In this document: piece after piece, positions 1 through 64,000 of the stretch
How positions within the stretch are numbered: the first letter of the stretch is position 1
How the letters are laid out: each line of letters begins with the position of its first letter
IMG/VR virus record: IMGVR_UViG_3300013093_000017
Location: 62,001 to 126,000 of that record
Length of the DNA stretch: 64,000 nucleotides
Reading direction: 5' to 3' (one strand)
Translations under genes and position numbers: made by a program
The notes under the pieces: model-generated
What the model was told of the DNA's origin: nothing
Databases searched by the model: none
Seen by the model: only the letters and a program-made list of their open reading frames with translations

Positions 1-113
1 TTTACAAAATCTGCATAACCGTGCTTCTCAGCATATCGTACTTTAACCGGACGAGTGATATCTGCCATCTCTTGATAGTTTGGTGTGTGATGCGTTACTA
101 ATGCTATTTTCAT
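1..113 (-). CDS. Partial CDS (N-terminus only), GT34-like glycosyltransferase paralog
   Basis: Reads MKIALVTHHTPNYQEMADITRPVKVRYAEKHGY off the window edge; similar to the N-terminus of 6378-7022. Confidence 0.65.
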   Translation of the reverse strand, partial: MKIALVTHHTPNYQEMADITRPVKVRYAEKHGYADFV

Positions 114-829
114 AGTGTTTCCTTGTTGTTAAATGGTGTATTTGGGACTGTCCATCCTATACCTTTTCCGGGACATCCCCAATCTGTTAGATTAGGCCAC
201 GCAGACCAAGCGTTAGCTGATGCTAGTCCAACCCATGCTTCTGCTTCGTGTCTATTAGTCCAACCTCGCATGTCTAATACAGTAGGACTGTTAGGTGAAG
301 TGGGCAATGGTAGTAATGGTAACCTGCGTATGTAACTGCTGGTGGCCCACCAAACGTTACCGCAAAAATGCGGCCACGGTTCTGTTAGCCATTGTTGCCC
401 GGCGGCATCAAAACCTTCTTCTAGTTTGCTATAGAGTAAAGACCAGCGAACAATATTCCAATACTCAATTGAATCTCTCCAGGTAAAGGCAATGTCTTGT
501 TCAGGATGATTAACATAGTTAGAACTTTTATTGTGCAATCTTAATACTGCCCACTCTTCTGTATCCCTATCACATATCTCTTTCAATCGATGATTAGAAA
601 AACTCTCACCTCGTGATTTAATACTGTCAGTAAAGAAGTGCCAAATTATTTTATCGGATGAATGTGCGTTCTTAAATTCTGTAAATAGTTCCGGAGTATA
701 ATGACACATCATATGTATTTCATCTGCGGACTCCCATAACCCAGCCGCGGTCATTTTAGCAATACAATTGTTGGTTAATTCTTGCCACCCGCCTTGTGCT
801 ACTATATGATAGGATATTCTTATTTTCAT
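110..829 (-). CDS. Hypothetical protein, probably glycosyltransferase-related
   Basis: 239 aa ORF overlapping its neighbours in the sugar operon; LHNKS and HFCGNVWW motifs. Confidence 0.55.
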   Translation of the reverse strand: MKIRISYHIVAQGGWQELTNNCIAKMTAAGLWESADEIHMMCHYTPELFTEFKNAHSSDKIIWHFFTDSIKSRGESFSNHRLKEICDRDTEEWAVLRLHNKSSNYVNHPEQDIAFTWRDSIEYWNIVRWSLLYSKLEEGFDAAGQQWLTEPWPHFCGNVWWATSSYIRRLPLLPLPTSPNSPTVLDMRGWTNRHEAEAWVGLASANAWSAWPNLTDWGCPGKGIGWTVPNTPFNNKETL

Positions 830-1626
830 AATTTATTGTATTCTTTGAATCCAGCAGCTAGTCCATCTAGTTCTATGTTTAATGAATAGAGTGTACTATG
901 GTCGCCGGTTAATGGAACACCTAGCGATTTAGTTTCTATCTTGGGAGATATATTGTTAATATCACAGAACATAGTTACCTGCTCGGACAGCATATATTTT
1001 TCTTTATAAACTAGATTAATATCTCTACTATCTGGTCTATTGTCTATGACAAATTTAACTACCTTGAGCACATCGTTTAGATTAAAGTAATCGAAACATT
1101 TATCTTCGTTGATTACGAAATTAGTAGATGTGTATAATTTTCTAAAGAATCTAAATTCTTTTTCAGTGTAGTGAAAATTGCCAAACAATCTTAATGTGTA
1201 GAAATTATCAGTATCAGCACATACCCTTGCCATAATATTCTTAGCATAGCCATAGCTGTTTCTTGGCAAGGTATTTCTAACATCAGCTAGTGTAGCATTT
1301 ACATTATCAACTGCTAGATCTAATTCATAAGCTGATCCAAATTGTATCAGTTGAGTGTATCTATGTCTATTGTAGTATATATTGCGCCACATTAATAGAC
1401 TGTCAATAAGATATTGAGGATCAGAGGAGAATAAGTTTTCTCTTCCTGTCAACGCTGTATGTATTACAATGTCTATACTATGCTGTTGGAAGAACGTATC
1501 AACTGATTGTTTATCCAAGCAATCTAATTCTTTTCGAGTAGGAGCATAGATAGTATGTTGATCTTTTAGATATGCTGTTAAATGCCCTGCAAGAAATCCA
1601 GAGCCGCCTGTTATCAATATGTTCAT
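826..1626 (-). CDS. NAD-dependent epimerase/dehydratase (extended SDR)
   Basis: ITGGSGFLA Rossmann motif, YGYAK (YxxxK). Confidence 0.85.
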   Translation of the reverse strand: MNILITGGSGFLAGHLTAYLKDQHTIYAPTRKELDCLDKQSVDTFFQQHSIDIVIHTALTGRENLFSSDPQYLIDSLLMWRNIYYNRHRYTQLIQFGSAYELDLAVDNVNATLADVRNTLPRNSYGYAKNIMARVCADTDNFYTLRLFGNFHYTEKEFRFFRKLYTSTNFVINEDKCFDYFNLNDVLKVVKFVIDNRPDSRDINLVYKEKYMLSEQVTMFCDINNISPKIETKSLGVPLTGDHSTLYSLNIELDGLAAGFKEYNKL

Positions 1627-2174
1627 AGTTGAGAGATCAGTGGTTGATTCTTATCCTTGTCGCTGATGATCGGTTCGGCGCCATTTAACGGCCAAGGAAT
1701 ATTTACTTCAGGATCGGCCCAATGTATTCCGGAATCTAGATCCGCTGAATGATACTGATCAACTTTATATCCTAGTATTACATTATCTGTTAGTGTAAGA
1801 TACCCGTGATAACAGCCTGGTGGTACTAGAATCAAATAGGGCATGTCACCTGATAGTGTTACCGATATGTGTTTCTTGTAAGTAGGCGAATCTTTCCGAG
1901 CATCGACAATTACATCAAATATATCACCTTGCAGTACAATTATCAATTTATATTGTGCTGCTTCTTCTTTAAGGGCATGCATGCCTCTTAATGTATATTT
2001 GTTCTTGCTAACAGACCACATGTCTTGGACAAAGTTTATATTCAATCCAAGTTCTTCATTCCAGGAATCTCGCCAGGTCTCATTTAACCAGCCACGGAAA
2101 TCCTTATGTCTAGTTAATGTAATTAATTTTACACCCGGAAGGCCTAGTTCTCTACTTTCCATATTCATTACCAA
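1623..2174 (-). CDS. rfbC: dTDP-4-dehydrorhamnose 3,5-epimerase (RmlC/RfbC family)
   Basis: DFRGWLNETW, LRGMH, DVIVDARKDSPT, PPGCYHGY, IISDKD motifs. Confidence 0.9.
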   Translation of the reverse strand: MVMNMESRELGLPGVKLITLTRHKDFRGWLNETWRDSWNEELGLNINFVQDMWSVSKNKYTLRGMHALKEEAAQYKLIIVLQGDIFDVIVDARKDSPTYKKHISVTLSGDMPYLILVPPGCYHGYLTLTDNVILGYKVDQYHSADLDSGIHWADPEVNIPWPLNGAEPIISDKDKNQPLISQL

Positions 2175-3115
2175 ATAAAGGTCTCAAGATAGTAATCAAC
2201 TATAGGAGCAAGTGCAATATCAAAGTTAGCCGTTGGCTGCCATCCGAGTGCTTTCAGTTTGCTATCATCGATGGCATAGCGTACATCCTGACCCGGACGA
2301 GTGACCCCAAGATCTAAATAATCTAAAGGATCACCTGGCAGGCCCATCTGCGCAATAATCTTTTTGGCCACTACAATATTTTGGTCTTCGTAGTTGCCCG
2401 AGATATTGTAAATCTCATTTACTACACCTGCTTCAATTATCTTAATAATTGCTGCGGCTGTGTCACTTGCGTGTAGCCATGTTCTAACAGGAGTGCCGCC
2501 TTGGTGTAGGGGAGCTTTCTGGCCGAGGTTTAAATGCTTAATAGTATGCGGAATAAACTTTTCAGTATATTGCCCAATCCCATAATTGTTTGTTGGACGT
2601 ACGATAACATACGGAATTTTGTATGTTCTGGCCCACGCAGTAATCAGCATATCAGCTGCGGCCTTGGTAGCTGAATAAGGATTACTAGGTTTAAGTAAAT
2701 CTTTTTCAGTGTGAGCACCTTCTACAATATCACCATAGACTTCGTCTGTGCTAAAGTGTAGTAGGATTGGCATACGTAGTCTACTTTTAGATTTAATCAA
2801 CTCTAAGATATTATGAACACCGTTTACATTACTCTTTAAGAAAATGCCACTTGATGCAATACTGTTATCAACGTGTGTTTCAGCCGCAGTATTGATGAAA
2901 TAATCACATTCGTATAACATATCCAGATAATTGATATCTTGTTGTTCAAATACGAAATTATCATATTCCTGTAATTCATCTAATAAATTCCAGTTGGCAG
3001 CATAAGTGCCGCTGTCAATCCCGCGAACGTGCCATCCTTGATCTAAACAGGCTTTGGTAACGTGATATCCAATAAACCCTAAACACCCTGTAACATATAC
3101 AATCTTCTTGCTCAT
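2168..3115 (-). CDS. rfbB: dTDP-glucose 4,6-dehydratase-like (RmlB/RfbB family)
   Basis: TGCLGFIG, AAETHVDNSI, STDEVYG, PYSATKAA, RPGQDVRYAID. Confidence 0.85.
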   Translation of the reverse strand: MSKKIVYVTGCLGFIGYHVTKACLDQGWHVRGIDSGTYAANWNLLDELQEYDNFVFEQQDINYLDMLYECDYFINTAAETHVDNSIASSGIFLKSNVNGVHNILELIKSKSRLRMPILLHFSTDEVYGDIVEGAHTEKDLLKPSNPYSATKAAADMLITAWARTYKIPYVIVRPTNNYGIGQYTEKFIPHTIKHLNLGQKAPLHQGGTPVRTWLHASDTAAAIIKIIEAGVVNEIYNISGNYEDQNIVVAKKIIAQMGLPGDPLDYLDLGVTRPGQDVRYAIDDSKLKALGWQPTANFDIALAPIVDYYLETFIW

Positions 3116-3906
3116 TTATAATCCTTTAATCCTTGCTCTAATCCATCTAATGGAATATTTAGAGATGCTAATCGATCACCGTTTCCGGTATAGTCCTTTC
3201 CACCTGATGCTAAATCTAATGTAACAAATATATTATGATATACTCTGAAATTATCTAATATAGTCATTAATTTATATTTTTCTTGATAGACACAGTTGAC
3301 ATCTTTAATTGATACTTGGTTATTTAAGTAATGCAATAGTACTCGATAGAAGTCTCTGGCACTAAAGAAATCAAATCCTTTATCTTGTACAGGAATGTAT
3401 TCGTGGGTCATGCACTTTCTTAACAAACTATCTTTGGGTTCGCTGGAATCAAAACAGCCAAACAATCTCAACGTGTAGAAATTATCTTTATCTAATATCA
3501 TTCTAGCAATTATATTCTTACTGTATCCGTAACTACTTGTAGGTCTAGCAGTAAGTATGTTCTCTTCATTGGCTGAGATGATATGCTTACTGTTATCAAA
3601 TTCTGCGCCCGATCCTATGTTAATAAACTTTCCAAATAAATTGCTATTGTTATAGAAATTTAGAAAGATAGAAATATTATTCTGTATATCAGCATACACA
3701 ATATTGTTAACATTTTTGCGCCCAGCAGTGGCACAGTTAATAACTGCATCAGGCCGAGTCTTATCCAGCCATTCTTCAACGGTAGTATAATCAGTTAGAT
3801 CTAATGTATCTCTAGTTATGGGTAATACATCATACCCGTCCGATTGCAGATGTGAGGTAATGTAACTGCCCAGGAATCCGCCTGCTCCTAATACAGCTAC
3901 TTTCAT
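3112..3906 (-). CDS. NAD-dependent epimerase/dehydratase (extended SDR)
   Basis: GAGGFLG, GSGAEF, YGYSK; paralog of 826-1626. Confidence 0.85.
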   Translation of the reverse strand: MKVAVLGAGGFLGSYITSHLQSDGYDVLPITRDTLDLTDYTTVEEWLDKTRPDAVINCATAGRKNVNNIVYADIQNNISIFLNFYNNSNLFGKFINIGSGAEFDNSKHIISANEENILTARPTSSYGYSKNIIARMILDKDNFYTLRLFGCFDSSEPKDSLLRKCMTHEYIPVQDKGFDFFSARDFYRVLLHYLNNQVSIKDVNCVYQEKYKLMTILDNFRVYHNIFVTLDLASGGKDYTGNGDRLASLNIPLDGLEQGLKDYK

Positions 3907-4445
3907 TTGCCGTAATCCGAAAATTCAACAACGATGGTACTACGACCATCTGTGCGATTATATGCTTTTTGATAAGCAGGTAGAATACTGTCCGGAGTAA
4001 AGCATTCAATGACGTCTATGGTCTTACACATAAAACGAAATGCGTCACTGAAATTGCCCTTGTGTTGATCCTGCGGATCTACTGGATTTTCTGATCCCAC
4101 AGCCACGCGAATGATTACCTTAGGTTGGCATCGACCATCACTTAGTATAGACATCTTGTCTAGATGATTTACAATTTGATCCGTGGCACAGATTAAGAAG
4201 TTCCAACGCGGTACTATGCTGACAGGAACAATCCCGTTGATTGCCAATCCTGTGCTAACACCTATTTGTAAATTTTCAACTACTGGAAATTCTAGTTTTT
4301 TCTCATCAGGTACTTCAACCAGACTTTCATAACAGCCTGTGCCAGCGTAGCGTACTGCTTGCCCAAGAAACAATGTATTTGGCTGTTCTGCTAGCCAGTT
4401 CATTGCGGCCACTAACTGTTGATTATATATTTGATTTTCATTCAT
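3903..4445 (-). CDS. TPP-dependent enzyme, pyrimidine-binding (E1-beta/transketolase-like) subunit
   Basis: LGQAV, EFPVVENLQIGVSTGLA, DQIVNH, PQDQH. Confidence 0.8.
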   Translation of the reverse strand: MNENQIYNQQLVAAMNWLAEQPNTLFLGQAVRYAGTGCYESLVEVPDEKKLEFPVVENLQIGVSTGLAINGIVPVSIVPRWNFLICATDQIVNHLDKMSILSDGRCQPKVIIRVAVGSENPVDPQDQHKGNFSDAFRFMCKTIDVIECFTPDSILPAYQKAYNRTDGRSTIVVEFSDYGK

Positions 4446-5065
4446 TAGAATTGAACCCTTACTCCGGCTCCAGCATGCGGATATTTGCCATTGTGATATT
4501 TGTAATATATTAGATGTGAGTCTTCATAGTACTCTCCTACTACATCAGGAAGATACCAACGTTTAGATCCCCACATCTCGTGTGTTGGAGTTAGCACGCT
4601 AAGTTCATTATCTTCTACAACAAATGTGATAGGAAGATCCTGCGCAATTGCGTAACGATACGCTTCACTCCATGCACCTGTTTCGGAACTCATATCTCCT
4701 GTCCAGCACCAAACGTGTTCTCCGGTGCCTTTCAGTTTGGCTGCTAGTGCTAGTCCAGTAGCAATACTAGGAATGCCACCGACTATGCTTGAACATATAA
4801 ATTTGTATTCTGGCAGGTTCATAACCATGCTCTTGCCCGCTAAAATACGCTCACGCAATAGATCTTTTGGAATGCCTTTCAGCAATGCCTGATAATGATT
4901 GCGCCAAGTACAGCATACCCAATCTTTCTTAATATCGATCTTTTCAAATACCTGTATGATCTGTTCTTCATTACCATCATATAAGTGAATAGGCGCACGG
5001 ATTTCTTTGTTATTAAATCTGTTGCCTATTTCAGTTTCAAAATCAATTAGGTCTTGTTTGTTCAT
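4445..5065 (-). CDS. TPP-dependent enzyme, E1-alpha-like subunit
   Basis: HLYDGNE, SSIVGG, GDMSSETG...VEDN TPP-binding motif. Confidence 0.8.
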   Translation of the reverse strand: MNKQDLIDFETEIGNRFNNKEIRAPIHLYDGNEEQIIQVFEKIDIKKDWVCCTWRNHYQALLKGIPKDLLRERILAGKSMVMNLPEYKFICSSIVGGIPSIATGLALAAKLKGTGEHVWCWTGDMSSETGAWSEAYRYAIAQDLPITFVVEDNELSVLTPTHEMWGSKRWYLPDVVGEYYEDSHLIYYKYHNGKYPHAGAGVRVQF

Positions 5066-6381
5066 GCAAATTTACTCATAAATTGATCAACGATCGTTCC
5101 GATGTACGCAATCTGTTCTAGTGTTACAACAGGACTGGTACCAAGGAAGAATGTGTTTAACATCACATGTGTTGCTACTGGAAATTGATCACGAGCAGTC
5201 TGCGGATCCATTAGATGATCGTAAGCAGGTTGTAACATGATATTGCCAGCAAAGTAAGGGCGTGTTTGGATCTTAGCATCTTCTAAGAAGTCTACAATAT
5301 CAGCACGCTTAAATGGCGCATCTGGACGAATAGTTAATGCAAAGGCAAACCAGCTTGGATCACTATGCTCACGAGCACGTGGTAACATAAAGAATTTTTC
5401 ATATTTTTCAAATACACTAAACAACGCTGAATAGTTTTCTCTACGGCGTGCTTCGATCACTGGCAATTTATCTAATTGCTTAAGGCCCATGCTACCCTGT
5501 AGCTCAATTGGTTTGATGTTGTAACCAATTTCATCATATACATATTTGTGATCAAAGATTTCATCTTTCAACGCAGGAATCCAATTGCTAAAGCGTGTCT
5601 TACAACTACCGCATTTCAATTTGTTTGCTTCTGGTCCTACACAGTAACAGCCACGACCCCATTCACGGAAACTGCGCAGGATGTCTTCTGTTACCTTACC
5701 GTTACAGGCAACAAAGCCGCCTTCTCCCATGGTGATGTGATGTGCTGGGTAGAAACTGCAACTGGCCATTTCACCAAAACTACCTAATGGTTTGCCATCG
5801 TAGGTAGTGCCTAGTCCATCACAACAATCCTCTAATAAGATTAAATTGTATTTTTCAACAAGTGCCATCAGTTGTCGCATGTTTGGCGGATTGCCTAAGA
5901 CATGTGCAAATGTAATCACACGTATATCTGGATCTGCTGCTAGAATTGCCTCTGCTTGATCTAAATCTAAATTTAATGTGTCAAACTCAATATCCACAAA
6001 CACAGGAACAAAGCCCACTTGTAACATTGGATTAAGTGTTGTTGGAAATCCTGCAATAGGTGTTAGTACTTTAGTACCTACTGGTAGATTATGTCCACGT
6101 TTACTTTTCAGTGCTGACATCATCAATAGGTTAGCACTTGAACCACTGTTGGTTAACACGCCATTTGTCTTGTCAAAGTACTTGGGAAATTTATTCTCAA
6201 AACGTGAGCAATCATTGCCCATGACTAACCACCCTTTGAGTAGGGTTTCTACTGCGGCCACACTTTCTTCTGCGTCAAACAATGGACCTGCGTAATTAAC
6301 AAAGTCCTCACCAGCACGCCATGTTTTGGCTGCTTGTTTATCTTCTACGTATTTTCTAACTTGATCTAAAATTTCTTTCAT
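5062..6381 (-). CDS. rfbH: CDP-4-keto-6-deoxyglucose 3-dehydrase (RfbH/DdhC; DegT family)
   Basis: NSGSSANL, SFYPAHHITMGEGG with His in place of the PLP lysine, WGRGCYC, DHKY. Confidence 0.9.
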   Translation of the reverse strand: MKEILDQVRKYVEDKQAAKTWRAGEDFVNYAGPLFDAEESVAAVETLLKGWLVMGNDCSRFENKFPKYFDKTNGVLTNSGSSANLLMMSALKSKRGHNLPVGTKVLTPIAGFPTTLNPMLQVGFVPVFVDIEFDTLNLDLDQAEAILAADPDIRVITFAHVLGNPPNMRQLMALVEKYNLILLEDCCDGLGTTYDGKPLGSFGEMASCSFYPAHHITMGEGGFVACNGKVTEDILRSFREWGRGCYCVGPEANKLKCGSCKTRFSNWIPALKDEIFDHKYVYDEIGYNIKPIELQGSMGLKQLDKLPVIEARRRENYSALFSVFEKYEKFFMLPRAREHSDPSWFAFALTIRPDAPFKRADIVDFLEDAKIQTRPYFAGNIMLQPAYDHLMDPQTARDQFPVATHVMLNTFFLGTSPVVTLEQIAYIGTIVDQFMSKFA

Positions 6382-7022
6382 TTGATTATTTGTCCCATGT
6401 AATGATTTGCTAAATTAATTCGATGCGGCAATGATAGTCCGGGCCAGTGGATTAATAAATCTCCCTGCTCCCATTGTCCACTTGCACCTGTTTGATCTAT
6501 CGGTTTGCACTCTGGATATAATGAATATTCATATGCATTGATTAGTTTTTGAGGTAATACTTTGATTATATCTTTGTACTCGTCTCGTGAATCGATGATG
6601 GCCTGCTGTTCTGCCCAAACGTGTGCTTTATATTGATCGTGTTTAGAAATAATCATATCTATAAAGCCGCGACCTTCGGGCGTGTTTCTGACCAATAGAC
6701 TATCTGCGTTAAGACCATTACAATCTGCTGCTATGATAAAATGGTAATCATTGTCAATTCTATCTTCCAACTTGATAGTTAAATTGGTAATCATTGTATC
6801 GCATCCAGTCCACCAAAACCAATCGATGTCCGGATAACTTTCCATCATGTCACGTAGGAAGAAGATCTTTTCAAATCCAACTCCAACATTATAAAATCCT
6901 TCTGTCTTACAAGCGTGGGCGTACCCATGTAAATCAGCATATACGACTTTATTCTGTTCCCACGTAATATCAGCCAATGGTTGATAGTTTCTATCATTAA
7001 GGCTTACTAACGCAAAATTCAT
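6378..7022 (-). CDS. Glycosyltransferase, GT34/galactosyltransferase-like
   Basis: NKVVYADLHGY, WFWWTGCD, EQQAI, GDLLIHWPG. Confidence 0.7.
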   Translation of the reverse strand: MNFALVSLNDRNYQPLADITWEQNKVVYADLHGYAHACKTEGFYNVGVGFEKIFFLRDMMESYPDIDWFWWTGCDTMITNLTIKLEDRIDNDYHFIIAADCNGLNADSLLVRNTPEGRGFIDMIISKHDQYKAHVWAEQQAIIDSRDEYKDIIKVLPQKLINAYEYSLYPECKPIDQTGASGQWEQGDLLIHWPGLSLPHRINLANHYMGQIIK

Positions 7023-7139
7023 CGTTTTCCTTTCTTTATTATATAGGTATTTAATGGTTTTGTACTTGACCAGAAAATATTCCTTGTGTTATAGTATACG
7101 TTAAATAGAAGCACCTTACAAGAGATTACGAAAGAAATT

Positions 7140-7994
7140 ATGAAAATATTTGATTGCTTTACATTTTATAACGAATTTGATTTACTAGAGCTGCGGTTAA
7201 ATGAGCTTTGGGATACGGTAGATTACTTTGTTATTTCAGAAGCTAGCTCAACTCACAGTGGAAGACCTAAGCCTTTCTTATTAGAAGAAAACTGGGCACG
7301 CTTTGAAAAGTATGCCAGCAAAATACGTCACTTGAAAAATACCGATGTTCCCCTAACAGGCGATTCTTGGGTAATTGAACGGTGGCAACGCAAATCTATC
7401 GAGCGGGGGCTTACTGACCTAACTCCGGAAGATATTGTTATTGTTTCGGACTGTGATGAGATCCCTAGTGCCGCTGCAATACAAGCAATTAAAGAAGATA
7501 CCAATGATTACGATAGATACATTCTTGGGATTCCTTTGTTCTATTTCAAACTGAACTATATGATGGTACAACCATCAACCCGTCAGCGCAATATTATGGT
7601 AACACGCGGAAGAGTGTTTACAGATCCACAGGCAGAAAGAGCATTAACATTCCATGGGTCAAAAGGTTTACCGCTAAACTATTGTAATTCAGAATTCTGT
7701 ATATTAGATCTAGCAGGATGGCACTTTACATATTTTGGTGATACCGAATTTACCAAAAATAAAATCTTCAGTTTTGCTCATACAGAAACCGCGGGCATTA
7801 TTGGTGATGTAGATGCTCTAAGTGTTGATTGGATGATTGACAACAAAGTGGGCATTGCTGGATTTAATGGGCAAGAACGGTTTGAGTACGTTGAAGTTGA
7901 CGATTACTTTCCGGAATATATTACTAATAATCTAGACAAATGGCAACACATGATTGTTGCTAAGAGTTCCAACACTGTTGAGAAATTATATTAG
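7140..7994 (+). CDS. Glycosyltransferase family 17 (GnT-III-like)
   Basis: DCFTFYNEFDLLELRL, SDCDEIP, AGWHFTY, FAHTE. Confidence 0.85.
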   Translation: MKIFDCFTFYNEFDLLELRLNELWDTVDYFVISEASSTHSGRPKPFLLEENWARFEKYASKIRHLKNTDVPLTGDSWVIERWQRKSIERGLTDLTPEDIVIVSDCDEIPSAAAIQAIKEDTNDYDRYILGIPLFYFKLNYMMVQPSTRQRNIMVTRGRVFTDPQAERALTFHGSKGLPLNYCNSEFCILDLAGWHFTYFGDTEFTKNKIFSFAHTETAGIIGDVDALSVDWMIDNKVGIAGFNGQERFEYVEVDDYFPEYITNNLDKWQHMIVAKSSNTVEKLY

Positions 7995-8060
7995 TCACTG
8001 TAATCTTAATTTAATATATGCGCACATAAATAAGAGTATCATATTGAAAGCGAGATTACA

Positions 8061-9122
8061 ATGGCCACCAAAATTTTATTCATTCTTAAACGCCGAGAAG
8101 ATTATAATGAAATAACACACAGCCCTAAAGGATTATCCACGGGGCTGTTCAACTCGGCAAGTTTCATGGAACAGATGCTAAACGAATCGGGCATCGAATC
8201 TGTATTAGAAGTAGCGATTGACAATAACTGTATTGATCGATTAGTCCAAAAACATAAACCTTCACATGTTATTATTGAAGCACTTTGGGTAGTACCACAA
8301 AAGTTTGCTGTCCTAACTAAACTACATCCCGGAGTAAAGTGGATCATTCGCTTGCATAGTGAAATGCCGTTTATGGCTGGCGAAGGAATGGCCATGGATT
8401 GGTTAGGTGATTACGTTACCTATCCGCAGATTACTATTGGCGTAAATGCTCCACGCATGTTAGACGAAGTACAGACATTCTTAAGACTTAGCCAGTCTTG
8501 GTCAAATACCACTACAAAAAATCGTGTGGTGTATATGCCAAATTATTACCCAAAAGATTATAAAACAAAGACATTCGATCATAATAAAGAATATATAGAC
8601 ATTGCCTGTTTTGGTGCAGTTCGCCCATTAAAGAATCATATGGTGCAAGCAGTGGCAGCAGTAAAGTTTGCCGATCAACTGAACAAAAAATTAAGATTCC
8701 ATATTAATGTGGGACGTATTGAAATGAAAGGTGATCCAGTATTAAACAATCTACGTGGATTTTTCCAACACCTGTATGATCGTGGACATCAAATGATCGG
8801 ACACGAGTGGCGTCAGCGTGATGGATTCTTAGATCTATGCAGCGAAATGGATATTGGCCTACAATGTAATTTCAGCGAAACATTTAATATAGTATCAGCT
8901 GACCTAATCAGTCAAGGTGTGCCAGTAGTGGGCAGTTACGAAATACCGTGGGCAACTAGATGGTTTAATGCTCGTCCAGCAGAAAGCGATGAGATAGCCA
9001 GTAAAATGATGTTAACATATCAATTTCCAGATATTAATGTTTGGTTAAATCAACGTAATTTAGATAAATACACTAATAAAACCCGTAGGATATGGGAACA
9101 ACTGTTTAATGGAGTAATATAA
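8061..9122 (+). CDS. Putative GT-B fold glycosyltransferase
   Basis: FGAVRPLKNH and SETFNIVSADLISQGVPVV resemble GT4-type motifs. Confidence 0.65.
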   Translation: MATKILFILKRREDYNEITHSPKGLSTGLFNSASFMEQMLNESGIESVLEVAIDNNCIDRLVQKHKPSHVIIEALWVVPQKFAVLTKLHPGVKWIIRLHSEMPFMAGEGMAMDWLGDYVTYPQITIGVNAPRMLDEVQTFLRLSQSWSNTTTKNRVVYMPNYYPKDYKTKTFDHNKEYIDIACFGAVRPLKNHMVQAVAAVKFADQLNKKLRFHINVGRIEMKGDPVLNNLRGFFQHLYDRGHQMIGHEWRQRDGFLDLCSEMDIGLQCNFSETFNIVSADLISQGVPVVGSYEIPWATRWFNARPAESDEIASKMMLTYQFPDINVWLNQRNLDKYTNKTRRIWEQLFNGVI

Positions 9123-9313
9123 TGAGCAAATTTAAAGTAAGAAAAGACACGTGGGTAGAAGGCATATTGCAAGTTGAAGAGGTATTATTTGATCTATTCG
9201 AAGATGCTGTAGCACACGTTAAGCACAGTCATCACCATGGTGCTAAAGTAATCGATGAAGAAGGTCGCGTGATCCATCGCGAAGGTCCAGCTACTGGCGA
9301 ATCGTACGCTTAA
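9122..9313 (+). CDS. Hypothetical protein
   Basis: 63 aa, SD GGAG, coupled to the upstream stop. Confidence 0.7.
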   Translation: MSKFKVRKDTWVEGILQVEEVLFDLFEDAVAHVKHSHHHGAKVIDEEGRVIHREGPATGESYA

Positions 9314-9334
9314 TAAAATAATTGAAAATAATGG

Positions 9335-9363
9335 TTGACAGGCGATTATTTTCAATATATAAT
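9335..9363 (+). promoter_or_regulatory. sigma70 promoter P1 of tRNA array leader
   Basis: TTGACA-17-TATAAT, followed by AGCTACATA. Confidence 0.85.
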
Positions 9364-9428
9364 AGCTACATATTTAGAGATTGATAAATAATCTTATAAA
9401 TAAAAGATAAATAAATTATCAAAAGAGG

Positions 9429-9457
9429 TTGACAACAACTAAATTTGATAATATAAT
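9429..9457 (+). promoter_or_regulatory. sigma70 promoter P2 of tRNA array leader
   Basis: TTGACA-17-TATAAT, followed by the same AGCTACATA as P1. Confidence 0.85.
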
Positions 9458-9494
9458 AGCTACATAGTAAGAAATTAATTAAAGGGAAAAGACA

Positions 9495-9644
9495 ATGTTT
9501 ACAACGCAACATCAATTTAGAGGATCGAAACAAGTGCAACTACTTGCCACGATGTCTTATTGGTCAGCGATTGAGACATTTGGCGGCAATGATCGCACAC
9601 CGAGTAATTGTATTAGGGTTCGAGAGGGATGGGATGGTTATTAA
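9495..9644 (+). CDS. Putative attenuator leader peptide (49 aa, all 20 amino acids)
   Basis: SD AAGGGA; MFTTQHQFRGSKQVQLLATMSYWSAIETFGGNDRTPSNCIRVREGWDGY*; its 3' end overlaps the antiterminator. Confidence 0.7.
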   Translation: MFTTQHQFRGSKQVQLLATMSYWSAIETFGGNDRTPSNCIRVREGWDGY

Positions 9645-9679
9645 GTAAATAACAAAATCCAAAACTTTAAGAACCCTAA
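9613..9679 (+). promoter_or_regulatory. Putative antiterminator hairpin
   Basis: TTAGGGTTC (9613-9621) pairs with GAACCCTAA (9671-9679); inner helices GGAT/ATCC and GTTATT/AATAAC. Confidence 0.7.
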
Positions 9680-9707
9680 GATCGAAAGACTTAGGGTTTT
9701 TTGTTTT
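9672..9707 (+). terminator. Rho-independent terminator (attenuator)
   Basis: AACCCTAAG-a-TC-GAAA-GA-CTTAGGGTT followed by a T-rich tract. Confidence 0.85.
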
Positions 9708-9810
9708 ATGTGTCTAGGAAACGAGGTCCAAGACAAGGCACATTAAAGATTGTATGTTGAACTGGCGGACAAGTGGATGGCATTTCCTTTTGTGGAAAGA
9801 AAATACTTGT

Positions 9811-9898
9811 TATAATAAAGCATTCTAACACGGGTAGGTAACGTGTGGGGAAGAAATTGCCCCTAGAGTGCTTTATTATACGCATTCATATGAGTGCG
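9811..9898 (+). ncRNA. Structured RNA: long closed stem plus adjacent hairpin
   Basis: TATAATAAAGCATTCTA...TAGAGTGCTTTATTATA, then CGCATTCATATGAGTGCG. Confidence 0.45.
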
Positions 9899-9905
9899 TT
9901 AACAG

Positions 9906-9986
9906 ATTGCAGTATTTTAGGTGGGCACCTACAGCGGCGGCAGCCGTCAAGATCGCAACTTGAGAGGTTCGAGTCCTCACTGCAAT
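9906..9986 (+). ncRNA. tRNA-like RNA without canonical anticodon arm or CCA
   Basis: ATTGCAGT/ACTGCAAT closing stem, T-arm GAGG-TTCGAGT-CCTC, three internal hairpins. Confidence 0.5.
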
Positions 9987-10038
9987 ATTTTAATACGGCC
10001 TTTGTCGCTAGCATAGCTGGTGCTCAAAGGTTCTTTAT

Positions 10039-10116
10039 CGGAGTGTATGTCAGTCTGGCTAGACGGCCTGCTTTGGGAGCAGGAGGCCGTAGGTTCGAAT
10101 CCTACCATTCCGACCA
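10039..10116 (+). tRNA. tRNA-Pro(TGG)
   Basis: Cloverleaf, CCTGC-TT-TGG-GA-GCAGG, CCA. Confidence 0.93.
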
Positions 10117-10120
10117 ATAT

Positions 10121-10196
10121 GTCCCTATCATCTAGCGGCCTAGGATACTGCCCTTTCACGGCAGGTACACGAGTTCGAATCTCGTTAGGGACACCA
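10121..10196 (+). tRNA. tRNA-Glu(TTC)
   Basis: CTGCC-CT-TTC-AC-GGCAG, CCA. Confidence 0.93.
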
Positions 10197-10202
10197 AATA
10201 AT

Positions 10203-10289
10203 GAGTGTTCGGGGACGTGGGAGTGTCTCGGCTGGCTGTAACCCAGTTGCCTTATGGCTTAGTAGGTTCGAATCCTACAACATTCACCA
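10203..10289 (+). tRNA. tRNA-Tyr(GTA)
   Basis: GCTGG-CT-GTA-AC-CCAGT, long variable arm, CCA. Confidence 0.88.
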
Positions 10290-10295
10290 AGTTAT

Positions 10296-10390
10296 GTCGC
10301 AGTTCCAGTTACACTAATCTCTCAGTTCAAAGCTGTTAGTGTGTAAAGGACACGAGAAAGTCAACTTCTTCTGGGTAGACTGTGACGCCA
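10296..10390 (+). ncRNA. CCA-terminated non-cloverleaf structured RNA
   Basis: GTCGCAGT/ACTGTGAC stem followed by G-CCA; internal TTACACTAA/TTAGTGTGTAA helix. Confidence 0.4.
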
Positions 10391-10394
10391 TTTT

Positions 10395-10504
10395 TAGACT
10401 CGTGTAGGAACTTTGAGATCGTATAACCTCTTGAAACTGGATAAGTGAGAGCCAGGCCAGTCAAAAACACGTACGGTAAATGCTGTGCAACTCGGCAGAG
10501 TCTA
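10395..10504 (+). ncRNA. Structured RNA with T-arm-like 3' hairpin
   Basis: TAGACTC/GAGTCTA closing stem; GCTG-TGCAACT-CGGC hairpin just before the 3' strand. Confidence 0.35.
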
Positions 10505-10619
10505 TTTTATAGTAGTAAATTTTTAGGAGAAACCAAAGTGAAGAGTACTAAACTTTAGTGTCATCTTTAATCCCATGTATGATTAAGGATAGGCACGTTA
10601 AACATCTTTATACATATAT

Positions 10620-10694
10620 GGGGGTATAATTCAATGGCTAGAATATCCGGCTTTTACCCGGACTATCAGAGTTCAAATCTCTGTGCCCTCACCA
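10620..10694 (+). tRNA. tRNA-Lys(TTT)
   Basis: TCCGG-CT-TTT-AC-CCGGA, CCA. Confidence 0.92.
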
Positions 10695-10699
10695 ACATA

Positions 10700-11581
10700 T
10701 TAAATTACATTCAGTGAGTGCAATTTAGTATGTTGTAATAATTTTAACAGTTGTTTTATTTTACTACCTGCTTGGTATTCGTCGTATGATATTCTAAATA
10801 CAGTAATGCCTAAATGGGTTTGTATATATGCATCACGCAGTTCGTCTGCTTCTTTATGTTTAGGCTTTTCGTGTTGTTTACCGTCAAGTTCTACTATAAG
10901 ATTTACGGTAGGGAAATAATAATCAACAAAATACCATTTACCTGTTAGATGATTTTTAATAAAGTGTTCGTCAATGTACTTGGTGGATATTTTATTATCA
11001 ACTAACCATCGTTCAAATGATTGTTCTAAATAAGATTTTTTATCTCTTCTGTAATTGCTTCTGCGATTGGTTTTGATGCGTTTAATTATCTTATCGGAAA
11101 TTAAAGATGACTTACATTCATCTGAACAGGTTTTGCGGTGACTGTGTTTAATAACAGTACCACATTGATGACAAAAAGATACTTTTGAATATTGCGGCAA
11201 TGGGTTTTCGTTATTATATTTTTGGACGCCCTTTGAGATTTTTTGTTTTCGGTTGAGGTCTATAGCAATACCTTTTCTATCTTTATTGTAATACACAGCA
11301 GAGCAAGATGTAGAACAAAATTTGTTATGTCTTCTTTTGTATTCGAGTGCTAAATTACATTGAATACATTTAGACGGAGACTGGATATAATCTAATTTTA
11401 TAGATTTTAATTTTTTATTATTTGCCTTAACAGCAGATATTTGTCCAAGTTTGCCATTTTTAAGATTTCGTAGTTTGCCTTCTTTGGTATGAGAAATAAG
11501 ATAATGAGAATGTATTCCTTTAGAGGTTTTGGGTTCTCGACAAACTACGCAGGAGCAAGGATAAGATGTTTTATTAGTCAT
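10700..11581 (-). CDS. Free-standing homing endonuclease (Zn-finger N-terminus, DUF559/Vsr-like nuclease)
   Basis: Several CxxC pairs; YFVDYYFP..LIVELDGKQH..D..RD; antisense inside the tRNA array; TATAAATA upstream on the minus strand. Confidence 0.75.
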   Translation of the reverse strand: MTNKTSYPCSCVVCREPKTSKGIHSHYLISHTKEGKLRNLKNGKLGQISAVKANNKKLKSIKLDYIQSPSKCIQCNLALEYKRRHNKFCSTSCSAVYYNKDRKGIAIDLNRKQKISKGVQKYNNENPLPQYSKVSFCHQCGTVIKHSHRKTCSDECKSSLISDKIIKRIKTNRRSNYRRDKKSYLEQSFERWLVDNKISTKYIDEHFIKNHLTGKWYFVDYYFPTVNLIVELDGKQHEKPKHKEADELRDAYIQTHLGITVFRISYDEYQAGSKIKQLLKLLQHTKLHSLNVI

Positions 11582-11628
11582 ACAAGTATTTATACATCAA
11601 AACGAATTTCTCCTACCAAATTGAAATA

Positions 11629-11720
11629 CCATACAAAAACACATTCTTCAAAGAATACAGGGTTCAATTCCCGGCCGTTGATCACGGAACTGCCAAGGTG
11701 GTGAGTGTATTCCTATATGG
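11629..11720 (+). ncRNA. Structured RNA with internal T-arm-like hairpin
   Basis: CCATA..ACATTC / GAGTGT..TATGG closing stem; GGG-TTCAATT-CCC. Confidence 0.35.
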
Positions 11721-11726
11721 TTCAAT

Positions 11727-11801
11727 GTTGTCTATAGTGTAGTGGTAGCACCCAATCCTGTGAAGATTGTAGTATGAGATCGATACTCATTAGACAACCC
11801 A
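11727..11801 (+). tRNA. tRNA-His(GTG)
   Basis: G-1 8-bp acceptor, CAATC-CT-GTG-AA-GATTG, atypical T-loop ATCGATA, CCA. Confidence 0.88.
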
Positions 11802-11808
11802 AAGTTTT

Positions 11809-11883
11809 GCCTCGTTCATATAGTGGTTATTATGTCCGCCTGTCTAGTGGAACATAGGGGTTCGATTCCCCTACGAGGCGCCA
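11809..11883 (+). tRNA. tRNA-Asp(GTC)
   Basis: TCCGC-CT-GTC-TA-GTGGA, CCA. Confidence 0.9.
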
Positions 11884-11892
11884 AATTAAAGG

Positions 11893-11921
11893 TTGACGTG
11901 AAAAATCGTTGACTATATAAT
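11893..11921 (+). promoter_or_regulatory. Internal sigma70 promoter in tRNA array
   Basis: TTGACG-17-TATAAT. Confidence 0.75.
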
Positions 11922-11943
11922 AGTAACAGTTAGAAAGATCAAT

Positions 11944-12016
11944 TGCGGTAGAAGTGTAGTGGCGCATGATAGTCTCATAAGCTATCGGGGTGGTTCGATT
12001 CCAACGTCCGCATCCA
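11944..12016 (+). tRNA. tRNA-Met(CAT), imperfect stems
   Basis: ATAGT-CT-CAT-AA-GCTAT, TTCGA loop, CCA; mismatches in acceptor and T stems. Confidence 0.7.
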
Positions 12017-12032
12017 TAATTAGGAGAAGTAA

Positions 12033-12194
12033 ATGGCAGTTAAGAAAGCAAATCCAATGCAGACACGCACTGGTAAGACACGGTTAGGTCCATTGAATTT
12101 AACACAGTTACAAACTATGTTAGAAAAGACTTCTAAGAAAAAGATCAAGGCGCAGATTCAAAAGCGCATTGCAGAATTAGAAGCACGTAAGTAA
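12033..12194 (+). CDS. Small basic hypothetical protein (53 aa), not in ORF track
   Basis: SD AGGAGA; MAVKKANPMQTRTGKTRLGPLNLTQLQTMLEKTSKKKIKAQIQKRIAELEARK. Confidence 0.75.
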   Translation: MAVKKANPMQTRTGKTRLGPLNLTQLQTMLEKTSKKKIKAQIQKRIAELEARK

Positions 12195-12202
12195 AGTTTT
12201 AC

Positions 12203-12277
12203 GCCCAGTTAGCAGAGTGGTAATGCGCCTCACTTGTAATGAGGATATCGGGAGTTCGATTCTCTCACTGGGCACCA
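12203..12277 (+). tRNA. tRNA-Thr(TGT)
   Basis: CCTCA-CT-TGT-AA-TGAGG, CCA. Confidence 0.93.
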
Positions 12278-12284
12278 GTATTAA

Positions 12285-12369
12285 GCCCCTTTGGTGGAAT
12301 TGGTAGACACCGCGGTCTTAGAAGCCGCCGACGAAAGTCATGAGAGTTCGAGTCTCTTGGGGGGCACCA
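12285..12369 (+). tRNA. tRNA-Leu(TAG)
   Basis: GCGGT-CT-TAG-AA-GCCGC, long variable arm, CCA. Confidence 0.92.
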
Positions 12370-12379
12370 AAAGTTTTAT

Positions 12380-12453
12380 GCGGGATTAGTTTAATGGTAG
12401 AACTGCAGATTTCCAATCTCCTGGTGAGGGTTCGATTCCCTTATCCCGCTCCA
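12380..12453 (+). tRNA. tRNA-Gly(TCC)
   Basis: GCAGA-TT-TCC-AA-TCTCC, CCA. Confidence 0.9.
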
Positions 12454-12458
12454 GAACA

Positions 12459-12669
12459 CAAGGTTTACACTTTTACCTTATAGAAAGTGGGTCATTGCTA
12501 ATACCAGAACGGCAGGGTGCGCACGATGGTCTAGACCATACCACAAGTCCCACTATCCGGGAGCCTTGAAAGTATCGTGGGAGTTTTATTGTTTCTTACC
12601 ATATGGAAACAGTTGGACAGGGTAACTACTCAGTTTTGGGCTCGGTTGTGCGAGTAGCAAAACACTGAT
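12459..12669 (+). ncRNA. Candidate structured ncRNA(s) between tRNA-Gly and tRNA-Ala
   Basis: CAAGGTT/AGCCTTG multibranch with CACTTTT/AGAAAGTG, TGGTCTAGACCA and TCCC/GGGA hairpins; no credible ORF. Confidence 0.35.
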
Positions 12670-12671
12670 TC

Positions 12672-12746
12672 GGGCTGTTAGTATACTGGGTATTATTCCT
12701 GCCTTGCACGTAGGAGAAGACGGATCGTAACCGTCACGGTCCACCA
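12672..12746 (+). tRNA. tRNA-Ala(TGC)
   Basis: G3:U70 pair, CCTGC-CT-TGC-AC-GTAGG, T-loop ATCGTAA, CCA. Confidence 0.9.
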
Positions 12747-12752
12747 TATTAT

Positions 12753-12829
12753 AGAGGATTAGCTCAGTTGGTACGAGCAACTGCCTTACAAGCAGAAGGT
12801 CACTGGTTCGACCCCAGTATCCTCTACCA
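12753..12829 (+). tRNA. tRNA-Val(TAC)
   Basis: CTGC-CT-TAC-AA-GCAG, CCA. Confidence 0.93.
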
Positions 12830-12836
12830 GTTCTAT

Positions 12837-12915
12837 TCCGCAGAATCCGAGCTAGGCGCACGGACTTGACTGTTAATCAATGATTAGCTGGGTTCGAATC
12901 CCAGATGCGGAGCCA
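12837..12915 (+). tRNA. tRNA-Asn(GTT)
   Basis: TTGA-CT-GTT-AA-TCAA, CCA. Confidence 0.88.
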
Positions 12916-12919
12916 TATT

Positions 12920-13020
12920 TGCAGAGCGTGGGCTAGTCTAGCGTCGACGTACACTCCGAGTTAGTTGCAACTAACAACAGATTGTGAAAACTAGACAACG
13001 AGGTTCGATTCCTTACTGCA
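12920..13020 (+). ncRNA. tRNA-like RNA, same acceptor/T-arm module as 9906-9986
   Basis: TGCAG...GAGG-TTCGATT-CCTT-ACTGCA; internal GTCTAG/CTAGAC and GTTAGTTGCAACTAAC helices. Confidence 0.5.
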
Positions 13021-13029
13021 TCTTAAATT

Positions 13030-13490
13030 TATCGTCGATAGCCGGAGCAAATCCTTTGAGCGGCTTGAGCATAAGCAAGGCACCGAGACGCAGGTGTATA
13101 TTTCCGGTGAAAGTCCGGACGGTAATAGATTTTATCTCCCTCCGTAAAGGATGGAACAGTGAGCTCTCAGTTCCCTGCAAGGTAGTAGTAGACAAGAAGC
13201 AAACAGGCGTACTAGTCATACGCAATGTGCTGATTAGGTCGCTATGCAACCTCTGACAATAGGTCATGACTGGCCAACGATAGGAGACACTTGTAAAGCT
13301 CTCACAGTTTAACCGGTGGTGAAAATCCACAGGGGAGGCCAGTTTTGGGATAGACGGCAAGATCTTAAACGAGTCCTAAGTAGCGTCAGTAGTACGAAAC
13401 ACATTTTGCGCGAAATATAGATGAGCTCTCTTGTTCGAGACAATCCAGCAAGGCCTTTGGAGAAAAGGATAGCTGGGCGCCCAAAAACCC
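13030..13490 (+). ncRNA. Candidate large structured ncRNA (~460 nt; GOLLD/ROOL-type context)
   Basis: GC-richer non-coding block with T-loop hairpins CCGG-TGAAAGT-CCGG and GTGG-TGAAAAT-CCAC and long-range helices CTGGCC/GGCCAG and TTTTGGG/CCCAAAA. Confidence 0.55.
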
Positions 13491-13496
13491 TTTTAT

Positions 13497-13571
13497 GCTT
13501 CGGTAGCTCAGTGGTAGAGCAATCGGTTGATAACCGATAGGCCGGTGGATCGTTCCCACCTCGAAGCACCA
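13497..13571 (+). tRNA. tRNA-Ile(GAT)
   Basis: ATCGG-TT-GAT-AA-CCGAT, T-loop ATCGTTC, CCA. Confidence 0.9.
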
Positions 13572-13579
13572 TTTATATG

Positions 13580-13608
13580 TTGACAGACGGATAAACATCT
13601 GTTATACT
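13580..13608 (+). promoter_or_regulatory. Internal sigma70 promoter
   Basis: TTGACA-17-TATACT. Confidence 0.75.
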
Positions 13609-13775
13609 ATGTTTTAAGATTTGGAAGAAAGCCGGTACATTATGTATTCGAGGTTAGGAGAGACCGGCAAACCGTCCGATTAGAGTAGGTAATACTGCGG
13701 TTCGACTCCGCCGATTGAATTACTGTATGATTCTGCACATACCTAACAGGCCTGTATTGGCCGCAGATCGTTTAT

Positions 13776-13864
13776 GGAAGGTTATGCAATCTGGGATATT
13801 GCCGCGCACTTGAAATGCGCTGGAGCCTACGGGCCAGGAGTTCGATTCTGCCATCCTTCCGCCA
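13776..13864 (+). tRNA. tRNA-Ser(TGA)
   Basis: GCGCA-CT-TGA-AA-TGCGC, long variable arm, G73-CCA. Confidence 0.85.
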
Positions 13865-13876
13865 GTTTGAAAATAC

Positions 13877-13967
13877 GGAGAGTGGGCCGGACGGTAAGGC
13901 ACCACCCTGCTAAGGTGTACACTTGTGATGAACAGGTGACAGGGTTCGACTCCCTGACTCTCCGCCA
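13877..13967 (+). tRNA. tRNA-Ser(GCT)
   Basis: CACC-CT-GCT-AA-GGTG, long variable arm, CCA. Confidence 0.92.
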
Positions 13968-13972
13968 AATAC

Positions 13973-14008
13973 CCGGTGTTAGTTAAATGGATATAACAGG
14001 GGATTTCG
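13973..14008 (+). pseudogene. 5' half of a tRNA-Arg-like gene, truncated in the anticodon loop
   Basis: CCGGTGT-TA-GTTA-AATGGATA-TAAC-A-GGGGA-TTTC, then an abrupt switch to TATAAATA. Confidence 0.65.
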
Positions 14009-14022
14009 TATAAATAAACAAT

Positions 14023-14099
14023 GCGGTTGTAGCTCAGTGGATTAGAGCAACGAGCTTCTACCTCGTTGGCCGGGGGTTCGAGTCCCTCCAGCCGCACCA
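14023..14099 (+). tRNA. tRNA-Arg(TCT)
   Basis: ACGAG-CT-TCT-AC-CTCGT, CCA. Confidence 0.93.
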
Positions 14100-14114
14100 T
14101 TTAATAGAATACTT

Positions 14115-14798
14115 ATGTATCAAAAATTAACTAACTGTAAATATTGCAATGTTTCATTACTTGAAATGACTACTTCTCGGCGAGCAAATCACTCTCGATG
14201 GTGCAAACTAAATCCTAAGCATACTGAATATATAAATGCATTAGAAATTTCTAGAGAGAATATAGTTAATCGACGTAATCAATTTATGAAGGCTAAAGAG
14301 GATGGAAGGCCGATTCCGCCAGGAACACAGACCGGAAAACCAGGTACAATGTTAGGTAAGAAGCATTCTTCTAAAACTAAACAGCGTCAAAAAGAAAAGG
14401 CACTAGCAAGTCCTCATAGAAGATTAGTTAGATCTATTCGGAAATATACAAAAAAGGACGGAACTATAGTTAGTTTAGATTCGTTCTGGGAAGAAGCATT
14501 AGCTATTCGGCTTGATACTATAGGTGTTAACTGGATAAGACCGTCGCCTATTAAATGGATAGACAATGATAACGTAACTCATAATTACTTTCCAGATTTC
14601 TATCTACCAGAGTTTGATTTATATTTAGATCCAAAAAACCCGTATGCTGTCAAAGCTCAACAAGTTAAGATACAGTGTTTAAAACAGCAAATACAAAACC
14701 TTATAATTATAACAAGTTTAGAGGATTGCAACAATTATATTCCTCAACCAGTATTGCCCTATAGTTCAATGGAAGAACGGCTCCCTTATAAGGAGTGA
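14115..14798 (+). CDS. Free-standing homing endonuclease (NUMOD3-like repeat, PD-(D/E)XK nuclease)
   Basis: GKKHSSKTKQRQKE, SFWEE, YFPDFYLPEFDLYLDPK; its 3' end overlaps tRNA-Ile(TAT). Confidence 0.75.
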   Translation: MYQKLTNCKYCNVSLLEMTTSRRANHSRWCKLNPKHTEYINALEISRENIVNRRNQFMKAKEDGRPIPPGTQTGKPGTMLGKKHSSKTKQRQKEKALASPHRRLVRSIRKYTKKDGTIVSLDSFWEEALAIRLDTIGVNWIRPSPIKWIDNDNVTHNYFPDFYLPEFDLYLDPKNPYAVKAQQVKIQCLKQQIQNLIIITSLEDCNNYIPQPVLPYSSMEERLPYKE

Positions 14799-14846
14799 GT
14801 GCTAGATAAGCCGCTAATGTAGGTTCGAGTCCTACTAGGGGTACCA
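14755..14846 (+). tRNA. tRNA-Ile(TAT) with long variable arm
   Basis: GCTCC-CT-TAT-AA-GGAGT, ~20 nt variable arm, CCA; top of acceptor stem imperfect. Confidence 0.75.
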
Positions 14847-14848
14847 AT

Positions 14849-14923
14849 GCTGATGTAGCGTAGAGGTAGCGCAACGCCTTGGTAAGGCGTAGGTCGTGGG
14901 TTCAACTCCCATCATCAGCACCA
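14849..14923 (+). tRNA. tRNA-Thr(GGT)
   Basis: ACGCC-TT-GGT-AA-GGCGT, CCA. Confidence 0.92.
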
Positions 14924-14942
14924 GCAATACAGTAAGATCAAT

Positions 14943-14972
14943 TGGCTCATGGTGTAGTGGTAGCACAACTCA
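14943..14972 (+). pseudogene. 5' fragment of a tRNA-Gln-like gene
   Basis: TGGCTCA-TG-GTGT-AGTGGTA-GCAC-A-ACTCA; ends before the anticodon loop. Confidence 0.6.
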
Positions 14973-15012
14973 AAAAAATCCTTTATGTTGCTAAATACAG
15001 TAAGGAGATAAT

Positions 15013-15573
15013 ATGTTAGTTACTATTATAGAATACATGAACCAGACGAGAGAAGAAAGACGCTCTCGATTAAAGTTAGATGAACCATGCGATGAGCGCG
15101 GATTAGTGTACAGTTATCATTTAACTGGGCTATTAGCGTACTTAACAAACACAAGTATACCTAAAAAAGGTGATAACGCTATTGTGTGTCATGGATGTAA
15201 CAACGCAAAATGTTCAAACCCAAATCATTTATATTGGGGATCTTATAAGGATAATCATACGGATCAGGTTGAAAATGGAACATGGGATAGTCCGTATGCT
15301 AGGGCTAAGAAAAAATACAGTACTGTTGAGATGAATGAGATATACTCAAACAATGCCAAAGGTAATAAAGGTAATAAACAACCTAGATCCGAAGAGCATA
15401 AAAGAAAAATATCTGAGTCAATGAAAAAAGTTCAGCAAGAACTAAATCCTAATTTAGGAAAAGTAAGAAACAAAGTAGAATGCCCTCATTGTGGAAAGCA
15501 AGGTGCTATGAATACAATGAGCCGATGGCATTTTGATAATTGTCTTAATAGGCGTGTGGTGAAGATGGCTTAA
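15013..15573 (+). CDS. Free-standing HNH homing endonuclease with NUMOD3-like repeat and Zn ribbon
   Basis: VCHGCNNAKCSNPNHLYWGSYKDN, RSEEHKRKISESMK, CPHCGK; its 3' end overlaps tRNA-Gln. Confidence 0.8.
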   Translation: MLVTIIEYMNQTREERRSRLKLDEPCDERGLVYSYHLTGLLAYLTNTSIPKKGDNAIVCHGCNNAKCSNPNHLYWGSYKDNHTDQVENGTWDSPYARAKKKYSTVEMNEIYSNNAKGNKGNKQPRSEEHKRKISESMKKVQQELNPNLGKVRNKVECPHCGKQGAMNTMSRWHFDNCLNRRVVKMA

Positions 15574-15627
15574 CACACTGGATTTTGATTCCAGCATTCC
15601 TAGGTTCGAATCCTAGCACGCCTGCCA
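15550..15627 (+). tRNA. tRNA-Gln(TTG)
   Basis: CTGGA-TT-TTG-AT-TCCAG, CCA. Confidence 0.92.
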
Positions 15628-15747
15628 GAACAGTCCGGGAACAGCTCTCCTTTCGTAAGAAAGTGTAACTGACTATAGCTGGGATTTACCAGTGAACTTA
15701 CAGGACGCTGTAAGGTACGGGCATACAGGAGGATAACTCCAATCTAT

Positions 15748-15821
15748 TCCGGTGTAGTATAATGGCAGTGCGACGGTCTCCAAAACCGTTAGTGGGGGTT
15801 CGATTCCCTCCACCGGAGCCA
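15748..15821 (+). tRNA. tRNA-Trp(CCA)
   Basis: ACGGT-CT-CCA-AA-ACCGT, CCA. Confidence 0.93.
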
Positions 15822-15830
15822 AACAATGTG

Positions 15831-15859
15831 TTGACTTTTAGTTAAGTTGATAGTATAAT
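15831..15859 (+). promoter_or_regulatory. sigma70 promoter
   Basis: TTGACT-17-TATAAT. Confidence 0.75.
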
Positions 15860-15886
15860 GTGCTTTTATTTGAAATGGAGCATGAA

Positions 15887-16351
15887 ATGTCAAAAGTTAT
15901 TAAATCAGAGTATGTTGAAGCAGCCATGGAACAATTAGATAGTGCGGCTAAATTACTCAAAACAGCCTACACCAATCCAAACAAAAATCTTGTGTTAATA
16001 TTAGACATGATTGATGATATTTGGGGGCAATTAGAATTGCTAGCTGATACACAGTACGACAAAGAAAATCCAGGTAAAGAAATGACGCAGGCTCAATATG
16101 ACACTGAGCACAGTGAGCGGGTGGCTAGGATTAAAGCCCTACAAGAAGTTACCATTACCAAAGTAGACAAGGCCACATTCAAAGCCATTAGTGATGATTT
16201 ATACACAGCAATTGGCAATGTCAGTGGCAAATACAATCTGTCTATTGCCTTTCCGTTATCCAGTTTCTCATTCCGTGCCTATGATTCGGAGAATCCCGAG
16301 CAGTATTGGCCACTAGGTAGAGAGTTTGATACAGAAATAAATCCATTATAG
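15887..16351 (+). CDS. Hypothetical protein
   Basis: ORF 15860-16351; likely start ATG 15887 after SD GGAG. Confidence 0.7.
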   Translation: MSKVIKSEYVEAAMEQLDSAAKLLKTAYTNPNKNLVLILDMIDDIWGQLELLADTQYDKENPGKEMTQAQYDTEHSERVARIKALQEVTITKVDKATFKAISDDLYTAIGNVSGKYNLSIAFPLSSFSFRAYDSENPEQYWPLGREFDTEINPL

Positions 16352-16352
16352 G

Positions 16353-16381
16353 TTGACAGGTACCATATGCTCCTGTATTAT
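16353..16381 (+). promoter_or_regulatory. sigma70 promoter
   Basis: TTGACA-17-TATTAT. Confidence 0.65.
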
Positions 16382-16409
16382 TAATGAATAGTCAAAAGGA
16401 CAAAAGAAT

Positions 16410-16979
16410 ATGAACGTTACATTACGTAAAGCAAGTGCGTTACAGAACGCAATCAACGACACAATCAAAGGCATTCAGCTTAAAGTAGCTGTAAACCTAA
16501 GTGAGTTCCAAGATGCAGAAACAGTAATTTCTAAATCTCGCCAAGCATTGTTAAACAATGTTGATCGCAAGGTAGCACTAACCAAGGCATTGTATGCAAT
16601 TCGCGCCTCAGTAGGTGCAGCAAACAACGCCTCAGTAGATGCACTGTTGGCACAGGTAGCACAGGTTGAAAAAACAATCCAAATCTACACAAACTTAGCT
16701 GAAACAGAAGTGCGTGAAGATGCCACAGTTATTGCAGGTAAGTTGGATAAGATTAAGAACCGCACAGCAGATGCTCGTCCAAGTTACTACGGACACAGTG
16801 ACGAAGTAAACACCAGTGTATTAACACAAGATGATATTGAATCTTTCCGAGGTTTCATTGCACTGGCAAAGAAAAACAAACAGACTTTGCAGGATCAAAT
16901 CCTTGAAGCAAACGTTCGCACTGAAATCACTTTAGATGCAGACACAGTAGCAACACTAACAGCAGAAAAATTGCTGTAA
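16410..16979 (+). CDS. Helical protein, possibly DIP1984-like family
   Basis: Coiled-coil pattern; C-terminal LQDQILEANVRTEITL resembles the DIP1984-type ending (family call tentative). Confidence 0.6.
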   Translation: MNVTLRKASALQNAINDTIKGIQLKVAVNLSEFQDAETVISKSRQALLNNVDRKVALTKALYAIRASVGAANNASVDALLAQVAQVEKTIQIYTNLAETEVREDATVIAGKLDKIKNRTADARPSYYGHSDEVNTSVLTQDDIESFRGFIALAKKNKQTLQDQILEANVRTEITLDADTVATLTAEKLL

Positions 16980-17021
16980 TAGTTTTTGGTGGTTTGGCTC
17001 TAGGGCTAAAATCACCCAGAT

Positions 17022-17249
17022 GTGAGAAAGAGACGAGGATTGGCAAGGACATCATACATCGTATGATTCCATACTTAATGAGCAATCGCCTTGAAAAGCG
17101 ATCGTGTTTGCGTGTTCCGGTTATTATATAAATTTGTTTATTGCCACCGTTGAAATATGCAAGCCCCTGTGTTTTGAACATTGTCTTTTGTCAGCGGATA
17201 TTATAATAATATCTTTTGTCATTTGCTGTGCCATTTACTTACTTTCTCA
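17022..17249 (+). ncRNA. Candidate ncRNA downstream of 16410-16979
   Basis: TGAGAAAG/CTTTCTCA long-range closure; repeated (A/T)TTG motifs separated by short hairpins. Confidence 0.4.
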
Positions 17250-17261
17250 ATCTGTTTCTTC

Positions 17262-17339
17262 GCACACGTGGCTGAGTGGCCCAAAGCAGCGGCCTGCAAA
17301 GCCGTAAAACCGCCGGTTCAAATCCGGCCGTGTGCTCCA
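17262..17339 (+). tRNA. tRNA-Cys(GCA)
   Basis: GCGGC-CT-GCA-AA-GCCGT, U73-CCA. Confidence 0.92.
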
Positions 17340-17340
17340 T

Positions 17341-17416
17341 AGTAATGTAGCATAGTGGCTAATGCGGCACCTTCATACGGTGTATATCGTGAGTTCGAGT
17401 CTCACCATTACTACCA
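17341..17416 (+). tRNA. tRNA-Met/Ile2(CAT)
   Basis: GCACC-TT-CAT-AC-GGTGT, CCA. Confidence 0.88.
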
Positions 17417-17423
17417 GCTTTAC

Positions 17424-17532
17424 ATTAACAACCTTAACGCAACTCGGTACACGGATACCTGATCAGTGGGAGTGTTTGACATAGTCGGACCGCTGCAACA
17501 CTGTGGGTGGCAAAGCCGTGCTCGTTGTTAAT
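17424..17532 (+). ncRNA. Candidate small structured RNA
   Basis: ATTAACAAC/GTTGTTAAT closing stem with nested CACGG/CCGTG and CAGTG/CACTG helices. Confidence 0.4.
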
Positions 17533-17534
17533 TT

Positions 17535-17610
17535 GCCCTGTTAGTTCAACGGATTAGAATTAGAGTCTTCGAAACTCAGGATGGGGGTTCGATTCCCTCA
17601 CGGGGCACCA
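17535..17610 (+). tRNA. tRNA-Arg(TCG)
   Basis: GAGT-CT-TCG-AA-ACTC, CCA. Confidence 0.9.
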
Positions 17611-17660
17611 AACAAGTAATCGCATAATGTAGCGGAATACACTACGTTATGTAAATCAAT

Positions 17661-17736
17661 GCGGCTGTAGCTCAGTTGGTAGAGCGTCTGCTTGCCAAGC
17701 AGAAGGTCACGAGTTCGAGACTCGTTAGCCGCTCCA
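17661..17736 (+). tRNA. tRNA-Gly(GCC)
   Basis: TCTGC-TT-GCC-AA-GCAGA, CCA. Confidence 0.94.
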
Positions 17737-17746
17737 TTTATTTTGA

Positions 17747-17775
17747 TTGACAGTTGGTAATACCTATGCTATAAT
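17747..17775 (+). promoter_or_regulatory. sigma70 promoter
   Basis: TTGACA-17-TATAAT. Confidence 0.8.
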
Positions 17776-17799
17776 ATGCTTGTACAGTTAGGAAATGAT

Positions 17800-18105
17800 A
17801 TGAAACACTACGTATATGAACCAGGTATAAAGAAAATTGAAAAAGTATTACCGTATTCTGTGGCTGTTCCGCAGGGTTATAAAACTCACGCACAGGCCCT
17901 ATGCCAACGAATATTAGGCAAAAGATATTGTCGTTGGGATCCAAGATGGCGCAGAGTTAATAATTGGACAGTGAAAACCACTACCAGGTGGACAGTATAT
18001 GAAGATGCAGTTTGGCACTACAAAGATGGTATACTTTACTTCAAAGATGAAGCTAATACTAAAATGCTTACAATGGTATTATTAAGTAAAACCAAAAGGA
18101 GATAG
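17800..18105 (+). CDS. Hypothetical protein
   Basis: ORF 17776-18105; likely start 17800 after AGGA. Confidence 0.65.
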   Translation: MKHYVYEPGIKKIEKVLPYSVAVPQGYKTHAQALCQRILGKRYCRWDPRWRRVNNWTVKTTTRWTVYEDAVWHYKDGILYFKDEANTKMLTMVLLSKTKRR

Positions 18106-18109
18106 TACT

Positions 18110-18592
18110 ATGAAACCATGGATTGAAAACATCAGCTTAGAAGATGTAAAGAAAGGCTATCACCACGATGCTGGCGATAATTCTATGCTAATTCAAATCG
18201 TAGATCCTGGTGTAGAGTTTCCAACTCCTAAGTACAAGTTTAAGCGAGTATCACAGTACTTCTTCCTTGATGTAGAGGATAGAGATATTCCCGGTGCTAT
18301 ATTTGATGCGGCAATCACTGACGCAGACGCTATCGGTATTGCCGAAGATTTGAAATACGCATTGGCCAATAACATGAACGTAATTGTTCACTGTCATATG
18401 GGTGTGTGCCGTAGTGGTGCTGTAGCAGAAGTAGGTGTTATGTTAGGTTTCCAAGATACTGAAAAGTATCGTATTCCTAACACAATGGTCAAGCGTAAAC
18501 TTATGGAATACTTTGGTATGACATACACAGAGTCCGAGCTCCCTAAAGGGGCTTGGGCACTTGACGAAAATGGAATTAGACATTATTATTAA
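18110..18592 (+). CDS. Protein-tyrosine/dual-specificity phosphatase-like protein
   Basis: VHCHMGVCRS (CX5R) motif. Confidence 0.8.
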   Translation: MKPWIENISLEDVKKGYHHDAGDNSMLIQIVDPGVEFPTPKYKFKRVSQYFFLDVEDRDIPGAIFDAAITDADAIGIAEDLKYALANNMNVIVHCHMGVCRSGAVAEVGVMLGFQDTEKYRIPNTMVKRKLMEYFGMTYTESELPKGAWALDENGIRHYY

Positions 18593-18598
18593 GAATAT

Positions 18599-18674
18599 GC
18601 TACCTTAGCTCATCTGGTAGAGCACCGGCCTGAAGAGTCGGGTGTGCTTGGTTCAAGTCCAAGAGGTAGCACCA
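18599..18674 (+). tRNA. tRNA-Phe(GAA)
   Basis: CCGGC-CT-GAA-GA-GTCGG, CCA. Confidence 0.92.
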
Positions 18675-18690
18675 AACAAAGGAAATAGAT

Positions 18691-18858
18691 ATGGCAGGCA
18701 TTTACGGAGTTTATGAAAAATACGAAGGTCCAGAAGACTGTGATGTAGCCTATTCTAAAGTACAATCTGGCGAATGGGATCTAGCACGCTTTAAGGAATA
18801 TGTGAGCTGTGTTGAGAAGATCACATGGCAAGATGCCACCGCAGATGAGAGTTTCTAA
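18691..18858 (+). CDS. Small hypothetical protein (55 aa), not in ORF track
   Basis: SD AAGGA; MAGIYGVYEKYEGPEDCDVAY... Confidence 0.65.
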   Translation: MAGIYGVYEKYEGPEDCDVAYSKVQSGEWDLARFKEYVSCVEKITWQDATADESF

Positions 18859-18860
18859 TC

Positions 18861-19121
18861 TTGACAGAAGATGAACAACTAATGTGGGATGTGCTCAAGG
18901 CATCACCTGATGCTGATTGGGTAGAGTTCCGTAAACAGCATAATCGACTTTGGCTAACTAAAGATCGCAGAATTGTCCTGATAAAGAACATGCAAAGCGA
19001 CTACATTCTTAGTTGTGTTAATATGTTGGAAGCATTAAGTCAAACCAACACTGCGGCCTATAAGGGATTGATTAAAGAATTGCGCCAAAGAGGAAGTCAG
19101 ATACCTGACAACTCAATATAG
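18861..19121 (+). CDS. Hypothetical protein
   Basis: 86 aa ORF in co-directional run. Confidence 0.6.
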   Translation: MTEDEQLMWDVLKASPDADWVEFRKQHNRLWLTKDRRIVLIKNMQSDYILSCVNMLEALSQTNTAAYKGLIKELRQRGSQIPDNSI

Positions 19122-19137
19122 AAAAGAGGATAACGAT

Positions 19138-19593
19138 ATGAACAGTACATTTAGCAGTTTGATTGGACACCGCATCAACGCAGTGTTTCTCGCCAACGCA
19201 AATGAGACCATTGTTTTCCGCACGACTGAGGGAAAGTATCTACGATTTGATACCTGCAATGATTGTTGCAACACTGTTTGGTTTAATCACATTAACGGTA
19301 GTGGCTGTGTTGGGCAGGGTGACACCTTTGATCTTATCCGTGGTGCATTAGTTATAGGCTGCGAGGATAAAGATTGGACTGAGAATAGAGCCTGGACCCC
19401 AGAAGATGGCGGCGATTACGGTGATACTATTCAAGACGGATTCTACACCATCAAGACTGACCGCGGTTATATTGATCTAGAAGTGCGTAACGATCACAAC
19501 GGCTACTACGGTGGCACTGTTATGGAAAATGAAGATCTTGATTGGGAGATTACCGATCTAGAAAATCTTGTAGAGATTAAGGAAGATTTCTAA
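19138..19593 (+). CDS. Hypothetical phage protein
   Basis: SD GAGGA; DCCN and HNGYYGG motifs. Confidence 0.7.
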   Translation: MNSTFSSLIGHRINAVFLANANETIVFRTTEGKYLRFDTCNDCCNTVWFNHINGSGCVGQGDTFDLIRGALVIGCEDKDWTENRAWTPEDGGDYGDTIQDGFYTIKTDRGYIDLEVRNDHNGYYGGTVMENEDLDWEITDLENLVEIKEDF

Positions 19594-19594
19594 A

Positions 19595-19870
19595 ATGAAA
19601 ATTATCAAGTTAGACCGCAGACACAGAATGCGGCGAGATTTTGATATGCGATATGCTCTAGTTTGGGAAAGTTATGGATATGTTTGCAGACCATATGAAA
19701 AATGGTTAGAAAAGCAATTTGGAGTAAGTTGGTATACACATAATCCTCATTGGAAGTCAGGATACGGTAGCAATTCTAGCCGTGGCGATCGTCCAACTTT
19801 CTATGTCGCAGTCAAAGAAAAAAGTACATTAACAATGATGTTTTTGGCATTAGGAGATACAAATGAATAA
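19595..19870 (+). CDS. Hypothetical protein
   Basis: Tightly packed ORF. Confidence 0.65.
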   Translation: MKIIKLDRRHRMRRDFDMRYALVWESYGYVCRPYEKWLEKQFGVSWYTHNPHWKSGYGSNSSRGDRPTFYVAVKEKSTLTMMFLALGDTNE

Positions 19871-20207
19871 ATTTGATTGGGGCGGTATATTCAGCAAAGT
19901 GCCAGACCATACTCAAGAGGCACTCGAACGCTATTTCCTGTACGGATTAGAGCCAGGCAGTTTCTTACAAGCGGTATTAAGCAATGACCTGTACAGTGCT
20001 GTGGCCCGTGCAGATACTTGGAACAAAACTGCTATAGCAGAAATTGTAACTTGGATTGCTCACAACGCACCGGAAGGCAGTTGGGGACATCCTGACTATT
20101 ACCGTGAATGGGTTAACAAAGGTCCTGCATTTGTTCGATTTGAAAAGAGTCGTGTTTGGAATATTTTGTCTAATGAACACACAGAAATGAAGGAACCTGA
20201 GTGGTGA
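19863..20207 (+). CDS. Hypothetical phage protein
   Basis: SD AGGAG; PGSFLQAVLSNDL motif. Confidence 0.7.
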   Translation: MNKFDWGGIFSKVPDHTQEALERYFLYGLEPGSFLQAVLSNDLYSAVARADTWNKTAIAEIVTWIAHNAPEGSWGHPDYYREWVNKGPAFVRFEKSRVWNILSNEHTEMKEPEW

Positions 20208-20392
20208 AACAGAAACCAAAATGGGTTGAAACTCGAGAAGCTCTTAAAACAATGGGTCAAGAACCTTTAGAGTTTATTGGCAAAATGGGCGCCGATGGGG
20301 TCATTAATGGCTTACTACCTAACGGTGAAGAGTACGGTTGGTATAAACGTAGAGGCACTAAAGATACTAAATTTAAAGGAAGGAAAGTTTAA
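20201..20392 (+). CDS. Hypothetical protein
   Basis: Coupled to its neighbours. Confidence 0.55.
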   Translation: MVKQKPKWVETREALKTMGQEPLEFIGKMGADGVINGLLPNGEEYGWYKRRGTKDTKFKGRKV

Positions 20393-20964
20393 TGGCTAAA
20401 ATATTTATGATTAGCGATACGCACTTTGGACACAAAGGCGTTTGTGAATTTAAGCGTGATGACGGTGTTACTGATTTACGCCCGTACGATACCGCAGACG
20501 AGATGGATGCAGATATGATTGAAAAGTGGAATGCCAAGGTTGGCCCAAACGATAAAGTTTATCACTTAGGTGATGTTGTAATTAATCGCAAGGCATTGTC
20601 TACATTGGGCAAGTTGAATGGTGAAAAGGTTCTAATCAAAGGCAACCACGATATCTTTAGGTTGGAGGAATATACTCCGTACTTTAAGGATGTTCGCAGT
20701 TATCACGTCCTTAATGGATTGATCCTAAGCCATATTCCGATTCATGAAGCTAGTTTGGGCCGTTTCGGCACTAACATTCACGGACACTTGCACGCCAGTA
20801 GAGTTATGAAGGATGGTGCTATTGATCCTCGGTACTTTAACATGTGTGTTGAGAATCATAATTATGCTCCAGTTGAATTTGAAGAAGTTATGGAGTTAAT
20901 TAGAGCAGAGGGCGGCACAGTTGGGTTTCGAGAACACAAATGGCCAAACGAACTAGTAGGGTAA
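20392..20964 (+). CDS. Calcineurin-like metallophosphoesterase
   Basis: SDTHFGH, HLGD, KGNHD, HGHLH. Confidence 0.9.
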   Translation: MAKIFMISDTHFGHKGVCEFKRDDGVTDLRPYDTADEMDADMIEKWNAKVGPNDKVYHLGDVVINRKALSTLGKLNGEKVLIKGNHDIFRLEEYTPYFKDVRSYHVLNGLILSHIPIHEASLGRFGTNIHGHLHASRVMKDGAIDPRYFNMCVENHNYAPVEFEEVMELIRAEGGTVGFREHKWPNELVG

Positions 20965-20970
20965 GCCTTT

Positions 20971-20994
20971 AAATAGGGCTTGCCCTATTTTTTT
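20971..20994 (+). terminator. Rho-independent terminator
   Basis: AAATAGGG-CTTG-CCCTATTT plus T tract. Confidence 0.7.
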
Positions 20995-21000
20995 GACTTA

Positions 21001-21138
21001 TTAATCGCAGTCTGAATATGCTTGTACTAAGCGTGCAACACATTCTGTGTCACCTGGCTTACATACAATATTTGGTATACTTGGAGTTGTTTCTTCTTGC
21101 AGGGGTTGGATTGGTAATGTATCTGTAGTATTTGACAT
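21001..21138 (-). CDS. Small hypothetical protein (45 aa), not in ORF track
   Basis: SD AGGTGA; MSNTTDTLPIQ...CKPGDTECVARLVQAYSDCD. Confidence 0.55.
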   Translation of the reverse strand: MSNTTDTLPIQPLQEETTPSIPNIVCKPGDTECVARLVQAYSDCD

Positions 21139-21251
21139 TTTGTGTCACCTTTCTAAAATGAGATTGTGTCTCTAATGATTTATTTATTAAACTACTATTG
21201 TATATTAAAGTACCAATATTGTCAACACCTTGATAAATTTTGATAAATTAG

Positions 21252-21280
21252 TTGACATACTATAAAAAACACTATATACT
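21252..21280 (+). promoter_or_regulatory. sigma70 promoter
   Basis: TTGACA-17-TATACT; only 6 nt before ATG 21287, so possibly leaderless. Confidence 0.7.
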
Positions 21281-21286
21281 AAACAA

Positions 21287-21541
21287 ATGAGATACACTCC
21301 AGAACAAATTATTGAATTAGCAAAAGAAGTAGAACTTACAGACAACGATATCGAGTGGGATAATTTACCTCTTGAAAAAGATCGTATCTATCAAATCCTC
21401 GGTAGTCAAACTTTTGATATGTATAGCCGGTGGACTCAAATGGAAGATAGTGATAGCGGCGAAGCTATTATGTTAGCAACCATCACTAAACTACTAGTAG
21501 AAAATTTCGTATTAAATCTTAAATTAAATCAAGGAAAATAA
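21287..21541 (+). CDS. Hypothetical protein
   Basis: 84 aa ORF after promoter. Confidence 0.7.
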   Translation: MRYTPEQIIELAKEVELTDNDIEWDNLPLEKDRIYQILGSQTFDMYSRWTQMEDSDSGEAIMLATITKLLVENFVLNLKLNQGK

Positions 21542-21542
21542 A

Positions 21543-21749
21543 ATGGCTAAAACAAACTCCAGTTTCAAGATTGGCAAGATGGTTAAACTATCAATGGGTG
21601 CAACGCTTAATAAAGAGCAACGTTTAATCTACAAGAACTGTATGATTGATGCTAAACAGTCATATATTGCTAATCGTAATCGTAAACATAAAGATCCTAT
21701 TGCACGTGATAGCAGCAATGATCAAAACAAAGATGCTCCAAAGGCCTAA
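21543..21749 (+). CDS. Hypothetical basic protein
   Basis: SD AAGGA. Confidence 0.65.
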   Translation: MAKTNSSFKIGKMVKLSMGATLNKEQRLIYKNCMIDAKQSYIANRNRKHKDPIARDSSNDQNKDAPKA

Positions 21750-21752
21750 TTA

Positions 21753-23045
21753 ATGGATTATAAAGTAGCGGACATTGGCCTAGCCGCTTGGGGCCACAAA
21801 GAAATTGCAATCGCAGAAACGGAAATGCCGGGATTAATGGCAATTCGTAACGAATTAAAACCAAATCAACCACTTAAAGGTGCTCGCATTGTGGGGTCAT
21901 TACACATGACTATTCAAACTGCTGTGCTGGTACAGACTTTAGTTGCTCTAGGCGCAGAAGTGCGTTGGAGTAGCTGTAATATTTTTTCAACACAAGACCA
22001 CGCCGCAGCAGCCTTGGCAGAACAAGGTATTCCTGTATATGCTTGGAAAGGTGAAACTGAAGCTGACTACTGGTGGTGCATTGAACAGACTATTAAAAAT
22101 CCAAACGATCCAACCTGGAAACCCAATATGTTGTTAGATGATGGACATGATCTAACTTGGTATATCCACACTAACTATCCAGAACTATTAGATGGTATCT
22201 ATGGTGTTACTGAAGAAACAACTACAGGTATTCACAAGATTAACGAAGCTATTGCTAATGGTAGTTTCCGTCTACGTGCTATTAATGTTAACGATAGTGT
22301 AACTAAAAGTAAGTTTGATAACTTATATGGTTGCCGTGAAAGTCTAGTAGATTCGATCAAACGTGCTACCGATGTTATGATTGCTGGTAAGACCGCAGTA
22401 GTAGCAGGCTACGGTGATGTGGGTAAAGGTTCGGCCGCTAGTCTTAAGGCACTTGGTGCGCAGGTTTGGGTAACTGAAATTGACCCAATCTGTGCCCTAC
22501 AAGCCGCAATGGAAGGCTACAAGGTAGTTACCATGGACTATGCCGCAGACAAAGCAGACATCTTTGTAACAGCCACAGGCAATGTAGACATCATCACACA
22601 TGCGCACATGTTAAAGATGAAACACAATGCTATTGTATGTAACATTGGGCACTTCGACAGCGAAATTCAAATTGCTAGTTTGGCTGGCTACGAGTGGGAC
22701 GAGATTAAACCGCAAGTAGATCACGTGACTATGCCTAGTGGTAATAAGATAATTATCTTAGCCAAAGGTCGATTGGTAAATTTAGGTTGTGGTACAGGAC
22801 ATCCTAGCTTTGTTATGTCAAACAGCTTTACTAATCAAGTAATTGCACAGGTTGAAATGTTCCAAAACTATGCTAACTATGAGATTGGTAAGATGTATTT
22901 GTTACCTAAACACCTAGATGAAAAGGTAGCTAGTCTACACCTAGCACAGATTGGCGCAGAGCTAACCGACCTAACACCTGCGCAAGCAGACTACATTGGC
23001 GTAAAGGTACAAGGTCCATACAAACCAGAAACATATAGGTACTAA
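21753..23045 (+). CDS. ahcY: Adenosylhomocysteinase (SAH hydrolase)
   Basis: [54 protein letters not shown]. Confidence 0.97.
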
Positions 23046-23046
23046 A

Positions 23047-23403
23047 ATGAAAAGACTAGAAGGGTTTGTTGAAAAAGGTTGGGGATCAGAGTTAATATGG
23101 GCTACTAACCATAAGTATTGTGGTAAACTGTTAAAGTTTAATAAAGATGCCAAATTCAGTATGCACTTTCATGCTGAAAAAGATGAATCTTGGTATGTAT
23201 TAGATGGTCAATTTATTATTAAATGGATTGATACCAGCGATGCTTCATTACATGAGCAATATCTTAATCCAGGGGATACATACCGTAACTTTCCGTTATT
23301 TCCTCATCAATTGATCTGCATCGAAGAAGGTACAATTATTGAGGTTTCTACTCCGGACAGTGTAGAGGATAACTATCGAGTAATGCCCGGAGATAGTCAG
23401 TAA
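23047..23403 (+). CDS. Cupin-domain protein (sugar isomerase-like)
   Basis: KGWGSE, SMHFHAEKDESW, PH, EVST. Confidence 0.8.
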   Translation: MKRLEGFVEKGWGSELIWATNHKYCGKLLKFNKDAKFSMHFHAEKDESWYVLDGQFIIKWIDTSDASLHEQYLNPGDTYRNFPLFPHQLICIEEGTIIEVSTPDSVEDNYRVMPGDSQ

Positions 23404-23404
23404 T

Positions 23405-23499
23405 GCGGTCGTAAGCAAAAGGCAAAGCTCTAGGACCTAGGTCCTAGGATAGGGAGAACCTAGTTCCCCTTGTTGGTTCGACTCCAGCCGACCGTACCA
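23405..23499 (+). tRNA. Orphan tRNA-Leu-like gene with palindromic, non-canonical anticodon arm
   Basis: GCGGTCG/CGACCGT acceptor, A73-CCA, D arm, long variable arm, GTTGG-TTCGACT-CCAGC T arm; anticodon arm CTAGGA-CCTAGG-TCCTAG. Confidence 0.7.
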
Positions 23500-23512
23500 T
23501 AAATACACTACA

Positions 23513-24229
23513 ATGAACAAATTCAATTGTAGTCCAAAATTGGGTAGAGAATTCTCAATTCCATCGAGAAACGATTTATTGCCCATCATACACGAAATAT
23601 CTCCCGAGATAGTTAACACCGTTATTGGCACTTATGAGCTAATATTGAAACTAGGTACCCATCTTGGCAAGAGATTTCGTGTTCATATACTACATGTTGA
23701 AAACCCTCACGTGCTACCAAACGAGCTAGATGCTAATGGAGTATATGATTCCGAAGATGATGAGCGAGGAAAGATATCAATTAGCCTATATCTTATCAAT
23801 AATCCAGCAGACCGCACGTTGTTATGGGATCAAGAAACATTTGATCGTGTGGCAAAACGCATAGCTGATTGTTTAATACACGAACTAACCCATCTACATC
23901 AATCAAGAGCTCGACATTTCTTAAATGTTTCAACACATCATACTGGAAGAGAAACAGAAGAAGAAGAAGCACAAACATATCTTAGTGAGTTTGACGAGAT
24001 AGATGCATACGCACGCAACATTGCAGGCGAGCTATCAGACCTAGATGACACTGTTGACCTACACAAATGTCTCGAACATCCGAGTGGTATAAGCCTTAAT
24101 GTAAGTCCTAATCTCTGGGGTTACATAACTGCCTTCAAAAAAGACCTAAATCATCCTGTAATTAAACGATTATTGAAAAAAATCTATAAAAATTATCAAC
24201 TTTTGACAAAAAAAGACTTGCGTTCTTAA
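23513..24229 (+). CDS. Putative zincin-like metallopeptidase
   Basis: IHELTH (HExxH) plus downstream Y..DEIDAYA. Confidence 0.6.
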   Translation: MNKFNCSPKLGREFSIPSRNDLLPIIHEISPEIVNTVIGTYELILKLGTHLGKRFRVHILHVENPHVLPNELDANGVYDSEDDERGKISISLYLINNPADRTLLWDQETFDRVAKRIADCLIHELTHLHQSRARHFLNVSTHHTGRETEEEEAQTYLSEFDEIDAYARNIAGELSDLDDTVDLHKCLEHPSGISLNVSPNLWGYITAFKKDLNHPVIKRLLKKIYKNYQLLTKKDLRS

Positions 24230-24326
24230 TCCTTTGGTAGTATACTAGTCTTATAAACATAATAACCAATACTAGTCGGCAGGCGTCTACAGTATAGATA
24301 ATTACGTATAACAATAAAGGATCATT

Positions 24327-25082
24327 ATGAAAAACAAAGGTAAATTAAGCATTCCAACCCGCCCAGCGGCAAAGCCTGCTCCACAAGCATCACGTCCTGC
24401 AGCACCTACAGCAAATGCTGCACCTACAGCACTACCAACTAATGCACAGGGACGACCACCGTCAATTATGATTGCTGTTCCGGCAATGGAAATGGTTAAT
24501 GCAGAATTTGCACAACACTTGGCCATGGCAGCAGCTAATTTAGTAGCTAACGGTATTAGAATTAACTGCGCATTTAATATCGGTTCAGTTATTACAATTG
24601 CCCGCAGAAACTTAACAGATATCTTCTTAAAGAGTGATTTTGATTACATTTGGTGGGTAGACAGTGATATGAAGTTTCCTATTGATGCACCTATACGTTT
24701 ACTTAAACGCAACAAAGACATTGTTGGTGTAAATTATCGTCGACGTCGTTTCCCTAATCCAAACTTTACAGGCATGCAAGGTACTCCAGGTGCTTATTCA
24801 GAGTTCCAAACTACTGACAATAGTCCAGCAATGGAATTAATCGATGTATTACCACATGGTTGTGTATTAGTTAAACGTTCTGTATATGAAACAATTCCAC
24901 AACCGCATTATCTGCAAGAATTCATTCCAGAGTTAAATTTGGAAATTGGAGAAGATATCTACTTCTGTCAGCAGGCACAGAAATCAGGATATCAAGTATG
25001 GTGTGATCAAGAGCTGAGCCGTGAAACTGCTCATATTGGGATCTTCCACTTTAATTACAACCTAAGTGTTCCACAACAATAA
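24327..25082 (+). CDS. GT-A (family 2-like) glycosyltransferase
   Basis: ARRNL, WVDSDM (DxD), GEDIYFC, HIG. Confidence 0.75.
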   Translation: MKNKGKLSIPTRPAAKPAPQASRPAAPTANAAPTALPTNAQGRPPSIMIAVPAMEMVNAEFAQHLAMAAANLVANGIRINCAFNIGSVITIARRNLTDIFLKSDFDYIWWVDSDMKFPIDAPIRLLKRNKDIVGVNYRRRRFPNPNFTGMQGTPGAYSEFQTTDNSPAMELIDVLPHGCVLVKRSVYETIPQPHYLQEFIPELNLEIGEDIYFCQQAQKSGYQVWCDQELSRETAHIGIFHFNYNLSVPQQ

Positions 25083-25096
25083 GCAAAGGAAAATCA

Positions 25097-25258
25097 ATGT
25101 TTGAAAGTATCGAAATTCGTAAGGTAAAAAATGGTGTCGTAGTTACACTTCGTAGCGACGATGAAGATGCTGAATACGTTTACGATACTGATCGTAAGGC
25201 GTTGAAGTTCATTAAAGAAATGCTTGAAACTAGAGCAAGAGATATACAGGCTAACTAA
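25097..25258 (+). CDS. Small hypothetical protein (53 aa), not in ORF track
   Basis: SD AAGGA; MFESIEIRKVKNGVVVTL... Confidence 0.7.
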   Translation: MFESIEIRKVKNGVVVTLRSDDEDAEYVYDTDRKALKFIKEMLETRARDIQAN

Positions 25259-25615
25259 ATGTTACTGTTAACTCTTGTTCTGTTTCAGTTAAAACATTGG
25301 TATATTGACTTTGTGAATCAAACTCAAACAGAAGTTGATCACAAAGGAATTTACCTAGATTGGCTTGGCATTACACATAGTTTAAAACATGGACTTGCTA
25401 CTGCATTAATTGTAGCATTTACATCGGGTTATATTAATTTTGCCATAGCCGTGGGGTTTATAGATTTCTTTATTCACTATCATACTGACTTTGTCAAGAT
25501 GAAATTTGGATGTAGAGATATTACTAACCCATTATTTTGGAATCAATTGGGATTTGACCAGTTCGTACATCAATTTACCTATATAGGTATTGCAGTAGCA
25601 CTGGCACAACTATGA
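25259..25615 (+). CDS. DUF3307-like membrane protein
   Basis: HWYIDF..Q, H...H, HYHTDF.K, GFDQFVH. Confidence 0.75.
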   Translation: MLLLTLVLFQLKHWYIDFVNQTQTEVDHKGIYLDWLGITHSLKHGLATALIVAFTSGYINFAIAVGFIDFFIHYHTDFVKMKFGCRDITNPLFWNQLGFDQFVHQFTYIGIAVALAQL

Positions 25616-25989
25616 AAAAAGAATACGCAATTAAAGATACTGTATGGATACATAACGGTGAACGAGCACTTGTACAAGGTCGGGTAGTCGAAGTTATAGA
25701 CTTATCCCACCTAGGTGAAGGACACTCTGCTGATCAGGAACTTTATATAATTGAGATTCCTACTGGAATTGATGACATTTACGAAGTTCGTCCATATGAT
25801 CTAATCAGCCCAGATGCTAAAGGACCAATTGCGCTGTTTAGAGATACCGAAACTCGACGTGCTAATCGGTTATTTAGAAAAATGGGAATGGATGCTCCAA
25901 TAGGTGAGGAAGTTACAGCATTGATTGCCGATACCCCAGCTACTGAATCTAAACCTCGACGTAAGTATTACAGAAAACCAAAGAAGTAA
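25612..25989 (+). CDS. Hypothetical protein
   Basis: Overlapping start/stop with neighbour. Confidence 0.7.
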   Translation: MKKEYAIKDTVWIHNGERALVQGRVVEVIDLSHLGEGHSADQELYIIEIPTGIDDIYEVRPYDLISPDAKGPIALFRDTETRRANRLFRKMGMDAPIGEEVTALIADTPATESKPRRKYYRKPKK

Positions 25990-26244
25990 ATGGCCATAGA
26001 TGTTCGTATCCTTCCTAGAGGAAAGAAATGGGCAGTAATTATCGATGACTTTGTTGATGATGATCATTTATTATATCCCGATAATGTTGAAATTGGACTC
26101 TTACAAGAGATCATCGATTGGACTATTCAAACGCTAGAGACCTGGCCGAATGTTAATAGAGGGAGCTACGATATGTGGATCTTCCAAAAGCGCAGAGATG
26201 CAGAAAAATTTACAGTGTTATATAATTTAAAATGGGCCAAGTGA
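25990..26244 (+). CDS. Hypothetical protein
   Basis: Packed ORF. Confidence 0.65.
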   Translation: MAIDVRILPRGKKWAVIIDDFVDDDHLLYPDNVEIGLLQEIIDWTIQTLETWPNVNRGSYDMWIFQKRRDAEKFTVLYNLKWAK

Positions 26245-26537
26245 GATGTAAAGTAATCAACGGTGTAGTGCATGAAATACATCGAGTAGTTGTTCATCGT
26301 TTTGAAATTAATGAACAACATTCCAACCCTGATCTGTTTGCAAAAGGATATCTATACCATTGGCAACAATCTACTCCAGACGGACAGTTTATAACCGAAC
26401 ACGCTATAGATGAAATAGATTATGAAAAATACCTTGATCCATTGACCTATGACTATAAAGCTGTTATAATAGCAGAAATCGAAAAGAAAAAACTAAGTGA
26501 ATATTATTTAAGATTTCCAAATAAAGGAACAGTATGA
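26232..26537 (+). CDS. Hypothetical protein
   Basis: Packed ORF. Confidence 0.65.
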   Translation: MGQVRCKVINGVVHEIHRVVVHRFEINEQHSNPDLFAKGYLYHWQQSTPDGQFITEHAIDEIDYEKYLDPLTYDYKAVIIAEIEKKKLSEYYLRFPNKGTV

Positions 26538-27364
26538 GAAACTATTGGAGTTGCAGTAAGTTTGCAGATTGGCTACGAGGCACTGACAAACTAGACAGCG
26601 GTACAAGCAAAGAGTGGAATACATGGCGGCGTGCGAGCAAACAAGCACATCCTTTCCGCTTCTGGCTAGTTGAAGAAGGATTAGATAAAGTACAGGACGT
26701 ATTCCGCTGGCTTCCAGAACGCATTAATGATGTACGCTACTACTTAAACAATCGCTATGAAGCAAAGACACACGCACTATCAAGTCGGTTAGCCAAAGGC
26801 AAATGGCACGAGTATGAAGAACGCTTACTGCACTGTACCTTTGATAGCTTTGTAGATTTCATTGAAATTGAAACTGCTTGGAGTCACTGTATGTGGAGTG
26901 ATAAGGATTGGGACGACTTTAATGTACCATGGTGGAGACGTCAATGGTATACCCGTTGGTTCCTCACTTGGCGCTGTCCCGAAGCAGCCGTTGCCCACTT
27001 AGAGTGGGAAATGACTCTTAAGTATGACGATGAGTGGATCAAGCAAGATGATCCAAACTATGGCAAACCTACACATCAAGCAGAAGCCGCAAAAGAAAAA
27101 TGGGCATTATACTACTGGTGGAAATATGTTCGTCCGCATCGTGTAGATGCTATGGAATATTGTGGTTGGAGTGAATACTGCGAAGACCGTAGAAAGGCTG
27201 TTGGTGAAGATGATTGGATATTCGATGAAACCGAACAACCTAAAGATAAAGAACGCAGTCGCAAAATTCTAGATGCCATGGATCGTCTTGAAAAGCAATA
27301 TGATTCAGAAGATGAAGAAATGCTAATTCGTCTTATCAAACTTAGAAAAAGTCTCTGGACTTAG
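26534..27364 (+). CDS. Trp-rich hypothetical phage protein
   Basis: 276 aa, SD AAGGA. Confidence 0.75.
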   Translation: MRNYWSCSKFADWLRGTDKLDSGTSKEWNTWRRASKQAHPFRFWLVEEGLDKVQDVFRWLPERINDVRYYLNNRYEAKTHALSSRLAKGKWHEYEERLLHCTFDSFVDFIEIETAWSHCMWSDKDWDDFNVPWWRRQWYTRWFLTWRCPEAAVAHLEWEMTLKYDDEWIKQDDPNYGKPTHQAEAAKEKWALYYWWKYVRPHRVDAMEYCGWSEYCEDRRKAVGEDDWIFDETEQPKDKERSRKILDAMDRLEKQYDSEDEEMLIRLIKLRKSLWT

Positions 27365-27367
27365 TAC

Positions 27368-27396
27368 TTGACCTTTCCCTCAGTTGGTGCTATAAT
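27368..27396 (+). promoter_or_regulatory. sigma70 promoter
   Basis: TTGACC-17-TATAAT. Confidence 0.75.
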
Positions 27397-27429
27397 AAGT
27401 ATAGTGAGTTAACAATTGAGGGAAATACA

Positions 27430-28596
27430 ATGGCTGAACAAAATAAACGTGTACCTGTAGCAAAAGATCAAAGTCCAAAGTGGGACAATGCTGATAAAAT
27501 GACAGCATCTGAATTCTTAAAAACATTCCGTGACAGCATGGCTTGGTATCGTTTAGAAAGCACAGGCAAAGAACTCAAACCTAAAATTATCAATTGGATG
27601 GCTGCTAACGGCTACACCAAAGAACAAATCGCAGAATTCAAAGCAACTAAAGATTGGCGCAGTAATACTACCATTGGTGGTATTGCTAGTTGTCTATTAA
27701 AAGGTATGCCAGAGGTACATCCCGGCTTTAACGAAGGTCGTAATACTGCTACTTGGTTAAAATCTCGTATTGCAGATATTATGCGCGGTGGCAATGATGA
27801 TGTTGACGAAGAATCAGTTGATCCAAAAACACCTAAGGTTATGGCACCTGTTGTGAATATTCAAATTCGTATTCGTGAACAAGCTGGTACTATCAGTGAA
27901 GATTTAGATCATGCTATTGATTCATTTAATAAGAATCCAGAAGCTTTTGATCCAAAAGCATTTAAGATTGTGAGTTTATTACGTGGCAAAGGTGCTAAGG
28001 CAGCACAGGCACGTTATATCAAAAGCTTCTTTGAACGTGGACATGCTGAACTATTAGAGTTAGCAGGTGGTAGCACTGATGAACAATTAGTAGAAGGCTA
28101 CAGTCATTTAAGCAAAAAGAATCTTAAGAAACTACTAGACTTCTATGAAGGCATTAAGGCAGCCTGTGATCAGATTGCCGCAGAAGCTAAAGTTATGAAG
28201 GCACCGCGTGCTAAGAAAACTAAACCTGCAGAAGAGTTAGTTAAGAAACTTAAGTTTCATAAGAGCGATGACAAATTAAACATCACCAGTGTTCCACCAA
28301 CTCAATTAATTGGTGCAAGTGCCGCAGTAGTTTATAATATCCGTACTCGCAAGATTGGTTATTATATTGCTGTAAATACTAGCGGTCTAGCAGTTAAAGG
28401 AACAAGTTTAACTAACTTTACAGACAAATCAACACAAAAGACTTTACGCAAACCACCAGAACAGATTAAAGAGTTCAAAACAATGAACACTCAAAAACGT
28501 TTTGAAACTTGGTATGCTAAGGATGTTAAGACAACTGAAACCGTACTCAATGGTCGCTTTAACGAAGATACGGTAATTTTGAAAGTATACAAATAA
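27430..28596 (+). CDS. Hypothetical phage protein
   Basis: 388 aa, SD GAGGG; C-terminal KTLRKP...NGRFN. Confidence 0.8.
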   Translation: MAEQNKRVPVAKDQSPKWDNADKMTASEFLKTFRDSMAWYRLESTGKELKPKIINWMAANGYTKEQIAEFKATKDWRSNTTIGGIASCLLKGMPEVHPGFNEGRNTATWLKSRIADIMRGGNDDVDEESVDPKTPKVMAPVVNIQIRIREQAGTISEDLDHAIDSFNKNPEAFDPKAFKIVSLLRGKGAKAAQARYIKSFFERGHAELLELAGGSTDEQLVEGYSHLSKKNLKKLLDFYEGIKAACDQIAAEAKVMKAPRAKKTKPAEELVKKLKFHKSDDKLNITSVPPTQLIGASAAVVYNIRTRKIGYYIAVNTSGLAVKGTSLTNFTDKSTQKTLRKPPEQIKEFKTMNTQKRFETWYAKDVKTTETVLNGRFNEDTVILKVYK

Positions 28597-29021
28597 TGCC
28601 AATAGGTTGGGATGAAGTACAACGTATAAAACGTGTAGAGGCCAAGGCTAACGAACTTGGGTTTATGTTTAGTACAGGCAGCTATTCTTATGGGAAAGAT
28701 GTTATTAGTTATATTTGTCTAAAGCCCAAGGATACATGCTTACCACATTATAGTCGCGGTGCCGAACTATTTACAGGCACACTCGATGATATTAATACCT
28801 GGTTGCGTGGTATTGAATGGGCTCGTAACTATGACGAGATGCTTAAACTATCTAACAGTAAGAAGCGTGAAGCTAAAGAGCAAGTTGAAAAGAATAAGCA
28901 ACTAATGAAAACTCTTAAAACTGGTAAGTTGGTACAAGGTATCAATCCGGGCAGATCGCTTGAAGAAGCATATGATGAAGATTACGATGATGAAGAGTAT
29001 GATGATTCATTGCCTTTCTAA
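28596..29021 (+). CDS. Hypothetical protein with acidic C-terminal tail
   Basis: Ends DDEEYDDSLPF. Confidence 0.75.
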   Translation: MPIGWDEVQRIKRVEAKANELGFMFSTGSYSYGKDVISYICLKPKDTCLPHYSRGAELFTGTLDDINTWLRGIEWARNYDEMLKLSNSKKREAKEQVEKNKQLMKTLKTGKLVQGINPGRSLEEAYDEDYDDEEYDDSLPF

Positions 29022-29403
29022 TAGTCGCGACCTTGTGCAGGATCTAAAAGCATCCGAGCTAATTGTAGCTAAATGCCGTGAGGATCGATATGCTCAAAAT
29101 CTATACGCAGCCTTGTGTAATATGCAGTGGCAGCGTACAACTCCATGGATCAAAACTGCAGGCGAACTTGCAGTGTTAGATGATTCTTCTTTGTGGTCAT
29201 GTACTTGGCGCTCAGCAGGTGGTATTGTAGCAGAACTACAGGGTCGAGGTGATTACCTAAGTTGGTACTGTAGTGGCATGGGACGTGGATACTCGCCTGA
29301 TGACGAAATAGAGGAAGGCTTTGTCAGTGAAAGCACTGTAACAGATGAAATACGTAGTGATCTAGCTAGTTTAGGATGGTACCCAGTGCCTTGGAAGGAT
29401 TAA
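28960..29403 (+). CDS. Hypothetical phage protein
   Basis: YAQNLYAALCN, WRSAGGIVA, DYLSWYCSG; true start probably downstream. Confidence 0.7.
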   Translation: MKKHMMKITMMKSMMIHCLSNSRDLVQDLKASELIVAKCREDRYAQNLYAALCNMQWQRTTPWIKTAGELAVLDDSSLWSCTWRSAGGIVAELQGRGDYLSWYCSGMGRGYSPDDEIEEGFVSESTVTDEIRSDLASLGWYPVPWKD

Positions 29404-29595
29404 ATGTTTAAACCAAAACTAATTAGACGTAAGGTCGCAAGAGAAAAGTTAATGATGAATAATCCTAACTTCTATCGTCCGGTGATTAGAGCGCAGTACG
29501 GCACTGAGATTTACTATCGTTGGAACTGGTGGGGATTGTTTGATCGTAAAATCAAAACAGTTTGGCAGCATCAAAAAGATTGGGGTATTCAATGA
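29404..29595 (+). CDS. Hypothetical protein
   Basis: SD AAGGA. Confidence 0.6.
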   Translation: MFKPKLIRRKVAREKLMMNNPNFYRPVIRAQYGTEIYYRWNWWGLFDRKIKTVWQHQKDWGIQ

Positions 29596-29780
29596 AGAAG
29601 TTCGTAGGTTATATAGCAAGTTGGACACTATATTGGTTAGGTGATTTAGTCAGTAAACCTATGCATTGGACTTATGGATATCGTTTATATCCAGTGTATA
29701 ATCGCTTGATGATTTGGAGTACTGACGTACAAGATTGGGCCAATGTTAACGGCCCGTGGAGTGAAGAGGGGAAAAAATAA
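29592..29780 (+). CDS. Hypothetical protein
   Basis: ORF 29562-29780; likely start 29592. Confidence 0.6.
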   Translation: MKKFVGYIASWTLYWLGDLVSKPMHWTYGYRLYPVYNRLMIWSTDVQDWANVNGPWSEEGKK

Positions 29781-30040
29781 TGGCAACATATCAAAGTTTT
29801 TCATTTAGTGTAGAAGAATACGCAGAAGAAATGACAGCACAGACTCACCGTACTATAGATTGGATGGTGAATAACGGCTATATTGACAAAGAAACTTGGG
29901 ATATACTAACAGGTACATTAGTAGTTACTCCTATATCAAATAAGAAAGGGTGGGGTAAGAAAATCCTGCAGAGATTCTTTGGTAAGAAAGACCCAGATGG
30001 GCAAACATTTGTCTTTCCGATTGTGCAGTTAGAAGAATAG
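29780..30040 (+). CDS. Hypothetical protein
   Basis: SD GAGGGG. Confidence 0.65.
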   Translation: MATYQSFSFSVEEYAEEMTAQTHRTIDWMVNNGYIDKETWDILTGTLVVTPISNKKGWGKKILQRFFGKKDPDGQTFVFPIVQLEE

Positions 30041-30126
30041 TATATGGGCCCAACAGATAACCCGGAACCAAAAGGTAAACCAAATTTATCAGTAGTAAAA
30101 AATATTAATCAACCTAAGGAAGAAAA

Positions 30127-30753
30127 ATGAACCAAGCATCACTAGTACCAATGGTAGTTGAAAAAACAGGTCAAGGCGAGCGTGCTTTTGATATCTTTTC
30201 AAGACTGTTAAATGAACGTATTGTATTCTTAAATGGTCCTGTAGATGATCACTCAGCTAATCTTGTGGTAGCACAGTTACTACATCTTGAAAGTAGCGAC
30301 AGCGACAAGGATATTCACTTGTATATTAACAGTCCAGGCGGTAGTGTTACTGCTGGATTAAGTATCTATGATGTTATGCAGTTTGTTAAACCAGATGTGG
30401 CAACTTACGTAATGGGACAGGCCTGTTCAATGGGCAGTTTCCTTGCACAAGCGGGCGCCAAAGGCAAGCGTTTTGTTCTGCCAGAAAGCCGTACAATGAT
30501 TCACCGTGTTAGTTCAGGTACTCCCGGCACACGTGGTTCAGTACACGTACAAGAACTACAGTTTGAAGATGCTGTACGTAGCATGGAAGAAAGCCGTCGA
30601 TTAAACGAACGCCTAACAGAATTGTATGTACGTCATAATACTGCGGGCAAACAATACGATGAGCTATTTGAAACAATGAAGTTTGATACATTCTTATCAG
30701 CAGAAGAAGCAGTAGCCTATGGTCTTGCTGATAAGGTGGTTGCTTCTCGTTAA
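30127..30753 (+). CDS. clpP: ATP-dependent Clp protease proteolytic subunit
   Basis: [39 protein letters not shown]. Confidence 0.95.
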
Positions 30754-30754
30754 T

Positions 30755-31576
30755 ATGAAAGCGGTATTAGGTATTACATTAGTTGGACTGTTATTAGTCA
30801 GCAGTCCAGCTGATGCTAAACACCGTAAGGTCTGCGCCTTGCCTCAGAATAAGATTCTTGCCACTAGTTATTTGGTACAGGATTTAGATTCGGGCGAAGT
30901 GCTGGTAGAAAAGAATAGCTCAGAAGTGCGCAGTATTGCCTCTATAACCAAACTAATGACTGCTATTGTGGTATTAGATGCCCAACAAGATCTTAATGAA
31001 CCAATTGAAGTACGACCGCTAACGGGGGTACACTCTAGAATTGTACATCAAACCCTTACCCGAGGTGATTTACTATTGTTGGCTCTAATGAGTTCAGATA
31101 ATCTTGCTGTTAAAACTCTGGCTGTAAATTATCCAGGTGGTGAAGAAGCAGCAATCGAAGCAATGAATCGCAAAGCCTACGACCTGGGCATGAATCACAC
31201 ACACTATACCGATCCTACTGGATTAGATGAAACTAACGTGAGCAATAGTAAGGATCTTTCGAGGTTATTAAACGTAGCAGAAACCTATCCTTATATATCT
31301 TATGCCAGTACCAATCCTAGTAAAGAGTTTGAAGTTCCGGGAAAAAGGCATCCTATTACGCTGTTTTTTCATACAACCAACCGACTGGTAACATCTATCC
31401 CCGATATTGTGGTAAGTAAAACAGGTTGGATCAACCGCAGCGGTGGATGCTTGATTATGAACATACACGACCAAGGTCGGCGCCTAGCTGTAGTCCTGCT
31501 AAATAGTAGAAACACTCATACTCGTCTGCGAGATGGTGAACTACTATACGGACTACAACATGGTAAAAATATTTGA
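30755..31576 (+). CDS. D-alanyl-D-alanine endopeptidase (peptidase S11, PBP7-like) with signal peptide
   Basis: SITK (SxxK), SDN (SxN), KTG motifs; hydrophobic N-terminus. Confidence 0.88.
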   Translation: MKAVLGITLVGLLLVSSPADAKHRKVCALPQNKILATSYLVQDLDSGEVLVEKNSSEVRSIASITKLMTAIVVLDAQQDLNEPIEVRPLTGVHSRIVHQTLTRGDLLLLALMSSDNLAVKTLAVNYPGGEEAAIEAMNRKAYDLGMNHTHYTDPTGLDETNVSNSKDLSRLLNVAETYPYISYASTNPSKEFEVPGKRHPITLFFHTTNRLVTSIPDIVVSKTGWINRSGGCLIMNIHDQGRRLAVVLLNSRNTHTRLRDGELLYGLQHGKNI

Positions 31577-32579
31577 ATTTAGCGGCAATGACATCAACGG
31601 TGGAACAATTACTAATTTTGCCAGCACGGGCATAACTGATAATAGTACTAAGCAATCTTTAGTTGTCGAAGACGACAAGATCACAGTTAAAACAGCAACT
31701 ATTGACACACTTAATCAAGGCATTACCATCAAAGGCGATGTTAAGATCTATGGTATATTAGATGCTGGATTTGTTCGTACTACAGAATTCATTACCAATC
31801 AACGCTACGAAAAACAATACCTAGAATTTTCTAATCCCAGCGGTGAATCAGCAGGTACTGGACTACTTTGGTTAGGTGCTCAAAATCGTCAATTCGTATT
31901 CATGCAGAATCCAGACCGCTTTTGGTCAACTGAAAATTTCGATCTATTAGGTGGTAAATCATACCTTATTGATAGTACTCCTGTATTGTCAGCAGATACG
32001 TTAGGACCAGGAGTAGTTAAGAGCAGTATTCAATCAGTCGGCACACTTAACAGTCTTGCTGTTGCAGGTGAAGTTACCATTGATGATCATATTTTCTACA
32101 ATCCAGTATCACAAAGATTAAGCATTGGACAAGAAAGTGGCAATGGTCTATTAAGCGTCTACGATTACATCAACAACGTTGAGGTAGTACTTGATAGCAA
32201 CGAATTAGGACACGGTGTAATTGGTACCTACAGCACCAAGGCACTTGACATTATCACAGATGATCAAACACGTTTAAGTATCAGCGAAACTGGCAATCTA
32301 ACAATTGGTAACGAATATAAAGATAGTACAGTAACTCGCGTCTACGGCAAAATGGGCGTAGGTGTAAAGAATCCTACAGAACAATTAGAAGTAGCAGGTA
32401 ACATCAAATTTGGCAATCGATTGTTTGCCAACGGTAATTCAGCTCCTATAGACGGCAGCTATCAAATTGGTGACATCGTTTGGAACTCTAATCCGCGTAT
32501 TGATTCATACGTTGGATGGGTATGCATCACAGGTGGTGCTCCAGGGCAATGGAAACCATTCGGTAAGATCGAATCATAA
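31560..32579 (+). CDS. Probable virion structural/tail-fibre-related protein
   Basis: beta-rich; MGVGVKNPTEQLEVAG repeat and GDIVWN...GWVC...GQWKPFG C-terminus. Confidence 0.6.
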   Translation: MVKIFEFSGNDINGGTITNFASTGITDNSTKQSLVVEDDKITVKTATIDTLNQGITIKGDVKIYGILDAGFVRTTEFITNQRYEKQYLEFSNPSGESAGTGLLWLGAQNRQFVFMQNPDRFWSTENFDLLGGKSYLIDSTPVLSADTLGPGVVKSSIQSVGTLNSLAVAGEVTIDDHIFYNPVSQRLSIGQESGNGLLSVYDYINNVEVVLDSNELGHGVIGTYSTKALDIITDDQTRLSISETGNLTIGNEYKDSTVTRVYGKMGVGVKNPTEQLEVAGNIKFGNRLFANGNSAPIDGSYQIGDIVWNSNPRIDSYVGWVCITGGAPGQWKPFGKIES

Positions 32580-32638
32580 TCTGCCACTAAAATTCCCTGT
32601 GAAGCAATATTAAATATTGTTTTACAGGAATACTCATT

Positions 32639-32977
32639 ATGGCACATATCACTCAAAAACTATCATCTTTCAGAGACCATCTCATTAAATTAAATTACGA
32701 CCGTAAGGTCTGGCTGTTTCTTAGCGGAGGTGCATTCTTCGCTATTGTAGGAATCATACTTGGTTGGAATAAACTAACCGTCATAAATTCAAATGTCATT
32801 TGGACAATTATCGCACTTGGCGCTATTATATTAGCAGTTGCTTGGTGGTATTGGACTATGATGCTAATACGCAAACTACTCGAGATTCAAATTGATGTAG
32901 TTGACATTCTTAAAGAACTAACTACTGATATTAAAGTTATCAGAGTAGAAGTAAAAGATATCTTTACTAAAAATTAG
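32639..32977 (+). CDS. Two-TM membrane protein
   Basis: Two hydrophobic segments followed by a coiled coil. Confidence 0.7.
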   Translation: MAHITQKLSSFRDHLIKLNYDRKVWLFLSGGAFFAIVGIILGWNKLTVINSNVIWTIIALGAIILAVAWWYWTMMLIRKLLEIQIDVVDILKELTTDIKVIRVEVKDIFTKN

Positions 32978-33044
32978 CGGTCTTGGTGTCAACCCGCTTG
33001 ACAAATTCTGCCACCTATGTTACAATTATAAATCATCATAGGAG
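32976..33044 (+). promoter_or_regulatory. preQ1-I-like pseudoknot with SD-sequestering hairpin, overlapping a sigma70 promoter
   Basis: AGCGG/CCGCT stem, loop TGGTG can pair with TGCCA, CCTATG/CATAGG covers the SD; TTGACA(32998)-17-TACAAT also present. Confidence 0.4.
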
Positions 33045-33050
33045 ATAGAT

Positions 33051-33083
33051 ATGGCTTGGGTAATTGATAAAACGTTTGAATTT
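33051..33083 (+). pseudogene. Orphaned 5' end of ancestral queD
   Basis: SD AGGAGA, MAWVIDKTFEF aligns with MGYKFTIDKEFSF at the start of 33873-34418. Confidence 0.7.
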
Positions 33084-33112
33084 GACATAAATATATCAAA
33101 CAGGAGTCTGCT

Positions 33113-33883
33113 ATGTCAAAATATTATGTGTACGAATATCGCCATCCACTAACAAATATTCCGTTCTATGTAGGTAAAGGAACAGGAACTCGTATGTACA
33201 AACACTTAAACGAAACTAAAGACAATACAGAAAATTACAAGAAGTGGGCATATATACAAGGGTTGCGAAACAAAGGATTAGAGCCTATAATAGTAAAAGT
33301 ATTTGAAACTGATTCGTCTACCGATGCGTATAATGAAGAAACAAAATTGATAAAACTTTATGGTAGAAGAGATATAGACGAAAACGGAATTCTAACTAAT
33401 ATATGCGAAGATAATAGGCCACCTAAGACTACTGGACCCAGAAGTGAAGAAACAAAATTAAAGATGTCTCTTGCTAAAAAAGGAAAACCCAACCATCAAT
33501 TAGGGTTAAAGAGGTCTAAAGAAACTAAACAGAAAATAAGTTTAGCCAATAAGGGCAAGCCCGGCACAATGACAGGCAAAACACACACTGAAGAAACTAA
33601 ACAGAAAATTGCTAACTCAAATAAAGAAGCGTGGACAGAAGAAAAGAGAGAAGAAGCAAGTAACCGAATGTTAGGTAAACAGTTTACAGAAGAACACAAA
33701 CAGAAATTGTCAGAGTCGCATAAAGGGAACATTGCGTCTGATGAGACAAAACAAAAGATGAGCAATGCTCAAAAATTAGCAAGTGTATCAAGAAGTAAAA
33801 TAGTATCAGAAAAACTTAAAGGCAAACCGTGGTCAGAAGCACGCAGAGCTGCACAACTTAAAAGGAAAACAAATGGGTTATAA
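33113..33883 (+). CDS. GIY-YIG homing endonuclease with NUMOD3 repeats
   Basis: YYVYEY..PFYVGKG..R; repeated SEETKxKxS motifs. Confidence 0.85.
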   Translation: MSKYYVYEYRHPLTNIPFYVGKGTGTRMYKHLNETKDNTENYKKWAYIQGLRNKGLEPIIVKVFETDSSTDAYNEETKLIKLYGRRDIDENGILTNICEDNRPPKTTGPRSEETKLKMSLAKKGKPNHQLGLKRSKETKQKISLANKGKPGTMTGKTHTEETKQKIANSNKEAWTEEKREEASNRMLGKQFTEEHKQKLSESHKGNIASDETKQKMSNAQKLASVSRSKIVSEKLKGKPWSEARRAAQLKRKTNGL

Positions 33884-34418
33884 ATTTACAATAGACAAAG
33901 AATTTTCGTTCGAGATGGGACATCGGGTATGGGCACAAAAATTAGATCGCCCGGATTTAAGTATCGAAACTGAATGTGCGTGTAAACATCTTCACGGACA
34001 TTCTTATTCCATCAAAGTATTCTTAGGAGCAGATACCTTAGATCAAAGTTCTATGGTAACAGATTTTAAGAACTTAAACTTTATGAAAGAGTTCGTAGAT
34101 AGTGTGTTAGATCATAAGTTTATGATCGATATCAATGATCCTAATTTCCAAATTATCACAGCTACACAAATTGCTCCGCCACTGCCAGAACATATTCCAA
34201 ACTTCACTAATTTATCTTCTATAATTGACGGAGATCATTTCCATCATTCCATTAGATCACATTGGGGTGGTTTCGTATTAGTGGACTTTGTTCCCACAAG
34301 TGAAAACATCTGTAAGTATCTCAAACTATATGCCCAAGAACGCATCGGTGATTTTGCTAAAGTAACAGCCGTTGAACTTTGGGAAACTAAGAAATCGCAT
34401 TGTCGTTACGAAGATTAA
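33873..34418 (+). CDS. queD: 6-carboxytetrahydropterin synthase (QueD/PTPS)
   Basis: GHRV, CKHLHGHSY, DFK..LDHKF, PTSEN, ELWET. Confidence 0.9.
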   Translation: MGYKFTIDKEFSFEMGHRVWAQKLDRPDLSIETECACKHLHGHSYSIKVFLGADTLDQSSMVTDFKNLNFMKEFVDSVLDHKFMIDINDPNFQIITATQIAPPLPEHIPNFTNLSSIIDGDHFHHSIRSHWGGFVLVDFVPTSENICKYLKLYAQERIGDFAKVTAVELWETKKSHCRYED

Positions 34419-34419
34419 T

Positions 34420-34626
34420 ATGTTATTAGGATGGGGCAGTGACGCATTCACTGAAGCAGAAGAAAGAGCAAAAGAAAGGAATAGTATAAACGACAAGGAA
34501 TGGTTAGAGAAAGTAGATACTGCTTTCAAAGTATATGAAGAAAAGTTTGGCCCTCAAAACAATGCTGCGGCATTTATAGATTGGCTATTTAAGCAGTACG
34601 GTATCGTACACAAGGATAAGAATTGA
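34420..34626 (+). CDS. Hypothetical protein
   Basis: ORF 34372-34626; likely start 34420. Confidence 0.6.
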
Positions 34627-35555
34627 AAAAGATTTTAGTTACAGGCGGTGCTGGATTTCTAGGAAGCCACCTTTGTGAACGTTTAGTCAAAGAAGGGCAT
34701 CATGTGTTATGTGTTGATAATTACTTTACTGGATCTAAGAGTAATATTGAACACCTGTTAGATTACAAGAACTTTGAAGTAATGCGACATGATGTGTGTC
34801 TTCCGTTATATGTTGAAGTAGATGAGATCTATAATTTAGCCTGTCCAGCAAGCCCGATACACTATCAACACGATCCAATCCAAACTACCAAAACTAGTTT
34901 CCTTGGTGCTTTCAATATGTTAGGACTGGCAAAGAGAACTGGTGCCAAGATTCTACAGGCCAGTACTAGTGAGATTTACGGTGATCCATTAGAGCATCCA
35001 CAAACTGAAGAGTATTGGGGCAATGTAAACACCATCGGTACACGTAGTTGTTACGATGAAGGTAAGCGTGCCGCAGAAACATTATGTTTTGACTATTATC
35101 GTCAACATGGTGTTCGTATCAAAGTTATTCGTATTTTCAACACATACGGTCCTCGAATGGCCAAGGCAGACGGTCGTGTAGTCAGCAACTTTATTGTACA
35201 GGCCTTAGAAGGTAAAGACCTTACTATCTACGGTAACGGTGACCAAACCCGTAGTTTCTGTTATGTAGATGATCTAGTTGAAGGAATTATTCGTATGATG
35301 GCCACTGATGATACTGTGTTAGGTCCTGTTAATTTAGGTAATCCAAACGAATTTACCATTAGAGAGCTTGCTGAAAATGTACTGGCACTTACTGGCGGTA
35401 ACAACAAACTTGTACAAGAACCACTGCCTAGCGATGATCCTCAACAACGACAACCAAATATAGACCGTGCTAAACAGTTATTAAATTGGGCGCCTACTAT
35501 TCAATTGAAAGACGGATTGATCAAAACGATTGAGTACTTTCGTACAGTTACTTGA
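34623..35555 (+). CDS. UDP-glucuronate decarboxylase (UDP-xylose synthase)
   Basis: [42 protein letters not shown]. Confidence 0.92.
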
Positions 35556-35580
35556 CAAAACCAATAGAGCATGTTATAAT
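35552..35580 (+). promoter_or_regulatory. sigma70 promoter
   Basis: TTGACA-17-TATAAT. Confidence 0.8.
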
Positions 35581-35609
35581 GTTTTATACTGTTAATTACA
35601 AGGCGTTAA

Positions 35610-35783
35610 ATGGATCCTATTAAATTTCGATATATACCTCCAAGTGGCAAATGGAATAGACTATTTGAAGCACAGAGAATATTAAACCTATCGGCTCAGC
35701 TAATAGAGCTTGATAGATTAGAACCAATTACTAACTTTACAGATGCATTGGCAGTCATTGCTGATATTAAGGATACACTTTGA
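35610..35783 (+). CDS. Small hypothetical protein (57 aa), not in ORF track
   Basis: MDPIKFRYIPPSGKWNRLFEAQ...; stop overlaps the uvsE start. Confidence 0.55.
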   Translation: MDPIKFRYIPPSGKWNRLFEAQRILNLSAQLIELDRLEPITNFTDALAVIADIKDTL

Positions 35784-36805
35784 AAAAAATTGGCTTTGCT
35801 TGTAAGTGGATTGACAGTACAGATCAGGTTAATGGTATTAAACCTACAGATGATGCTAAACAGTACAATACTGGTAGCACTACTGTGGCTTGGCTTAATC
35901 GACAAACACGTGATGTAGCTGAACAAAAGCTATGGGACCTAATGGTCCAAAATATCGAAAGTACACATAAATTAATCAACAAGGTTGGAGCATTAGATGA
36001 ATCGCTTAGGATGGTTCGTATCAGCAGTGATATATTACCAGTATATACAGAGTCTACTTGGAGTTATTTTTGGCGCCGCCCTGACGTCCGCAATTATTGT
36101 GAACAAGCGTTCGCTCAAGTGGGTAGCAGTGCTCGTAGCCTTGGGGTGCGCTTATCTTTTCATCCGGGTCAATTCACTGTTTTGGCAAGCGACAATCCAG
36201 ACATTGTCCAGCGCAGCATAGAAGAGTTTGAATACCATGCAGACATGATTCGCATGATGGGCTATGGTCAAAAGTTCCAAGACTTTAAATGTAACGTGCA
36301 TATTGCAGGTCGTCTAGGCTATCAAGGTATACTAGATGTGTACCCTAAACTAAGTGTTGAAGCACGTAACACTATTACTATTGAAAACGAGGAGATGAAA
36401 CATGGTCTTGATGATTGCCTCAATCTTGTCGATACTTTACCTATTGTTCTTGATATCCACCACCATTGGGTCCGCGAAGGGCATTACATTGATCTTAAGG
36501 ATGCCAGAATTGCACGCATTCTTGACAGTTGGCGCGGCCTGCGTCCTACGCTACACTATTCTGTATCCAGAGAAGACGTTCTCACCGCTCATTCATCTAG
36601 TACAGCTCCTAACCACAGCCTACTACTAGAGCAAGGCTACAAGAAAAGTAAGATGCGTGCGCACAGTGACTTCTATTGGAATACTGCGGTCAATGATTGG
36701 GCTCTTAGTTTCTTAGACAAGTTTGATATCATGTGCGAGGCAAAAGGAAAAAATTTAGCATCGTTTGCTCTTCACACTCGTGCTAAGGAACTTGGGCTCG
36801 TTTAG
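35780..36805 (+). CDS. uvsE: UV damage endonuclease UvsE/UvdE
   Basis: IGFAC, RISSDILP, SFHPGQF, IENEE, LDIHHH, RAHSD, MCEAK. Confidence 0.92.
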   Translation: MKKIGFACKWIDSTDQVNGIKPTDDAKQYNTGSTTVAWLNRQTRDVAEQKLWDLMVQNIESTHKLINKVGALDESLRMVRISSDILPVYTESTWSYFWRRPDVRNYCEQAFAQVGSSARSLGVRLSFHPGQFTVLASDNPDIVQRSIEEFEYHADMIRMMGYGQKFQDFKCNVHIAGRLGYQGILDVYPKLSVEARNTITIENEEMKHGLDDCLNLVDTLPIVLDIHHHWVREGHYIDLKDARIARILDSWRGLRPTLHYSVSREDVLTAHSSSTAPNHSLLLEQGYKKSKMRAHSDFYWNTAVNDWALSFLDKFDIMCEAKGKNLASFALHTRAKELGLV

Positions 36806-37361
36806 CTTCCCAATATTTGAGCATAGATTGTCGTTTCTTTTCTAATGCTTCAGGTGTATGTTTTCTACCTTTGTTTGATTTTCCTAACTCAGAAACTTGC
36901 TTCTTTCTATCAAGATTATCTACCCAATTTTTCTTAGAAGATTCTGTCCAGACTTTTTGATGTTCTTCACTTCTCGGTTTTGGAATACCTTTACAAGATT
37001 CTGATAAATTCTTTTTGTGCTCGTTGCTGCGTGGGGGTTTTTTGGTGCCTGTTAGTTTCTTGCTAATAACATCTCTTACCTCTTGACTTGGTGATTGACC
37101 ATCTCCACCATATGTTAAGTTTACAAGAGATCCACCATCTTGTTTTAGCCCATATTGCTGTATGAGTTTTTTCTCTAGATCAAATGCTTCTTTTTCGGAT
37201 AGGTGCTCGTGAAGAATTTGTATCTTACTATCATCTTTAGGTTTAATGTCAGCACCATTAGATCTTTTATGCGATACCCACGCACGATCTAATTTACCTT
37301 TTCCGATGTAGTAAGGTGTGTTATCTTCTCTTATATATTGATAAACGTAGTAAATATTCAT
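36783..37361 (-). CDS. GIY-YIG homing endonuclease with NUMOD3 repeats
   Basis: YYVYQY..PYYIGKG..R, NLTYGGDG; convergent with and overlapping the uvsE 3' end. Confidence 0.85.
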   Translation of the reverse strand: MNIYYVYQYIREDNTPYYIGKGKLDRAWVSHKRSNGADIKPKDDSKIQILHEHLSEKEAFDLEKKLIQQYGLKQDGGSLVNLTYGGDGQSPSQEVRDVISKKLTGTKKPPRSNEHKKNLSESCKGIPKPRSEEHQKVWTESSKKNWVDNLDRKKQVSELGKSNKGRKHTPEALEKKRQSMLKYWEAKRAQVP

Positions 37362-37398
37362 ATAGTTATTTATCACATTATGTGTGAAACTAAACTTA

Positions 37399-37427
37399 TT
37401 GACAATCTAATAATTAGATGTTATAAT
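37399..37427 (+). promoter_or_regulatory. sigma70 promoter
   Basis: TTGACA-17-TATAAT. Confidence 0.8.
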
Positions 37428-37460
37428 ACTAACATACGCTAAAGAAAAAGGAATAATTTA

Positions 37461-37688
37461 ATGGCCTCTGGGTGGTGGGGTAGTCCAAACTGGGCCGCAG
37501 ACTGGCATCCGTGGTCCTGGTATTCGAAGTTTGCTTGGTTTCCTCGAAAAATGGACAGCGGTCATTGGCTTTGGCTTAAAGAATACTATCACGGTCTTAG
37601 ATTAATCACCGGCCCCGGCGAGCCTGTGGTCTTACATCAATATATGACACCTCAACAATATACCTGGCACTGTCTAACACAGAGATAA
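37461..37688 (+). CDS. Trp-rich hypothetical protein
   Basis: SD AAGGA. Confidence 0.65.
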   Translation: MASGWWGSPNWAADWHPWSWYSKFAWFPRKMDSGHWLWLKEYYHGLRLITGPGEPVVLHQYMTPQQYTWHCLTQR

Positions 37689-37692
37689 ATAT

Positions 37693-37794
37693 TGCTGAGC
37701 GGTCAATAGGGCATCCGAGGATCCGCAAGCTATGAATTTTCCCTATTTCTTTTTTCAGCACAGCCAATGTGGCTAAACGGTAAATCGGCGCTCA
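37693..37794 (+). promoter_or_regulatory. Structured 5' leader of SOD gene (pseudoknot/switch candidate)
   Basis: AATAGGG/CCCTATT, GCGG/CCGC, TGCTGA/TCAGCA versus TGAGCG/CGCTCA. Confidence 0.4.
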
Positions 37795-37803
37795 CTAAAC
37801 ATT

Positions 37804-38349
37804 ATGTATAACTTTATCAGACAAATAACAGAAGGCAGACTAGGAAAAACACTTGAACGTGTTAAGTTAGCCTATCCACTCGACGGCCTGGGCAAAAGCC
37901 TTAGCAAACAAGCATTAGAATATCATTACGGTAAGTTATACAAGGCCTACTGCGATCGTTATAACGCAGGAGAAGGTGATGCAGACTTTAACGAAGCTGG
38001 TGCATACCTACATTCGATCTACTTTAGTCAGTTCCGTGCGCCAAAAGGCAGCAACAAGCCAGACGGTAGTGTGTTAACTCTTATTGAAGAACATTTCAAA
38101 TCTTGGGAGAAGTTCCAAGAGGCCTTTGAAAAAGCCGCAATGGCTATCCAAGGCAGTGGTTGGGTTTATCTTGCCAAAGATGGCGAAATTAAGACCATAA
38201 AAAACCACCAGATCAAAAAGGACATTGTAATCCTTGTTGACTGGTGGGAACATTCGTTTTGCATCGACTACCAGGCTGATAAAAAGGCCTATCTCAACAA
38301 TCAATGGAAGATCATTGATTGGTCTATAATCAACGCTAGACTTACTTAG
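37804..38349 (+). CDS. Fe/Mn superoxide dismutase
   Basis: YHYGK, LHSIYF, GSGWVYL, DWWEHSF. Confidence 0.88.
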   Translation: MYNFIRQITEGRLGKTLERVKLAYPLDGLGKSLSKQALEYHYGKLYKAYCDRYNAGEGDADFNEAGAYLHSIYFSQFRAPKGSNKPDGSVLTLIEEHFKSWEKFQEAFEKAAMAIQGSGWVYLAKDGEIKTIKNHQIKKDIVILVDWWEHSFCIDYQADKKAYLNNQWKIIDWSIINARLT

Positions 38350-38647
38350 TTTTCTTAGCCTTTGGTGCTTTTGGTGCTGCTGGTTTATTAGCACTAGTAG
38401 GTGTCTTAACTGCGCCATTTCCGCCTTTAGCCTTGCCTTCTGCCACTGCTGGTTTAGCAGTTTTCAAAGTCTTAACAGCAACCGGAGCCTTTGGTGTACG
38501 TGGTTTACGTGCAGGTTTAGCTGGTGGAATATATGTTGCTACTGGCGTTGCTTCAACTACAGGTGCTACAGGTGCTTCAACTTTATAAGGCGCTGCCGTT
38601 GCAACAACAGGTTTACCAAATAAAAGTTCTTTAAGTTTCTTTAACAT
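38342..38647 (-). CDS. Lys/Ala/Pro-rich histone-H1-like protein
   Basis: Low-complexity basic KAPKAKK tail; likely start 38647. Confidence 0.6.
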   Translation of the reverse strand: MLKKLKELLFGKPVVATAAPYKVEAPVAPVVEATPVATYIPPAKPARKPRTPKAPVAVKTLKTAKPAVAEGKAKGGNGAVKTPTSANKPAAPKAPKAKKTK

Positions 38648-38747
38648 CGTGTATTTCCTCATGAAAAAATTTACTGTGTATTTAATATCAATAAATATCA
38701 GAAACAATATTCTTGATTATAAGGTCGCAATACTATATAATATAACA

Positions 38748-39476
38748 ATGCTTAAAATAAAACATCTAACAACAGCAGTAGACGAACAAGAATTAATCAA
38801 CGATATTTCATTAGAAGTGAAAGCTGGCCAAATACACGCTATTATGGGGCCGGCACATTCTGGGAAATCTTATCTAGTACATTCAATACTTGGCGTACAA
38901 TCAGTCGCAACCAAAGAAGGTACTATTACGTTCAATAAGAAATCAATTGCCGATAAGAACGTATATGAACGAAGTTTATTAGGTATATTTGCTAGTTGGC
39001 AAGATCCTCCAGTTATAGACTTTGTTACTAATTTCGAGCTGGCCAAGATAATCCTTAGCGCACATAATGATCCAAGAACCCCAAATGACATTGAAAAGGA
39101 TTATAAGGCATTATGTGCTAAATTAGGTCTTAGTTCAAATCACGGCCATAAGATGGTCAATCACGATTCGTTGACCGTCACAGAACGCAAGAAGAATGAG
39201 ATACTACACATGTGGTTATTAGATCCAGAACTGATTGTATTGGATGAGATCGATGCCGGAGTCGAATCAGACGAATTAGAAACTATTGCAAAAAGTATTA
39301 AAACATTTCTTATAGACAAGACCAAAGCCGCAATTATTGTCACGCATAGCCAAAAGTTATTAGACATCTTAGAACCTACACATGTTCATGTTATGGTAGA
39401 TGGCGAGATCCGTGAAACAGGATCAACTGAATTATATAAAAGGATCGTAGAAGATGGCTATACACAGTTTTCTTAA
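38748..39476 (+). CDS. sufC: SufC-like ABC ATPase with degenerate signature motif
   Basis: HAIMGPAHSGKS, LDEIDAG, IVTH, HVHVMVDG; LTVTE in place of FSGGE. Confidence 0.8.
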   Translation: MLKIKHLTTAVDEQELINDISLEVKAGQIHAIMGPAHSGKSYLVHSILGVQSVATKEGTITFNKKSIADKNVYERSLLGIFASWQDPPVIDFVTNFELAKIILSAHNDPRTPNDIEKDYKALCAKLGLSSNHGHKMVNHDSLTVTERKKNEILHMWLLDPELIVLDEIDAGVESDELETIAKSIKTFLIDKTKAAIIVTHSQKLLDILEPTHVHVMVDGEIRETGSTELYKRIVEDGYTQFS

Positions 39477-40278
39477 AGCAGAGCGTGGAGACCCGGATTG
39501 GCAGTTTAGTCCGGAAGAGTATTTTGATAGAGAATTTAAGATCCTCGATGCCGCCATGGTCGAACTCGATGAAGATCAATCGGATCAAGTAGTATTACGT
39601 CAAACGCCAACTGAAAAAGAATTATTAGCAAAACATTTAAAGATCTTTGTTCGTTCAGGTGCAACACTTGATATTAATATCTTAAATGAAATGGATGCTG
39701 AATTACAGCAGGTATTCTTGTATGACGTGCATTTAAAGCCCGGTGCTATGCTTAATCTTGGTATATATGCCAAGAATGGCAAACTTAACAAACACATTGT
39801 ACAGGTTTATCAAGAAGAAGGGTCAATCTTTAGTTCATATGGTCTTATCTATAATGATTGTGCAGGTGACACCGAGATAGTGACCAAGATCATGCATCAG
39901 GGTGCAAACTCAGTTAGCAGTCAATCATTTATGGGAATAGCAGGAGGCGAGAGCCAAACTGTGTATCAAAGCATTGCAGTGGTAGATCCTGAGGGCGTTA
40001 ATGCTAATATTGGCATTGAAAGTTCTAATCTAGTAATTGATCCAACAGGCCGTTGCTATTCTAAACCCGAAACATTTATCAACTCTGACTATGTTAATTC
40101 GGGATATGCTTCAGAAACAGGTAATCTCAGCTTTGAAAAGATCAGTTACTTAGAAAGCAGAGGTATCGAATACCACGCTGCACGCAAATTAATCATATCC
40201 GCATTTAGAGATCAAGCAATTGATCTTATCCCACACGAAAATATCAGAGAAGAACTACGCGACATGTACACTGACTAG
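39454..40278 (+). CDS. SufB/SufD-like beta-helix protein (short, divergent)
   Basis: SKPETFI..D.V, YLESRGI...ARKLIISAF; coupled to sufC. Confidence 0.75.
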   Translation: MAIHSFLKAERGDPDWQFSPEEYFDREFKILDAAMVELDEDQSDQVVLRQTPTEKELLAKHLKIFVRSGATLDINILNEMDAELQQVFLYDVHLKPGAMLNLGIYAKNGKLNKHIVQVYQEEGSIFSSYGLIYNDCAGDTEIVTKIMHQGANSVSSQSFMGIAGGESQTVYQSIAVVDPEGVNANIGIESSNLVIDPTGRCYSKPETFINSDYVNSGYASETGNLSFEKISYLESRGIEYHAARKLIISAFRDQAIDLIPHENIREELRDMYTD

Positions 40279-40381
40279 TGTATCCTACAGTCTGTCCAAT
40301 CACTAAGGTTTTAGTTTTAGGTAAATACCTTAGTGATGTTATAAGCCAAATCTACGGTAAATATAGCAATAGAGGACAGAC

Positions 40382-43300
40382 ATGAGTAAGCAAATAATCA
40401 AGATTGGAACCCAAAGTAATGACGGTACAGGTGATAGTATCCGTGATGCGTTTAATAAAGCCAATCAAAACTTTAGCGAATTATATAGTTTATCGGGTGC
40501 AGAGAATGGTCTGTACTTTACTAAGAATCTAGTAGATACTCCTAAGACCTTAACAGCAGATACGTTAACCAATGCTGCTTCAATTATTGGGGTCAATATA
40601 CTAGGCAATAGTTTAACTAACAAGATATTAGTAGCAGGTACAGGAATATCAATTGTATCAACTGGCTCTAACATCTATATCAGCAACACTGCTTCAAACT
40701 TATTTTCCGATCCTGCTCCAACTTTAAGTGCTACACTTAATGGTAATAATCAATATGCTATTAACTTTAATGATCCTGTAAATCCTAAAGATCTTGCCAA
40801 CAAAGAATATGTTGACAAAACTTCATTTGCCAGTTCAATTAATCTATTTGTCAGTCTTTCAGGATCTGACACTAATGATATAACCTTTGGTGATCCTACT
40901 TCAGGCGGCAAAGGTGGTAGAGCATTGGCCTATGCTTTCAAATCAATCAATAAAGCATGTCAAGTAGCAGAAAAATTAGTTGCACAATCTAATTTAGAAT
41001 TAGGTCCTGATCAAAAATATATCACATACGGTCAGGCTAATAACGAATCTCTCATCCAAACTATTACTACCAGCACACGTATTCCGGGTAATCTTGTACT
41101 AAATGTAAACTACACTGGCAACGGCACAAATGCATGGATTGAAAATGATATCCACCCAGGTCAATATGTTAAAGGTATGACCAGCGGTGCTATTGGATTT
41201 ATTGATTATCTTTCTAATCAAGGTACCAACGGAGCATACGAATCTTACGATGTTAAAGTAATTGCACAGACTCCTCCAAAGACATTCCAAGCTAACGAAC
41301 CTTTAATGTATGGTAATCCGGTTGTTCTTTCGAATATTACAATTATAGTCGAGTCAGGCATCTATGAAGAGCATCTTCCAATTAAAGTTCCAGCAAATAC
41401 CTCTATTCGCGGTGACGAATTCCGCCGTGTAATTATTAGACCAAAAGCAGGATTGGCCAGTACTAGTCCTTGGGTAGGAACATATTTCTACAGAGATAAG
41501 ACATTTGACGGTTTGTCTGTTGCAACAACCGGAACATTAAGCGTAAATGGTAACGGATACTTTGGATATCATTATCTAGTAGATCCTACTAAACCATACG
41601 ACCCTATTACCAATCCGGGAAAAAATAACGAATTACTAGATGTATTGTTAATGAACGATCAAACGATCTTGCGTGCTGTCAGCGGCCAAGGTCACGGTGG
41701 ATTCATGGTGGTCTTAGATCCAGAAGGTCAAATCTTAACCAAATCACCATACATCCAAAATTGTTCAAGTATCGCTAGATCACTTAATACACAAACATTT
41801 GCCGGTGGTATGTATATCGACGGTATGGTCGGAAACTTGCAGGCATATCCAACTAATACTTCTACATTCTTTACTGGTACAACTACAATTAGCGTAACAG
41901 GATTAACTATTAGACAACCACAGGTTCCTTGTAGATTCGTTGTTAACGGTGTAGGATACGAAGTTGATTATGTAGAAGGTTGGTCAACAGACGGCAATGC
42001 TATACTACATCTTAACCCAAATAATCCAGGTGGTGTTAGTTATTATAATGGAATTATTCCTGTTAATTCAGGAACAGGATACACATCTGCTCCAACGGTA
42101 CAATTTTCATCACCACAGAGTGCAGGAGGAGTTGTTGCTCAAGGAACTGCTACTGTCGTTGGCGGTGTATTAACTCAAATTAATATTTCAAATCCAGGAT
42201 CTGGATATACTGCTACTCCAACTGTAACCCTTACAGGTGGTGGATATGCTACTCCTGCTACAGTAACATTATCTAGTTCAACTATACAAAAAGGATTTAT
42301 TGGCAACCTACCGTCAGTTATTGAAATCGGCACTGCTGGGTATCGTTCAGCACTTGCAGCAGACTTTACACAACTTAACGATCTAGGATACGGTGTTGTT
42401 GTAACTAACCTTGCGTTCTCAGAATTAGTATCTGTATTCACATACTTCTGTCATGCTGGTTATTATGCTAACAACGGTGCGCAAATTGGTTCATCAAACG
42501 GTGCTATCAAGTATGGTGATTATGCTTTAATATCAAACGGATCTGATACGCTGGAAGTACCAATTCCTATACGATTATCTAACAGCATGATCACTACTGC
42601 TACAGTAGTAAGTCAATCAAATACTTGGGGACTATACACAATAAACACAGCAAGTGATACTACTTTATATGTCAGCAACTGGGCATACGTTCCAAATAGT
42701 CAATCTATTATGACTGTAGATCACGGCACTGCTACCTACGCCAATGGACAAGTAATTGGTAGACAAGACTATACAATCAGTAGTGCTAACACAGTTACAA
42801 ATACCAGCACCATTGTACAACTTAATTTAAGTACTGCGGCTGGCTCATTAGGTGGTCTTCTTGCACCAATCGCTGATGGCACCAGCGTAATTATTAGAGC
42901 TAACAAGACCTTTACATTCTCAGGTGTAGATACTACCACAATTACAAGACCAGGTACTGCTTTAGATTTCACTGAATCACAATCGATAGCCTATCAAGTG
43001 TTAACATATGATACCGCTGGACAAGCAGCCGGTGTAGCTAATGTGGCCCTGAAAGAGCCATTTAACTACATAAGTTTAATTCCATATACTACCGCTACTA
43101 CAGGAACCACTGTATTACACATTGTTGCTCCTTCAACTAGCACCGGAATAACTACAGCTATCTCAGATAGTCAACGTTTAAACAATGCAGTATTATCTGC
43201 AGATACTACAGACAACTATATATTTGGTTGGAATAACCAAATACATACTATCACAGGATTTAATTGGTTAGGTAACAACACTGCTACTATTACAATTACT

Positions 43301-45262
43301 CCTGCGTTAACCGCAGTAGTTCCAGCAAATGTATCAAACAATACACTATATGCCGGCTTACAATCTAATCGCCCTGCTGAAATTTCAACAAGAATTTCAT
43401 TATTAAGAGCAACAGGACACGATTTTGTGGACGTAGGTACAGGTGGGCGCGAATCATCTAATATACCAAACGACATCTACGGACCTCCAAGAATTCCTCG
43501 CAATTCATCTAACGAAGTTATTCAATCTGGCAGAGGTCGTGTATTTGTTACAGCCACTGACCAAAACGGTAATTTCCGTGTTGGTGATCTGTTTGAGATC
43601 AATCAAGGCACAGGCGAAGCAACATTAAGTGCGTCAATATCATTAACTGGCATTACTGGATTAGGTTTTGAGTCTGGCGTGATTGTTCATAGATTTGACG
43701 ACAGTAATAGCACTATGAATCCAGCAGGACACGATGTTGTTCCTACACAATTTGCAGTAACTGAATATGTAGATCGTCGTCTAGGATTAACAGTAGCAGG
43801 TGGTGTTAGAGGTGACAAACTAGATTCTGGTTATTTAGATTTAACTGGTATTCAAGCAATGACCGGTGCTCTTAATATGGGCAGCACTGCTACAGGATAC
43901 ATTTATAATCTACAAACTCCACCATATGGCATTAATACCACTGCAACATATTATGCTACTAACAAAGTTTATGTAGATACTAACGATGCATTAAGAGTAG
44001 CAAAAGCCGGCGATACAATGTCAGGCACGTTAATTCTGTCACGTGATCCAGTTTATACTGATCCGATGACACAGGCAACCACTCGTCATTACGTTGATCA
44101 ATATAGACAGGTAAGTGTATTAAGTGACGTTGCTTTAAACAATGTAGCTGATACTGATCTATTAATGTTTGCTGGATCTTTAAGTGTAAACACAGCAACT
44201 AGCCAACCAATATGGAATGCTACTCGTCAGATCATAAACGTTACTAATAGTTCAACATCTAATATTGCTATTACACGCTCAGGAAATACAGCGGCGCTAT
44301 CAATTAAAGCAGGTAACATTATTGATTCTATGATTAGTTCTAGTGCTGCTATTGCACAGACTAAACTAGCATTGAATACTGCTAACGTATTTGGCAATCA
44401 AGCAGGTAGTGTTGGCAATCTTGGAGTTTCTGCGTTTGATTCTGCGTTCTTTAAAGCCAATAGCGGATTTATATCCCTAGCAGCCGGTACTGGAAATACT
44501 CCTAATGCTGTTATAGTGTCTGATGGGTCAGGAATAGTTTCTTGGCAATCAATTGCAACAGTAGTCAGCGGAGCAACAGTTAGCACATCTACCTATGCTG
44601 TACAATTACAAACAGCAAGAACTATTAACGGTGTATCATTTAACGGTACAGCGAACCTTACTAATGTTCCAGTAGCCAACGGATTAACAGCAGGATCTTA
44701 CCTGTTATCAAACAACCTTAACGCATTTACTGGTAGCACTGCTACTACATTCTCAGTTAATGCTTCTACAGATACTACTGCTAATACCATTGTTGCTAGA
44801 GATTCATCAGGTAACATTACTGCCAACGGTTGGACAGGCAATTTACATGTAACTGGTCAGATCACAGCTACCAACAGTATTACATCGTTTGGCGCTGACG
44901 TTGCTGAAAAATATATTGCTGATGCCGACTACGAACCAGGTACTGTGGTAGTGTTTGGTGGTGCAAACGAAATTACTATTTCAACTGAACACATGGATCG
45001 TAGAGTTGCTGGTGTTATTTCAACTGATCCAGGTTATTTAATGAACGTTGGAAGTTCTGGCTTGCCAGTAGCATTACAAGGACGGGTACCTTGTAAGGTT
45101 GTAGGTTTGATCTACAAGGGCGATATGATGATTAGCTCAGGTACTCCGGGAGTTGCAATGGCTGAAAATAATCCTAAGATGGGTACAGTAATAGGTAAAG
45201 CATTAGAAGATTACCATAGCACAGAGGTTGGTACAATCGAAGTTGTTGTAGGAAGATTATAA
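40382..45262 (+). CDS. Large virion structural protein (tail fibre/baseplate-associated)
   Basis: N-terminal IGTQSNDGTGDSIRDAFNK, GSGYT repeats, C-terminal DVAEKY...GRVPCKV...GKALE domain. Confidence 0.8.
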   Translation: MSKQIIKIGTQSNDGTGDSIRDAFNKANQNFSELYSLSGAENGLYFTKNLVDTPKTLTADTLTNAASIIGVNILGNSLTNKILVAGTGISIVSTGSNIYISNTASNLFSDPAPTLSATLNGNNQYAINFNDPVNPKDLANKEYVDKTSFASSINLFVSLSGSDTNDITFGDPTSGGKGGRALAYAFKSINKACQVAEKLVAQSNLELGPDQKYITYGQANNESLIQTITTSTRIPGNLVLNVNYTGNGTNAWIENDIHPGQYVKGMTSGAIGFIDYLSNQGTNGAYESYDVKVIAQTPPKTFQANEPLMYGNPVVLSNITIIVESGIYEEHLPIKVPANTSIRGDEFRRVIIRPKAGLASTSPWVGTYFYRDKTFDGLSVATTGTLSVNGNGYFGYHYLVDPTKPYDPITNPGKNNELLDVLLMNDQTILRAVSGQGHGGFMVVLDPEGQILTKSPYIQNCSSIARSLNTQTFAGGMYIDGMVGNLQAYPTNTSTFFTGTTTISVTGLTIRQPQVPCRFVVNGVGYEVDYVEGWSTDGNAILHLNPNNPGGVSYYNGIIPVNSGTGYTSAPTVQFSSPQSAGGVVAQGTATVVGGVLTQINISNPGSGYTATPTVTLTGGGYATPATVTLSSSTIQKGFIGNLPSVIEIGTAGYRSALAADFTQLNDLGYGVVVTNLAFSELVSVFTYFCHAGYYANNGAQIGSSNGAIKYGDYALISNGSDTLEVPIPIRLSNSMITTATVVSQSNTWGLYTINTASDTTLYVSNWAYVPNSQSIMTVDHGTATYANGQVIGRQDYTISSANTVTNTSTIVQLNLSTAAGSLGGLLAPIADGTSVIIRANKTFTFSGVDTTTITRPGTALDFTESQSIAYQVLTYDTAGQAAGVANVALKEPFNYISLIPYTTATTGTTVLHIVAPSTSTGITTAISDSQRLNNAVLSADTTDNYIFGWNNQIHTITGFNWLGNNTATITITPALTAVVPANVSNNTLYAGLQSNRPAEISTRISLLRATGHDFVDVGTGGRESSNIPNDIYGPPRIPRNSSNEVIQSGRGRVFVTATDQNGNFRVGDLFEINQGTGEATLSASISLTGITGLGFESGVIVHRFDDSNSTMNPAGHDVVPTQFAVTEYVDRRLGLTVAGGVRGDKLDSGYLDLTGIQAMTGALNMGSTATGYIYNLQTPPYGINTTATYYATNKVYVDTNDALRVAKAGDTMSGTLILSRDPVYTDPMTQATTRHYVDQYRQVSVLSDVALNNVADTDLLMFAGSLSVNTATSQPIWNATRQIINVTNSSTSNIAITRSGNTAALSIKAGNIIDSMISSSAAIAQTKLALNTANVFGNQAGSVGNLGVSAFDSAFFKANSGFISLAAGTGNTPNAVIVSDGSGIVSWQSIATVVSGATVSTSTYAVQLQTARTINGVSFNGTANLTNVPVANGLTAGSYLLSNNLNAFTGSTATTFSVNASTDTTANTIVARDSSGNITANGWTGNLHVTGQITATNSITSFGADVAEKYIADADYEPGTVVVFGGANEITISTEHMDRRVAGVISTDPGYLMNVGSSGLPVALQGRVPCKVVGLIYKGDMMISSGTPGVAMAENNPKMGTVIGKALEDYHSTEVGTIEVVVGRL

Positions 45263-45265
45263 AAT

Positions 45266-47365
45266 ATGGCATTGCCTCAATGGATTACTCCGGCAGGATT
45301 CCTAGGAACTGCCACTGAAAGAGTACACACATCTTTTCCGTTAGCAACACAGACCACCTCTACATTTTCTGTAATAAGCGGCACATTGCCAGGCGGGTTA
45401 TACCTAGCCAATACAGGAACAATCTACGGAACTCCATTTAGCGTTGGGCAAACAATTACCTCACAATTCGTAATCCGTGCAGCAAACAGCAACGGCATTA
45501 CTGATCGTACATTTATTATAGATACCCAAGGAGCAACTGATCCAGTCTGGCTTACTCCTGCAGGTTATCTATCAGTAGGCCTAGGTGGTCAATCTTATGT
45601 GGTCAATAAAGAATACGTTGATTATCAATTTAGTGCGATATATGATGTATTACCTCCAGGACAAAAATTAAGATACTACATTGGCGATATGGAAGGAGAC
45701 CTTCCTCCAGGATTAACATTAAGTGAAGATGGTAGACTATCTGGATATGTTACTGATACATTAGGTATCGATGTATTAGTTTCACCAGTCGGCGGATATG
45801 ATAACGAAACATACGATAACTATCCTTACGATCATGCGACAGTATTCGCCGGTGGGGTGGTCAATCAACGTCCTACATTCTTAGCAAAAGTTTATCAATT
45901 TTATATTACTGTCACAGACGGGATCGCTAGCGCACGCAGATTATTCCAAATTAAGATAGAAGATCCAAGCTCGTTTAGAGTAGATACTACATTAATCGAC
46001 GGTGACTCTACAATTTACACAGCAGACAGTTCTTATCTAATCACACCATCTTGGATAAGTCCTATCAATTTAGGCTACGTTAGAGCCAGCAATTATCAAG
46101 TTATACAATTATCCACATATGATCCAGACCCTAATACAGGACCTACTACCTACGATTGGACCACTCCAACTACTAACATAGACGGATCACCTAGTGTACA
46201 TCCTCCGTATTTTGATCTCGACCCAGTAACTGGAGTGTTATTTGCTAGATTACCTTACGAACCTATATACAATACTCCTTATAACTTTACTGTAAGATTA
46301 ATCAAAACTGATGTCAATTCAGGCGAATCATCATATCGCGATCGTACGTTTACTCTTACGATCAAAGGCAATGTTGATAACACATTAGAATTTGTGACTG
46401 CTAACGATCTTGGATCTATATCTCCAGGGTATGTCAGCGAGTTAGCAATAGTAGCACAACACACATCTACCCCTACTGCTATTCAATATCAATTGACTGG
46501 AGGACGATTGCCTTCCGGGCTATCATTAGCCAGCGATGGTACTATTATAGGTCGTGTAAATTACAATTCACAAACTTATTTTGATCTTGAAAATTACGGA
46601 TTTAATGCATTTACGTTAGATCACGGAGCAACAACTGTGGATAAAGACTATGTCTTTACAGTACAGGCTACAGATGTGTATCAAAAAAACATAATAGATC
46701 AACAGTTTACAATCACAGTAGATGAATATAATATCAACGAATACGTACGAATGTACATAGCACCTTATATGTCGTCTACTGATAGAAAACTATTTGAAGA
46801 TTTTATAACGGATCCTTATGTGTTTGACACATCAATGCTATATAGACCGTTAGATCCAGAGTTTGGTGTGCAAACTAATATGAAATTTGTCTTAGAATAC
46901 GGTATACAGAAAGAAACTTTAAGAACGTATGCAGCCACAATGAACAATCTATTCAAAGAACAACGTCTTTTATTCAACGGATTAAAGACCGCAGTTTCTA
47001 AAGATAGTAATAGCAATGTGATGTACGAAGTAGTTTATGTAGAATTAATCGACGAAGCAAATATTGTCATCGATTCTATAAAGAATCATTTGGATGCTAA
47101 TTTCTTAACTGACGAATATACCATGCCTAACTGGATGAGATCTATACAATCTTCATACGGATCTCCTCCTGGATATGTTAAAGCATTACCATTATGCTAT
47201 GCATTGCCTGGCATGAGTAATATTATATTAGAACGTATTGCTTTATACGGATTTGATTTTAATCAATTAAATTTCGTAGCTGACAGAGTTTTACTATCAT
47301 CAACTACTGATCACCCGGACACTAAGTATTTGTTATTCCCTAATAGGATGGCAATTCCAGGATAA
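45266..47365 (+). CDS. Virion structural protein with Ig-like repeats
   Basis: PxWxTPAG and GxLPxGLxLxxxGxIxG repeats. Confidence 0.75.
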   Translation: MALPQWITPAGFLGTATERVHTSFPLATQTTSTFSVISGTLPGGLYLANTGTIYGTPFSVGQTITSQFVIRAANSNGITDRTFIIDTQGATDPVWLTPAGYLSVGLGGQSYVVNKEYVDYQFSAIYDVLPPGQKLRYYIGDMEGDLPPGLTLSEDGRLSGYVTDTLGIDVLVSPVGGYDNETYDNYPYDHATVFAGGVVNQRPTFLAKVYQFYITVTDGIASARRLFQIKIEDPSSFRVDTTLIDGDSTIYTADSSYLITPSWISPINLGYVRASNYQVIQLSTYDPDPNTGPTTYDWTTPTTNIDGSPSVHPPYFDLDPVTGVLFARLPYEPIYNTPYNFTVRLIKTDVNSGESSYRDRTFTLTIKGNVDNTLEFVTANDLGSISPGYVSELAIVAQHTSTPTAIQYQLTGGRLPSGLSLASDGTIIGRVNYNSQTYFDLENYGFNAFTLDHGATTVDKDYVFTVQATDVYQKNIIDQQFTITVDEYNINEYVRMYIAPYMSSTDRKLFEDFITDPYVFDTSMLYRPLDPEFGVQTNMKFVLEYGIQKETLRTYAATMNNLFKEQRLLFNGLKTAVSKDSNSNVMYEVVYVELIDEANIVIDSIKNHLDANFLTDEYTMPNWMRSIQSSYGSPPGYVKALPLCYALPGMSNIILERIALYGFDFNQLNFVADRVLLSSTTDHPDTKYLLFPNRMAIPG

Positions 47366-47414
47366 TCGCCTGACAATACGATTTGAATAAATATTTCTAA
47401 ACAGAGGATTTACA

Positions 47415-47978
47415 ATGAGCAGCAATATAAACACAGTCGCAGCAAATATAGACGCTACATTTCCAGTAGCAGGACAGGATAATTCTAGCCAAGGATTCCG
47501 TGATAATTTCAGTGCTATTAAACTAGCGTTTAGTACAGCAACTACTGAGATATCAAACTTACAACTTAATTCTGCTCAAGTAAATCGATCAAACGATTTC
47601 CAATTTAATGGAAGTTTATTACGTGCCAAGATACAGAATAGTGGGTTTGTGGCAAATAATAATGCTACAACCAGTGGTGAACTTGATTATAGTCAGGCTA
47701 ATTATAATAAAGTAACTACAACAACTGCTACTTCTACAACAACATTCTATGTTACCAACTGGCCAACTACTGGCATATATGCGCAGGTAAGATTAGAAGT
47801 TGTTGCACCATCAACAGGTCCACAAGATATTAATTTTTCTGCACCAAATAGCGGTGTTATTCGCACTACTGCTTCATTCCCATATACTATCAACACTTCT
47901 ACTACTACTGTTTGGGATCTATGGTCAACTGATGCAGGTGCTAATGTATTTGTTAATTTAGTGGGCGGTCCTTACTAA
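47415..47978 (+). CDS. Virion structural protein
   Basis: IDATFPVAGQDNSSQGFRDNF; TAAATA upstream. Confidence 0.7.
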   Translation: MSSNINTVAANIDATFPVAGQDNSSQGFRDNFSAIKLAFSTATTEISNLQLNSAQVNRSNDFQFNGSLLRAKIQNSGFVANNNATTSGELDYSQANYNKVTTTTATSTTTFYVTNWPTTGIYAQVRLEVVAPSTGPQDINFSAPNSGVIRTTASFPYTINTSTTTVWDLWSTDAGANVFVNLVGGPY

Positions 47979-47979
47979 T

Positions 47980-48222
47980 ATGTTTCATCCGTTACTAGGT
48001 AACCTAACAGAAATCAAAGAACAAGACCTTGAAGTTAAGATTGCGGAATTAAGTAGAAAATACTCAATTGCTGCTAGAATGGGCGACGGTGGATTATGTA
48101 GTCAAATATTAATGGCCCTCGAACAATATAAAGCTGAACAACAGATGCGTCTTCAAGCAAAATCAAAAATCAATATGAAGAACCAAGACAAAGATTTAGA
48201 TGATTTAATAAATGTTGACTGA
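47980..48222 (+). CDS. Hypothetical protein
   Basis: Packed ORF. Confidence 0.7.
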   Translation: MFHPLLGNLTEIKEQDLEVKIAELSRKYSIAARMGDGGLCSQILMALEQYKAEQQMRLQAKSKINMKNQDKDLDDLINVD

Positions 48223-48781
48223 TTCTTCTGAGTTCTTTACCTGGCCAACTAACTTTTCTTGCATCTTAGTAGTCGATGATGTAATCTTACCTATTAATTA
48301 CGACCTTACCGTAAGTATGATGCCCAGCAATGGTCACAGTATATCCGGTATAGGATTGACAAAAATCAAAGAGTTTACTAACAGATTTGTTCAAAATTCG
48401 GTCATAATAGATCAAAATAATGAGTTTTTGGAGCAGTTATCTACCCTAGATACTACTACCATACAACTACCACAAGAACCCAGCGATTACTTTTTTGCCA
48501 ATACATTGTTCTATAAACTATCAGCTATTGCACGAGATTATTTCTCTATTCGCCAAATAACCATTGACAGCACGGTAGGTAATCGTGTAAAATATCAAGT
48601 AAATGAAACTTCCACAGCATACAAAGACATACTTGATGAAGAAGGTTGGTGGTCACGAGATGACGTTAGCACAAACAACACACAATATTTCCCACGTTGG
48701 GAAGACCTCAACATCTATGTTGCTCCAAAGTTTTCTGCGCGAGTAGTCAGGGGTGGCCGGGGTGAAACTAAATCAATATAA
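48212..48781 (+). CDS. Hypothetical protein
   Basis: 189 aa packed ORF; weak resemblance to the QueD/T-fold pattern. Confidence 0.65.
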   Translation: MLTDSSEFFTWPTNFSCILVVDDVILPINYDLTVSMMPSNGHSISGIGLTKIKEFTNRFVQNSVIIDQNNEFLEQLSTLDTTTIQLPQEPSDYFFANTLFYKLSAIARDYFSIRQITIDSTVGNRVKYQVNETSTAYKDILDEEGWWSRDDVSTNNTQYFPRWEDLNIYVAPKFSARVVRGGRGETKSI

Positions 48782-49289
48782 CGAAGTAATAGTAGACGAA
48801 CAGGATATCCTCAAGGGATTATATTCTGGGCAGATTAGTTCGTTCTCAAGATTAAACATCAAAGATCCTAATTTAATCCAACAGTTCAATAGCAATGTAG
48901 AAATAAACGCTGACAGTATCGATCGTATGATCGAGTATGTAGAACCCACTTGCTCGGTTGAGGAGTTCGATTTACGCAATCAACAACAATGGTTTATTCC
49001 AAAAGAATATAAGGATCTGCGCATTGAAGAATTCTTATTAGATCAATGTACTACAGAAGAACAAACAGAACGAGTATTACAAGAGTTAGAACTGTTTTTC
49101 CAGCATGACATGATAGACGTTCTAGTATGCGTTAAATACTTGGTAGATTATATGCGCAAGCATAATATAGTATGGGGATTAGGTAGAGGAAGTAGTGTAG
49201 CAAGTTACTGTTTATACTTAATAGGCATACATAAGGTTGATAGTATAAAATATCAATTAGACATAAAAGAGTTCCTAAAGGGAGAATAA
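48753..49289 (+). CDS. Stand-alone fragment of DNA polymerase III alpha (DnaE-like)
   Basis: ERVLQELELF...VDYMRKHNIVWGLGRGSSVASYCLYLIGI..VDSIKYQLDIKEFL. Confidence 0.8.
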   Translation: MAGVKLNQYNEVIVDEQDILKGLYSGQISSFSRLNIKDPNLIQQFNSNVEINADSIDRMIEYVEPTCSVEEFDLRNQQQWFIPKEYKDLRIEEFLLDQCTTEEQTERVLQELELFFQHDMIDVLVCVKYLVDYMRKHNIVWGLGRGSSVASYCLYLIGIHKVDSIKYQLDIKEFLKGE

Positions 49290-49290
49290 A

Positions 49291-49590
49291 ATGGCAAAAC
49301 AAATTTATAGATCAATGCAGGGTAAAGAAGTAGACATGGACGCACTATTAGCGAAAAATGAAACTATGCCTGCTGTAGGTAATATTCGTGTTAACGCACG
49401 TGGTGACGAATTAGGCCCAGGCGGCAAGATTATCAAAAAACGCGAAGATGTTGTAGCGGAATATTATGAAGATAATCCAAATGCAACTCCAGAACGCAAT
49501 GCAGCACCAGTGGCTCCTGCTCCTGCGGCAAAACCTGCTCCGGCAGCAAAAACTGCTCCAGCGAAAGATCTAAAGGCAACAAATGAATAG
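49291..49590 (+). CDS. Hypothetical phage protein
   Basis: SD GGAG; AVGNIRVNARGDELGPGG. Confidence 0.75.
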   Translation: MAKQIYRSMQGKEVDMDALLAKNETMPAVGNIRVNARGDELGPGGKIIKKREDVVAEYYEDNPNATPERNAAPVAPAPAAKPAPAAKTAPAKDLKATNE

Positions 49591-49969
49591 AGTACTAGGC
49601 ACGCTTATTCCATTAAGAGACAAGATCTTTGTCAGCGAAATGCATTTTGGCGAAGAGAAAACTGAATCAGGTCTTTATCTGCCATCAGACGATGGTAAAG
49701 GTTCAGGCATTCATCCTCGTTGGTGTAAGGTGTATGCTGTAGGTCCAGAACAAGAAGATGTTCAGGTAGGAGAATGGATCTTGCTCGAACATGCTCGATG
49801 GAGCCGCGGCATTACCTACGTCCAAGAGGATGGTACAGAAGTTGAATTATTTCTAGCGGACAATAAGGCAATCTTATTAGTCAGCGATGAAAAACCAAGC
49901 AATACAACCGTACGGGCCGAAGCAGCAGGTGCTGGCTCAAACTTTAACTTTAATATTCCAGGTGCTTAA
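49583..49969 (+). CDS. GroES-like co-chaperonin
   Basis: PLRDKIFV, KTESGLYLP, VYAVGP, VQVGEWIL. Confidence 0.8.
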   Translation: MNRVLGTLIPLRDKIFVSEMHFGEEKTESGLYLPSDDGKGSGIHPRWCKVYAVGPEQEDVQVGEWILLEHARWSRGITYVQEDGTEVELFLADNKAILLVSDEKPSNTTVRAEAAGAGSNFNFNIPGA

Positions 49970-49970
49970 T

Positions 49971-50336
49971 ATGAATGTCTTTAGAGATCAAGAAAAATTC
50001 ATGCGAGCCTGCGACCAATCCGTCGAAGGCTTTAATGAAGATCAGTTTAATCTTTACACAAGTTTAATCCAAGAAGAAGTAGACGAGCTTTGGGCCGCTA
50101 ACGCTGCGGCTGACAAGGTAGAAACCTTAGATGCTCTTATTGACATCTTAGTAGTAACCATCGGTGCAATACATAGTATGGGTGCCGACGGCGAAGGTGC
50201 ATGGAAAGAAGTCATGCAGACTAATTTTGCCAAAATTGACCGAGAGACAGGCAAGGTACGCAAGCGTGAAGATGGTAAAGTATTAAAACCCGTAGGTTGG
50301 GTTCCTCCAAACTTAGAAACGTTTGTTTCTAAATAA
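49971..50336 (+). CDS. MazG-like NTP pyrophosphohydrolase
   Basis: LIQEEVDEL, DALIDILVV, EVMQTNFAK, REDGKVLKP. Confidence 0.8.
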   Translation: MNVFRDQEKFMRACDQSVEGFNEDQFNLYTSLIQEEVDELWAANAAADKVETLDALIDILVVTIGAIHSMGADGEGAWKEVMQTNFAKIDRETGKVRKREDGKVLKPVGWVPPNLETFVSK

Positions 50337-50340
50337 TCAC

Positions 50341-50377
50341 AATAGGGCTTGACAGGCCCTATTTTTTTCTGTATAAT
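50341..50377 (+). promoter_or_regulatory. Terminator hairpin with sigma70 -35 box in its loop
   Basis: AATAGGGC-TTGACAG-GCCCTATT plus T tract; TTGACA-17-TATAAT. Confidence 0.75.
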
Positions 50378-50383
50378 AACTGT

Positions 50384-50605
50384 ATGAAAAACCATTGTCA
50401 GGATATTCAAATAATGTCATCACCTAACACAGGTAGTATTACATTCGCTCCTTCCGGGGATGGCGAAGTGCCAATGTTAAGGATTGGACCAGACGGCTTC
50501 TATGTGCGTGGTGTTAAGGTGCCGGTAGATGAGAACGAAAGTATGGCTGTATTCAAAGCATTCAAGCAGTGGATGGTAGAGGTAGAATTAAGGAGACCCT
50601 ATTGA
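50384..50605 (+). CDS. Hypothetical protein
   Basis: ORF after promoter. Confidence 0.6.
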   Translation: MKNHCQDIQIMSSPNTGSITFAPSGDGEVPMLRIGPDGFYVRGVKVPVDENESMAVFKAFKQWMVEVELRRPY

Positions 50606-51081
50606 TATTCAATAAAGTAAAAGATCTTAAAGACCAAGGCAAAAAAATTGGTATTGTGTTCAGCACCTTTGATATGTTACACGCTGGGCATATTGCTATG
50701 TTAGCAGAAGCAAAGAATCACTGTGATTATCTAATTGCTGGATTACAAACTGATCCAACATTAGATCGCCCAGACACAAAGAATCCTCCAGTGCAGAGCA
50801 TTGTAGAAAGACAAATTCAATTAAGTGCTACACGATTTGTTGACGAGATTGTAGTCTATCAAACTGAACAGGATCTTGTTGACCTATTGCTTATTCTGCC
50901 AGTTGATGTTAGAATATTAGGTGAAGAATATAGAAATGTAGACTTTACAGGCAAGGGCGAATGTGTTGTACGTGGTATTGAAATCATCTACAATGAACGC
51001 TCACATTCATTTAGTTCAAGCAGTTTACGCAAGCGTGTAGCACATGCAGAAACAACTAAACTTTTAAGGAGTGCAAAATGA
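50602..51081 (+). CDS. Cytidylyltransferase (TagD/glycerol-3-phosphate CTase-like)
   Basis: TFDMLHAGH (HxGH), SSSSLR; TTG start after SD AGGAG. Confidence 0.85.
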   Translation: MIFNKVKDLKDQGKKIGIVFSTFDMLHAGHIAMLAEAKNHCDYLIAGLQTDPTLDRPDTKNPPVQSIVERQIQLSATRFVDEIVVYQTEQDLVDLLLILPVDVRILGEEYRNVDFTGKGECVVRGIEIIYNERSHSFSSSSLRKRVAHAETTKLLRSAK

Positions 51082-51221
51082 TTATAGGTTTTATTATCTG
51101 GTTAGTATTGATAGTTCTAGGATTAATGTTTCTTGCAGGCGCTAATAAAGGCGGTGGGTGTTGCGGAGGTAGTTGTAATCAAGGACGATCAAAATGCGAG
51201 GACAATTGTGAAGATAAGTGA
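51078..51221 (+). CDS. Small membrane protein with Cys-rich tail (47 aa), not in ORF track
   Basis: SD AAGGAG; MIIGFIIWLVLIVLGLMFLAGANKGGGCCGGSCNQGRSKCEDNCEDK. Confidence 0.65.
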   Translation: MIIGFIIWLVLIVLGLMFLAGANKGGGCCGGSCNQGRSKCEDNCEDK

Positions 51222-51393
51222 TAACGCAAAACTGCTTATAGCAGGAATAGCCTTGGCCCTAGTAATAATAGCACCATGGATTTGGCCCGAACATCATATA
51301 ACTGTTATATACGATTGCAACATTTCAGAGATCTCGCCAGACATACCGGTAGCAGTTAAAGAACAATGTAGAAAATTAATGGAGAAGAAGTAA
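51208..51393 (+). CDS. Small membrane-anchored hypothetical protein
   Basis: ORF 51133-51393; likely GTG start 51208; YDC..SEISPDIP...C. Confidence 0.55.
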   Translation: MKISDNAKLLIAGIALALVIIAPWIWPEHHITVIYDCNISEISPDIPVAVKEQCRKLMEKK

Positions 51394-52316
51394 TGGCAAA
51401 AGCATTATGGGTCGAACAATATCGTCCAAACACAGTAGCAGACTATGTGTTTCGCGATGACCATCAAAAGAAACAGGTCGCAACATGGATTAAAGAAGGT
51501 AGTTTCCCGCATTTGCTTTTGAGTGGTAGCGCAGGTATTGGCAAGACTACTTTGGCAAAAGTGTTAATCCACGAGATTGGCATCGAAGATTATGATGTAT
51601 TACAGATCAATGCATCACGCACAAACTCAGTAGAAGATGTCCGTGACAAGATCACAAACTTTGTTCAATCAATGCCGTTTGGTGCTTTCAAAGTGGTATT
51701 GTTAGACGAAGCTGATTACCTAACTCCAAATGCGCAGGCTGCCCTACGTGGTGTTATGGAAGAATATTCAAACACTGCCCGCTTTATCCTAACCTGCAAT
51801 TATCCAAATCGTATCATTCCAGCGATTCATAGTCGTTGTCAAGGATTCCACGTTGAGAAAATTGACCAAACTGAATTTACTGCGCGAGTAGCAACTATTC
51901 TAGTAACTGAAAATATCGACTTTGATTTGGACACGTTAGACACCTACATTAAAGTAACCTATCCCGATTTGCGTAAATGTATTAATATGGTACAACAAAA
52001 TACGCAGGATGGCAAATTATTATCCGCTAGTCAAGGAGATGCTGGACAAGTTGATTATAAAGTAGAAATGGTCGAATTATTCAAAGCAGGCAAAATCCAA
52101 CAGGCCCGTAAACTTGTTTGTGCTTCAGCTCGTCCAGAAGAAATGGAAGATATCTATCGATGGTTGTATGACAACTTAGATTTGTTTGGCAAGGATGACG
52201 AAACTAAAGATCAAGCACTATTAATTATTAAACAAGGGTTAATAGATCATACTATTTGTGCCGACAGCGAAATAAATCTTGCGGCCTGTTTGGTTAAACT
52301 AGCGCGACTTCAATAA
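51393..52316 (+). CDS. Sliding-clamp loader ATPase subunit (RFC/T4 gp44-like)
   Basis: LWVEQYRP, GSAGIGKT, LDEAD, SRC motif. Confidence 0.92.
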   Translation: MAKALWVEQYRPNTVADYVFRDDHQKKQVATWIKEGSFPHLLLSGSAGIGKTTLAKVLIHEIGIEDYDVLQINASRTNSVEDVRDKITNFVQSMPFGAFKVVLLDEADYLTPNAQAALRGVMEEYSNTARFILTCNYPNRIIPAIHSRCQGFHVEKIDQTEFTARVATILVTENIDFDLDTLDTYIKVTYPDLRKCINMVQQNTQDGKLLSASQGDAGQVDYKVEMVELFKAGKIQQARKLVCASARPEEMEDIYRWLYDNLDLFGKDDETKDQALLIIKQGLIDHTICADSEINLAACLVKLARLQ

Positions 52317-52357
52317 AAAAGCGATGTAGTTCCATTGCAGGTGTATACTACATCGCT
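52315..52357 (-). terminator. Terminator between convergent genes
   Basis: AGCGATGTAG/CTACATCGCT stem with an A tract on the plus strand. Confidence 0.55.
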
Positions 52358-52374
52358 CACGTACTATATTATTA

Positions 52375-53127
52375 CTAATCTGTTTCTTTATAGATCGATA
52401 ATATCTCCTTAACGACCGGGTGTCGCTCGATGTCTTTTGCTTCAAACCACGCCATATCAATTAGATTATGACGGTCTACTTGTTCGTATAATCCTACGAA
52501 TTCTAGTAGGCCGTTTTCTCTAGGTCTATCAGCTTGGTTTAAGTCACCTGTTACAACCATACGAGAATTATCGCCTAGTCGAGTTAACAGCATTTTCATC
52601 TGGCTCGGTGTGGCATTCTGCATTTCGTCGGCGATGATAAATGAATTTTTGAAAGTGCGACCACGCATATAAGCAAGTGGGCTAATTTCAATAACACCAT
52701 CGTCTAACATATCTGCTATTTCTCTTGGATGGTAGTACTCTTCGAATACATCCATAATAGGACGAGTCCAAGGTTCCATCTTTTGGTTTAAAGTACCAGG
52801 CAAAAATCCGTGGTCTTCGTCTACACTTACCGCAGGCCGTGTGATAACTATCTTGGTAATCACCCCCTCTTTTAATTGTTTAATGGCCATCTGAACACCA
52901 ATCATTGTTTTGCCTGTACCAGCTGGGCCGATAGCAAACACTATACATTTCTTAGGGTTCTTTAATAGTTCTAGGTAAGTTTCTTGACTTAGATTACGCG
53001 GGATAATCTGTACTTGAGGCTTTCTTCGTAGACTTTGATTGAAGTTAATCAAGTTTCTACTGTCTTGTTGTGGGCGAGAGTCCTGCGCAAGCTGGACAAC
53101 ACGCTCTTTTCTTCTTGTTCTAGGCAA
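52375..53127 (-). CDS. phoH: PhoH family ATPase
   Basis: GPAGTGKT, GFLPG, YMRGRTF, DEMQN, GDLNQ. Confidence 0.93.
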   Translation of the reverse strand: MPRTRRKERVVQLAQDSRPQQDSRNLINFNQSLRRKPQVQIIPRNLSQETYLELLKNPKKCIVFAIGPAGTGKTMIGVQMAIKQLKEGVITKIVITRPAVSVDEDHGFLPGTLNQKMEPWTRPIMDVFEEYYHPREIADMLDDGVIEISPLAYMRGRTFKNSFIIADEMQNATPSQMKMLLTRLGDNSRMVVTGDLNQADRPRENGLLEFVGLYEQVDRHNLIDMAWFEAKDIERHPVVKEILSIYKETD

Positions 53128-53242
53128 AGTTTAACTCCTTCTGTGAACAAAACACCTGCATAGATATTTAAGTTAACTTTCAAAAACAGTAATCAAACGC
53201 CATTAAATCGGATCGTATAAATATAAACAAGAGAGAACCATT

Positions 53243-53770
53243 ATGCATGATATCGTAGATGTTATAAAAAACTTACAAACACTAACCGTAAACGACTCCG
53301 CATTTAAGATCCTAAAGGATTTTGAACGTGTGTTAGACGAGTTAGACATTTATGTTTACAAGAACTGGGAAGATGGCGAGCTATTAGCTGGCCCAGACGT
53401 CGGTCGTTACCTAGTCACTTGTAAATTCCTATGGCCATATGCAAGTATGCCAGATCCAGAAGGTGCAGAGCGTTTACTAGATTACGGGTGTGAAATCAAA
53501 TATGAACGTACAAAAATAATGATTCCACGCAAAGTACACAAACCAAGCGACTTCCGCCCTGGCACTAAGAAAGGCAAGATTGATCCACATCCAATTTGGG
53601 TAGTGACTATCAGCATGCCTAAGAAATTAATGCAGGATATCTATCAAGGTTATAAAGAAAAAGACAGCGCAAGACTAGCCGACCTAATGAAATACGATCA
53701 ACCAGAAATGACTACTGGACAAGTAGCACCGGAGACTGAGCCAAATGCAGAACCGCCACAAACAGCCTAG
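53243..53770 (+). CDS. Hypothetical phage protein
   Basis: 175 aa; TATAAATA upstream. Confidence 0.75.
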   Translation: MHDIVDVIKNLQTLTVNDSAFKILKDFERVLDELDIYVYKNWEDGELLAGPDVGRYLVTCKFLWPYASMPDPEGAERLLDYGCEIKYERTKIMIPRKVHKPSDFRPGTKKGKIDPHPIWVVTISMPKKLMQDIYQGYKEKDSARLADLMKYDQPEMTTGQVAPETEPNAEPPQTA

Positions 53771-54506
53771 ATTATTTGAAGGACTACGTTCTGGCGACTT
53801 AAAGAACATGGTTGATAATAGATTTACGGTAGACCAATACAAGAGCAAAATGGGACTAGACGATGATATCATTGTAATCTCATTCCGTGTTAAGGATAAA
53901 TTTCCTGCTACTGATCTAGTAGATTTCATTGAAAAAGGCTATCCATCAGTGTTAGATGCTGATATGAGCACAGGTGAAGAGAAAGATGGTGATTACGCAG
54001 TGTTTATCGAATTAAAGCGTGATAAGAAGGTTGCTAAAGAATTAGATAGTATCCTTAGAGGTATGTCACAGTTATGCGATTGCAAGGATTGGCGCTTTAG
54101 ATATTTCAAAGATGTTGAGTCACACGATTTCACAGTGGATGCGTTTGAACAATTTGTTCCACTAACTAAAGATGATTACCTAGCTCGCGTTAAACAGCAA
54201 AAAGTAACAGATGTTAGCGATGTGCTTGATCAAGGCCCTGCATCAGTGGCAGATATCGACGAAAGCAATAATCTTACATTTAACAAAGTATATTCGGGCG
54301 ACCTAACTGTACAGTTAGAAGCTATCGGTACTTACGAAGATCTAAAAGAATCACTACAAGGTGGTATTCAATTAGATGAAGCAAGTCGTGGACAAACATT
54401 ATACTTAGAAAAATACCTAGGCAATTATGATATTAACAAGATTAATAACAAATTCCTAATTAGAAATAAAGACAAAGCCGTAATCATCAGTAAAGGAGAT
54501 TGGTAA
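53745..54506 (+). CDS. Hypothetical phage protein
   Basis: 253 aa packed ORF. Confidence 0.75.
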   Translation: MQNRHKQPRLFEGLRSGDLKNMVDNRFTVDQYKSKMGLDDDIIVISFRVKDKFPATDLVDFIEKGYPSVLDADMSTGEEKDGDYAVFIELKRDKKVAKELDSILRGMSQLCDCKDWRFRYFKDVESHDFTVDAFEQFVPLTKDDYLARVKQQKVTDVSDVLDQGPASVADIDESNNLTFNKVYSGDLTVQLEAIGTYEDLKESLQGGIQLDEASRGQTLYLEKYLGNYDINKINNKFLIRNKDKAVIISKGDW

Positions 54507-54985
54507 TGGTTCAACTTACTTGGATTTTCAATTTAATTCCATTGAGCTTCTGGCATTGGTTAATAGATCTAATGCTGTTAGCTGGAATTGCTGGCATTAT
54601 TGTTAGCATATTCATTAAGGTCATTCCGTTTGTGAATAAATGGCGTTATATTATCAAACCAGTTAGTTTGGTGTTATTAGTAGTAGGTGCATATTTCAAA
54701 GGTGGATTTGTTGTAGAAGCGCAATGGCAGGCCAGAGTTGACGAAATGAAAGCCAAAGTTGCAGTTGCTGAAGAAAAAAGTAAAGAAACCAATGTCGAAA
54801 TTCAAACTAAAATTGTAACTAGAACAAAACTGATCCATGATACTAAAATAATTACTAAACAAATTCTTAAAGAAAAAACAGTAGCAATTGATAACTGTAG
54901 CGTTCCAGATGTTATTGTAGTATTAAACAAGGCAGCTACTCGCCCACAATTAGATTTATCATTACCTAAGGATGATGCAAAATGA
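54500..54985 (+). CDS. Putative i-spanin (Rz-like)
   Basis: TM segments followed by a coiled coil; upstream of a lipoprotein and the endolysin. Confidence 0.55.
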   Translation: MVMVQLTWIFNLIPLSFWHWLIDLMLLAGIAGIIVSIFIKVIPFVNKWRYIIKPVSLVLLVVGAYFKGGFVVEAQWQARVDEMKAKVAVAEEKSKETNVEIQTKIVTRTKLIHDTKIITKQILKEKTVAIDNCSVPDVIVVLNKAATRPQLDLSLPKDDAK

Positions 54986-55251
54986 AAAGATTATTAGTGC
55001 TAATTCCTTTCGTATTATTATTAGGCTGTGATCAAGATGTCCCTGTTAAACCAGTATGGCCGGATATTCCTGCTGATCTTAAAGCCGCTTGCCCAGATTT
55101 AAAGCAAATTGATCCTAGTACAGCAAAATTAAGTCAAGTAATAGATACAGTAGTAGACAATTATAGTCAATATCACGAATGCCAAGACAAAGTAGACTTT
55201 TGGATGGAATGGTATAAGAAACAACAAAAAATCTACGAGGATGTTAAATGA
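54982..55251 (+). CDS. Putative o-spanin lipoprotein (Rz1-like)
   Basis: Lipobox LLGC, Pro-rich, CPDL...NY..YHEC. Confidence 0.65.
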   Translation: MKRLLVLIPFVLLLGCDQDVPVKPVWPDIPADLKAACPDLKQIDPSTAKLSQVIDTVVDNYSQYHECQDKVDFWMEWYKKQQKIYEDVK

Positions 55252-55643
55252 AAAAACTATTATTAGTAGCATTGTTATCCTTAAACGGATGTGCGTTAGT
55301 TGATGCGTATCTAATGAAATACGATGTTATGGAATATAATCACATAACAGAGATTAGAACACTAGCCAGCATTGCTAAAGATAAATGTGATGATCCGCTG
55401 GCAGTGGTAGGGTATGCTGATAATATTGCTAATAAAACATTAAACTTCAAAAACTACACACAACATTTACCACACGACGAGCCTGCTGCCAATGCTGCAA
55501 TTAAATTAAATGAAATTGCGCAAGGCCTAAATGAAAAATACAAGAATGATTCAGTAAGCCCGATGTTCTGTAAAATTAAACTTGAATCGATTGAAAAGTC
55601 AGCAGAAACAATGCAAACAACTATAGGAGCTAAACCAAGATGA
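55248..55643 (+). CDS. Putative lipoprotein
   Basis: Lipobox LNGC. Confidence 0.65.
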   Translation: MKKLLLVALLSLNGCALVDAYLMKYDVMEYNHITEIRTLASIAKDKCDDPLAVVGYADNIANKTLNFKNYTQHLPHDEPAANAAIKLNEIAQGLNEKYKNDSVSPMFCKIKLESIEKSAETMQTTIGAKPR

Positions 55644-55894
55644 GCATAGAAGAAAATCAAGCAATATTAAGTAGCATCAGCAGTCCAGATCCAGAAGTAA
55701 ATGTAGCAGCAGTAAAGGCTAATCAATACACTGCAATGTGTAAAGCTGGTCAAATCAGCGGTGCTGAACTAATTGAACTATTACAAGACATTCAACGTAC
55801 AGCAGCAATTGACCAAACAATGAACGACCTACATTCATTAGAAATGCTAAATGTAGCAATTAACGCACTAGTAACAATCGCACAAGCTGTATAA
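55640..55894 (+). CDS. Hypothetical protein
   Basis: Packed ORF. Confidence 0.65.
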   Translation: MSIEENQAILSSISSPDPEVNVAAVKANQYTAMCKAGQISGAELIELLQDIQRTAAIDQTMNDLHSLEMLNVAINALVTIAQAV

Positions 55895-55955
55895 ACTGCT
55901 AATATAATCCCAAAACCCCATCCGTTAAATACTGCTATAACATAAGGAGTATTAA

Positions 55956-56573
55956 ATGGATGGTTTAACCAAGGCCCAACTAGGTCAATTAATTCCAGGT
56001 AATCCGTACCTAGATCACTGGTATGATGCATTATCGCAAGCATTACCAGATTACGATATTACAACCCCAAAACGCATCGCTGCTTTCTTAGCACAGTGCG
56101 CACACGAATCAGGTGGCTTTAGAGCTATCAAAGAAAACTTAAACTACAAAGCAGAATCGTTAGTTAGAGTATTTCCAAAGTATTTCCACTCTATTGACGA
56201 AGCTCAGCAATATGCAAATAATCAATCAGCTATTGCTAATCGTGTTTATGCTAACCGCATGGGCAACGGTGACGAAGCAAGTGGCGATGGTTTCAGATAC
56301 TGCGGCCGTGGTTTGATTCAAATCACAGGTAAGAGTAACTATCAAGCATTTGCTGATAGTCTACAAATGAATGTAAGTGATGCTCCAGATTATCTAGCCA
56401 CATTTGAAGGCGCTGTACAATCAGCTTGCTGGTTTTGGGAAGCAAATAATCTTAACGCATTAGCAGACCAAGGTGATATTCTAGCACTTACTAAAAAGAT
56501 CAACGGTGGTACTATTGGGTTAGATGACCGTACTGCACGTTATAACAAAGCATTACAAGTATTAGGAGCATAA
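55956..56573 (+). CDS. Endolysin, glycoside hydrolase family 19
   Basis: AFLAQCAHESGG, ENLNY, GRGLIQITG, INGG..GL..R. Confidence 0.9.
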   Translation: MDGLTKAQLGQLIPGNPYLDHWYDALSQALPDYDITTPKRIAAFLAQCAHESGGFRAIKENLNYKAESLVRVFPKYFHSIDEAQQYANNQSAIANRVYANRMGNGDEASGDGFRYCGRGLIQITGKSNYQAFADSLQMNVSDAPDYLATFEGAVQSACWFWEANNLNALADQGDILALTKKINGGTIGLDDRTARYNKALQVLGA

Positions 56574-56574
56574 G

Positions 56575-57147
56575 ATGGCATTATTAGATTCAGTATTAAA
56601 CATGATAACCAAACAACCTAAAGATAGTAAACCGGCACCTGCAGGTTCACGTTCTGAACGCGAAGCTGCTATTAAAGGCAAAGCAGGGCTAGTGATCAAT
56701 ATATTTGCAGCCTTATTAGCATTTAATGTATGGTATGGCGGCGGATTAAGTTCCACAGTAATGAACAATACCATCAAAGCCAATGATATTTGGAACTTCT
56801 ATCAAGCAAAGAGTATCAAACAAACCGATTACGAATTAGCAGCTCAAACTACTAGCGATCCAGTGAAGGCTAAGAAATTTAGTGAAAAAGCTGCCAGCTA
56901 CGACCAGGGTGAAGAAGGCAAAGCAGCATTGTTTGAAAAGGCTAAGAAATTAGAAGCAGAGCGCGATCATGCTAAGAAGAAAAGTCCATGGATTGGTTAT
57001 GCAGGTACAGCATATCAGTTGAGCATTGTATTACTATCAGCAAGTATCTTAGCAGTTAGTATGATGTTGTTTTGGAGCAGTTTCGTAGTAGCAGGATTGG
57101 GAGTTTTATTAATGAGCCAAGGTATTTGGCTTTGGTTACCAGTTTAA
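56575..57147 (+). CDS. DUF4337-like membrane protein
   Basis: ANDIWNFYQAKSIK, QLSIVLLSASI. Confidence 0.7.
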   Translation: MALLDSVLNMITKQPKDSKPAPAGSRSEREAAIKGKAGLVINIFAALLAFNVWYGGGLSSTVMNNTIKANDIWNFYQAKSIKQTDYELAAQTTSDPVKAKKFSEKAASYDQGEEGKAALFEKAKKLEAERDHAKKKSPWIGYAGTAYQLSIVLLSASILAVSMMLFWSSFVVAGLGVLLMSQGIWLWLPV

Positions 57148-57171
57148 CCACACACTATTAGGAGTAAGAAA

Positions 57172-57708
57172 ATGGCAGATGATCAAACAAGCGTAAGCGA
57201 ACAAAAGAAAGAAGATTGGATGAACAGTAAATGGCGTCCGATGATGGGTTGGATGTATATGCTAGTCTGTATGATGGATTTCGTAGGATTTCCAATCTTA
57301 TGGAGTTTATTACAAGCATTACACGGCGGTACAGTAACTAGTCAATGGCAACCACTGACCTTGCAAGGTGCTGGATTATTCCACATTGCAATGGGTGCAG
57401 TTATTGGTATTAGTGCGTATGGTCGTACACAAGAAAAGTTAAATGGTGCTAATAATGGCGGGGCAACTCCGGCAGCATTAGATCCTAGTAACTTAGCAGG
57501 ATTCGCAGCAGGTTCAGGTACAACATATCAACCTCCGGTACCGGCTCCAGTAGTAGTAACCCCTCCGCCTGCACCTGCTCCAGTAGCCCCGGCTCCTGCG
57601 GCACCAGTAACGGTAACTGTAGATGTTACACCAGCACCTGCTCCAGTAGCAACAACAGGATTTGGCGGCAAACCAGCACCAGCTCCTGAACCACAACCTG
57701 AACAATAA
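57172..57708 (+). CDS. Putative holin with Pro/Ala-rich tail
   Basis: WRPMMGW, TM segments, AVIGISAYGRTQEK. Confidence 0.65.
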   Translation: MADDQTSVSEQKKEDWMNSKWRPMMGWMYMLVCMMDFVGFPILWSLLQALHGGTVTSQWQPLTLQGAGLFHIAMGAVIGISAYGRTQEKLNGANNGGATPAALDPSNLAGFAAGSGTTYQPPVPAPVVVTPPPAPAPVAPAPAAPVTVTVDVTPAPAPVATTGFGGKPAPAPEPQPEQ

Positions 57709-57719
57709 GGAAAAGAGAA

Positions 57720-57923
57720 ATGAAAATGATATCAACATTATTAGTAGGACTAGCATTAGTAGTAGCGGTACCGTCATACGCAGAAGGTGTAGCAACCAAA
57801 GTGTGTCATGACAAGTTAGATAAGGCAGGCAAGCCTGTAGTAAAGAAAGGTAAGGTTGTACAAGATTGCAAGATGATCAAAGTACATAAGAAGTTAGAAG
57901 GCACAGTGGTTCCAAGTAAGTAA
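57720..57923 (+). CDS. Small secreted hypothetical protein
   Basis: Signal peptide, two Cys. Confidence 0.65.
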   Translation: MKMISTLLVGLALVVAVPSYAEGVATKVCHDKLDKAGKPVVKKGKVVQDCKMIKVHKKLEGTVVPSK

Positions 57924-57930
57924 TCACTTA

Positions 57931-57970
57931 AAGGGGGTAGGTTGACACTTACCCCTTTTTCATCTATAAT
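57931..57970 (+). promoter_or_regulatory. Terminator hairpin with sigma70 -35 box in its loop
   Basis: AAGGGGGTAGG-TTGACA-CTTACCCCTTTT; TTGACA-17-TATAAT, 6 nt before the dnaJ ATG. Confidence 0.75.
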
Positions 57971-57976
57971 GTAACT

Positions 57977-58798
57977 ATGGATGCATATACTACATTAGGC
58001 GTTGCTCGAGACGCTTCAGACGATGAAATCAAAAAAGCCTATCGCAAATTGGCCAGCCAACATCACCCCGACAAGGGCGGTGATACTGCTAAATTCCAAG
58101 AAATACAAAGTGCTTACGATACATTAAGCGATCCTCAAAAACGAGCAGAACACGATAATCCACGCCAAGCAAATAATTTTCATTTCCATACAGGTAATAT
58201 GCCTCCAGGGTTTGAAGACATGTTCGGCGCTTTTGGGTTTGGTGATATTTTTGGGCACCGAGCACAAGCTCGTCCTCAGCGCAATAGTACACTAAATTTA
58301 CACACATCGGTTAGTTTAGAAGAAGCATTTACAGGTAAAGAATTAGTAGCTACCGTACAATTGCCCAGCGGTAAAGAGCAGATTATTAACGTAAAAATAC
58401 CAGCAGGTGTAACAGATGGTACTGTGTTGCGACTAAGAGAAATTGGTGATGATCGCATATCAGGTGTGCCAAAAGGCGATATTCACCTAACAGTTATGGT
58501 ACGTAGTTCTGCTTTGTTTGAGAGACAAGGTGATGACCTAGTTAAATCAGTTGACATTTCTGCATTAGATGCTATACTAGGTATAGATAAGATAATATCT
58601 ACGATAGATCATAAGTCGTTAAATGTAACAATCCCAGCAGGTACGCAGCCAAATACCACATTAGCATTACACGGGCAAGGTATGCCTAATATGCACGATA
58701 GTAGATTTAGAGGTAGATTATTACTACGAATAAATGTTACAATCCCAACTAACTTAACTGATGAACAAAAAGAGTTCATTAGACAAGCAAGAGCTTAA
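57977..58798 (+). CDS. DnaJ/CbpA-type co-chaperone (no Zn finger)
   Basis: J-domain with HPD, G/F region, C-terminal domain. Confidence 0.92.
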
Positions 58799-58827
58799 AT
58801 ATTATTATTCACTAAAAGGAAACATTA

Positions 58828-61098
58828 ATGTTAGAACCAAATAAAGATTTAGCACGCATCTTTGAAAACGCAATTACTGAAGCTAGCGTTAGAAATCACG
58901 AATATCTTACCCTTGAACACTTCCTATATGGTCTAGTAATGGATAAGAAATTTGCTGCCTTATTAGATGAATACGGTGCCGACGTAGGTGAACTACGCAG
59001 CGACCTAACTACTTTCATCGATGAAAACCTAAGAGACATTGCAAACTTACCAGAAGGTGCTCGTCCTAAGAAAACCAACACTATCGAACGTATGTTAAAT
59101 CGTGCATTTACACAGGTGTTATTCAGCGGTCGTCAACTTATTGAACCAGTCGATTGTATGATCAGTTTGTTCTCAGAAAAACAAAGTCACGCAAATTACT
59201 TTATGCGCAAGGCCAATATTGAAAAAGATACGTTCTTAGAATTCGTAACTAAAGAAACAGATATCGTTGAAGAAAAAGAAGGCGCAAGTGAAGTATCAGA
59301 TCGTCAACTTGAAAAATTCTTAATTCAATATTGTGCTAATCTTACAGCCAAAGCTAAATCAAAACAAATTGATCCAGTCATTGGCCGTGAAAAAGAAATT
59401 GAAGAACTTACATTAATCCTAGCTCGTCGACATAAATCAAACGTTATGTTAATTGGTGATCCAGGTGTAGGTAAGACTGCTATTGCAGAAGGAGTAGCAC
59501 GTAAGATTATCGAAGGTAATGTTCCTAACTTTATCAAAGACCATTCTGTATATTCATTAGATATTGGTGCAATGTTAGCTGGTAGTAAATATCGCGGTGA
59601 TTTTGAAGAACGTCTAAAGAATGTTATCTCAGCACTTGAAAAGAAAAAGAATTGTATCTTATTCATCGACGAAGCACACATGATGTCAGGTGCCGGCGCA
59701 GTTAGTGGCGGAGCAAATGATATGAGTAACATGCTTAAACCTGCACTAGGTAAAGGTACTATTAAAGTTATTGCTAGTACCACTTGGGAAGAGTTCCGTA
59801 AACACTTTGAAAAAGATCGCGCTCTAATGCGCCGCTTCCAAAAGGTTATGGTTAATGAGCCAGATGAAGCAACCTGCATTAAGATTGTCAAGGGCCTACG
59901 CAAGTATTACGAAAAACATCATAATGTTAAGATTACTAATCAAGCTATTATTGATTCAGTTAAGTACAGTACAAAATATATGAGCGATAAGAAGCTTCCA
60001 GATAAAGCATTTGACTTGATTGACTGTGCAGGCGCTCGATTTAAAATGCGTGATGAAGAAGGTGGCATTGTTGATCACGATGAAATCTTGTTTGAAGTTA
60101 GCCGTATTACAGGTCTTCCGTTAGATCAAATTGCTGCTAAAGAAAACAAAAACCTACGCGATCTTGAAAAGAATATGAAAAACAAAGTGTTTGGCCAAGA
60201 AAAAGCAATTGAAGTATTGTTAGATAAGATCTTTATTGCACAAGCAGGATTGAAATCATTGAACAAGCCAATTGGTAGTTTCTTATTTACAGGGCCAACA
60301 GGTGTTGGTAAGACAGAGGCAGCTAAACAACTAGCGGCTAATATGAATGTTGAACTTGTACGTTTTGACATGAGTGAATACCAAGAACAACACTCAGTGG
60401 CTAAGTTTATTGGTAGCCCTCCAGGTTATGTAGGATTTGAAGATAATGCCGGTCAGTTAGTTACTAAACTACAAGAACATCCAAATGCTATCTTGTTGTT
60501 TGATGAAGTAGAAAAAGCACACCCAAGTGTGTTAACTATCTTGTTAGGCCTAATGGACAATGGGTTTGTTACCGGTAGTAATGGTAAGAAAGCAGACGGT
60601 CGTAACTCGATTATTATTATGACCAGTAACTTAGGTGCCAGCGATGCTGAGAAGAACAGTGTCGGTTTTGGTAGTTTAGAGCGTGATGGTGACCCTAAGG
60701 ATGCTATTAACAAGTTCTTTGCTCCGGAATTCCGCAATCGTTTAGATGGTATGATCCGCTTTGGCAAACTTGATCACGAAACAATGGTTAAAGTTGTTAA
60801 GAAATTCATGGACGATCTTAATGTATTGGTTAAAGAACGTAATGTACATGTTAAACCTACAGTTGAAGCAGTTGAATTCTTAATTAAGAAAGGATTTGAC
60901 AGCAAGATGGGTGCTCGTCCATTGCAACGTACTATTGATGAGTTTATTAAGAAACCGTTGAGTAAAGAGATCTTATTTGGTCGACTAGTAAACGGCGGCA
61001 TTGTTGAGATTGGTGCTACTGATACTGAACTTACTTTAAACTATGTTGATGTGCTGCCATTGTTGGATAAGCCAAAAGCAGTTGAAGAAAGTCAATAA
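58828..61098 (+). CDS. clpA: ATP-dependent Clp protease ATPase subunit ClpA-like
   Basis: Clp N-domain, two AAA+ modules (GDPGVGKT, GPTGVGKT), VGF docking loop, GARPL. Confidence 0.9.
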   Translation: MLEPNKDLARIFENAITEASVRNHEYLTLEHFLYGLVMDKKFAALLDEYGADVGELRSDLTTFIDENLRDIANLPEGARPKKTNTIERMLNRAFTQVLFSGRQLIEPVDCMISLFSEKQSHANYFMRKANIEKDTFLEFVTKETDIVEEKEGASEVSDRQLEKFLIQYCANLTAKAKSKQIDPVIGREKEIEELTLILARRHKSNVMLIGDPGVGKTAIAEGVARKIIEGNVPNFIKDHSVYSLDIGAMLAGSKYRGDFEERLKNVISALEKKKNCILFIDEAHMMSGAGAVSGGANDMSNMLKPALGKGTIKVIASTTWEEFRKHFEKDRALMRRFQKVMVNEPDEATCIKIVKGLRKYYEKHHNVKITNQAIIDSVKYSTKYMSDKKLPDKAFDLIDCAGARFKMRDEEGGIVDHDEILFEVSRITGLPLDQIAAKENKNLRDLEKNMKNKVFGQEKAIEVLLDKIFIAQAGLKSLNKPIGSFLFTGPTGVGKTEAAKQLAANMNVELVRFDMSEYQEQHSVAKFIGSPPGYVGFEDNAGQLVTKLQEHPNAILLFDEVEKAHPSVLTILLGLMDNGFVTGSNGKKADGRNSIIIMTSNLGASDAEKNSVGFGSLERDGDPKDAINKFFAPEFRNRLDGMIRFGKLDHETMVKVVKKFMDDLNVLVKERNVHVKPTVEAVEFLIKKGFDSKMGARPLQRTIDEFIKKPLSKEILFGRLVNGGIVEIGATDTELTLNYVDVLPLLDKPKAVEESQ

Positions 61099-61132
61099 AG
61101 GTAGCATAAATACTGCATCAGGATAATATACT

Positions 61133-61552
61133 ATGCCAGCATTAAGCTCACCATTTACTTTCATTATTAACTCAGGTACTTTCACTGCTACCTCAGTCGT
61201 TATACCATCAGCGGCTTATGCACCAGATGGAAGTACACTGTTTAACTCAATACCAGAAAAAGGCGATGGCTATTTCGGAGCCGCAGACGGTTTACACACA
61301 GTAACCTACACAGTGACTCCGAATTTTGCTGGTACACTGACTATGCAGGCAACATTAGCAGTTACTCCAGTCGAATCAGATTGGTTTAATGTGGCTAACA
61401 CTTCAGTAGAATATGTTTGGCCTATTGTGCCGGCAACAACTACAACCAACTACTGTAACTTTACAGGTAACTTTGTTTGGGTGCGTGCGCAGGTATTCCG
61501 CACAGTTGACCAACCAAACGGCACCTTAGAGTTTATCAACTATAACCACTAA
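61133..61552 (+). CDS. Hypothetical (probable structural) protein
   Basis: beta-rich; TAAATA upstream. Confidence 0.7.
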   Translation: MPALSSPFTFIINSGTFTATSVVIPSAAYAPDGSTLFNSIPEKGDGYFGAADGLHTVTYTVTPNFAGTLTMQATLAVTPVESDWFNVANTSVEYVWPIVPATTTTNYCNFTGNFVWVRAQVFRTVDQPNGTLEFINYNH

Positions 61553-61599
61553 TTGTTTCTTCGAATAAAACAGTATAAATACTCCATCGGAGTATTAAT

Positions 61600-61995
61600 A
61601 TGAAATTATACGAATTTTTTGGTGTACCAACTTACGAATCAGATCCAGACAAAGATAGTCGGGATGACGTAAATGGACAAACACAAGCAGATAAAGATAA
61701 ACTTGCCGACGAAGTATATTGGTATATCTTAGATCACGATCAATTACACAAAGACTATTTCGTTCCATTAGCGAAAGAAATATCAGACAAACAAAAAGCA
61801 AAAGAGTTTGATCACGGTGGTTACATTAAGAAGTGGATGCCGATGATTAATAAAGGTTGCATGGAGTTCTATAAAGAAGCTAAAATGGATCGTGATCCAA
61901 GAGACATTTTTCCTTTAGATATGCGTAAAGCATTATGTCATAGAATAGCAGAACAACATCATACTGATATAGAACAAGGTGCATACAAGACATAA
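61600..61995 (+). CDS. Hypothetical protein
   Basis: TATAAATA promoter and SD GGAG. Confidence 0.7.
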   Translation: MKLYEFFGVPTYESDPDKDSRDDVNGQTQADKDKLADEVYWYILDHDQLHKDYFVPLAKEISDKQKAKEFDHGGYIKKWMPMINKGCMEFYKEAKMDRDPRDIFPLDMRKALCHRIAEQHHTDIEQGAYKT

Positions 61996-62978
61996 TGCTA
62001 TTATCCGAATTATTCCACCATAAAAAGAAACTAATAGAAGGCGGCAACGTATTTGCAGGCAAGACCACCTCTATTAAGCTCGAACACATTAAACCAACTT
62101 TAGATGCGTACTTTGCAGAATTAAAACATCTGTTCCCAAAGAAAGCAGGCATATTTAACGAACAACATTTTGTTCCGCTCGGTTCAGTTGGTAAGAAAGC
62201 AGTATCAGGTGACATTGATCTTGGTGTTAGTGCCAGTGAACTTGTTGATAAAGAAATGAGCGATGCCAGTATAGCCGAATGGGGTATTGATCCCAAAGAT
62301 GTTGCAGCAGAAGCAGAAGCCTTGCAAAAACGTGCTAGAAGTTCTACTCCAGAACAATCACGCATGAAAGCATTTAATAAATGCCTAGTACGTTATATTA
62401 ATGCACATGCCCCGACATTACACTGCGATGAAACAAAAGTAACCAACGGTAATCTATTTGGATTATTTCCGCAGATAGACGAACAAGGCAATCACGTGGG
62501 CAGTGGTGTGCAAATTGATTGGATGATTGGAGATCTAAATTGGCTACGTTTCAGCTATCATTCAGCAGCATATCCAGAAGGGTCTAATGTTAAAGGTCTA
62601 CACCGTACGCAATTAATGTTATCAGCGTTCCAAGTGGCAGGACTATCATTTAATCACGTTGATGGTGTTAAAGATAAAGCAACTGGAGAGATTATTGCTC
62701 GGGATCCAGATCAAGCATTGACCATACTAGGACAACGTCTAGGATTTAAGATAACACAAGCAGATGCAGAAGATTATTATAAACTACATAATCTATTCAA
62801 AGCAAAAATGCGCCCAGAAGAATATAGTGCATTGCTAAACATCTACTTTAAGATATTAGACAGTACTCGCGCAGATATTCCTGACGATTTACAAGACGAA
62901 TGGCGCAAACGTCAATCGGCATTGGGCCTAACAGGTAAGTTCCTACCTGATAATTCAGCATTAAAGGTGAGACAATGA
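61995..62978 (+). CDS. Pol-beta-superfamily nucleotidyltransferase-like protein
   Basis: LGSVGKKAVSGDIDL (GS..DxD) and VQIDWM third Asp. Confidence 0.7.
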   Translation: MLLSELFHHKKKLIEGGNVFAGKTTSIKLEHIKPTLDAYFAELKHLFPKKAGIFNEQHFVPLGSVGKKAVSGDIDLGVSASELVDKEMSDASIAEWGIDPKDVAAEAEALQKRARSSTPEQSRMKAFNKCLVRYINAHAPTLHCDETKVTNGNLFGLFPQIDEQGNHVGSGVQIDWMIGDLNWLRFSYHSAAYPEGSNVKGLHRTQLMLSAFQVAGLSFNHVDGVKDKATGEIIARDPDQALTILGQRLGFKITQADAEDYYKLHNLFKAKMRPEEYSALLNIYFKILDSTRADIPDDLQDEWRKRQSALGLTGKFLPDNSALKVRQ

Positions 62979-64000
62979 GCGGAGTGGCCGGGGCAGATCG
63001 CATAAAGAGTCGTAACGATTTCAAGCAATTTCTTGCTTCCTATCAAAAACTGATTGCAAAGTTTCCTGGCTTTGTGTCAATGAACACCAGCGGAAGTTAT
63101 AACAGCGATCCAAGTAAAAATGATTTTGGTGATATTGATCTTATTGTACACATTAAGTCAGATAAAGATAAACCTACTGTAAAGAAAGAACTACAAGCGT
63201 TCTTACAAGCACAACCAGATACAGTTATTGTTCCGTTTACATCAGAGAAGCATGCCGGCAAACGTTCATACAATGCAGGTGAGCTAGTATCAGTTCGATA
63301 TCATGATGATCAATTAGGGTATTCGGCACAGATTGATAATATTGTTGCCCTAGACGAATCTGAAGCATCATTCAAGCAACAGTTCTTAGATTTGCCTGCT
63401 GAAAAGCAAGGACTAATTCTAGGCCTAGTTAAGATTGCTACAATTGAAACAGATCCTCAGAGGTTATTCAAAAGCCTGGGCATTACTGCACCGGTGCTTA
63501 CACAACCAAATGAAGAATACGAGTTTAATCTAAGCTCAGTTGAACTACAATTACGCAAGGTTACTTACAAACCAGGTACCTACGAACAAATTGGTCGCGA
63601 AGTTATTTGGACTAGTCGCAATTTTGACGATCTAAAGAAAGTATTATATCAATACAACCTAGATGCAGACTTTGATACACTGTTAGCACGTAGCAAACAG
63701 GTAATCAAAAATCCACGTAGCAATGCTCGTATGCAGGGTGTGTTTAGTAGTATGATTACAGTTAAATCAGGCGAGGTTGGCACTGCCAAAGGTGCCGGCA
63801 AAGAGGCTGCATTGGGCAAAATACAACAAACATTCCGCGAAGATGTATTCAAATGGACTGATTATGAAAATATAGACAACATGGATGATAGACTACATCT
63901 TGCCGAAACGTATTTTACAACTAATGATAATTTATTTGAATCCAATGAGTCCCATGCTACTAATTATTTCTTAAGTTTACGATCAGATGCTAATAATCCA
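62975..64000 (+). CDS. Second pol-beta-superfamily nucleotidyltransferase-like protein (partial, runs off window)
   Basis: MSGVAGADRI...TSGSYNSDPSKNDFGDIDLIV...AQIDNI; open to the window end. Confidence 0.7.
   Translation, partial: MSGVAGADRIKSRNDFKQFLASYQKLIAKFPGFVSMNTSGSYNSDPSKNDFGDIDLIVHIKSDKDKPTVKKELQAFLQAQPDTVIVPFTSEKHAGKRSYNAGELVSVRYHDDQLGYSAQIDNIVALDESEASFKQQFLDLPAEKQGLILGLVKIATIETDPQRLFKSLGITAPVLTQPNEEYEFNLSSVELQLRKVTYKPGTYEQIGREVIWTSRNFDDLKKVLYQYNLDADFDTLLARSKQVIKNPRSNARMQGVFSSMITVKSGEVGTAKGAGKEAALGKIQQTFREDVFKWTDYENIDNMDDRLHLAETYFTTNDNLFESNESHATNYFLSLRSDANNP

What the first reader, a model, noticed from the sequence alone, without database searches (positions are those of the whole stretch)
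9335..9707. Pan-amino-acid ribosome-dependent attenuator controlling a phage tRNA array
Seen: two perfect tandem sigma70 promoters, then a 49-codon ORF with an SD (9495-9644) missed by the ORF track. It encodes all 20 amino acids with 32 different codons. All four Ser codons differ (TCG, TCT, TCA, AGT), all four Arg codons differ (AGA, CGC, AGG, CGA), and GC-ending codons unusual for this AT-rich genome are frequent. Its last ~10 codons carry TTAGGGTTC, which pairs with GAACCCTAA, the 5' arm of the intrinsic terminator at 9672-9707, so the two hairpins are mutually exclusive. Downstream lie 26 tRNAs covering all 20 amino acids. Known: trp/his/pheST attenuators use this geometry but sense one amino acid through codon runs. 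Inference: a ribosome reaching the stop codon masks the antiterminator (array off); stalling at any earlier codon through starvation or tRNA cleavage frees it (array on). That would be a general sensor of tRNA depletion, for example by anticodon-nuclease defences. The leader also avoids TTA/TTG, matching the absence of a UUR-reading Leu tRNA in this array.
Basis: partly seen in the sequence, partly recalled or inferred. Interest (0 to 1): 0.95.

Follow-up and report, generated by a model that had tools for sequence, protein, structure and literature searches.

The report
All-amino-acid leader before phage tRNAs
A short gene whose forty-odd codons spell out every one of the 20 amino acids sits, with a switchable stop signal for transcription, in front of the tRNA genes of hundreds of uncultured lake phages; this is the design expected of a sensor that raises tRNA production when any tRNA runs short.

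Summary
They are two 12/12 sigma-70 promoters, a 49-codon ORF (9495-9644) using all 20 amino acids, and an intrinsic terminator whose 5' arm can also pair with codons 40-43 of the ORF. The element is not a one-off. I found 92 homologous loci, and 454 protein clusters, all unnamed, in phage and lake metagenome contigs. None occur in GenBank phages or in 185,579 prokaryote genomes. Nearly every locus has a consensus promoter, the ORF, a terminator, and a tRNA array 270-600 nt downstream. Of 162 unique peptides (36-56 aa), 129 contain all 20 amino acids and 31 lack one, usually Cys. Rare residues (His, Tyr, Met, Cys) move between positions instead of being lost. The residues themselves evolve almost neutrally (dN/dS 0.74). 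The antiterminator helix covaries (CG 24/UA 9 with no mismatch; GC 20/AU 10). It always lies where a ribosome at the stop codon would block it. A ribosome-dependent attenuator that senses shortage of any aminoacyl-tRNA is therefore the best explanation, but it has not been tested experimentally. In this genome the leader can govern only the first tRNA cluster.

The parts
9335..9363 (+). Promoter P1: TTGACA, 17 nt, TATAAT
   Evidence: 12/12 consensus match. A second upstream promoter is also present in several relatives.
9395..9428 (+). A/T-rich tract upstream of P2, conserved as 'ATAAATAAA...' in relatives. A possible UP element.
   Evidence: Read. The function is inferred.
9429..9457 (+). Promoter P2: TTGACA, 17 nt, TATAAT. 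The predicted start of the transcript is near 9464.
   Evidence: 12/12 match. An 11-12/12 promoter sits at the same distance in 53 of 54 unique relatives. The 54th, L130, has its promoter further upstream.
9482..9487 (+). Shine-Dalgarno-like AAGGGA, 7 nt before the ATG
   Evidence: Close relatives have AAAGGAA at the same place. Six more distant relatives have the -10 box only 6-10 nt before the ATG, which would make the mRNA leaderless or nearly so.
9495..9644 (+). Leader ORF of 49 codons plus TAA. Codons 1-40 (9495-9614) already contain all 20 amino acids. Codons 41-49 encode RVREGWDGY.
   Evidence: The frame is open and starts with ATG in all 92 related loci. dN/dS is 0.74 in the N-terminal part and 0.02 in the RVREGWDG block.
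9524..9553 (+). Hairpin inside the ORF: ATCG/CGAT enclosing CAAGTG/TACTTG
   Evidence: Present in the fold. A hairpin of different sequence sits at the same place in distant relatives.
9567..9596 (+). Conserved hairpin GCGATT/GATCGC (codons A-I ... D-R), ending 17 nt before region 2. A possible RNA polymerase pause hairpin.
   Evidence: RNAalifold pairs 138-144 with 167-173, with only one-sided changes. The pause role is inferred.
9613..9626 (+). Region 2, the 5' strand of the antiterminator: core TTAGGGTTC (9613-9621) plus AGAG (9623-9626). These are codons 40-44.
   Evidence: Pairs 34-90 (CG 24, UA 9, none broken) and 37-85 (GC 20, AU 10, 3 broken). The duplex has dG -17.5 against -9.3 for shuffles.
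9629..9660 (+). Small hairpin inside the antiterminator loop that holds the stop codon: GGAT/ATCC enclosing GGTTAT/ATAAC
   Evidence: Fold. The equivalent hairpin in distant relatives is GGGATG/CATTTC enclosing TTAAGT/ACTTAA.
9665..9679 (+). Region 3, the 3' strand of the antiterminator: CTTT (9665-9668) plus GAACCCTAA (9671-9679). Eight of its bases are also the terminator 5' arm.
9672..9707 (+). Intrinsic terminator: stem 9672-9680 / 9690-9698, 9-nt loop, then TTTTTTGTTTT
   Evidence: Hairpin dG is -14.7. The stem is kept in relatives with compensatory changes.
9708..10038 (+). Conserved structured spacer RNA between the terminator and the first tRNA. It contains no strong promoter.
   Evidence: Fold z -4.2. 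Alignment with relatives. No promoter of 10/12 or better. No Rfam hit.
10039..10694 (+). First tRNA cluster (Pro-UGG, Glu-UUC, Tyr-GUA, Lys-UUU). These are the genes that read-through from the leader can reach.
   Evidence: The next gene, 10700-11581, is on the minus strand.

Best explanation
The element is a ribosome-dependent transcription attenuator at the head of the phage's tRNA region. Its leader peptide is built to contain every amino acid instead of a run of one.

Proposed mechanism:
1. Very strong sigma-70 promoters make a leader RNA of about 240 nt.
2. A ribosome translates the 49-codon ORF while RNA polymerase moves on.
3. If elongation is smooth, the ribosome reaches the last codons and the stop codon. 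There it unwinds or covers region 2 (9613-9626). Region 3 then pairs with region 4, the terminator forms, and transcription ends at about 9702.
4. If the ribosome stalls earlier because any one aminoacyl-tRNA is scarce, or if the leader is not translated at all, region 2 pairs with region 3. The terminator cannot form, and polymerase reads on into the structured spacer RNA and the tRNA genes. In many relatives it reads into a small protein gene and then tRNA genes.

The outcome is negative feedback from the cell's decoding capacity onto phage tRNA supply.

Shown by sequence and comparison: the promoters, the ORF, the terminator, the alternative helix and its covariation, the maintained 20-amino-acid coverage, and the conserved position ahead of tRNA arrays.

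Inferred: that the ORF is translated, that stalling selects the antiterminator, that the conserved hairpin at 9567-9596 synchronises polymerase and ribosome, and that the natural trigger is tRNA loss during infection or through host tRNA-cleaving defences.
For: (1) Family.
- The peptide query found 34 phage loci.
- A 25-nt pattern found 19 phage and 39 metagenome stretches and none in 185,579 prokaryote genomes.
- A profile search found 454 unnamed protein clusters.

(2) Context.
- In 28 of 29 loci scanned, a plus-strand tRNA array lies downstream.
- In almost all loci with enough downstream sequence, the array starts 270-600 nt after the ORF.
- Only about 10 of about 43 unique elements in which a downstream tRNA was found have a 10/12 or better promoter in between, and the window has none.
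- In many loci a gene with its own Shine-Dalgarno site starts 18 nt after the T run, so it can only be expressed by read-through.

(3) The ORF is coding but its peptide is largely unconstrained.
- The frame is open and starts with ATG in all 92 loci.
- In the RVREGWDG block every variable site is a third codon position. Gly uses GGA, GGC, GGG and GGT. dN/dS is 0.02 at dS 0.75.
- Upstream of that block dN/dS is 0.74 and differences are flat across codon positions.

(4) Coverage of all 20 amino acids.
- 43 of 54 unique peptides have all 20, and 10 lack only Cys.
- 78 of 96 database peptides of 56 aa or fewer have all 20.
- In the combined set, 129 of 162 have all 20 and 31 have 19.
- Nulls: 0.3-1.5% for proteome windows; 19% when resampling the family's own alignment columns; P<0.0005 in a simulation along the family tree at realistic rates.
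- His is never missing (null 24%). Internal Met is missing in 2% (null 30%).
- When a single-copy residue is replaced in the nearest relative, the same residue is present elsewhere in 102 cases and absent in 27, of which 22 are Cys.
- The part upstream of region 2 (37-46 aa) alone holds all 20 in 42 of 54 peptides.

(5) RNA switch.
- Two covarying pairs lie at synonymous sites, with at least 3 independent double changes on a tree.
- Other subfamilies pair with different sequences: AGGGTTTAAGT/ACTTAAACCCT, GGGATCTTAATTA/TAATTAAGAACCC, GGGGTCC/GGACCCC.
- The region 2:3 duplex is stronger than any other pairing of the ORF with region 3 in 56 of 56 elements (z -2.6 to -6.5).

(6) Geometry.
- The 3' end of region 2 lies from 3 nt past the start of the stop codon to 13 nt before it in every subfamily.
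- With a ribosome footprint over the last ~12 codons, including the stop position, P(terminator) is 0.97-0.99 in the window, L031 and L004.
- In L031, stalls at codons 1-37 give P(antiterminator) of 0.71-1.00.
Against: - No transcript, ribosome or reporter data exist. No public RNA run holds this DNA, and the laid contigs were uninformative.
- The equilibrium model is not uniform. In the window, stalls at P-site codons 1-6 and 23-28 favour the terminator. In L004 the antiterminator is weak even without a ribosome.
- Some residues needed for full coverage lie 1-3 codons before region 2, for example the window's only Cys at codon 39. A ribosome stalled there would itself mask region 2. If the last three codons before region 2 are excluded, coverage falls from 42 to 13 of 54.
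- Cys is missing in about 20% of members.
- Leader composition does not track the tRNA set. Leaders without Cys sit beside arrays that have tRNA-Cys, and TTA/TTG use does not follow tRNA-Leu(UAA). The loci are truncated, so both tests are weak.
- The very strong amino-acid conservation of RVREGWDG is not required by the simple model.
- In this genome only four tRNAs and the spacer RNA lie in the unit.
- A minority of relatives have a consensus promoter after the terminator.
- Extra tRNA does not relieve amino-acid starvation, so the sensor makes sense only for loss of tRNA.
Confidence: 0.62

Rival explanations
1. The element is a nascent-peptide (arrest-peptide) switch. The conserved C-terminal peptide RVREGWDG acts inside the ribosome, as TnaC or SecM do, holding it at or near the stop codon in response to some ligand or factor. 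That, not tRNA supply, sets termination. The variable N-terminal part would be only a spacer.
For: - dN/dS is 0.02 in this block while synonymous sites vary freely.
- Variation has a perfect three-base period.
- A 9-codon mini-ORF ending in EGWDD, with its own promoter, lies beside the leader in L130.
- The motif ends exactly at the stop codon.
Against: - Whole subfamilies keep the promoter, the 20-amino-acid N-terminal part, the antiterminator, the terminator and the tRNA context but have other C-termini: EGLS, GDLS/N, GVRS, REDLM, RETKM, RRTVV (from a 1-nt deletion) and EGAGYA.
- It does not explain why all 20 amino acids are maintained upstream.
- It may be an added refinement, prolonging the ribosome's stay over region 2, and not an alternative.
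Confidence: 0.13
2. The element is an ordinary, highly expressed early gene for a small (about 45 aa) phage protein with its own terminator. The peptide acts in trans, and the pairing of its 3' end with the terminator arm only shapes mRNA stability. tRNA genes simply follow it.
For: - It has a strong promoter, a start signal and a terminator.
- Gene callers predict it in 454 clusters.
- The C-terminal block is conserved as protein.
- The leader peptide peTrpL is reported to act in trans (abstract of PMC7298713, listed; the paper was not read).
Against: - dN/dS is 0.74 with flat codon-position differences over four fifths of the peptide.
- Residues relocate instead of being conserved in place.
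- The helix that excludes the terminator covaries.
- Downstream genes without promoters need read-through.
- There is no Pfam, PHROG or Atlas relative.
Confidence: 0.1
3. The element is a structured non-coding leader, either riboswitch-like or a protein- or tRNA-binding RNA such as a T-box. The open frame would be incidental.
For: - Several helices are conserved with covariation: the 5' hairpin, GCGATT/GATCGC, the antiterminator and the terminator.
- The leader fold has z -3.85.
- Conserved nucleotide blocks coincide with paired segments.
Against: - No Rfam family, T-box included, reaches E<=1.
- The frame stays open from an ATG in all 92 loci despite about 50% peptide divergence.
- Variation in the conserved block has a three-base period.
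- The ATG sits at a fixed distance from a Shine-Dalgarno site or directly at the predicted transcript start.
- Selection for amino-acid coverage has no meaning for an untranslated RNA.
Confidence: 0.05

Closest known systems
Leader-peptide attenuators of enterobacterial amino-acid operons (trpL, hisL, pheL, leuL, thrL, ilvL)
   Same: - A short translated ORF in the leader.
- An intrinsic terminator before the regulated genes.
- An antiterminator whose 5' strand lies at the end of the ORF and whose 3' strand is the terminator's 5' arm.
- A ribosome that finishes the ORF favours termination; a stalled one favours read-through.
   Different: - There is no run of codons for one amino acid. Each of the 20 appears, most of them one to three times, and the coverage itself is what is conserved.
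- The ORF is two to three times longer.
- No region 1 that sequesters region 2 was found, so the absence of translation is predicted to give read-through, not super-attenuation.
- The regulated genes are tRNA genes of a phage, not biosynthetic enzymes.
pheST (pheM) attenuator of E. coli phenylalanyl-tRNA synthetase
   Same: Leader-peptide attenuation applied to a gene of the translation apparatus, reporting on the charging of a tRNA.
   Different: It senses Phe codons only and controls a protein-coding operon. It is chromosomal, not viral.
T-box riboswitches
   Same: A terminator/antiterminator switch in a leader that reads tRNA status and controls genes that restore decoding capacity.
   Different: - A T-box binds one uncharged tRNA directly through a specifier codon and the T-box sequence, without a ribosome.
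- Neither element is present here (no Rfam hit).
- This element has an ORF and could report on all tRNAs at once.
Arrest peptides acting at or near a stop codon (TnaC; also SecM, SpeFL)
   Same: In the largest subfamily the last eight residues are conserved as protein and end at the stop codon, which suggests action inside the ribosome.
   Different: - The motif is not universal in the family.
- No ligand is known.
- Termination here is intrinsic, not Rho-dependent as in tna.
Growth-rate and stringent control of bacterial rRNA/tRNA promoters (ppGpp/DksA)
   Same: Feedback from translation capacity to the synthesis of stable RNA.
   Different: That control acts on initiation at the promoter through a small molecule and host factors. 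This element would act after initiation, through the ribosome itself, and belongs to the phage.

Membership tests
Ribosome-mediated (leader-peptide) transcription attenuator | Short ORF with a start signal in the 5' leader | tested here: met
   ATG at 9495 with AAGGGA 7 nt upstream. The frame is open in all 92 loci. Relatives have a Shine-Dalgarno site or a start that is leaderless or nearly so. The conserved block shows a coding signature. Translation itself was not observed.
Ribosome-mediated (leader-peptide) transcription attenuator | Intrinsic terminator between the leader ORF and the regulated genes | tested here: met
   Stem 9672-9680/9690-9698 plus a T run. Present in every relative with compensatory changes. 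Hairpin dG is -13 to -16.
Ribosome-mediated (leader-peptide) transcription attenuator | Antiterminator helix that excludes the terminator, supported by covariation | tested here: met
   Pair 34-90: CG 24, UA 9, none broken. Pair 37-85: GC 20, AU 10, 3 broken. Other subfamilies pair with different sequences. The overlap with the terminator arm is 7-13 nt.
Ribosome-mediated (leader-peptide) transcription attenuator | The end of the ORF is placed so that a terminating ribosome blocks the antiterminator | tested here: met
   The 3' end of region 2 lies from 3 nt past the start of the stop codon to 13 nt before it in 56 of 56 elements. Folding with a ribosome mask gives P(terminator) >= 0.97. This is a model only.
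Ribosome-mediated (leader-peptide) transcription attenuator | Control codons: a run or strong enrichment of codons for the regulating amino acid | tested here: not met
   There is no run. All 20 amino acids are present, and this coverage is the conserved property.
Ribosome-mediated (leader-peptide) transcription attenuator | An upstream segment (region 1) that pairs with region 2, so that an untranslated leader terminates; also acts as a pause hairpin | tested here: inconclusive
   A conserved hairpin at 9567-9596 precedes region 2 but does not overlap it. The unmasked folds favour the antiterminator in the window (0.67) and L031 (1.00) but not in L004 (0.14).
Ribosome-mediated (leader-peptide) transcription attenuator | Read-through responds to the supply of charged tRNA | not testable with these tools
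   This needs reporter, in vitro coupled-system or Term-seq experiments. No RNA run holds this DNA.
T-box riboswitch | Stem I with a specifier loop, and the conserved T-box sequence in the antiterminator bulge | tested here: not met
   cmscan of 8000-25000 against Rfam 15 at E<=1 gave only tRNA-type hits.
Nascent-peptide arrest element (TnaC/SecM type) | A peptide motif conserved at the amino-acid level next to the stall site, in all members | tested here: inconclusive
   dN/dS is 0.02 for RVREGWDG in one large subfamily. At least seven other C-termini occur in members that keep everything else. Stalling cannot be tested here.
Any described protein or RNA family | A significant match to Pfam, PHROGs, Rfam or a named protein | tested here: not met
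   There are no hits in PHROGs, Pfam or Rfam. All 454 clusters are 'hypothetical' or unnamed. There is no match in GenBank phages.

The most novel reading that the evidence does not exclude
This would be the first known attenuator that reads the whole set of aminoacyl-tRNAs at once. Its leader ORF is kept by selection to contain every amino acid, so a shortage of any one tRNA stalls the ribosome and opens transcription of the phage's own tRNA genes. Examples of such shortage are decay of the host pool during infection and cleavage by tRNA-targeting defences. The element is widespread in an uncultured lineage of large freshwater phages.
Probability: 0.55. Interest if true: 0.92.

Novelty: new variant of a known kind. 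Interest (0 to 1): 0.87.

Why it matters
Phage tRNA genes have been known for more than 50 years, but their purpose and their regulation remain debated. Recent work links them to host tRNA-cleaving defences (PMC10264068, PMC11464382; abstracts only, listed). I found no description of how any phage decides when to make its tRNAs.

If this element works as inferred, four things follow:
- Phages would be shown to measure decoding capacity directly and to adjust tRNA supply by feedback.
- Leader-peptide attenuation would extend from a single-amino-acid sensor to a general sensor of elongation.
- It would give a compact natural part (about 240 nt) that reports shortage of any aminoacyl-tRNA.
- It would give a sequence signature, a short ORF with complete amino-acid coverage before a terminator, that can be searched for elsewhere.

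The evolutionary pattern is also unusual in itself. The peptide's individual residues drift almost neutrally while its composition is held fixed.

Tried and rejected
- GenBank phages: blastn of 9100-10100 matched only tRNA-Pro. tblastn with two leader peptides found nothing.
- Known families: PHROGs, Pfam and the ESM Atlas gave no family. Rfam gave none.
I replaced it with a DNA pattern.
- Transcript evidence: no RNA run holds the DNA. Laying four related runs at 80% likeness gave scraps, mainly tRNA. One 254-nt contig from a freshwater metatranscriptome spans 9667-9730. That shows a relative carrying a continuous terminator-to-spacer sequence, but not whether it is RNA.
- Rejected: an extended -10 promoter (TGTTATAAT near 9808) that could drive the tRNAs independently. 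That sequence is one strand of a conserved long-range helix, 9810-9823 with 9867-9881.
- Rejected: codon diversity and GC-ending codons as signals.
- Inconclusive because the loci are truncated: a match between the amino acids or codons of the leader and the tRNA genes of the same phage, tested for Cys and Leu UUR.
- Rejected: a T-box, and a relic duplicate of the terminator arm. Covariation argues against the relic.
Full report
**What is in the window.** The window is part of a 229,675-base virus record, about 65% complete and 38.6% G+C. It has no close relative among GenBank phages.
- Two promoters, at 9335-9363 and 9429-9457, each match TTGACA-17-TATAAT at 12 of 12 positions.
- An ATG ORF of 49 codons runs from 9495 to 9644, preceded by AAGGGA.
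- The ORF uses 20 amino acids and 32 codons.
- TTAGGGTTC at 9613-9621 is complementary to GAACCCTAA at 9671-9679.
- That second segment shares eight bases with the 5' arm of an intrinsic terminator: stem 9672-9680/9690-9698, then a T run to 9707.
- The minimum-energy fold of the whole leader uses the antiterminator (z -3.85). In the 3' part the two forms are nearly equal in energy.

**The element is a family.**
- The 49-residue peptide found 34 related loci in phage contigs.
- A 25-nt pattern from the end of the ORF found 19 phage and 39 metagenome stretches. It found none in one genome each of 185,579 prokaryote species.
- A profile search of 5.8 billion proteins found 454 clusters at E<=0.01. 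None has a name or a Pfam domain.
- The loci give 92 elements with 54 different peptides of 36-54 residues, about 48% identical on average.
- All but one have an 11-12/12 sigma-70 promoter at the expected distance. The exception, L130, has its promoter further upstream.
- In six members the -10 box ends only 6-10 nt before the ATG, which would give an mRNA that is leaderless or nearly so.

**Position ahead of tRNA genes.**
- In 28 of 29 phage loci scanned, a tRNA array on the same strand follows the ORF.
- Across all elements with enough sequence, the first tRNA starts 270-600 nt after the ORF.
- Only about 10 of about 43 unique elements in which a downstream tRNA was found have a 10/12 or better promoter between the terminator and the first tRNA. 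The window has none.
- In many relatives a conserved 42-59-residue helical protein gene with its own Shine-Dalgarno site starts 18 nt after the T run. It has no promoter of its own, so it needs read-through.
- In the window and its closest relatives that gene is replaced by a conserved, strongly structured RNA (9708-10038, z -4.2).

**Is the ORF coding?**
- The frame is open from an ATG in every locus. That includes the 58 stretches found with a DNA pattern, which places no condition on the upstream frame.
- In the block RVREGWDG the only variable nucleotides are the third positions of the Val, Arg, Glu and Gly codons, and Gly uses all four. dN/dS is 0.02 at dS 0.75.
- Upstream of that block the picture reverses. 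dN/dS is 0.74 and differences are nearly equal at the three codon positions.
- So most of the peptide is free to change residue by residue, yet the frame never breaks.

**Coverage of all 20 amino acids.** This is the key result.
- 43 of the 54 unique peptides contain all 20 amino acids. Ten lack only Cys, and one 36-residue member lacks three.
- Among the 96 best database clusters of 56 residues or fewer, 78 have all 20 and 17 lack one.
- In the combined set of 162 unique peptides, 129 have 20 and 31 have 19.

The expected frequencies are far lower.
- In windows of this genome's own long ORFs, all 20 appear in 0.3% (41 aa) to 1.5% (49 aa). Among its 183 small ATG ORFs, only this one has all 20.
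- A generous null that resamples each alignment column of the family itself gives 19%.
- A simulation along the family tree with those column frequencies never reached the observed 80% in 2000 trials at rates that approach the observed divergence. It gave P = 0.002-0.016 at unrealistically low rates.

Residues relocate instead of being lost.
- Cys occupies 18 alignment columns, His 13 and Met 12.
- His is never missing (null 24%). An internal Met is missing in 2% (null 30%).
- Between nearest relatives, a single-copy residue that has been replaced is found elsewhere in the peptide in 102 cases and is absent in 27, of which 22 are Cys.
- Examples: FMP...INL against FVP...INM; FRQHQF...LSNDR against FRQAQF...LHSDR; PSCW...EITRV against PSSW...PECSRV.

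The part of the peptide upstream of region 2, 37-46 residues, contains all 20 on its own in 42 of 54 members.

**The RNA switch.**
- In an alignment of 33 members with the RVREGWDG ending, the antiterminator has a 7-9 bp core plus a 4-bp extension.
- Two of its pairs covary. One is CG 24/UA 9 with none broken. The other is GC 20/AU 10 with three broken.
- Both changes on the ORF side are synonymous: Val GTY and Arg CGR.
- A tree of these short sequences needs at least three independent double changes for the first pair.
- Other subfamilies make the same helix with other sequences:
  - AGGGTTTAAGT with ACTTAAACCCT.
  - GGGATCTTAATTA with TAATTAAGAACCC, where one position runs through A-U, G-U and G-C among members.
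  - GGGGTCC with GGACCCC.
  - GGGGTTCGAAGTT with AACTTAGAACTCC.
- In 56 of 56 distinct elements, region 3 pairs better with the end of the ORF than with any other part of it (dG -12 to -25 kcal/mol; z -2.6 to -6.5 against shuffles). The partner overlaps the terminator arm by 7-13 nt.
- The terminator stem itself changes with compensation.
- RNAalifold on 20 distant members chooses the antiterminator form. It also finds a covarying 5' hairpin and a conserved hairpin, GCGATTA/TGATCGY, just before region 2.

**Geometry.**
- The distance from the 3' end of region 2 to the stop codon takes the values -3, -1, 6, 8, 10 or 13 nt in the different subfamilies. A ribosome with the stop codon in its A site therefore always lies on or against region 2.
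For P-site codons 36-49 of the window, P(terminator) is 0.88-0.99. It is 0.97-0.99 at the last codon in L031 and L004.
- In L031, stalls at codons 1-37 give P(antiterminator) of 0.71-1.00.
- In the window the picture is mixed. The antiterminator is favoured at codons 7-20 and 29-35. The terminator is favoured at 1-6 and 23-28.
- These are equilibrium estimates, not kinetics.

**Most likely mechanism.** The element is a two-state, ribosome-dependent attenuator. A ribosome that reaches the end of the leader prevents the 2:3 helix, so the terminator forms. A ribosome held up anywhere earlier, or no ribosome at all, leaves the 2:3 helix in place, and polymerase reads through into the spacer RNA or small gene and the tRNAs. 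Because the leader contains every amino acid, shortage of any aminoacyl-tRNA would raise read-through.
- Shown: the parts, their conservation, the covariation, the coverage constraint and the genomic context.
- Inferred: translation, the effect of stalling, a pause role for the hairpin at 9567-9596, and the physiological trigger.

The strong conservation of RVREGWDG is not needed by this model. It may slow termination and so keep the ribosome over region 2. It is absent from several subfamilies in which the stop codon lies inside region 2.

**What did not hold.**
- 32 distinct codons, the four different Ser and Arg codons and the GC-ending codons are what genome codon usage gives for this peptide.
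- Absence of TTA/TTG has P = 0.19, and 54 of 60 related leaders use these codons.
- I saw no link between the amino acids or Leu codons of a leader and the tRNA genes held for the same phage. The loci are truncated, so this is weak evidence.
- The window has 25 ARAGORN tRNAs plus one Rfam tRNA (CAT), serving 19 amino acids, with no tRNA-Asn.
- The array is interrupted by a minus-strand endonuclease-like gene (10700-11581) and has further consensus promoters. The leader can control only the first four tRNAs.

**Comparison with known systems.**
- The layout is that of the trp/his/phe/leu leader-peptide attenuators and of pheST. The element fails their defining feature of a run of control codons, lacks a demonstrated region 1, and regulates tRNA genes of a virus.
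- It is not a T-box.
- It shares with TnaC-type elements only a conserved C-terminal peptide, in one subfamily.
- Four full-text searches found no description of a leader peptide with all amino acids, or of attenuation of phage tRNA genes.
- Recent papers link phage tRNAs to tRNA-targeting defences (PMC10264068, PMC11464382; abstracts only). That gives a plausible setting.
- I class the element as a new variant of a known kind of mechanism.

**Limits.** Everything rests on sequence comparison and thermodynamic models. No host is known and no expression data exist.

Noticed in passing
window 9708-10038: A conserved, strongly structured RNA (z -4.2) lies between the leader terminator and tRNA-Pro. 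It has a hairpin at 9708-9743 with the loop GGAAACGAGGTCC, which is kept even in distant relatives. It also has a long-range helix, 9810-9823 with 9867-9881, around a variable insert. No Rfam family matches and its function is unknown.
   Followed up: partly
window 9907-9985: A tRNA-like element with a 7-bp acceptor stem (TTGCAGT/ACTGCAA) and a T arm (GAGGTTCGAGTCCTC) but irregular inner arms. Neither ARAGORN nor Rfam calls it. It is shared only with L002, L003 and L143.
   Followed up: partly
L028:468-617, L030:3222-3392, L004:486-611 and others: In many relatives a conserved 42-59-residue helical protein (motif TLTKEQ..KLIQDK..RA..Y) starts 18 nt after the leader terminator and precedes the tRNAs. 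It has no Pfam match.
   Followed up: partly
L130:7993-8022: A nine-codon mini-ORF, MQQLEGWDD, with its own consensus promoter lies just upstream of the main leader's promoter. It repeats the C-terminal motif of the leader peptides.
   Followed up: no
L035:1166-1597: ARAGORN calls a phage-borne tmRNA gene about 1.4 kb upstream of the leader in one relative.
   Followed up: no
window 10700-11581 (minus strand): A DUF559/PvuRts1I-like endonuclease gene sits inside the tRNA region on the opposite strand. The same gene occurs in relative L173. It looks like a homing-type insertion that splits the array.
   Followed up: no
window 23405-23499 and 11945-12012: ARAGORN calls an odd 95-nt tRNA with an undetermined two-base anticodon. 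Only Rfam finds an extra tRNA with anticodon CAT, directly after the promoter at 11893. No tRNA-Asn was found anywhere in the record.
   Followed up: partly
window 21753-23045 and 58828-61098: Auxiliary genes in the phage: an S-adenosylhomocysteine hydrolase and a ClpB-like double AAA+ ATPase.
   Followed up: no

What the first reader, a model, noticed from the sequence alone, without database searches (positions are those of the whole stretch)
10039..11883. The attenuator-proximal tRNA block is enriched in common anticodon-nuclease targets
Seen: the tRNAs between the attenuator and the next internal sigma70 promoter (11893) are Pro, Glu(TTC), Tyr, Lys(TTT), His and Asp; later tRNAs have their own promoters (11893, 13580, 15831, 16353, 17747). 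Known: Lys-UUU is cut by PrrC, Glu/Lys/Gln by RloC, and Tyr/His/Asp/Asn by colicin E5-type nucleases. Inference: an inducible rescue block followed by constitutive blocks.
Basis: partly seen in the sequence, partly recalled or inferred. Interest (0 to 1): 0.6.

Follow-up and report, generated by a model that had tools for sequence, protein, structure and literature searches.

The report
Attenuator-gated lead block of phage tRNAs
In this uncultured jumbo phage, a conserved translation-sensing RNA switch sits ahead of the first six tRNA genes, so the phage may make more of these tRNAs when protein synthesis falters; a specific role against host tRNA-cutting defences remains possible but unproven.

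Summary
tRNAs Pro, Glu, Tyr, Lys, His and Asp lie at 10039-11883, between a terminator and a near-consensus promoter at 11893. Five of the six read NAN codons (nominal P = 8e-4). The "nuclease-target" set is identical to the NAN codon-box set and was chosen after the fact.

New here: the "attenuator" is real. Two perfect promoters drive a 49-codon ORF whose 3' end can pair with the 5' half of a terminator. This four-segment design recurs in 44 related metagenomic loci, always upstream of tRNA genes. It is kept by compensatory changes (own-partner test P = 4e-4), while the peptide evolves neutrally (pN/pS 1.2-1.4).

The ancestral gated block is Pro-Tyr-Lys-Asp, closed by a conserved promoter. 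Glu and His are arrivals specific to this window, and Asn is missing. In distant relative L063 the same switch gates about 24 tRNAs of all kinds.

Codon demand explains Asp, Lys, Glu and Tyr but not His or Pro. Four of the six block tRNAs carry rare anticodon-loop variants (P about 0.02-0.04, post hoc), and tRNA-Lys lacks the PARIS AriB motif.

Verdict: partly supported. An inducible block is plausible. An anti-nuclease purpose is untested, and there are no expression data.

The parts
9335..9363 (+). Promoter P1, TTGACA-17-TATAAT (12/12)
   Evidence: The -35 element is conserved in relatives. Tandem strong promoters precede the leader in all relatives.
9429..9457 (+). Promoter P2, TTGACA-17-TATAAT (12/12)
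   Evidence: Conserved in alignments A1 and A2.
9495..9644 (+). Leader ORF of 49 codons; stop codon at 9642-9644
   Evidence: The frame is kept in 12 or more distinct versions and all indels are multiples of three. pN/pS is 1.2-1.4 and variable sites by codon position are 9/10/10. Homologous ORFs of 24-51 codons with largely different peptides occur in L063, L077, L039, L033 and L058. No Pfam or PHROG match.
9591..9602 (+). Segment 1 (GAUCGCACACC; codons Asp33-Arg34-Thr35-Pro36). It pairs with segment 2.
   Evidence: Predicted 1:2 hairpin in every version, for both ORF 3'-end types. Invariant at the nucleotide level even in L063 and L077.
9613..9623 (+). Segment 2, the antiterminator strand (UUAGGGUUCGA), inside the last 10 codons of the leader ORF
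   Evidence: Pairs with 9671-9679. The constrained antiterminator fold is -30.3 against -31.1 kcal/mol for the terminator fold, and it is the MFE of the nascent transcript. Duplex energy is far below shuffles in 12 of 12 versions. Own-partner test P = 4e-4.
9669..9702 (+). Intrinsic terminator: segment 3 at 9669-9680, loop, segment 4 plus U-run at 9690-9702
   Evidence: dG -18.6, z -3.9. The stem is kept as CCCUAAG, CCCUAG, CCCCAGG or CCCUAGG with matching 3' strands. 96.6% of cells paired on alignment A3.
9703..9800 (+). Highly conserved non-coding spacer after the terminator
   Evidence: Nearly invariant in alignment A1. Function unknown.
9810..9899 (+). Two conserved hairpins (9810-9880 and 9880-9899), probably RNA processing signals. 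The first contains a TGnTATAAT match at 9808-9816.
   Evidence: Compensatory changes in both stems in L002, L005 and L063. The whole leader region is strongly structured, z = -6.3.
9906..9986 (+). tRNA-like element: acceptor stem, T-arm and long extra arm, but a tetraloop where the anticodon loop should be
   Evidence: Cloverleaf-like fold. Present in the window and the L002 type with compensatory acceptor-stem changes, absent from L004 and L005. Not called by ARAGORN or Rfam.
10039..10116 (+). tRNA-Pro(TGG)
   Evidence: It is the first tRNA after the attenuator in most relatives.
10121..10196 (+). tRNA-Glu(TTC), here in block 1
   Evidence: In relatives Glu lies in the second block, after Met/Thr or after Asp. 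87% identical to relatives' Glu.
10203..10289 (+). tRNA-Tyr(GTA), anticodon loop CUGUAAC
   Evidence: This loop occurs in 1 of 17 distinct relatives' tRNA-Tyr. Only 62-64% identical to relatives' Tyr.
10296..10390 (+). Element Y: ultra-conserved non-coding RNA with a 7-bp acceptor-like stem followed by G-CCA
   Evidence: 98-100% identical in relatives whose leader is 77-88% identical. No ORF, no Rfam hit. Lies just upstream of tRNA-Lys in relatives.
10620..10694 (+). tRNA-Lys(TTT), anticodon loop CUUUUAC
   Evidence: This loop occurs in 0 of 13 relatives. Positions 36-41 read UACCCG and so lack the UAAU motif that AriB recognises.
10700..11581 (-). 293-aa endonuclease-like ORF (DUF559, Vsr-like C-terminal domain). 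A mobile insertion specific to this window.
   Evidence: Pfam PF04480, E = 9.6e-9. No homologue in any related locus. Weak similarity to phage homing endonucleases.
11650..11690 (+). Fragment resembling the 3' end of a tRNA (T-arm-like GGGUUCAAUUCCC)
   Evidence: Read from the sequence. No homologue in relatives.
11728..11801 (+). tRNA-His(GTG), anticodon loop CUGUGAA, here in block 1
   Evidence: In relatives His is the last tRNA of block 2, after Gly(GCC). Only 65-72% identical to relatives' His. This loop occurs in 2 of 11 relatives.
11809..11883 (+). tRNA-Asp(GTC), anticodon loop CUGUCUA (U at position 37). The conserved last member of block 1.
   Evidence: This loop occurs in 4 of 16 relatives. 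93% identical to Asp of L002 and L106.
11893..11921 (+). Promoter P3 (11/12), which closes block 1 and opens block 2
   Evidence: A promoter scoring 11-12 of 12 sits directly after Asp in L005, L081, L083, L088, L106, L133 and L069.
11945..12012 (+). Degenerate tRNA-Met-like gene (CAT anticodon), first gene of block 2
   Evidence: Rfam tRNA at 29.5 bits, just over threshold. Relatives have tRNA-Met at this slot.

Best explanation
The six tRNAs form the first sub-operon of a phage tRNA array, and a ribosome-mediated transcription attenuator gates it.

How it is built:
- Two consensus sigma-70 promoters (9335, 9429) drive a 49-codon leader ORF.
- The last 10 codons of the ORF contain segment 2 (9613-9623).
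- Segment 2 can pair either with upstream segment 1 (9591-9602) or with segment 3, the 5' half of the terminator (9669-9680).

How it is inferred to work:
- A ribosome that reaches the end of the ORF sits on or next to segment 2. The terminator then forms and transcription stops at about 9702.
- A ribosome that stalls earlier, on or before the Asn-Asp-Arg-Thr-Pro codons of segment 1, leaves segment 2 free to capture segment 3. Polymerase then reads on into Pro, Glu, Tyr, element Y, Lys, His and Asp.
- The block is therefore expressed more when translation in the infected cell is slow. This would be a tRNA-supply feedback loop.
- The rest of the array runs from its own promoters, with no room for such a switch.

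The tRNAs placed nearest the switch are mostly NAN-codon decoders. These are both the most demanded by this AT-rich phage and the commonest nuclease targets. The switch senses translation in general and cannot tell these two causes of shortage apart.

Shown: the anatomy, its conservation, covariation of the helices, and non-protein-like evolution of the ORF. Inferred: translation of the ORF, the direction of regulation, and any physiological trigger.
For: - Anatomy and near-equal energies of the two folds (-31.1 vs -30.3 kcal/mol); the antiterminator is the MFE of the nascent RNA.
- In 12 of 12 distinct versions the terminator's 5' half is complementary to the ORF's 3' end: -12 to -18 kcal/mol against about -8.5 +/- 2 for shuffles (0/300 shuffles as good in 8 versions, at most 16/300 in the rest). 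This holds across two unrelated ORF 3' ends and three terminator stems.
- Type-B alignment: antiterminator 98.3% paired, two compensatory positions, 3 of 500 shuffles as good; slid controls 24-66% paired. Terminator 96.6% paired.
- Divergent homologues in L063, L077, L039, L033 and L058 have different peptides of 24-51 codons but keep the design.
- Each segment 2 pairs best with its own segment 3, P = 4e-4, with U:A to C:G changes.
- A segment 1:2 hairpin is predicted in all versions.
- pN/pS is 1.2-1.4 with the frame always open.
- The profile finds the leader in 44 loci, always followed by tRNAs wherever downstream sequence exists, and only once in the phage's own genome.
- The block boundary is conserved: a strong promoter sits right after Asp.
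- The promoters are far above chance.
Against: - Termination, read-through and translation of the ORF are all unmeasured.
- The leader has no tandem run of regulatory codons, and it is not enriched in codons read by the block (9 of 49 vs 13.5 expected).
- One covarying pair on the type-B alignment lies in a helix that can coexist with the terminator. Type-B covariation for the exclusive part of the antiterminator is therefore thin, and the cross-family test carries that weight.
- A TGnTATAAT match at 9808-9816, downstream of the terminator, could be an independent promoter.
- The Shine-Dalgarno spacing is long in relatives.
- The host is unknown.
Confidence: 0.55

Rival explanations
1. One reading: the block is specifically a rescue kit against host anticodon nucleases. 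It supplies nuclease-resistant copies of the tRNAs that PrrC, RloC, PARIS, retron Eco7 or colicin-E5-like enzymes cut, and it is induced when those enzymes stall translation.
For: - Five of the six tRNAs are published targets (PMC11555353 and PMC10264068).
- Block-1 tRNAs carry rare anticodon-loop variants: Tyr 1/17, Lys 0/13, His 2/11, Asp 4/16 of relatives share the window's loop. Against the other 18 tRNAs this gives Mann-Whitney P = 0.02 and Fisher P = 0.04.
- Published escape mutations map to the same part of the tRNA.
- The window's tRNA-Lys reads UACCCG at positions 36-41 and lacks the AriB motif UAAUC|A.
- Glu and His were moved into the gated block only in this lineage.
- An attenuator that responds to stalled ribosomes would respond to tRNA cleavage.
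Against: - The target set equals the NAN box and was chosen after the fact.
- The ancestral block Pro-Tyr-Lys-Asp gives only about P = 0.05 (my arithmetic on the 26-tRNA order).
- Other targets lie outside the block (Thr-UGU, Gln) or are absent from the record (Asn).
- Pro is not an established target.
- In L063 the switch gates about 24 tRNAs of all kinds.
- Colicin-E5-type enzymes recognise the anticodon itself, which a phage copy shares.
- Block-1 tRNAs are no more diverged overall than the rest (0.81 vs 0.82).
- No tRNA repair genes were found, though the record is only 65% complete.
- The host and its defences are unknown.
- The loop statistics are post hoc.
Confidence: 0.25
2. Codon supply only: the promoter-proximal position simply gives the highest dosage to the tRNAs whose codons this AT-rich phage uses most. 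The terminator merely tunes the level, with no defence connection.
For: - Asp (61 per 1000 codons), Lys (60.5) and Glu (53.4) are the three most demanded specificities, and Tyr (42.6) is also high.
- Block 1 averages 43.4 cognate codons per 1000 against 29.1 for the rest (Mann-Whitney P = 0.038).
- NAN decoders are early in several differently ordered relatives: L063 P = 1e-4, L050 P = 0.004, L071 P = 0.005.
Against: - His (18.1) and Pro (24.5) are in low demand yet sit in the block.
- Rank against demand over the whole array is weak (Spearman -0.33, P = 0.11).
- Asn (63 per 1000) and the TTA codon (34.7) have no phage tRNA in this record.
- The phage-versus-host comparison that defines codon compensation could not be made, because the host is unresolved.
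- Supply alone does not explain a conserved bistable switch.
Confidence: 0.3
3. Historical accident: the order reflects shared ancestry plus shuffling by mobile endonucleases. The enrichment in this window is a chance by-product, and the small ORF with its terminator is just a short early gene.
For: - The array is highly mosaic. Slot-for-slot tRNA identity ranges from 62% to 100%.
- His arrived together with a window-specific endonuclease insertion.
- Three endonuclease-like ORFs lie in the array.
- Relatives differ by many insertions, deletions and moves.
- The relatives are not phylogenetically independent.
Against: - Despite that shuffling, the frame 'attenuator, Pro ... Asp, promoter' persists.
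- The ORF does not evolve like a protein.
- Its 3' end co-varies with the terminator.
Confidence: 0.15

Closest known systems
Leader-peptide (ribosome-mediated) transcription attenuators of bacterial amino-acid operons (trpL, hisL, pheL, thrL, leuL, ilvL)
   Same: A promoter, a short translated ORF, and four RNA segments forming 1:2, 2:3 (antiterminator) and 3:4 (terminator plus U-run). The ribosome's position on the ORF decides which helices form. The principle is described in PMC1183508 and PMC3082878 (listed) and in standard textbook accounts.
   Different: There are no tandem regulatory codons. The ORF is longer (24-51 codons). The regulated genes are tRNAs, not biosynthetic enzymes. It is phage-borne. 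The signal would be general translation speed rather than one amino acid.
Phage T5 tRNA-rich region used as counter-defence (tRNA-Tyr against retron Eco7; tRNA-Lys, Thr and Asn against PARIS AriB; phage tRNA-Lys against PrrC)
   Same: A large phage tRNA array under strong sigma-70-type promoters, including Tyr and Lys. The phage copies differ from canonical sequence around the anticodon loop (PMC11555353; PMC12409363).
   Different: No attenuator or inducible control is described for T5 in the passages I read. There is no sequence relationship between the two arrays. No host, defence system or rescue phenotype is known here.
Cluster C1 mycobacteriophage tRNAs with anticodon-loop mutations (van den Berg et al., eLife 2023)
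   Same: The idea that phage tRNAs replace nuclease-depleted host tRNAs and escape cleavage through loop changes (PMC10264068). The window's Tyr, Lys, His and Asp have rare loops.
   Different: That study compares phage tRNAs with the tRNAs of a known host. Here only relatives could serve as the reference. It does not address gene order or regulation.
Phage T4 tRNA cluster with co-transcribed stable RNAs (species 1 and 2); from my own knowledge, not checked here
   Same: tRNA genes are interspersed with small structured non-tRNA RNAs that are presumably processed from the same precursor. Compare element Y and the tRNA-like element at 9906-9986.
   Different: No sequence similarity was tested. 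T4 carries 8 tRNAs, none known to be attenuator-gated.
T-box riboswitches; from my own knowledge
   Same: Terminator/antiterminator switches that raise expression of translation-supply genes when tRNA charging is poor.
   Different: T-boxes bind uncharged tRNA directly and need no ORF. No T-box match was found by Rfam.

Membership tests
Ribosome-mediated (leader-peptide) transcription attenuator | A short ORF lies between the promoter and the regulated genes, and its reading frame is conserved | tested here: met
   49 codons at 9495-9644. The frame is kept in 12 or more versions with indels in multiples of three. Homologous ORFs of 24-51 codons occur in distant relatives.
Ribosome-mediated (leader-peptide) transcription attenuator | An intrinsic terminator lies between the ORF and the regulated genes | tested here: met
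   Hairpin plus U-run at 9669-9702, dG -18.6, z -3.9. Conserved with compensating stem variants.
Ribosome-mediated (leader-peptide) transcription attenuator | A mutually exclusive antiterminator helix exists, one strand of which a ribosome would cover near the end of the ORF | tested here: met
   9613-9621 pairs with 9671-9679. Present in all versions and lying within the last 35 nt of the ORF or overlapping its stop codon. Covariation: (P = 4e-4).
Ribosome-mediated (leader-peptide) transcription attenuator | An anti-antiterminator (segment 1:2) lies inside the ORF | tested here: inconclusive
   A bulged 1:2 hairpin is predicted in every version and the invariant segment 1 fits both segment-2 types. 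It is weak, however, and the nascent-RNA MFE prefers 2:3. There is too little variation for covariation.
Ribosome-mediated (leader-peptide) transcription attenuator | The ORF contains clustered regulatory codons matching the regulated product | tested here: not met
   No tandem runs. Nine of 49 codons are read by block tRNAs against 13.5 expected. Single invariant Asp and Pro codons lie in segment 1, but base pairing alone explains their invariance.
Ribosome-mediated (leader-peptide) transcription attenuator | Read-through changes when translation of the leader changes | not testable with these tools
Phage tRNA counter-defence against anticodon nucleases | The phage encodes tRNAs with the same anticodons as those the nuclease cuts | tested here: met
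   Lys(UUU), Tyr(GUA), Glu(UUC), His(GUG) and Asp(GUC) are in the block. Targets are taken from PMC11555353, PMC10264068, PMC2610378 and PMC12409363.
Phage tRNA counter-defence against anticodon nucleases | The phage copies differ from the host copies at the nuclease's recognition or cleavage site | tested here: inconclusive
   The host is unknown. Against relatives, four of the six block tRNAs have rare loops, and tRNA-Lys lacks the AriB UAAU motif. Post hoc, and no host reference.
Phage tRNA counter-defence against anticodon nucleases | The host carries such a nuclease, and the phage tRNA rescues infection | not testable with these tools
   The phage is an uncultured metagenomic contig.
Codon-compensating phage tRNAs | The phage tRNAs match codons that are common in the phage and rare in the host | tested here: inconclusive
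   The phage half is partly met: Asp, Lys and Glu are the most demanded, but His and Pro are in low demand and Asn has no tRNA. The host half cannot be tested.

The most novel reading that the evidence does not exclude
A phage-borne, self-regulating counter-defence circuit. When host anticodon nucleases, or any other tRNA shortage, stall ribosomes on the leader's Asn-Asp-Arg-Thr-Pro codons, the attenuator opens. The phage then transcribes a block of nuclease-resistant tRNA variants (Tyr, Lys, His and Asp with atypical anticodon loops) together with the ultra-conserved tRNA-like RNA Y. Y itself might act on the same defences. This would be the first leader-peptide attenuator known to control tRNA genes, and the first inducible tRNA-based anti-defence system.
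Probability: 0.15. Interest if true: 0.85.

Novelty: new variant of a known kind. Interest (0 to 1): 0.6.

Why it matters
Why phages carry tRNAs, whether for codon supply or to replace tRNAs destroyed by host defences, has been debated for decades and has recently become experimentally tractable. In published work phage tRNA arrays are treated as simply strongly expressed. A conserved translation-sensing switch in front of a defined subset of tRNAs would mean some phages monitor translation capacity and adjust tRNA supply accordingly. It also turns the question into a direct experiment. The promoters are E. coli-type consensus, so the 400-nt leader can be fused to a reporter and challenged with amino-acid starvation or with a cloned tRNA nuclease. 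The family of 44 loci offers natural compensatory variants as ready-made controls.

Tried and rejected
- **Near-identity search of phage records:** only two short tRNA hits. Relatives were found instead through an upstream protein gene and DNA motifs in metagenomic collections.
- **Motif searches:** the first motif pattern was too strict. The 17-mer gave many chance matches in unrelated metagenome contigs, which I filtered out by homology and did not analyse further. I took none of the fetched contigs to be human DNA.
- **Host inference:** the phage's AdoHcy hydrolase matches many Pseudomonadota at 62-72% identity, which gives no host. The phage-versus-host codon test and a search of the host for nucleases were therefore dropped.
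- **tRNA repair genes:** Rnl1, Rnl2 and RtcB were not found. This is uninformative, because the record is about 65% complete and the Rnl1 model matched none of the control genomes.
- **Leader as codon sensor:** the idea that the leader is rich in the block's own codons was rejected.
- **Leader as small protein:** rejected on pN/pS and on the absence of any family match.
- **Faster divergence of block-1 tRNAs:** rejected.
- **TGnTATAAT at 9808-9816 as the true promoter of the block:** judged unlikely, because it lies in a stem kept by compensatory changes and is not kept as a -10 element in L002 or L063. It is not excluded.
- **Rfam:** no family matched the leader, element Y or the tRNA-like element.
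Full report
**What is there.** The window is positions 62001-126000 of a single 229,675-bp viral contig from a metagenome. It has 38.6% G+C and is estimated to be about 65% complete. All of its tRNA genes lie in one + strand array at window 10039-18674. Seven such sites lie on the + strand of 8000-19500 and none on the - strand, against 0.48 expected by chance on both strands together.

That gives hypergeometric P = 8.1e-4, with permutation P = 0.007 for adjacency and 0.006 for early position. Two cautions apply.
- The set was chosen after seeing the block, and it is the same as the set of tRNAs that read NAN codons. The statistic therefore cannot separate "nuclease targets" from "NAN decoders".
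- The literature now lists many further targets. Overexpressed RloC prefers Glu, then Lys, Arg and Gln, but it also cuts Thr, Ala, Arg and Gly, and its natural substrate is unknown (PMC2610378). PARIS AriB cuts Lys(UUU), Thr(UGU) and Asn (PMC12409363).

A protein gene just upstream (8061-9122) and conserved DNA motifs retrieved 174 related loci. Forty of these hold the leader by BLAST and 44 by profile search. One architecture recurs:

two or three strong promoters, a leader ORF plus terminator, Pro Tyr Lys Asp, a strong promoter, Met Thr Glu Leu Gly Ala Val Asn Ile ... Gln Trp Cys Met Arg Gly His, a strong promoter, ... Phe.

Variants insert Ala, lose Tyr or Lys, or carry mobile genes, but the frame "switch, Pro ... 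Asp, promoter" persists.

The comparison also shows that the ancestral gated block is Pro-Tyr-Lys-Asp.
- Glu and His normally sit in the second, promoter-driven block.
- Asn normally follows Val, and is absent from this record.
- On the ancestral layout of 26 tRNAs with 7 NAN decoders, three of four in the block gives about P = 0.05 (my arithmetic).
- The window's His lies next to a reverse-strand endonuclease-like ORF (Pfam DUF559) and a tRNA fragment. Neither has a counterpart in any relative. His therefore probably arrived with a mobile element.

**The attenuator is real.**
- Downstream of two 12/12 promoters lies a 49-codon ORF (9495-9644), followed 25 nt later by a terminator hairpin with a U-run (9669-9702; dG -18.6, z -3.9).
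- Bases 9613-9621 inside the ORF are complementary to 9671-9679, the 5' half of the terminator. The fold with this antiterminator is almost as stable as the terminator fold (-30.3 vs -31.1 kcal/mol). It is also the minimum-energy fold of the transcript before the terminator's 3' half exists.
- Across 12 distinct versions the terminator's 5' half is always complementary to the last 15-35 nt of the ORF, far beyond shuffled controls. This is so even though the ORF has two unrelated 3' ends and the terminator three stem variants.
- On an alignment of ten type-B versions the antiterminator is paired in 98.3% of cells and has two compensatory positions. Only 3 of 500 shuffles do as well, and sliding the partners gives 24-66% pairing. 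One of those covarying pairs lies in a helix that can coexist with the terminator, so I sought deeper evidence.
- Divergent homologues in L063, L077, L039, L033 and L058 have leader ORFs of 24-51 codons with largely different peptides. Each one's ORF 3' end matches its own terminator, for example GGGUUC/GAACCC against GGGUCC/GGACCC.
- Each segment 2 pairs best with its own segment 3 (permutation P = 4e-4).
- An upstream segment 1, GAUCGCACACC (the Asp-Arg-Thr-Pro codons at 9591-9602), is invariant even in distant relatives. It is predicted to pair with segment 2 in both ORF types. That completes the classical four-segment design.
- The ORF evolves like a regulatory leader rather than a protein. 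pN/pS is 1.2-1.4, variable sites are spread 9/10/10 over the three codon positions, and yet the frame stays open and all indels are multiples of three.
- The element occurs once in the phage's own genome. In the related loci it is followed by tRNA genes wherever enough downstream sequence exists.

**What it probably senses.** The leader has no run of regulatory codons, and it is not enriched in codons read by the block (9 of 49 against 13.5 expected). The geometry implies the following.
- A ribosome that reaches the end of the ORF prevents the antiterminator from forming, so transcription terminates.
- A ribosome held up earlier permits the antiterminator, so transcription reads through.

That would make the block respond to slow translation in general. 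The direction of control is inferred from the anatomy and is not shown. In L063, three promoters and the same switch are followed by about 24 tRNAs of every kind with no strong internal promoter. So the switch is not tied to a particular tRNA set, although NAN decoders again come first there (7 of the first 9, P = 6e-4).

**Defence or demand?**
- *For demand:* Asp, Lys and Glu are the three most demanded specificities in this phage's coding sequence (61, 60.5 and 53.4 cognate codons per 1000), and Tyr is also high (42.6). Block 1 exceeds the rest (Mann-Whitney P = 0.038).
- *Against demand:* His (18.1) and Pro (24.5) are in low demand, the rank correlation over the whole array is weak, and the heavily used Asn and TTA codons have no tRNA in this record.
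- *For defence:* Phage tRNAs are known to rescue infection from PrrC, PARIS and retron Eco7, and escape changes lie in or next to the anticodon loop (PMC11555353, PMC10264068 and PMC12409363). In this window Tyr, Lys, His and Asp carry loop variants found in 1/17, 0/13, 2/11 and 4/16 of the distinct relatives' tRNAs, whereas most later tRNAs have the majority loop (Mann-Whitney P = 0.02, Fisher P = 0.04). tRNA-Asp has a pyrimidine at position 37. tRNA-Lys reads UACCCG at positions 36-41 and so lacks the UAAUC|A motif that AriB needs, while the second-block tRNA-Thr(UGU) keeps UAAU.
- *Limits:* These loop observations are post hoc, use relatives rather than the unknown host as the reference, and concern enzymes from E. 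coli. Block-1 tRNAs are not more diverged overall than the rest. No tRNA repair genes were found, but the record is incomplete.

**Verdict.**
- There is a conserved, probably translation-sensing gate in front of a conserved lead block of tRNAs.
- Later blocks have promoters without such a gate.
- That the block exists to counter anticodon nucleases is one of two live readings, and it is not established.
- The idea of phage tRNAs as counter-defence is already published. A leader-peptide attenuator controlling a phage tRNA array did not surface in my literature search (not exhaustive). I rate it a new variant of a known kind.

**Limits of this work.** There are no expression data, no host, and the record is incomplete. 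Relatives are not phylogenetically independent, and locus flanks were capped at 10 kb, so some array starts may be cut off. Statements about T4 stable RNAs, T-boxes, the canonical E. coli anticodon loops and colicin E5 recognition rest on my own knowledge.

Noticed in passing
window 10296-10390 (+): Element Y is a 95-nt non-coding stretch just 3' of tRNA-Tyr. It is 98-100% identical in relatives whose leader is only 77-88% identical and whose tRNA-Tyr is about 63% identical. It has a 7-bp acceptor-like stem followed by G-CCA and a T-run, but no T-arm, no ORF and no Rfam match. In relatives it always lies directly upstream of tRNA-Lys. It may be a processed, tRNA-like stable RNA of unknown function.
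   Followed up: partly
window 9906-9986 (+): A tRNA-like element has an acceptor stem, a T-arm (GGUUCGAGUCC) and a long extra arm, but a tetraloop where the anticodon loop should be. It is present in the window and in L002-type relatives with compensatory acceptor-stem changes, and cleanly absent from L004 and L005. Neither ARAGORN nor Rfam calls it.
   Followed up: partly
window 9810-9899 (+): Two hairpins between the terminator and the first tRNA are kept by compensatory changes as far out as L063. The apex of the first is hypervariable. They may be RNase processing sites. The first stem contains TGnTATAAT on the + strand and a TATAAT on the - strand.
   Followed up: partly
window 10700-11581 (-), 11650-11690 (+): A 293-aa ORF with a DUF559 (Vsr-like) endonuclease domain sits antisense inside the tRNA block, next to a fragment resembling a tRNA 3' end. 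Both are absent from all relatives. It looks like a homing-endonuclease insertion that may have brought tRNA-His with it.
   Followed up: partly
window 14115-14798 (+), 15013-15573 (+): Two further endonuclease-like ORFs lie inside the array (PHROG endonuclease / Holliday-junction resolvase-like, and HNH homing endonuclease). This fits the strong mosaicism of the array.
   Followed up: no
window 11945-12012 (+): A degenerate tRNA-Met-like gene (CAT anticodon) scores 29.5 bits in Rfam and is not called by ARAGORN. It sits at the slot where relatives have an intact tRNA-Met, directly after the 11893 promoter. A 53-codon ORF with a good ribosome-binding site follows at 12033-12194.
   Followed up: partly
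window 12830-13496 (+): Relatives carry tRNA-Asn between Val and Ile. The window has a 670-nt gap there and no tRNA-Asn anywhere in the record, although AAT is its fourth most used codon. Part of the gap (12890-13037) matches sequence that lies next to tRNA-Ala in relatives.
   Followed up: partly
L002 (and L001, L003, L004, L147): In the closest relatives the upstream protein gene (homologue of window 8061-9122) sits inside the array between tRNA-Asp and tRNA-Met, and an inverted paralogue lies upstream of the leader. The gene has therefore moved or duplicated relative to the window.
   Followed up: no
window 23405-23499 (+); genome C1:24515-24845: ARAGORN calls an odd tRNA with a two-base anticodon at 23405 (Rfam tRNA-Sec, 24.2 bits, below threshold). 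It also calls a permuted tmRNA-like gene elsewhere in the genome, outside the window. Both may be false positives.
   Followed up: no
window 21753-23045 (+), 58828-61098 (+), 5062-6381 (-): The phage encodes an S-adenosylhomocysteine hydrolase (62-72% identical to those of diverse Pseudomonadota), a ClpA/ClpB-like double-AAA ATPase and a DegT-family aminotransferase.
   Followed up: partly
window 11809-11883 (+): tRNA-Asp has U at position 37 of the anticodon loop (CUGUCUA), a position that is almost always a purine. The same variant occurs in 4 of 16 distinct relatives' tRNA-Asp.
   Followed up: partly

Follow-up and report, generated by a model that had tools for sequence, protein, structure and literature searches.

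Introduction

The described system nearest to the one reported here is SegB of phage T4, a free-standing GIY-YIG homing endonuclease encoded within the T4 tRNA cluster, which cuts inside tRNA genes and drives inheritance of the T4 tRNA region (PMC2330249, PMC13096335). Related precedents are found in the intronless homing of SegF, SegG, and MobE in T4, in which a free-standing endonuclease gene lies next to a naturally resistant allele of its target gene, and cleavage of the sensitive allele leads to co-conversion of the enzyme gene together with the resistant allele (cited in PMC2330249 and PMC2988022). Group I introns of bacteria (reviewed in PMC3984707) also appear to place homing endonucleases in tRNA anticodon loops, a likely example being the PD-(D/E)XK enzyme I-Ssp6803I in tRNA-fMet.

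Here we analyze a tRNA array in a 64,000-nt stretch of viral DNA (positions 62,001 to 126,000 of IMG/VR record IMGVR_UViG_3300013093_000017), referred to below as the window, which belongs to a T4-like jumbo phage with a contig of 229.7 kb. A sequence-only reading of the window had noted two truncated tRNA fragments, and possibly a third, beside predicted endonuclease genes and intact, divergent tRNAs, and had proposed that these are intronless homing cassettes which swap in a cleavage-resistant tRNA allele and so drive tRNA turnover. We confirm the observation, including the tentative third case, and find the interpretation supported, although cleavage of DNA by these enzymes and resistance of the new alleles are inferred. 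No description of this architecture was found in full-text literature searches.

Organization of the Three Cassettes

In each of the three cases, a stub of the old tRNA lies beside a (T/C)ATAAATA late-promoter-like motif, an endonuclease ORF, and a divergent intact tRNA of the same amino-acid identity. The features, in window coordinates, are as follows:

10620..10694 (+), replacement tRNA-Lys(TTT) of cassette C
10700..11581 (-), predicted endonuclease C, 293 aa, with a DUF559/Vsr-like PD-(D/E)XK domain at the C-terminus
11587..11594 (-), TATAAATA late-promoter-like motif, 5 nt upstream of the start codon of endonuclease C
11606..11618 (+), 3' stub (last 13 nt) of the displaced tRNA-Lys, followed by the ancestral Lys-His spacer
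13973..14007 (+), 5' stub (nt 1-35) of the displaced tRNA-Arg(TCT), ending inside the anticodon
14009..14016 (+), TATAAATA late-promoter-like motif, 6 nt upstream of the new tRNA-Arg
14023..14099 (+), replacement tRNA-Arg(TCT) of cassette A, 77 nt
14115..14798 (+), predicted endonuclease A, 227 aa, the last 44 nt of which run into tRNA-Ile(TAT) at 14755-14846
14943..14969 (+), 5' stub (nt 1-27) of the displaced tRNA-Gln(TTG), ending at the D-stem/anticodon-stem boundary
14970..15673 (+), full extent of cassette B, that is, sequence with no counterpart in empty-site relatives
14990..15007 (+), GCTAAATA promoter-like motif (14990-14997) and AAGGAG ribosome-binding site
15013..15573 (+), predicted endonuclease B, 186 aa, probably HNH type
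15550..15627 (+), replacement tRNA-Gln(TTG) of cassette B, 78 nt, overlapped by the last 24 nt of the HNH ORF

The stub of cassette A is 35/35 identical to nt 1-35 of the intact 75-nt tRNA-Arg(TCT) carried by 31 related loci, and identity stops inside the anticodon, after T34 C35, whereas the stub of cassette B is 27/27 identical to nt 1-27 of the intact 74-nt tRNA-Gln(TTG) of 13 related loci. The end coordinates given in the sequence-only reading (14008 and 14972) overshoot the homologous parts by 1 and 3 nt. Chance is excluded, since in a tRNA-masked scan of window 9000-24500 against the tRNAs of the related loci these two 5' fragments were the only hits at E<0.05 (E=5e-13 and 3e-8). The replacement tRNAs of cassettes A and B are intact by ARAGORN and Rfam (69.3 and 60.9 bits) but only 70% and 73% identical, respectively, to the old alleles. 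The old 3' halves are absent from the whole contig, and each new tRNA is the only copy of its isoacceptor in the array.

The third case, which had been raised only as a possibility, is also real. The 13-nt stub matches the 3' end of the tRNA-Lys of a syntenic relative, locus L033, and the match continues into the Lys-His spacer of L033, while the spacer upstream of tRNA-Lys in the window (10560-10622) is about 98% identical to L033 up to the first three bases of the tRNA (GGG). The replacement tRNA-Lys itself (63.8 bits in Rfam) is only 62% identical to that of L033. A BLAST search of the third-case spacer against tRNAs alone found nothing, and the match appeared only when tRNA 3' ends and whole loci were compared.

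An 11-bp direct repeat, AATACAGTAAG, is present at 14926 and 14994, as the sequence-only reading had pointed out; however, its first copy is the ancestral Thr-Gln spacer, identical in the endonuclease-free relative L034, and the window holds 36 such 11-mer repeat pairs within 100 nt, so this is not a target-site duplication of the kind expected of a transposable element. Folding of 12917-13496 gave no sign of structure.

Predicted Endonucleases and Promoter-like Motifs

Endonuclease A combines a CCHC zinc finger (C8, C11, H26, C30), a NUMOD3-like stretch (about residues 80-95), and a PD-(D/E)XK core (E126, D161, D172, K174), the residues of which are invariant or nearly so in 34-37 homologues. 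It matches PHROG 15137 "endonuclease" (E=2.7e-9), and its family profile matches, among solved structures, only T7 endonuclease I (PDB 1m0d, 3cae), weakly (E=0.02-0.1) but through the catalytic E, PD, and (D/E)XK motifs. The structural model (pLDDT 83) has the PD-(D/E)XK nucleases RecE and TnsA as its best fold matches, along with Bax1 and XisH, with probabilities up to 1.00, albeit with weak E-values of 4e-3 or worse. Endonuclease B matches PHROGs 655, 1872, and 6254 (E=3e-9 to 1e-8), which include HNH and homing-endonuclease families, and its CH.C.N..CS.P.H.YWG motif is invariant in homologues, although its Pfam hits to His-Me (zf-His_Me_endon, 19 bits against a cut-off of 27), HNH_3 (14.4 bits against 24.8), and NUMOD3 are all below their cut-offs. 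Endonuclease C matches Pfam DUF559 (E=9.6e-9, 35.5 bits against a cut-off of 20.6); a search for its relatives gave only the near-identical contig and one 23%-identical hit, so its link to tRNA-Lys could not be generalized.

The motif TATAAATA is not over-represented by count in the window (5 found, 9 expected), and its suggested promoter role rests instead on its position across the whole contig, where about 20 of 26 (T/C)ATAAATA motifs lie 5-52 nt upstream of an ORF start, these ORFs including baseplate wedge, baseplate hub, virion proteins, and at least 7 endonuclease-like ORFs. In cassette B the bases flanking the motif and ribosome-binding site can pair in a hairpin that holds the ribosome-binding site (fold z=-1.9), and the equivalent hairpins in the related loci L203 and L146 give z=-3.3 and -5.3.

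Empty Sites in Endonuclease-Free Relatives

The sequence-only reading had predicted that relatives without the endonucleases would carry, at the corresponding sites, intact tRNAs beginning with the retained 5' sequences, and this came out as predicted for both the 18-mer and the 24-mer concerned. In the relative G001/L135, Ser(GCT) and Arg(TCT) are adjacent, and in L012, L050, L007, L045, L038, and L034, Ile(TAT), Thr(GGT), and Gln are adjacent, while endonuclease C is absent between Lys and His in L033, L009, and L046. In blastn comparisons with L012, L050, L007, L045, and L021, homology to empty-site relatives stops at 14969 and resumes at 15674. No stub occurred in an endonuclease-free context, the only other partial matches being cut by locus ends. 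Megablast and blastn searches of the region against GenBank phages gave no syntenic relative, only isolated tRNA matches.

Recurrence of the Layout in Other Phages

The new tRNA-Arg travels with the endonuclease: it is 97% identical to the tRNA next to a 72%-identical homologue of the enzyme in locus L057. More broadly, about 55 of 79 loci holding a homologue of endonuclease A have tRNA-Arg(TCT) 9-155 nt upstream on the same strand, while the downstream neighbor varies. Of 31 unique homologous cassettes, 26 have the promoter motif within 22 nt upstream of the tRNA, most often 7 nt away, and 24 of those 26 have an Arg-like 5' stub, ending at the anticodon, that scores above every shuffle and matches other alleles far better than the cassette's own tRNA (for example, a score of 35 against 9). 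For the stub of cassette L055, a prefix search for a matching intact allele found none, although BLAST had reported a 34/34 match. In the HNH family, 53 of 59 unique loci abut or overlap a downstream tRNA, and 30 of the 59 have a stub, which in 28 has the same amino-acid identity as that tRNA (27 Leu, 1 Gln).

The junctions are family-specific. BLAST matches to Arg stubs end at nt 26-37 and the read sequences run to the anticodon (nt 34-36), whereas Leu and Gln stubs of the HNH family end at nt 24-32, mostly 25-28. After excluding five fragments cut by locus ends, 25 of 38 unique 5' fragments lie within 260 nt upstream of such an endonuclease, a zone that is about 2% of the strand-specific sequence. 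Related units are also seen in two cultured T4-like phages, namely stub-promoter-endonuclease in Apostate and stub-promoter-endonuclease-tRNA-Arg in IME341.

A Model of tRNA Allele Replacement

The best reading of these data, to which we assign a probability of roughly 0.75, is that the array has been invaded three times by free-standing homing-endonuclease cassettes, each holding a late-type promoter, an endonuclease gene, and an intact tRNA of the same identity as the gene it hit. In the inferred sequence of events, the enzyme cuts, during co-infection, the resident tRNA gene of a phage that lacks the cassette: the PD-(D/E)XK enzyme would cut in the anticodon loop, the HNH enzyme just 3' of the D-stem, and the DUF559 enzyme near the 3' end. 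The break would then be repaired by copying the donor's cassette, whereby the part of the old gene on the promoter side of the cut survives as a stub, the rest is lost, and the donor's divergent tRNA, presumed not to be cut, takes over decoding. There are no biochemical or genetic data for these enzymes, and cleavage at the junction, resistance of the new allele, the repair route, and late timing of expression all remain inferences; in particular, the old and new tRNA-Arg share the anticodon-loop bases 33-38, so the basis of any resistance is unclear. In addition, locus L014 carries the new-type tRNA-Gln without the HNH gene, and the enzyme may therefore sit beside a naturally resistant allele and co-convert it, as in classical intronless homing, rather than own it.

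Phage tRNA arrays are usually explained by codon usage or by escape from host tRNA-cutting defenses. The present data point to a third force, in which selfish endonuclease cassettes tied to single isoacceptors (Arg-UCU, Leu, Gln, Lys) appear to overwrite resident tRNA genes and leave dated scars, giving a testable account of why tRNA arrays are so mosaic. They also provide a sequence signature (stub, TATAAATA, tRNA, endonuclease) for finding such events in any phage genome, and identify a large uncharacterized family of zinc-finger/NUMOD3/PD-(D/E)XK enzymes whose likely target, a tRNA anticodon loop, can be read from the scars.

Alternative Interpretations

The most serious alternative, which we nevertheless consider unlikely, is that the unit of stub, promoter, tRNA, and endonuclease is an old, vertically inherited arrangement rather than a scar of recent replacement, the stub being kept because it works, for example as an operator or half-site that lets the enzyme repress its own late promoter. 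I-TevI does this, its operator overlapping its late promoter and resembling its homing site (PMC2988022), and the constant close spacing of stub and promoter (0-12 nt) would fit. Closely related cassettes also often share similar stubs, pairwise endonuclease identity correlating weakly with stub identity (Mantel r=0.17, in a comparison whose stub zone included cassette spacer) and equally weakly with cassette tRNA identity (r=0.16), and some stubs may thus be inherited with the cassette rather than made afresh. On the other hand, the Arg stub of the window is identical to the resident allele of its own clade and unlike the stubs of the nearest cassettes, L055 and L057, despite the near identity of the cassette tRNA to that of L057, upstream neighbors differ between loci, and relatives show the intact gene at the same site. 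A regulatory role could coexist with a scar origin, and a more speculative extension, possible but improbable on present evidence, is that the stub keeps half of the enzyme's recognition site next to the late promoter as an operator for self-repression, while its conserved anticodon-loop end (CTTC) serves as a landing pad that lets the broken end of almost any tRNA-Arg allele prime copying of the cassette. Families of such cassettes would then act as isoacceptor-specific gene drives that keep swapping tRNA alleles among T4-like and jumbo phages, supplying the variation in anticodon stem-loops that phages use to escape tRNA-cutting host defenses.

It is very doubtful that the stubs are ordinary decayed pseudogenes or recombination debris lying by coincidence next to endonuclease genes. 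Phage tRNA arrays are indeed mosaic, 13 of the 38 unique 5' fragments lie away from these two endonuclease families, and L014 contains a tRNA-Ser 3' stub; however, the roughly 30-fold enrichment next to the endonucleases, the stereotyped end points, the matching identity of stub and linked tRNA in 28 of 30 cases, and the absence of decay in the 5' stubs of the window all speak against it. Scarcely more likely is a role of the PD-(D/E)XK protein in cutting the tRNA-Arg(UCU) of the host or of a rival at the anticodon while the linked tRNA resists, which would make the pair a shut-off-and-replace or counter-defense module. The tight linkage to one tRNA species and the location of the event at the anticodon are compatible with such a role, and anticodon nucleases and resistant phage tRNAs do seem to have precedent (PMC13096335 for Septu and tRNA-Tyr), but the truncations are in DNA, the zinc finger and NUMOD3-like motif are typical of DNA-binding homing enzymes, the catalytic core resembles a DNA junction nuclease, and the presence and absence among relatives is typical of mobile endonuclease genes.

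Comparison with Known Systems

T7 endonuclease I, to which the core of endonuclease A is weakly matched, is a junction resolvase without the zinc finger and NUMOD3-like N-terminal part, and it is not linked to tRNA genes. The group I introns noted above would share with cassette A an insertion point in the anticodon loop of a tRNA gene and, potentially, an enzyme of the PD-(D/E)XK type, but here no ribozyme and no 3' exon are present (no intron family was found in Rfam at E<=1), and function is kept by a second complete tRNA gene rather than by splicing.

Like the endonucleases described here, T4 SegB sits between tRNA genes, abutting tRNA-Arg with a 5-nt gap, and has a CATAAATA late-type motif in a hairpin with the ribosome-binding site (PMC2988022); its homing replaces the recipient's tRNA genes, as is inferred for the cassettes here. 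It differs in its GIY-YIG fold, for which none of the three ORFs gave a Pfam or PHROG hit, and in recognizing the common T-arm motif of many tRNAs rather than being tied to one isoacceptor. No tRNA stub lies upstream of segB in T4, where only 41 nt separate it from tRNA-Ile, and its homing replaces the region cleanly through flanking homology. Similarly, the targets of SegF, SegG, and MobE are protein genes that are replaced seamlessly, whereas here the inferred targets are tRNA genes, and the presumed sensitive allele is left as a truncated stub at a fixed position beside the cassette promoter.

Genomic setting of the tRNA array

The window covers bases 62001-126000 of a 229,675-bp IMG/VR viral contig, which is estimated to be 65% complete; the window has no near relative among GenBank phages. 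A tRNA array with 24 called tRNAs, on which Rfam agrees, runs from 10039 to 18674 on the + strand, and three endonuclease-like ORFs lie within it:
14115-14798, + strand: endonuclease A, 227 aa, without a Pfam hit but matching PHROG "endonuclease" and "Holliday junction resolvase" families
15013-15573, + strand: endonuclease B, 186 aa, HNH-like
10700-11581, - strand: endonuclease C, 293 aa, DUF559, above the Pfam cut-off

A degenerate tRNA-Asn(GTT)-like sequence (12836-12916), which is not called by ARAGORN but aligns to the 88-nt tRNA-Asn of the related locus L021, is followed by 580 nt with no convincing ORF before tRNA-Ile(GAT), whereas relatives have Val-Asn-Ile adjacent; this region (12836-13496) has no Rfam hit, and the fold z-score of 12917-13496 is +0.29. 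The 218-nt spacer between tRNA-Gly(TCC) and tRNA-Ala (12454-12671) is conserved at 75-84% identity in more than 20 related contigs, and may be a conserved noncoding RNA comparable to the T4 species 1 and 2 RNAs that lie in the T4 tRNA cluster. The "tRNA-Ile(TAT)" at 14755-14846 is 92 nt long, with a long variable arm holding a conserved CAGATAAG-like stretch, and the same unusual 90-95-nt type recurs in many related and unrelated loci. Finally, there is a 95-nt tRNA-like gene with a two-base "anticodon" according to ARAGORN (23405-23499; Rfam tRNA-Sec, 24 bits), and a weak tRNA (11945-12012; Rfam, 29.5 bits) that ARAGORN does not call.

Displaced tRNA alleles and empty sites

A sequence-only reading of the window had proposed that endonuclease cassettes disrupted tRNA genes while carrying replacement copies, and predicted two oligomers with which the intact genes should begin in relatives; we therefore scanned IMG/VR for both. 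The 18-mer occurs in 36 loci, of which 33 hold an intact 75-nt tRNA-Arg(TCT) beginning with it, 31 of those being identical in sequence; the other three are a near-identical sister contig with the window's arrangement and two matches cut by contig ends. The 24-mer occurs in 15 loci, and in 13 of these it starts an intact 74-nt tRNA-Gln(TTG). Window 13973-14007 equals nt 1-35 of that tRNA-Arg (35/35), and window 14943-14969 equals nt 1-27 of that tRNA-Gln (27/27). When the window's own tRNAs were masked, these were the only fragments found between 9000 and 24500 at E<0.05, and the 3' halves of the old genes are nowhere in the 229.7-kb contig. The T-arm and 3' acceptor of the old tRNA-Arg(TCT) allele (nt 47-67) are 21/21 identical to the window's tRNA-Arg(TCG) at 17582-17602, which suggests exchange between isoacceptor genes.

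Relatives provide the corresponding empty sites. Contig G001, which comprises loci L033 and L135, has the window's gene order, with Ser(GCT) directly followed by the intact old tRNA-Arg(TCT), and its identity to the window is 90% from the start of Ser(GCT) to 14007 and then stops. The related loci L012, L050, L007, L045, L038, and L034 have Ile(TAT)-Thr(GGT)-Gln adjacent, with homology to the window ending at 14969 and resuming at 15674. Cassette B, the unit built around endonuclease B, is therefore 14970-15673, and replaced nt 28-74 of the old tRNA-Gln plus some spacer.

The third case concerns endonuclease C. The spacer upstream of tRNA-Lys (10560-10622) is about 98% identical to L033 up to the first GGG of the tRNA, after which the tRNA body is only 62% identical. 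Beyond the minus-strand DUF559 ORF and its TATAAATA, window 11606-11618 aligns to the last 13 nt of the tRNA-Lys of L033 and continues into the Lys-His spacer of L033. All three endonuclease ORFs in the array therefore show the same pattern.

The 11-bp direct repeat reported to bracket the tRNA-Gln fragment is present as described, but its first copy is the ancestral Thr-Gln spacer, identical in the endonuclease-free L034, and such repeats are common in the window, with 36 pairs within 100 nt; it is not a target-site duplication.

Recurrence of the cassette architecture

Homologues of endonuclease A (40-74% identity) were found in 79 IMG/VR loci. In about 55 of these a tRNA-Arg(TCT) lies 9-155 nt upstream on the same strand, while the downstream neighbor varies, and several further loci have uncalled tRNA-Arg-like sequences there. 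Reading the upstream DNA shows a tRNA 5' half that runs to the anticodon (C/T-T-T-C/A), then (T/C)ATAAATA, then 6-11 nt, and then the intact tRNA. Of 31 unique cassettes, 26 have the promoter-like motif, and in 24 of these 26 the zone upstream scores above every shuffle against tRNA-Arg 5' halves. That zone matches other alleles far better than the cassette's own tRNA, so it is not a partial duplication of it. Upstream of the cassettes in loci L096 and L093, moreover, there is a hint of serial displacement of one cassette allele by another, since the stub in L096 (GCGACTGTAGCTCAGTGG...) resembles alleles that serve as the intact cassette tRNA in other loci such as L055.

The HNH family to which endonuclease B belongs has 59 unique loci. 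In 53 loci the ORF abuts or overlaps a downstream tRNA, 45 have a TAAATA-type motif, and 30 have a 5' stub above shuffles; in 28 of these 30 the stub has the amino-acid identity of the downstream tRNA (27 Leu, 1 Gln).

Junction positions are family-specific. The read sequences of the PD-(D/E)XK stubs run to the anticodon (nt 34-36), although blast matches to Arg stubs end anywhere from nt 26 to 37, and a tRNA(CAT) stub in a cultured phage also ends at the anticodon. A Met(CAT) fragment in locus L080 and Leu(TAA) fragments in loci L059 and L060 end at nt 35 as well, but no endonuclease of these families was found next to them. HNH-family Leu and Gln stubs end at nt 24-32, mostly 25-28. After excluding five fragments cut by locus ends, 25 of 38 unique 5' fragments lie within 260 nt upstream of one of these endonucleases, a zone that is about 2% of the strand-specific sequence.

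Related units are also present in cultured phages. Acinetobacter phage Apostate has a tRNA(CAT) 5' half ending at the anticodon, followed by TATAAATA and the homologous ORF, whereas E. coli phage IME341 has a partial tRNA-Arg stub ending in TCT, an AATAAATA motif, the ORF, and an intact tRNA-Arg(TCT) overlapping the end of the ORF.

Sequence and predicted structure of the endonucleases

Endonuclease A has an invariant CCHC zinc finger, a NUMOD3-like stretch, and a C-terminal core with invariant W125, H156-L164 (HNYFPDFYL), D172, P173, and K174, plus nearly invariant E126. The family profile matches only T7 endonuclease I in the PDB, aligned through its E, PD, and ExK catalytic motifs at E=0.02-0.1, and an AlphaFold model (pLDDT 83) finds PD-(D/E)XK nucleases first (RecE, TnsA, Bax1, XisH), though weakly. 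Endonuclease B keeps the HNH motif, and endonuclease C is Vsr/DUF559-like.

Late-promoter-like motifs

TATAAATA is the T4 late-promoter consensus (PMC2988022). Although it is not enriched by count in the window, about 20 of 26 (T/C)ATAAATA motifs in the whole contig lie 5-52 nt upstream of an ORF start on the same strand, and those ORFs include a baseplate wedge subunit (E=3e-283), a baseplate hub, two virion proteins, and at least seven endonuclease-like ORFs. The phage therefore looks T4-like in late transcription, and its endonuclease genes appear to carry their own late promoters. Hairpins that include the motif and pair with the ribosome-binding site are significant in the loci L203 and L146 (z=-3.3 and -5.3) and weaker in the window (z=-1.9), which matches the regulation known for I-TevI and segB (PMC2988022). 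In contrast to these late-type motifs of the cassettes, near-consensus sigma-70 promoters (TTGACA, 17 nt, TATAAT) are scattered through the tRNA array, at about 9337, 9430, 11893, 13581, 15832, and 16354, and the array is probably transcribed early by host polymerase.

Six more endonuclease-like ORFs, in the coordinates of contig G000, each have (T/C)ATAAATA 5-37 nt upstream, and the genome is heavily colonized:
24796-25572, 95113-95883, 137184-138011, 152516-153142, and 206001-206777: matches to PHROG homing or HNH endonuclease families
192022-192816: no PHROG hit, GIY-YIG-like only by eye

Inferred mechanism of tRNA replacement

The observation is thus confirmed, and the interpretation offered by the sequence-only reading, namely intronless homing cassettes, is supported by its own comparative test, with the finding extending well beyond the window. 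In this best-supported model, the enzyme cuts the resident tRNA gene of a co-infecting relative, repair copies the donor's promoter, enzyme gene, and divergent tRNA, and the promoter-side piece of the old gene remains. The comparisons show replacement, linkage, and recurrence, whereas DNA cleavage, its position at the stub end, the resistance of the new allele, and the repair route are inferred. The basis of any resistance is unclear, since old and new tRNA-Arg share loop bases 33-38. As to how the junction forms, one attractive but hypothetical route is priming from the broken 3' end through the conserved anticodon-loop bases, and another is protection of one cleavage product by the bound enzyme.

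In locus L014 the new-type 78-nt tRNA-Gln occurs behind a non-HNH ORF of about 165 aa, so the enzyme may simply neighbor a naturally resistant allele; the same locus has a 3' stub of tRNA-Ser(GCT) (L014 1477-1510), comprising T-arm, acceptor, and CCA, directly after tRNA-Thr(GGT). Related cassettes, in turn, often share stubs, and a matrix-correlation test could not separate inheritance from fresh formation; the window's stub is nevertheless identical to its own clade's allele, and unlike the stubs of the nearest cassettes.

Comparison with known systems

We found no description of the stub-promoter-tRNA-endonuclease unit in the full-text literature library that was searched. Group I introns in tRNA anticodon loops share the insertion point, but no ribozyme or 3' exon is present here. 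The closest precedent is T4 SegB, a free-standing endonuclease in a tRNA cluster that cuts tRNA genes and drives inheritance of the T4 tRNA region (PMC2330249); the 2008 paper states that endonuclease genes in phage tRNA clusters are rarely observed, and SegB has recently been tied to amplification of a tRNA that counters a host defense (PMC13096335). SegB is GIY-YIG, recognizes the shared T-arm motif, and has no stub upstream in T4.
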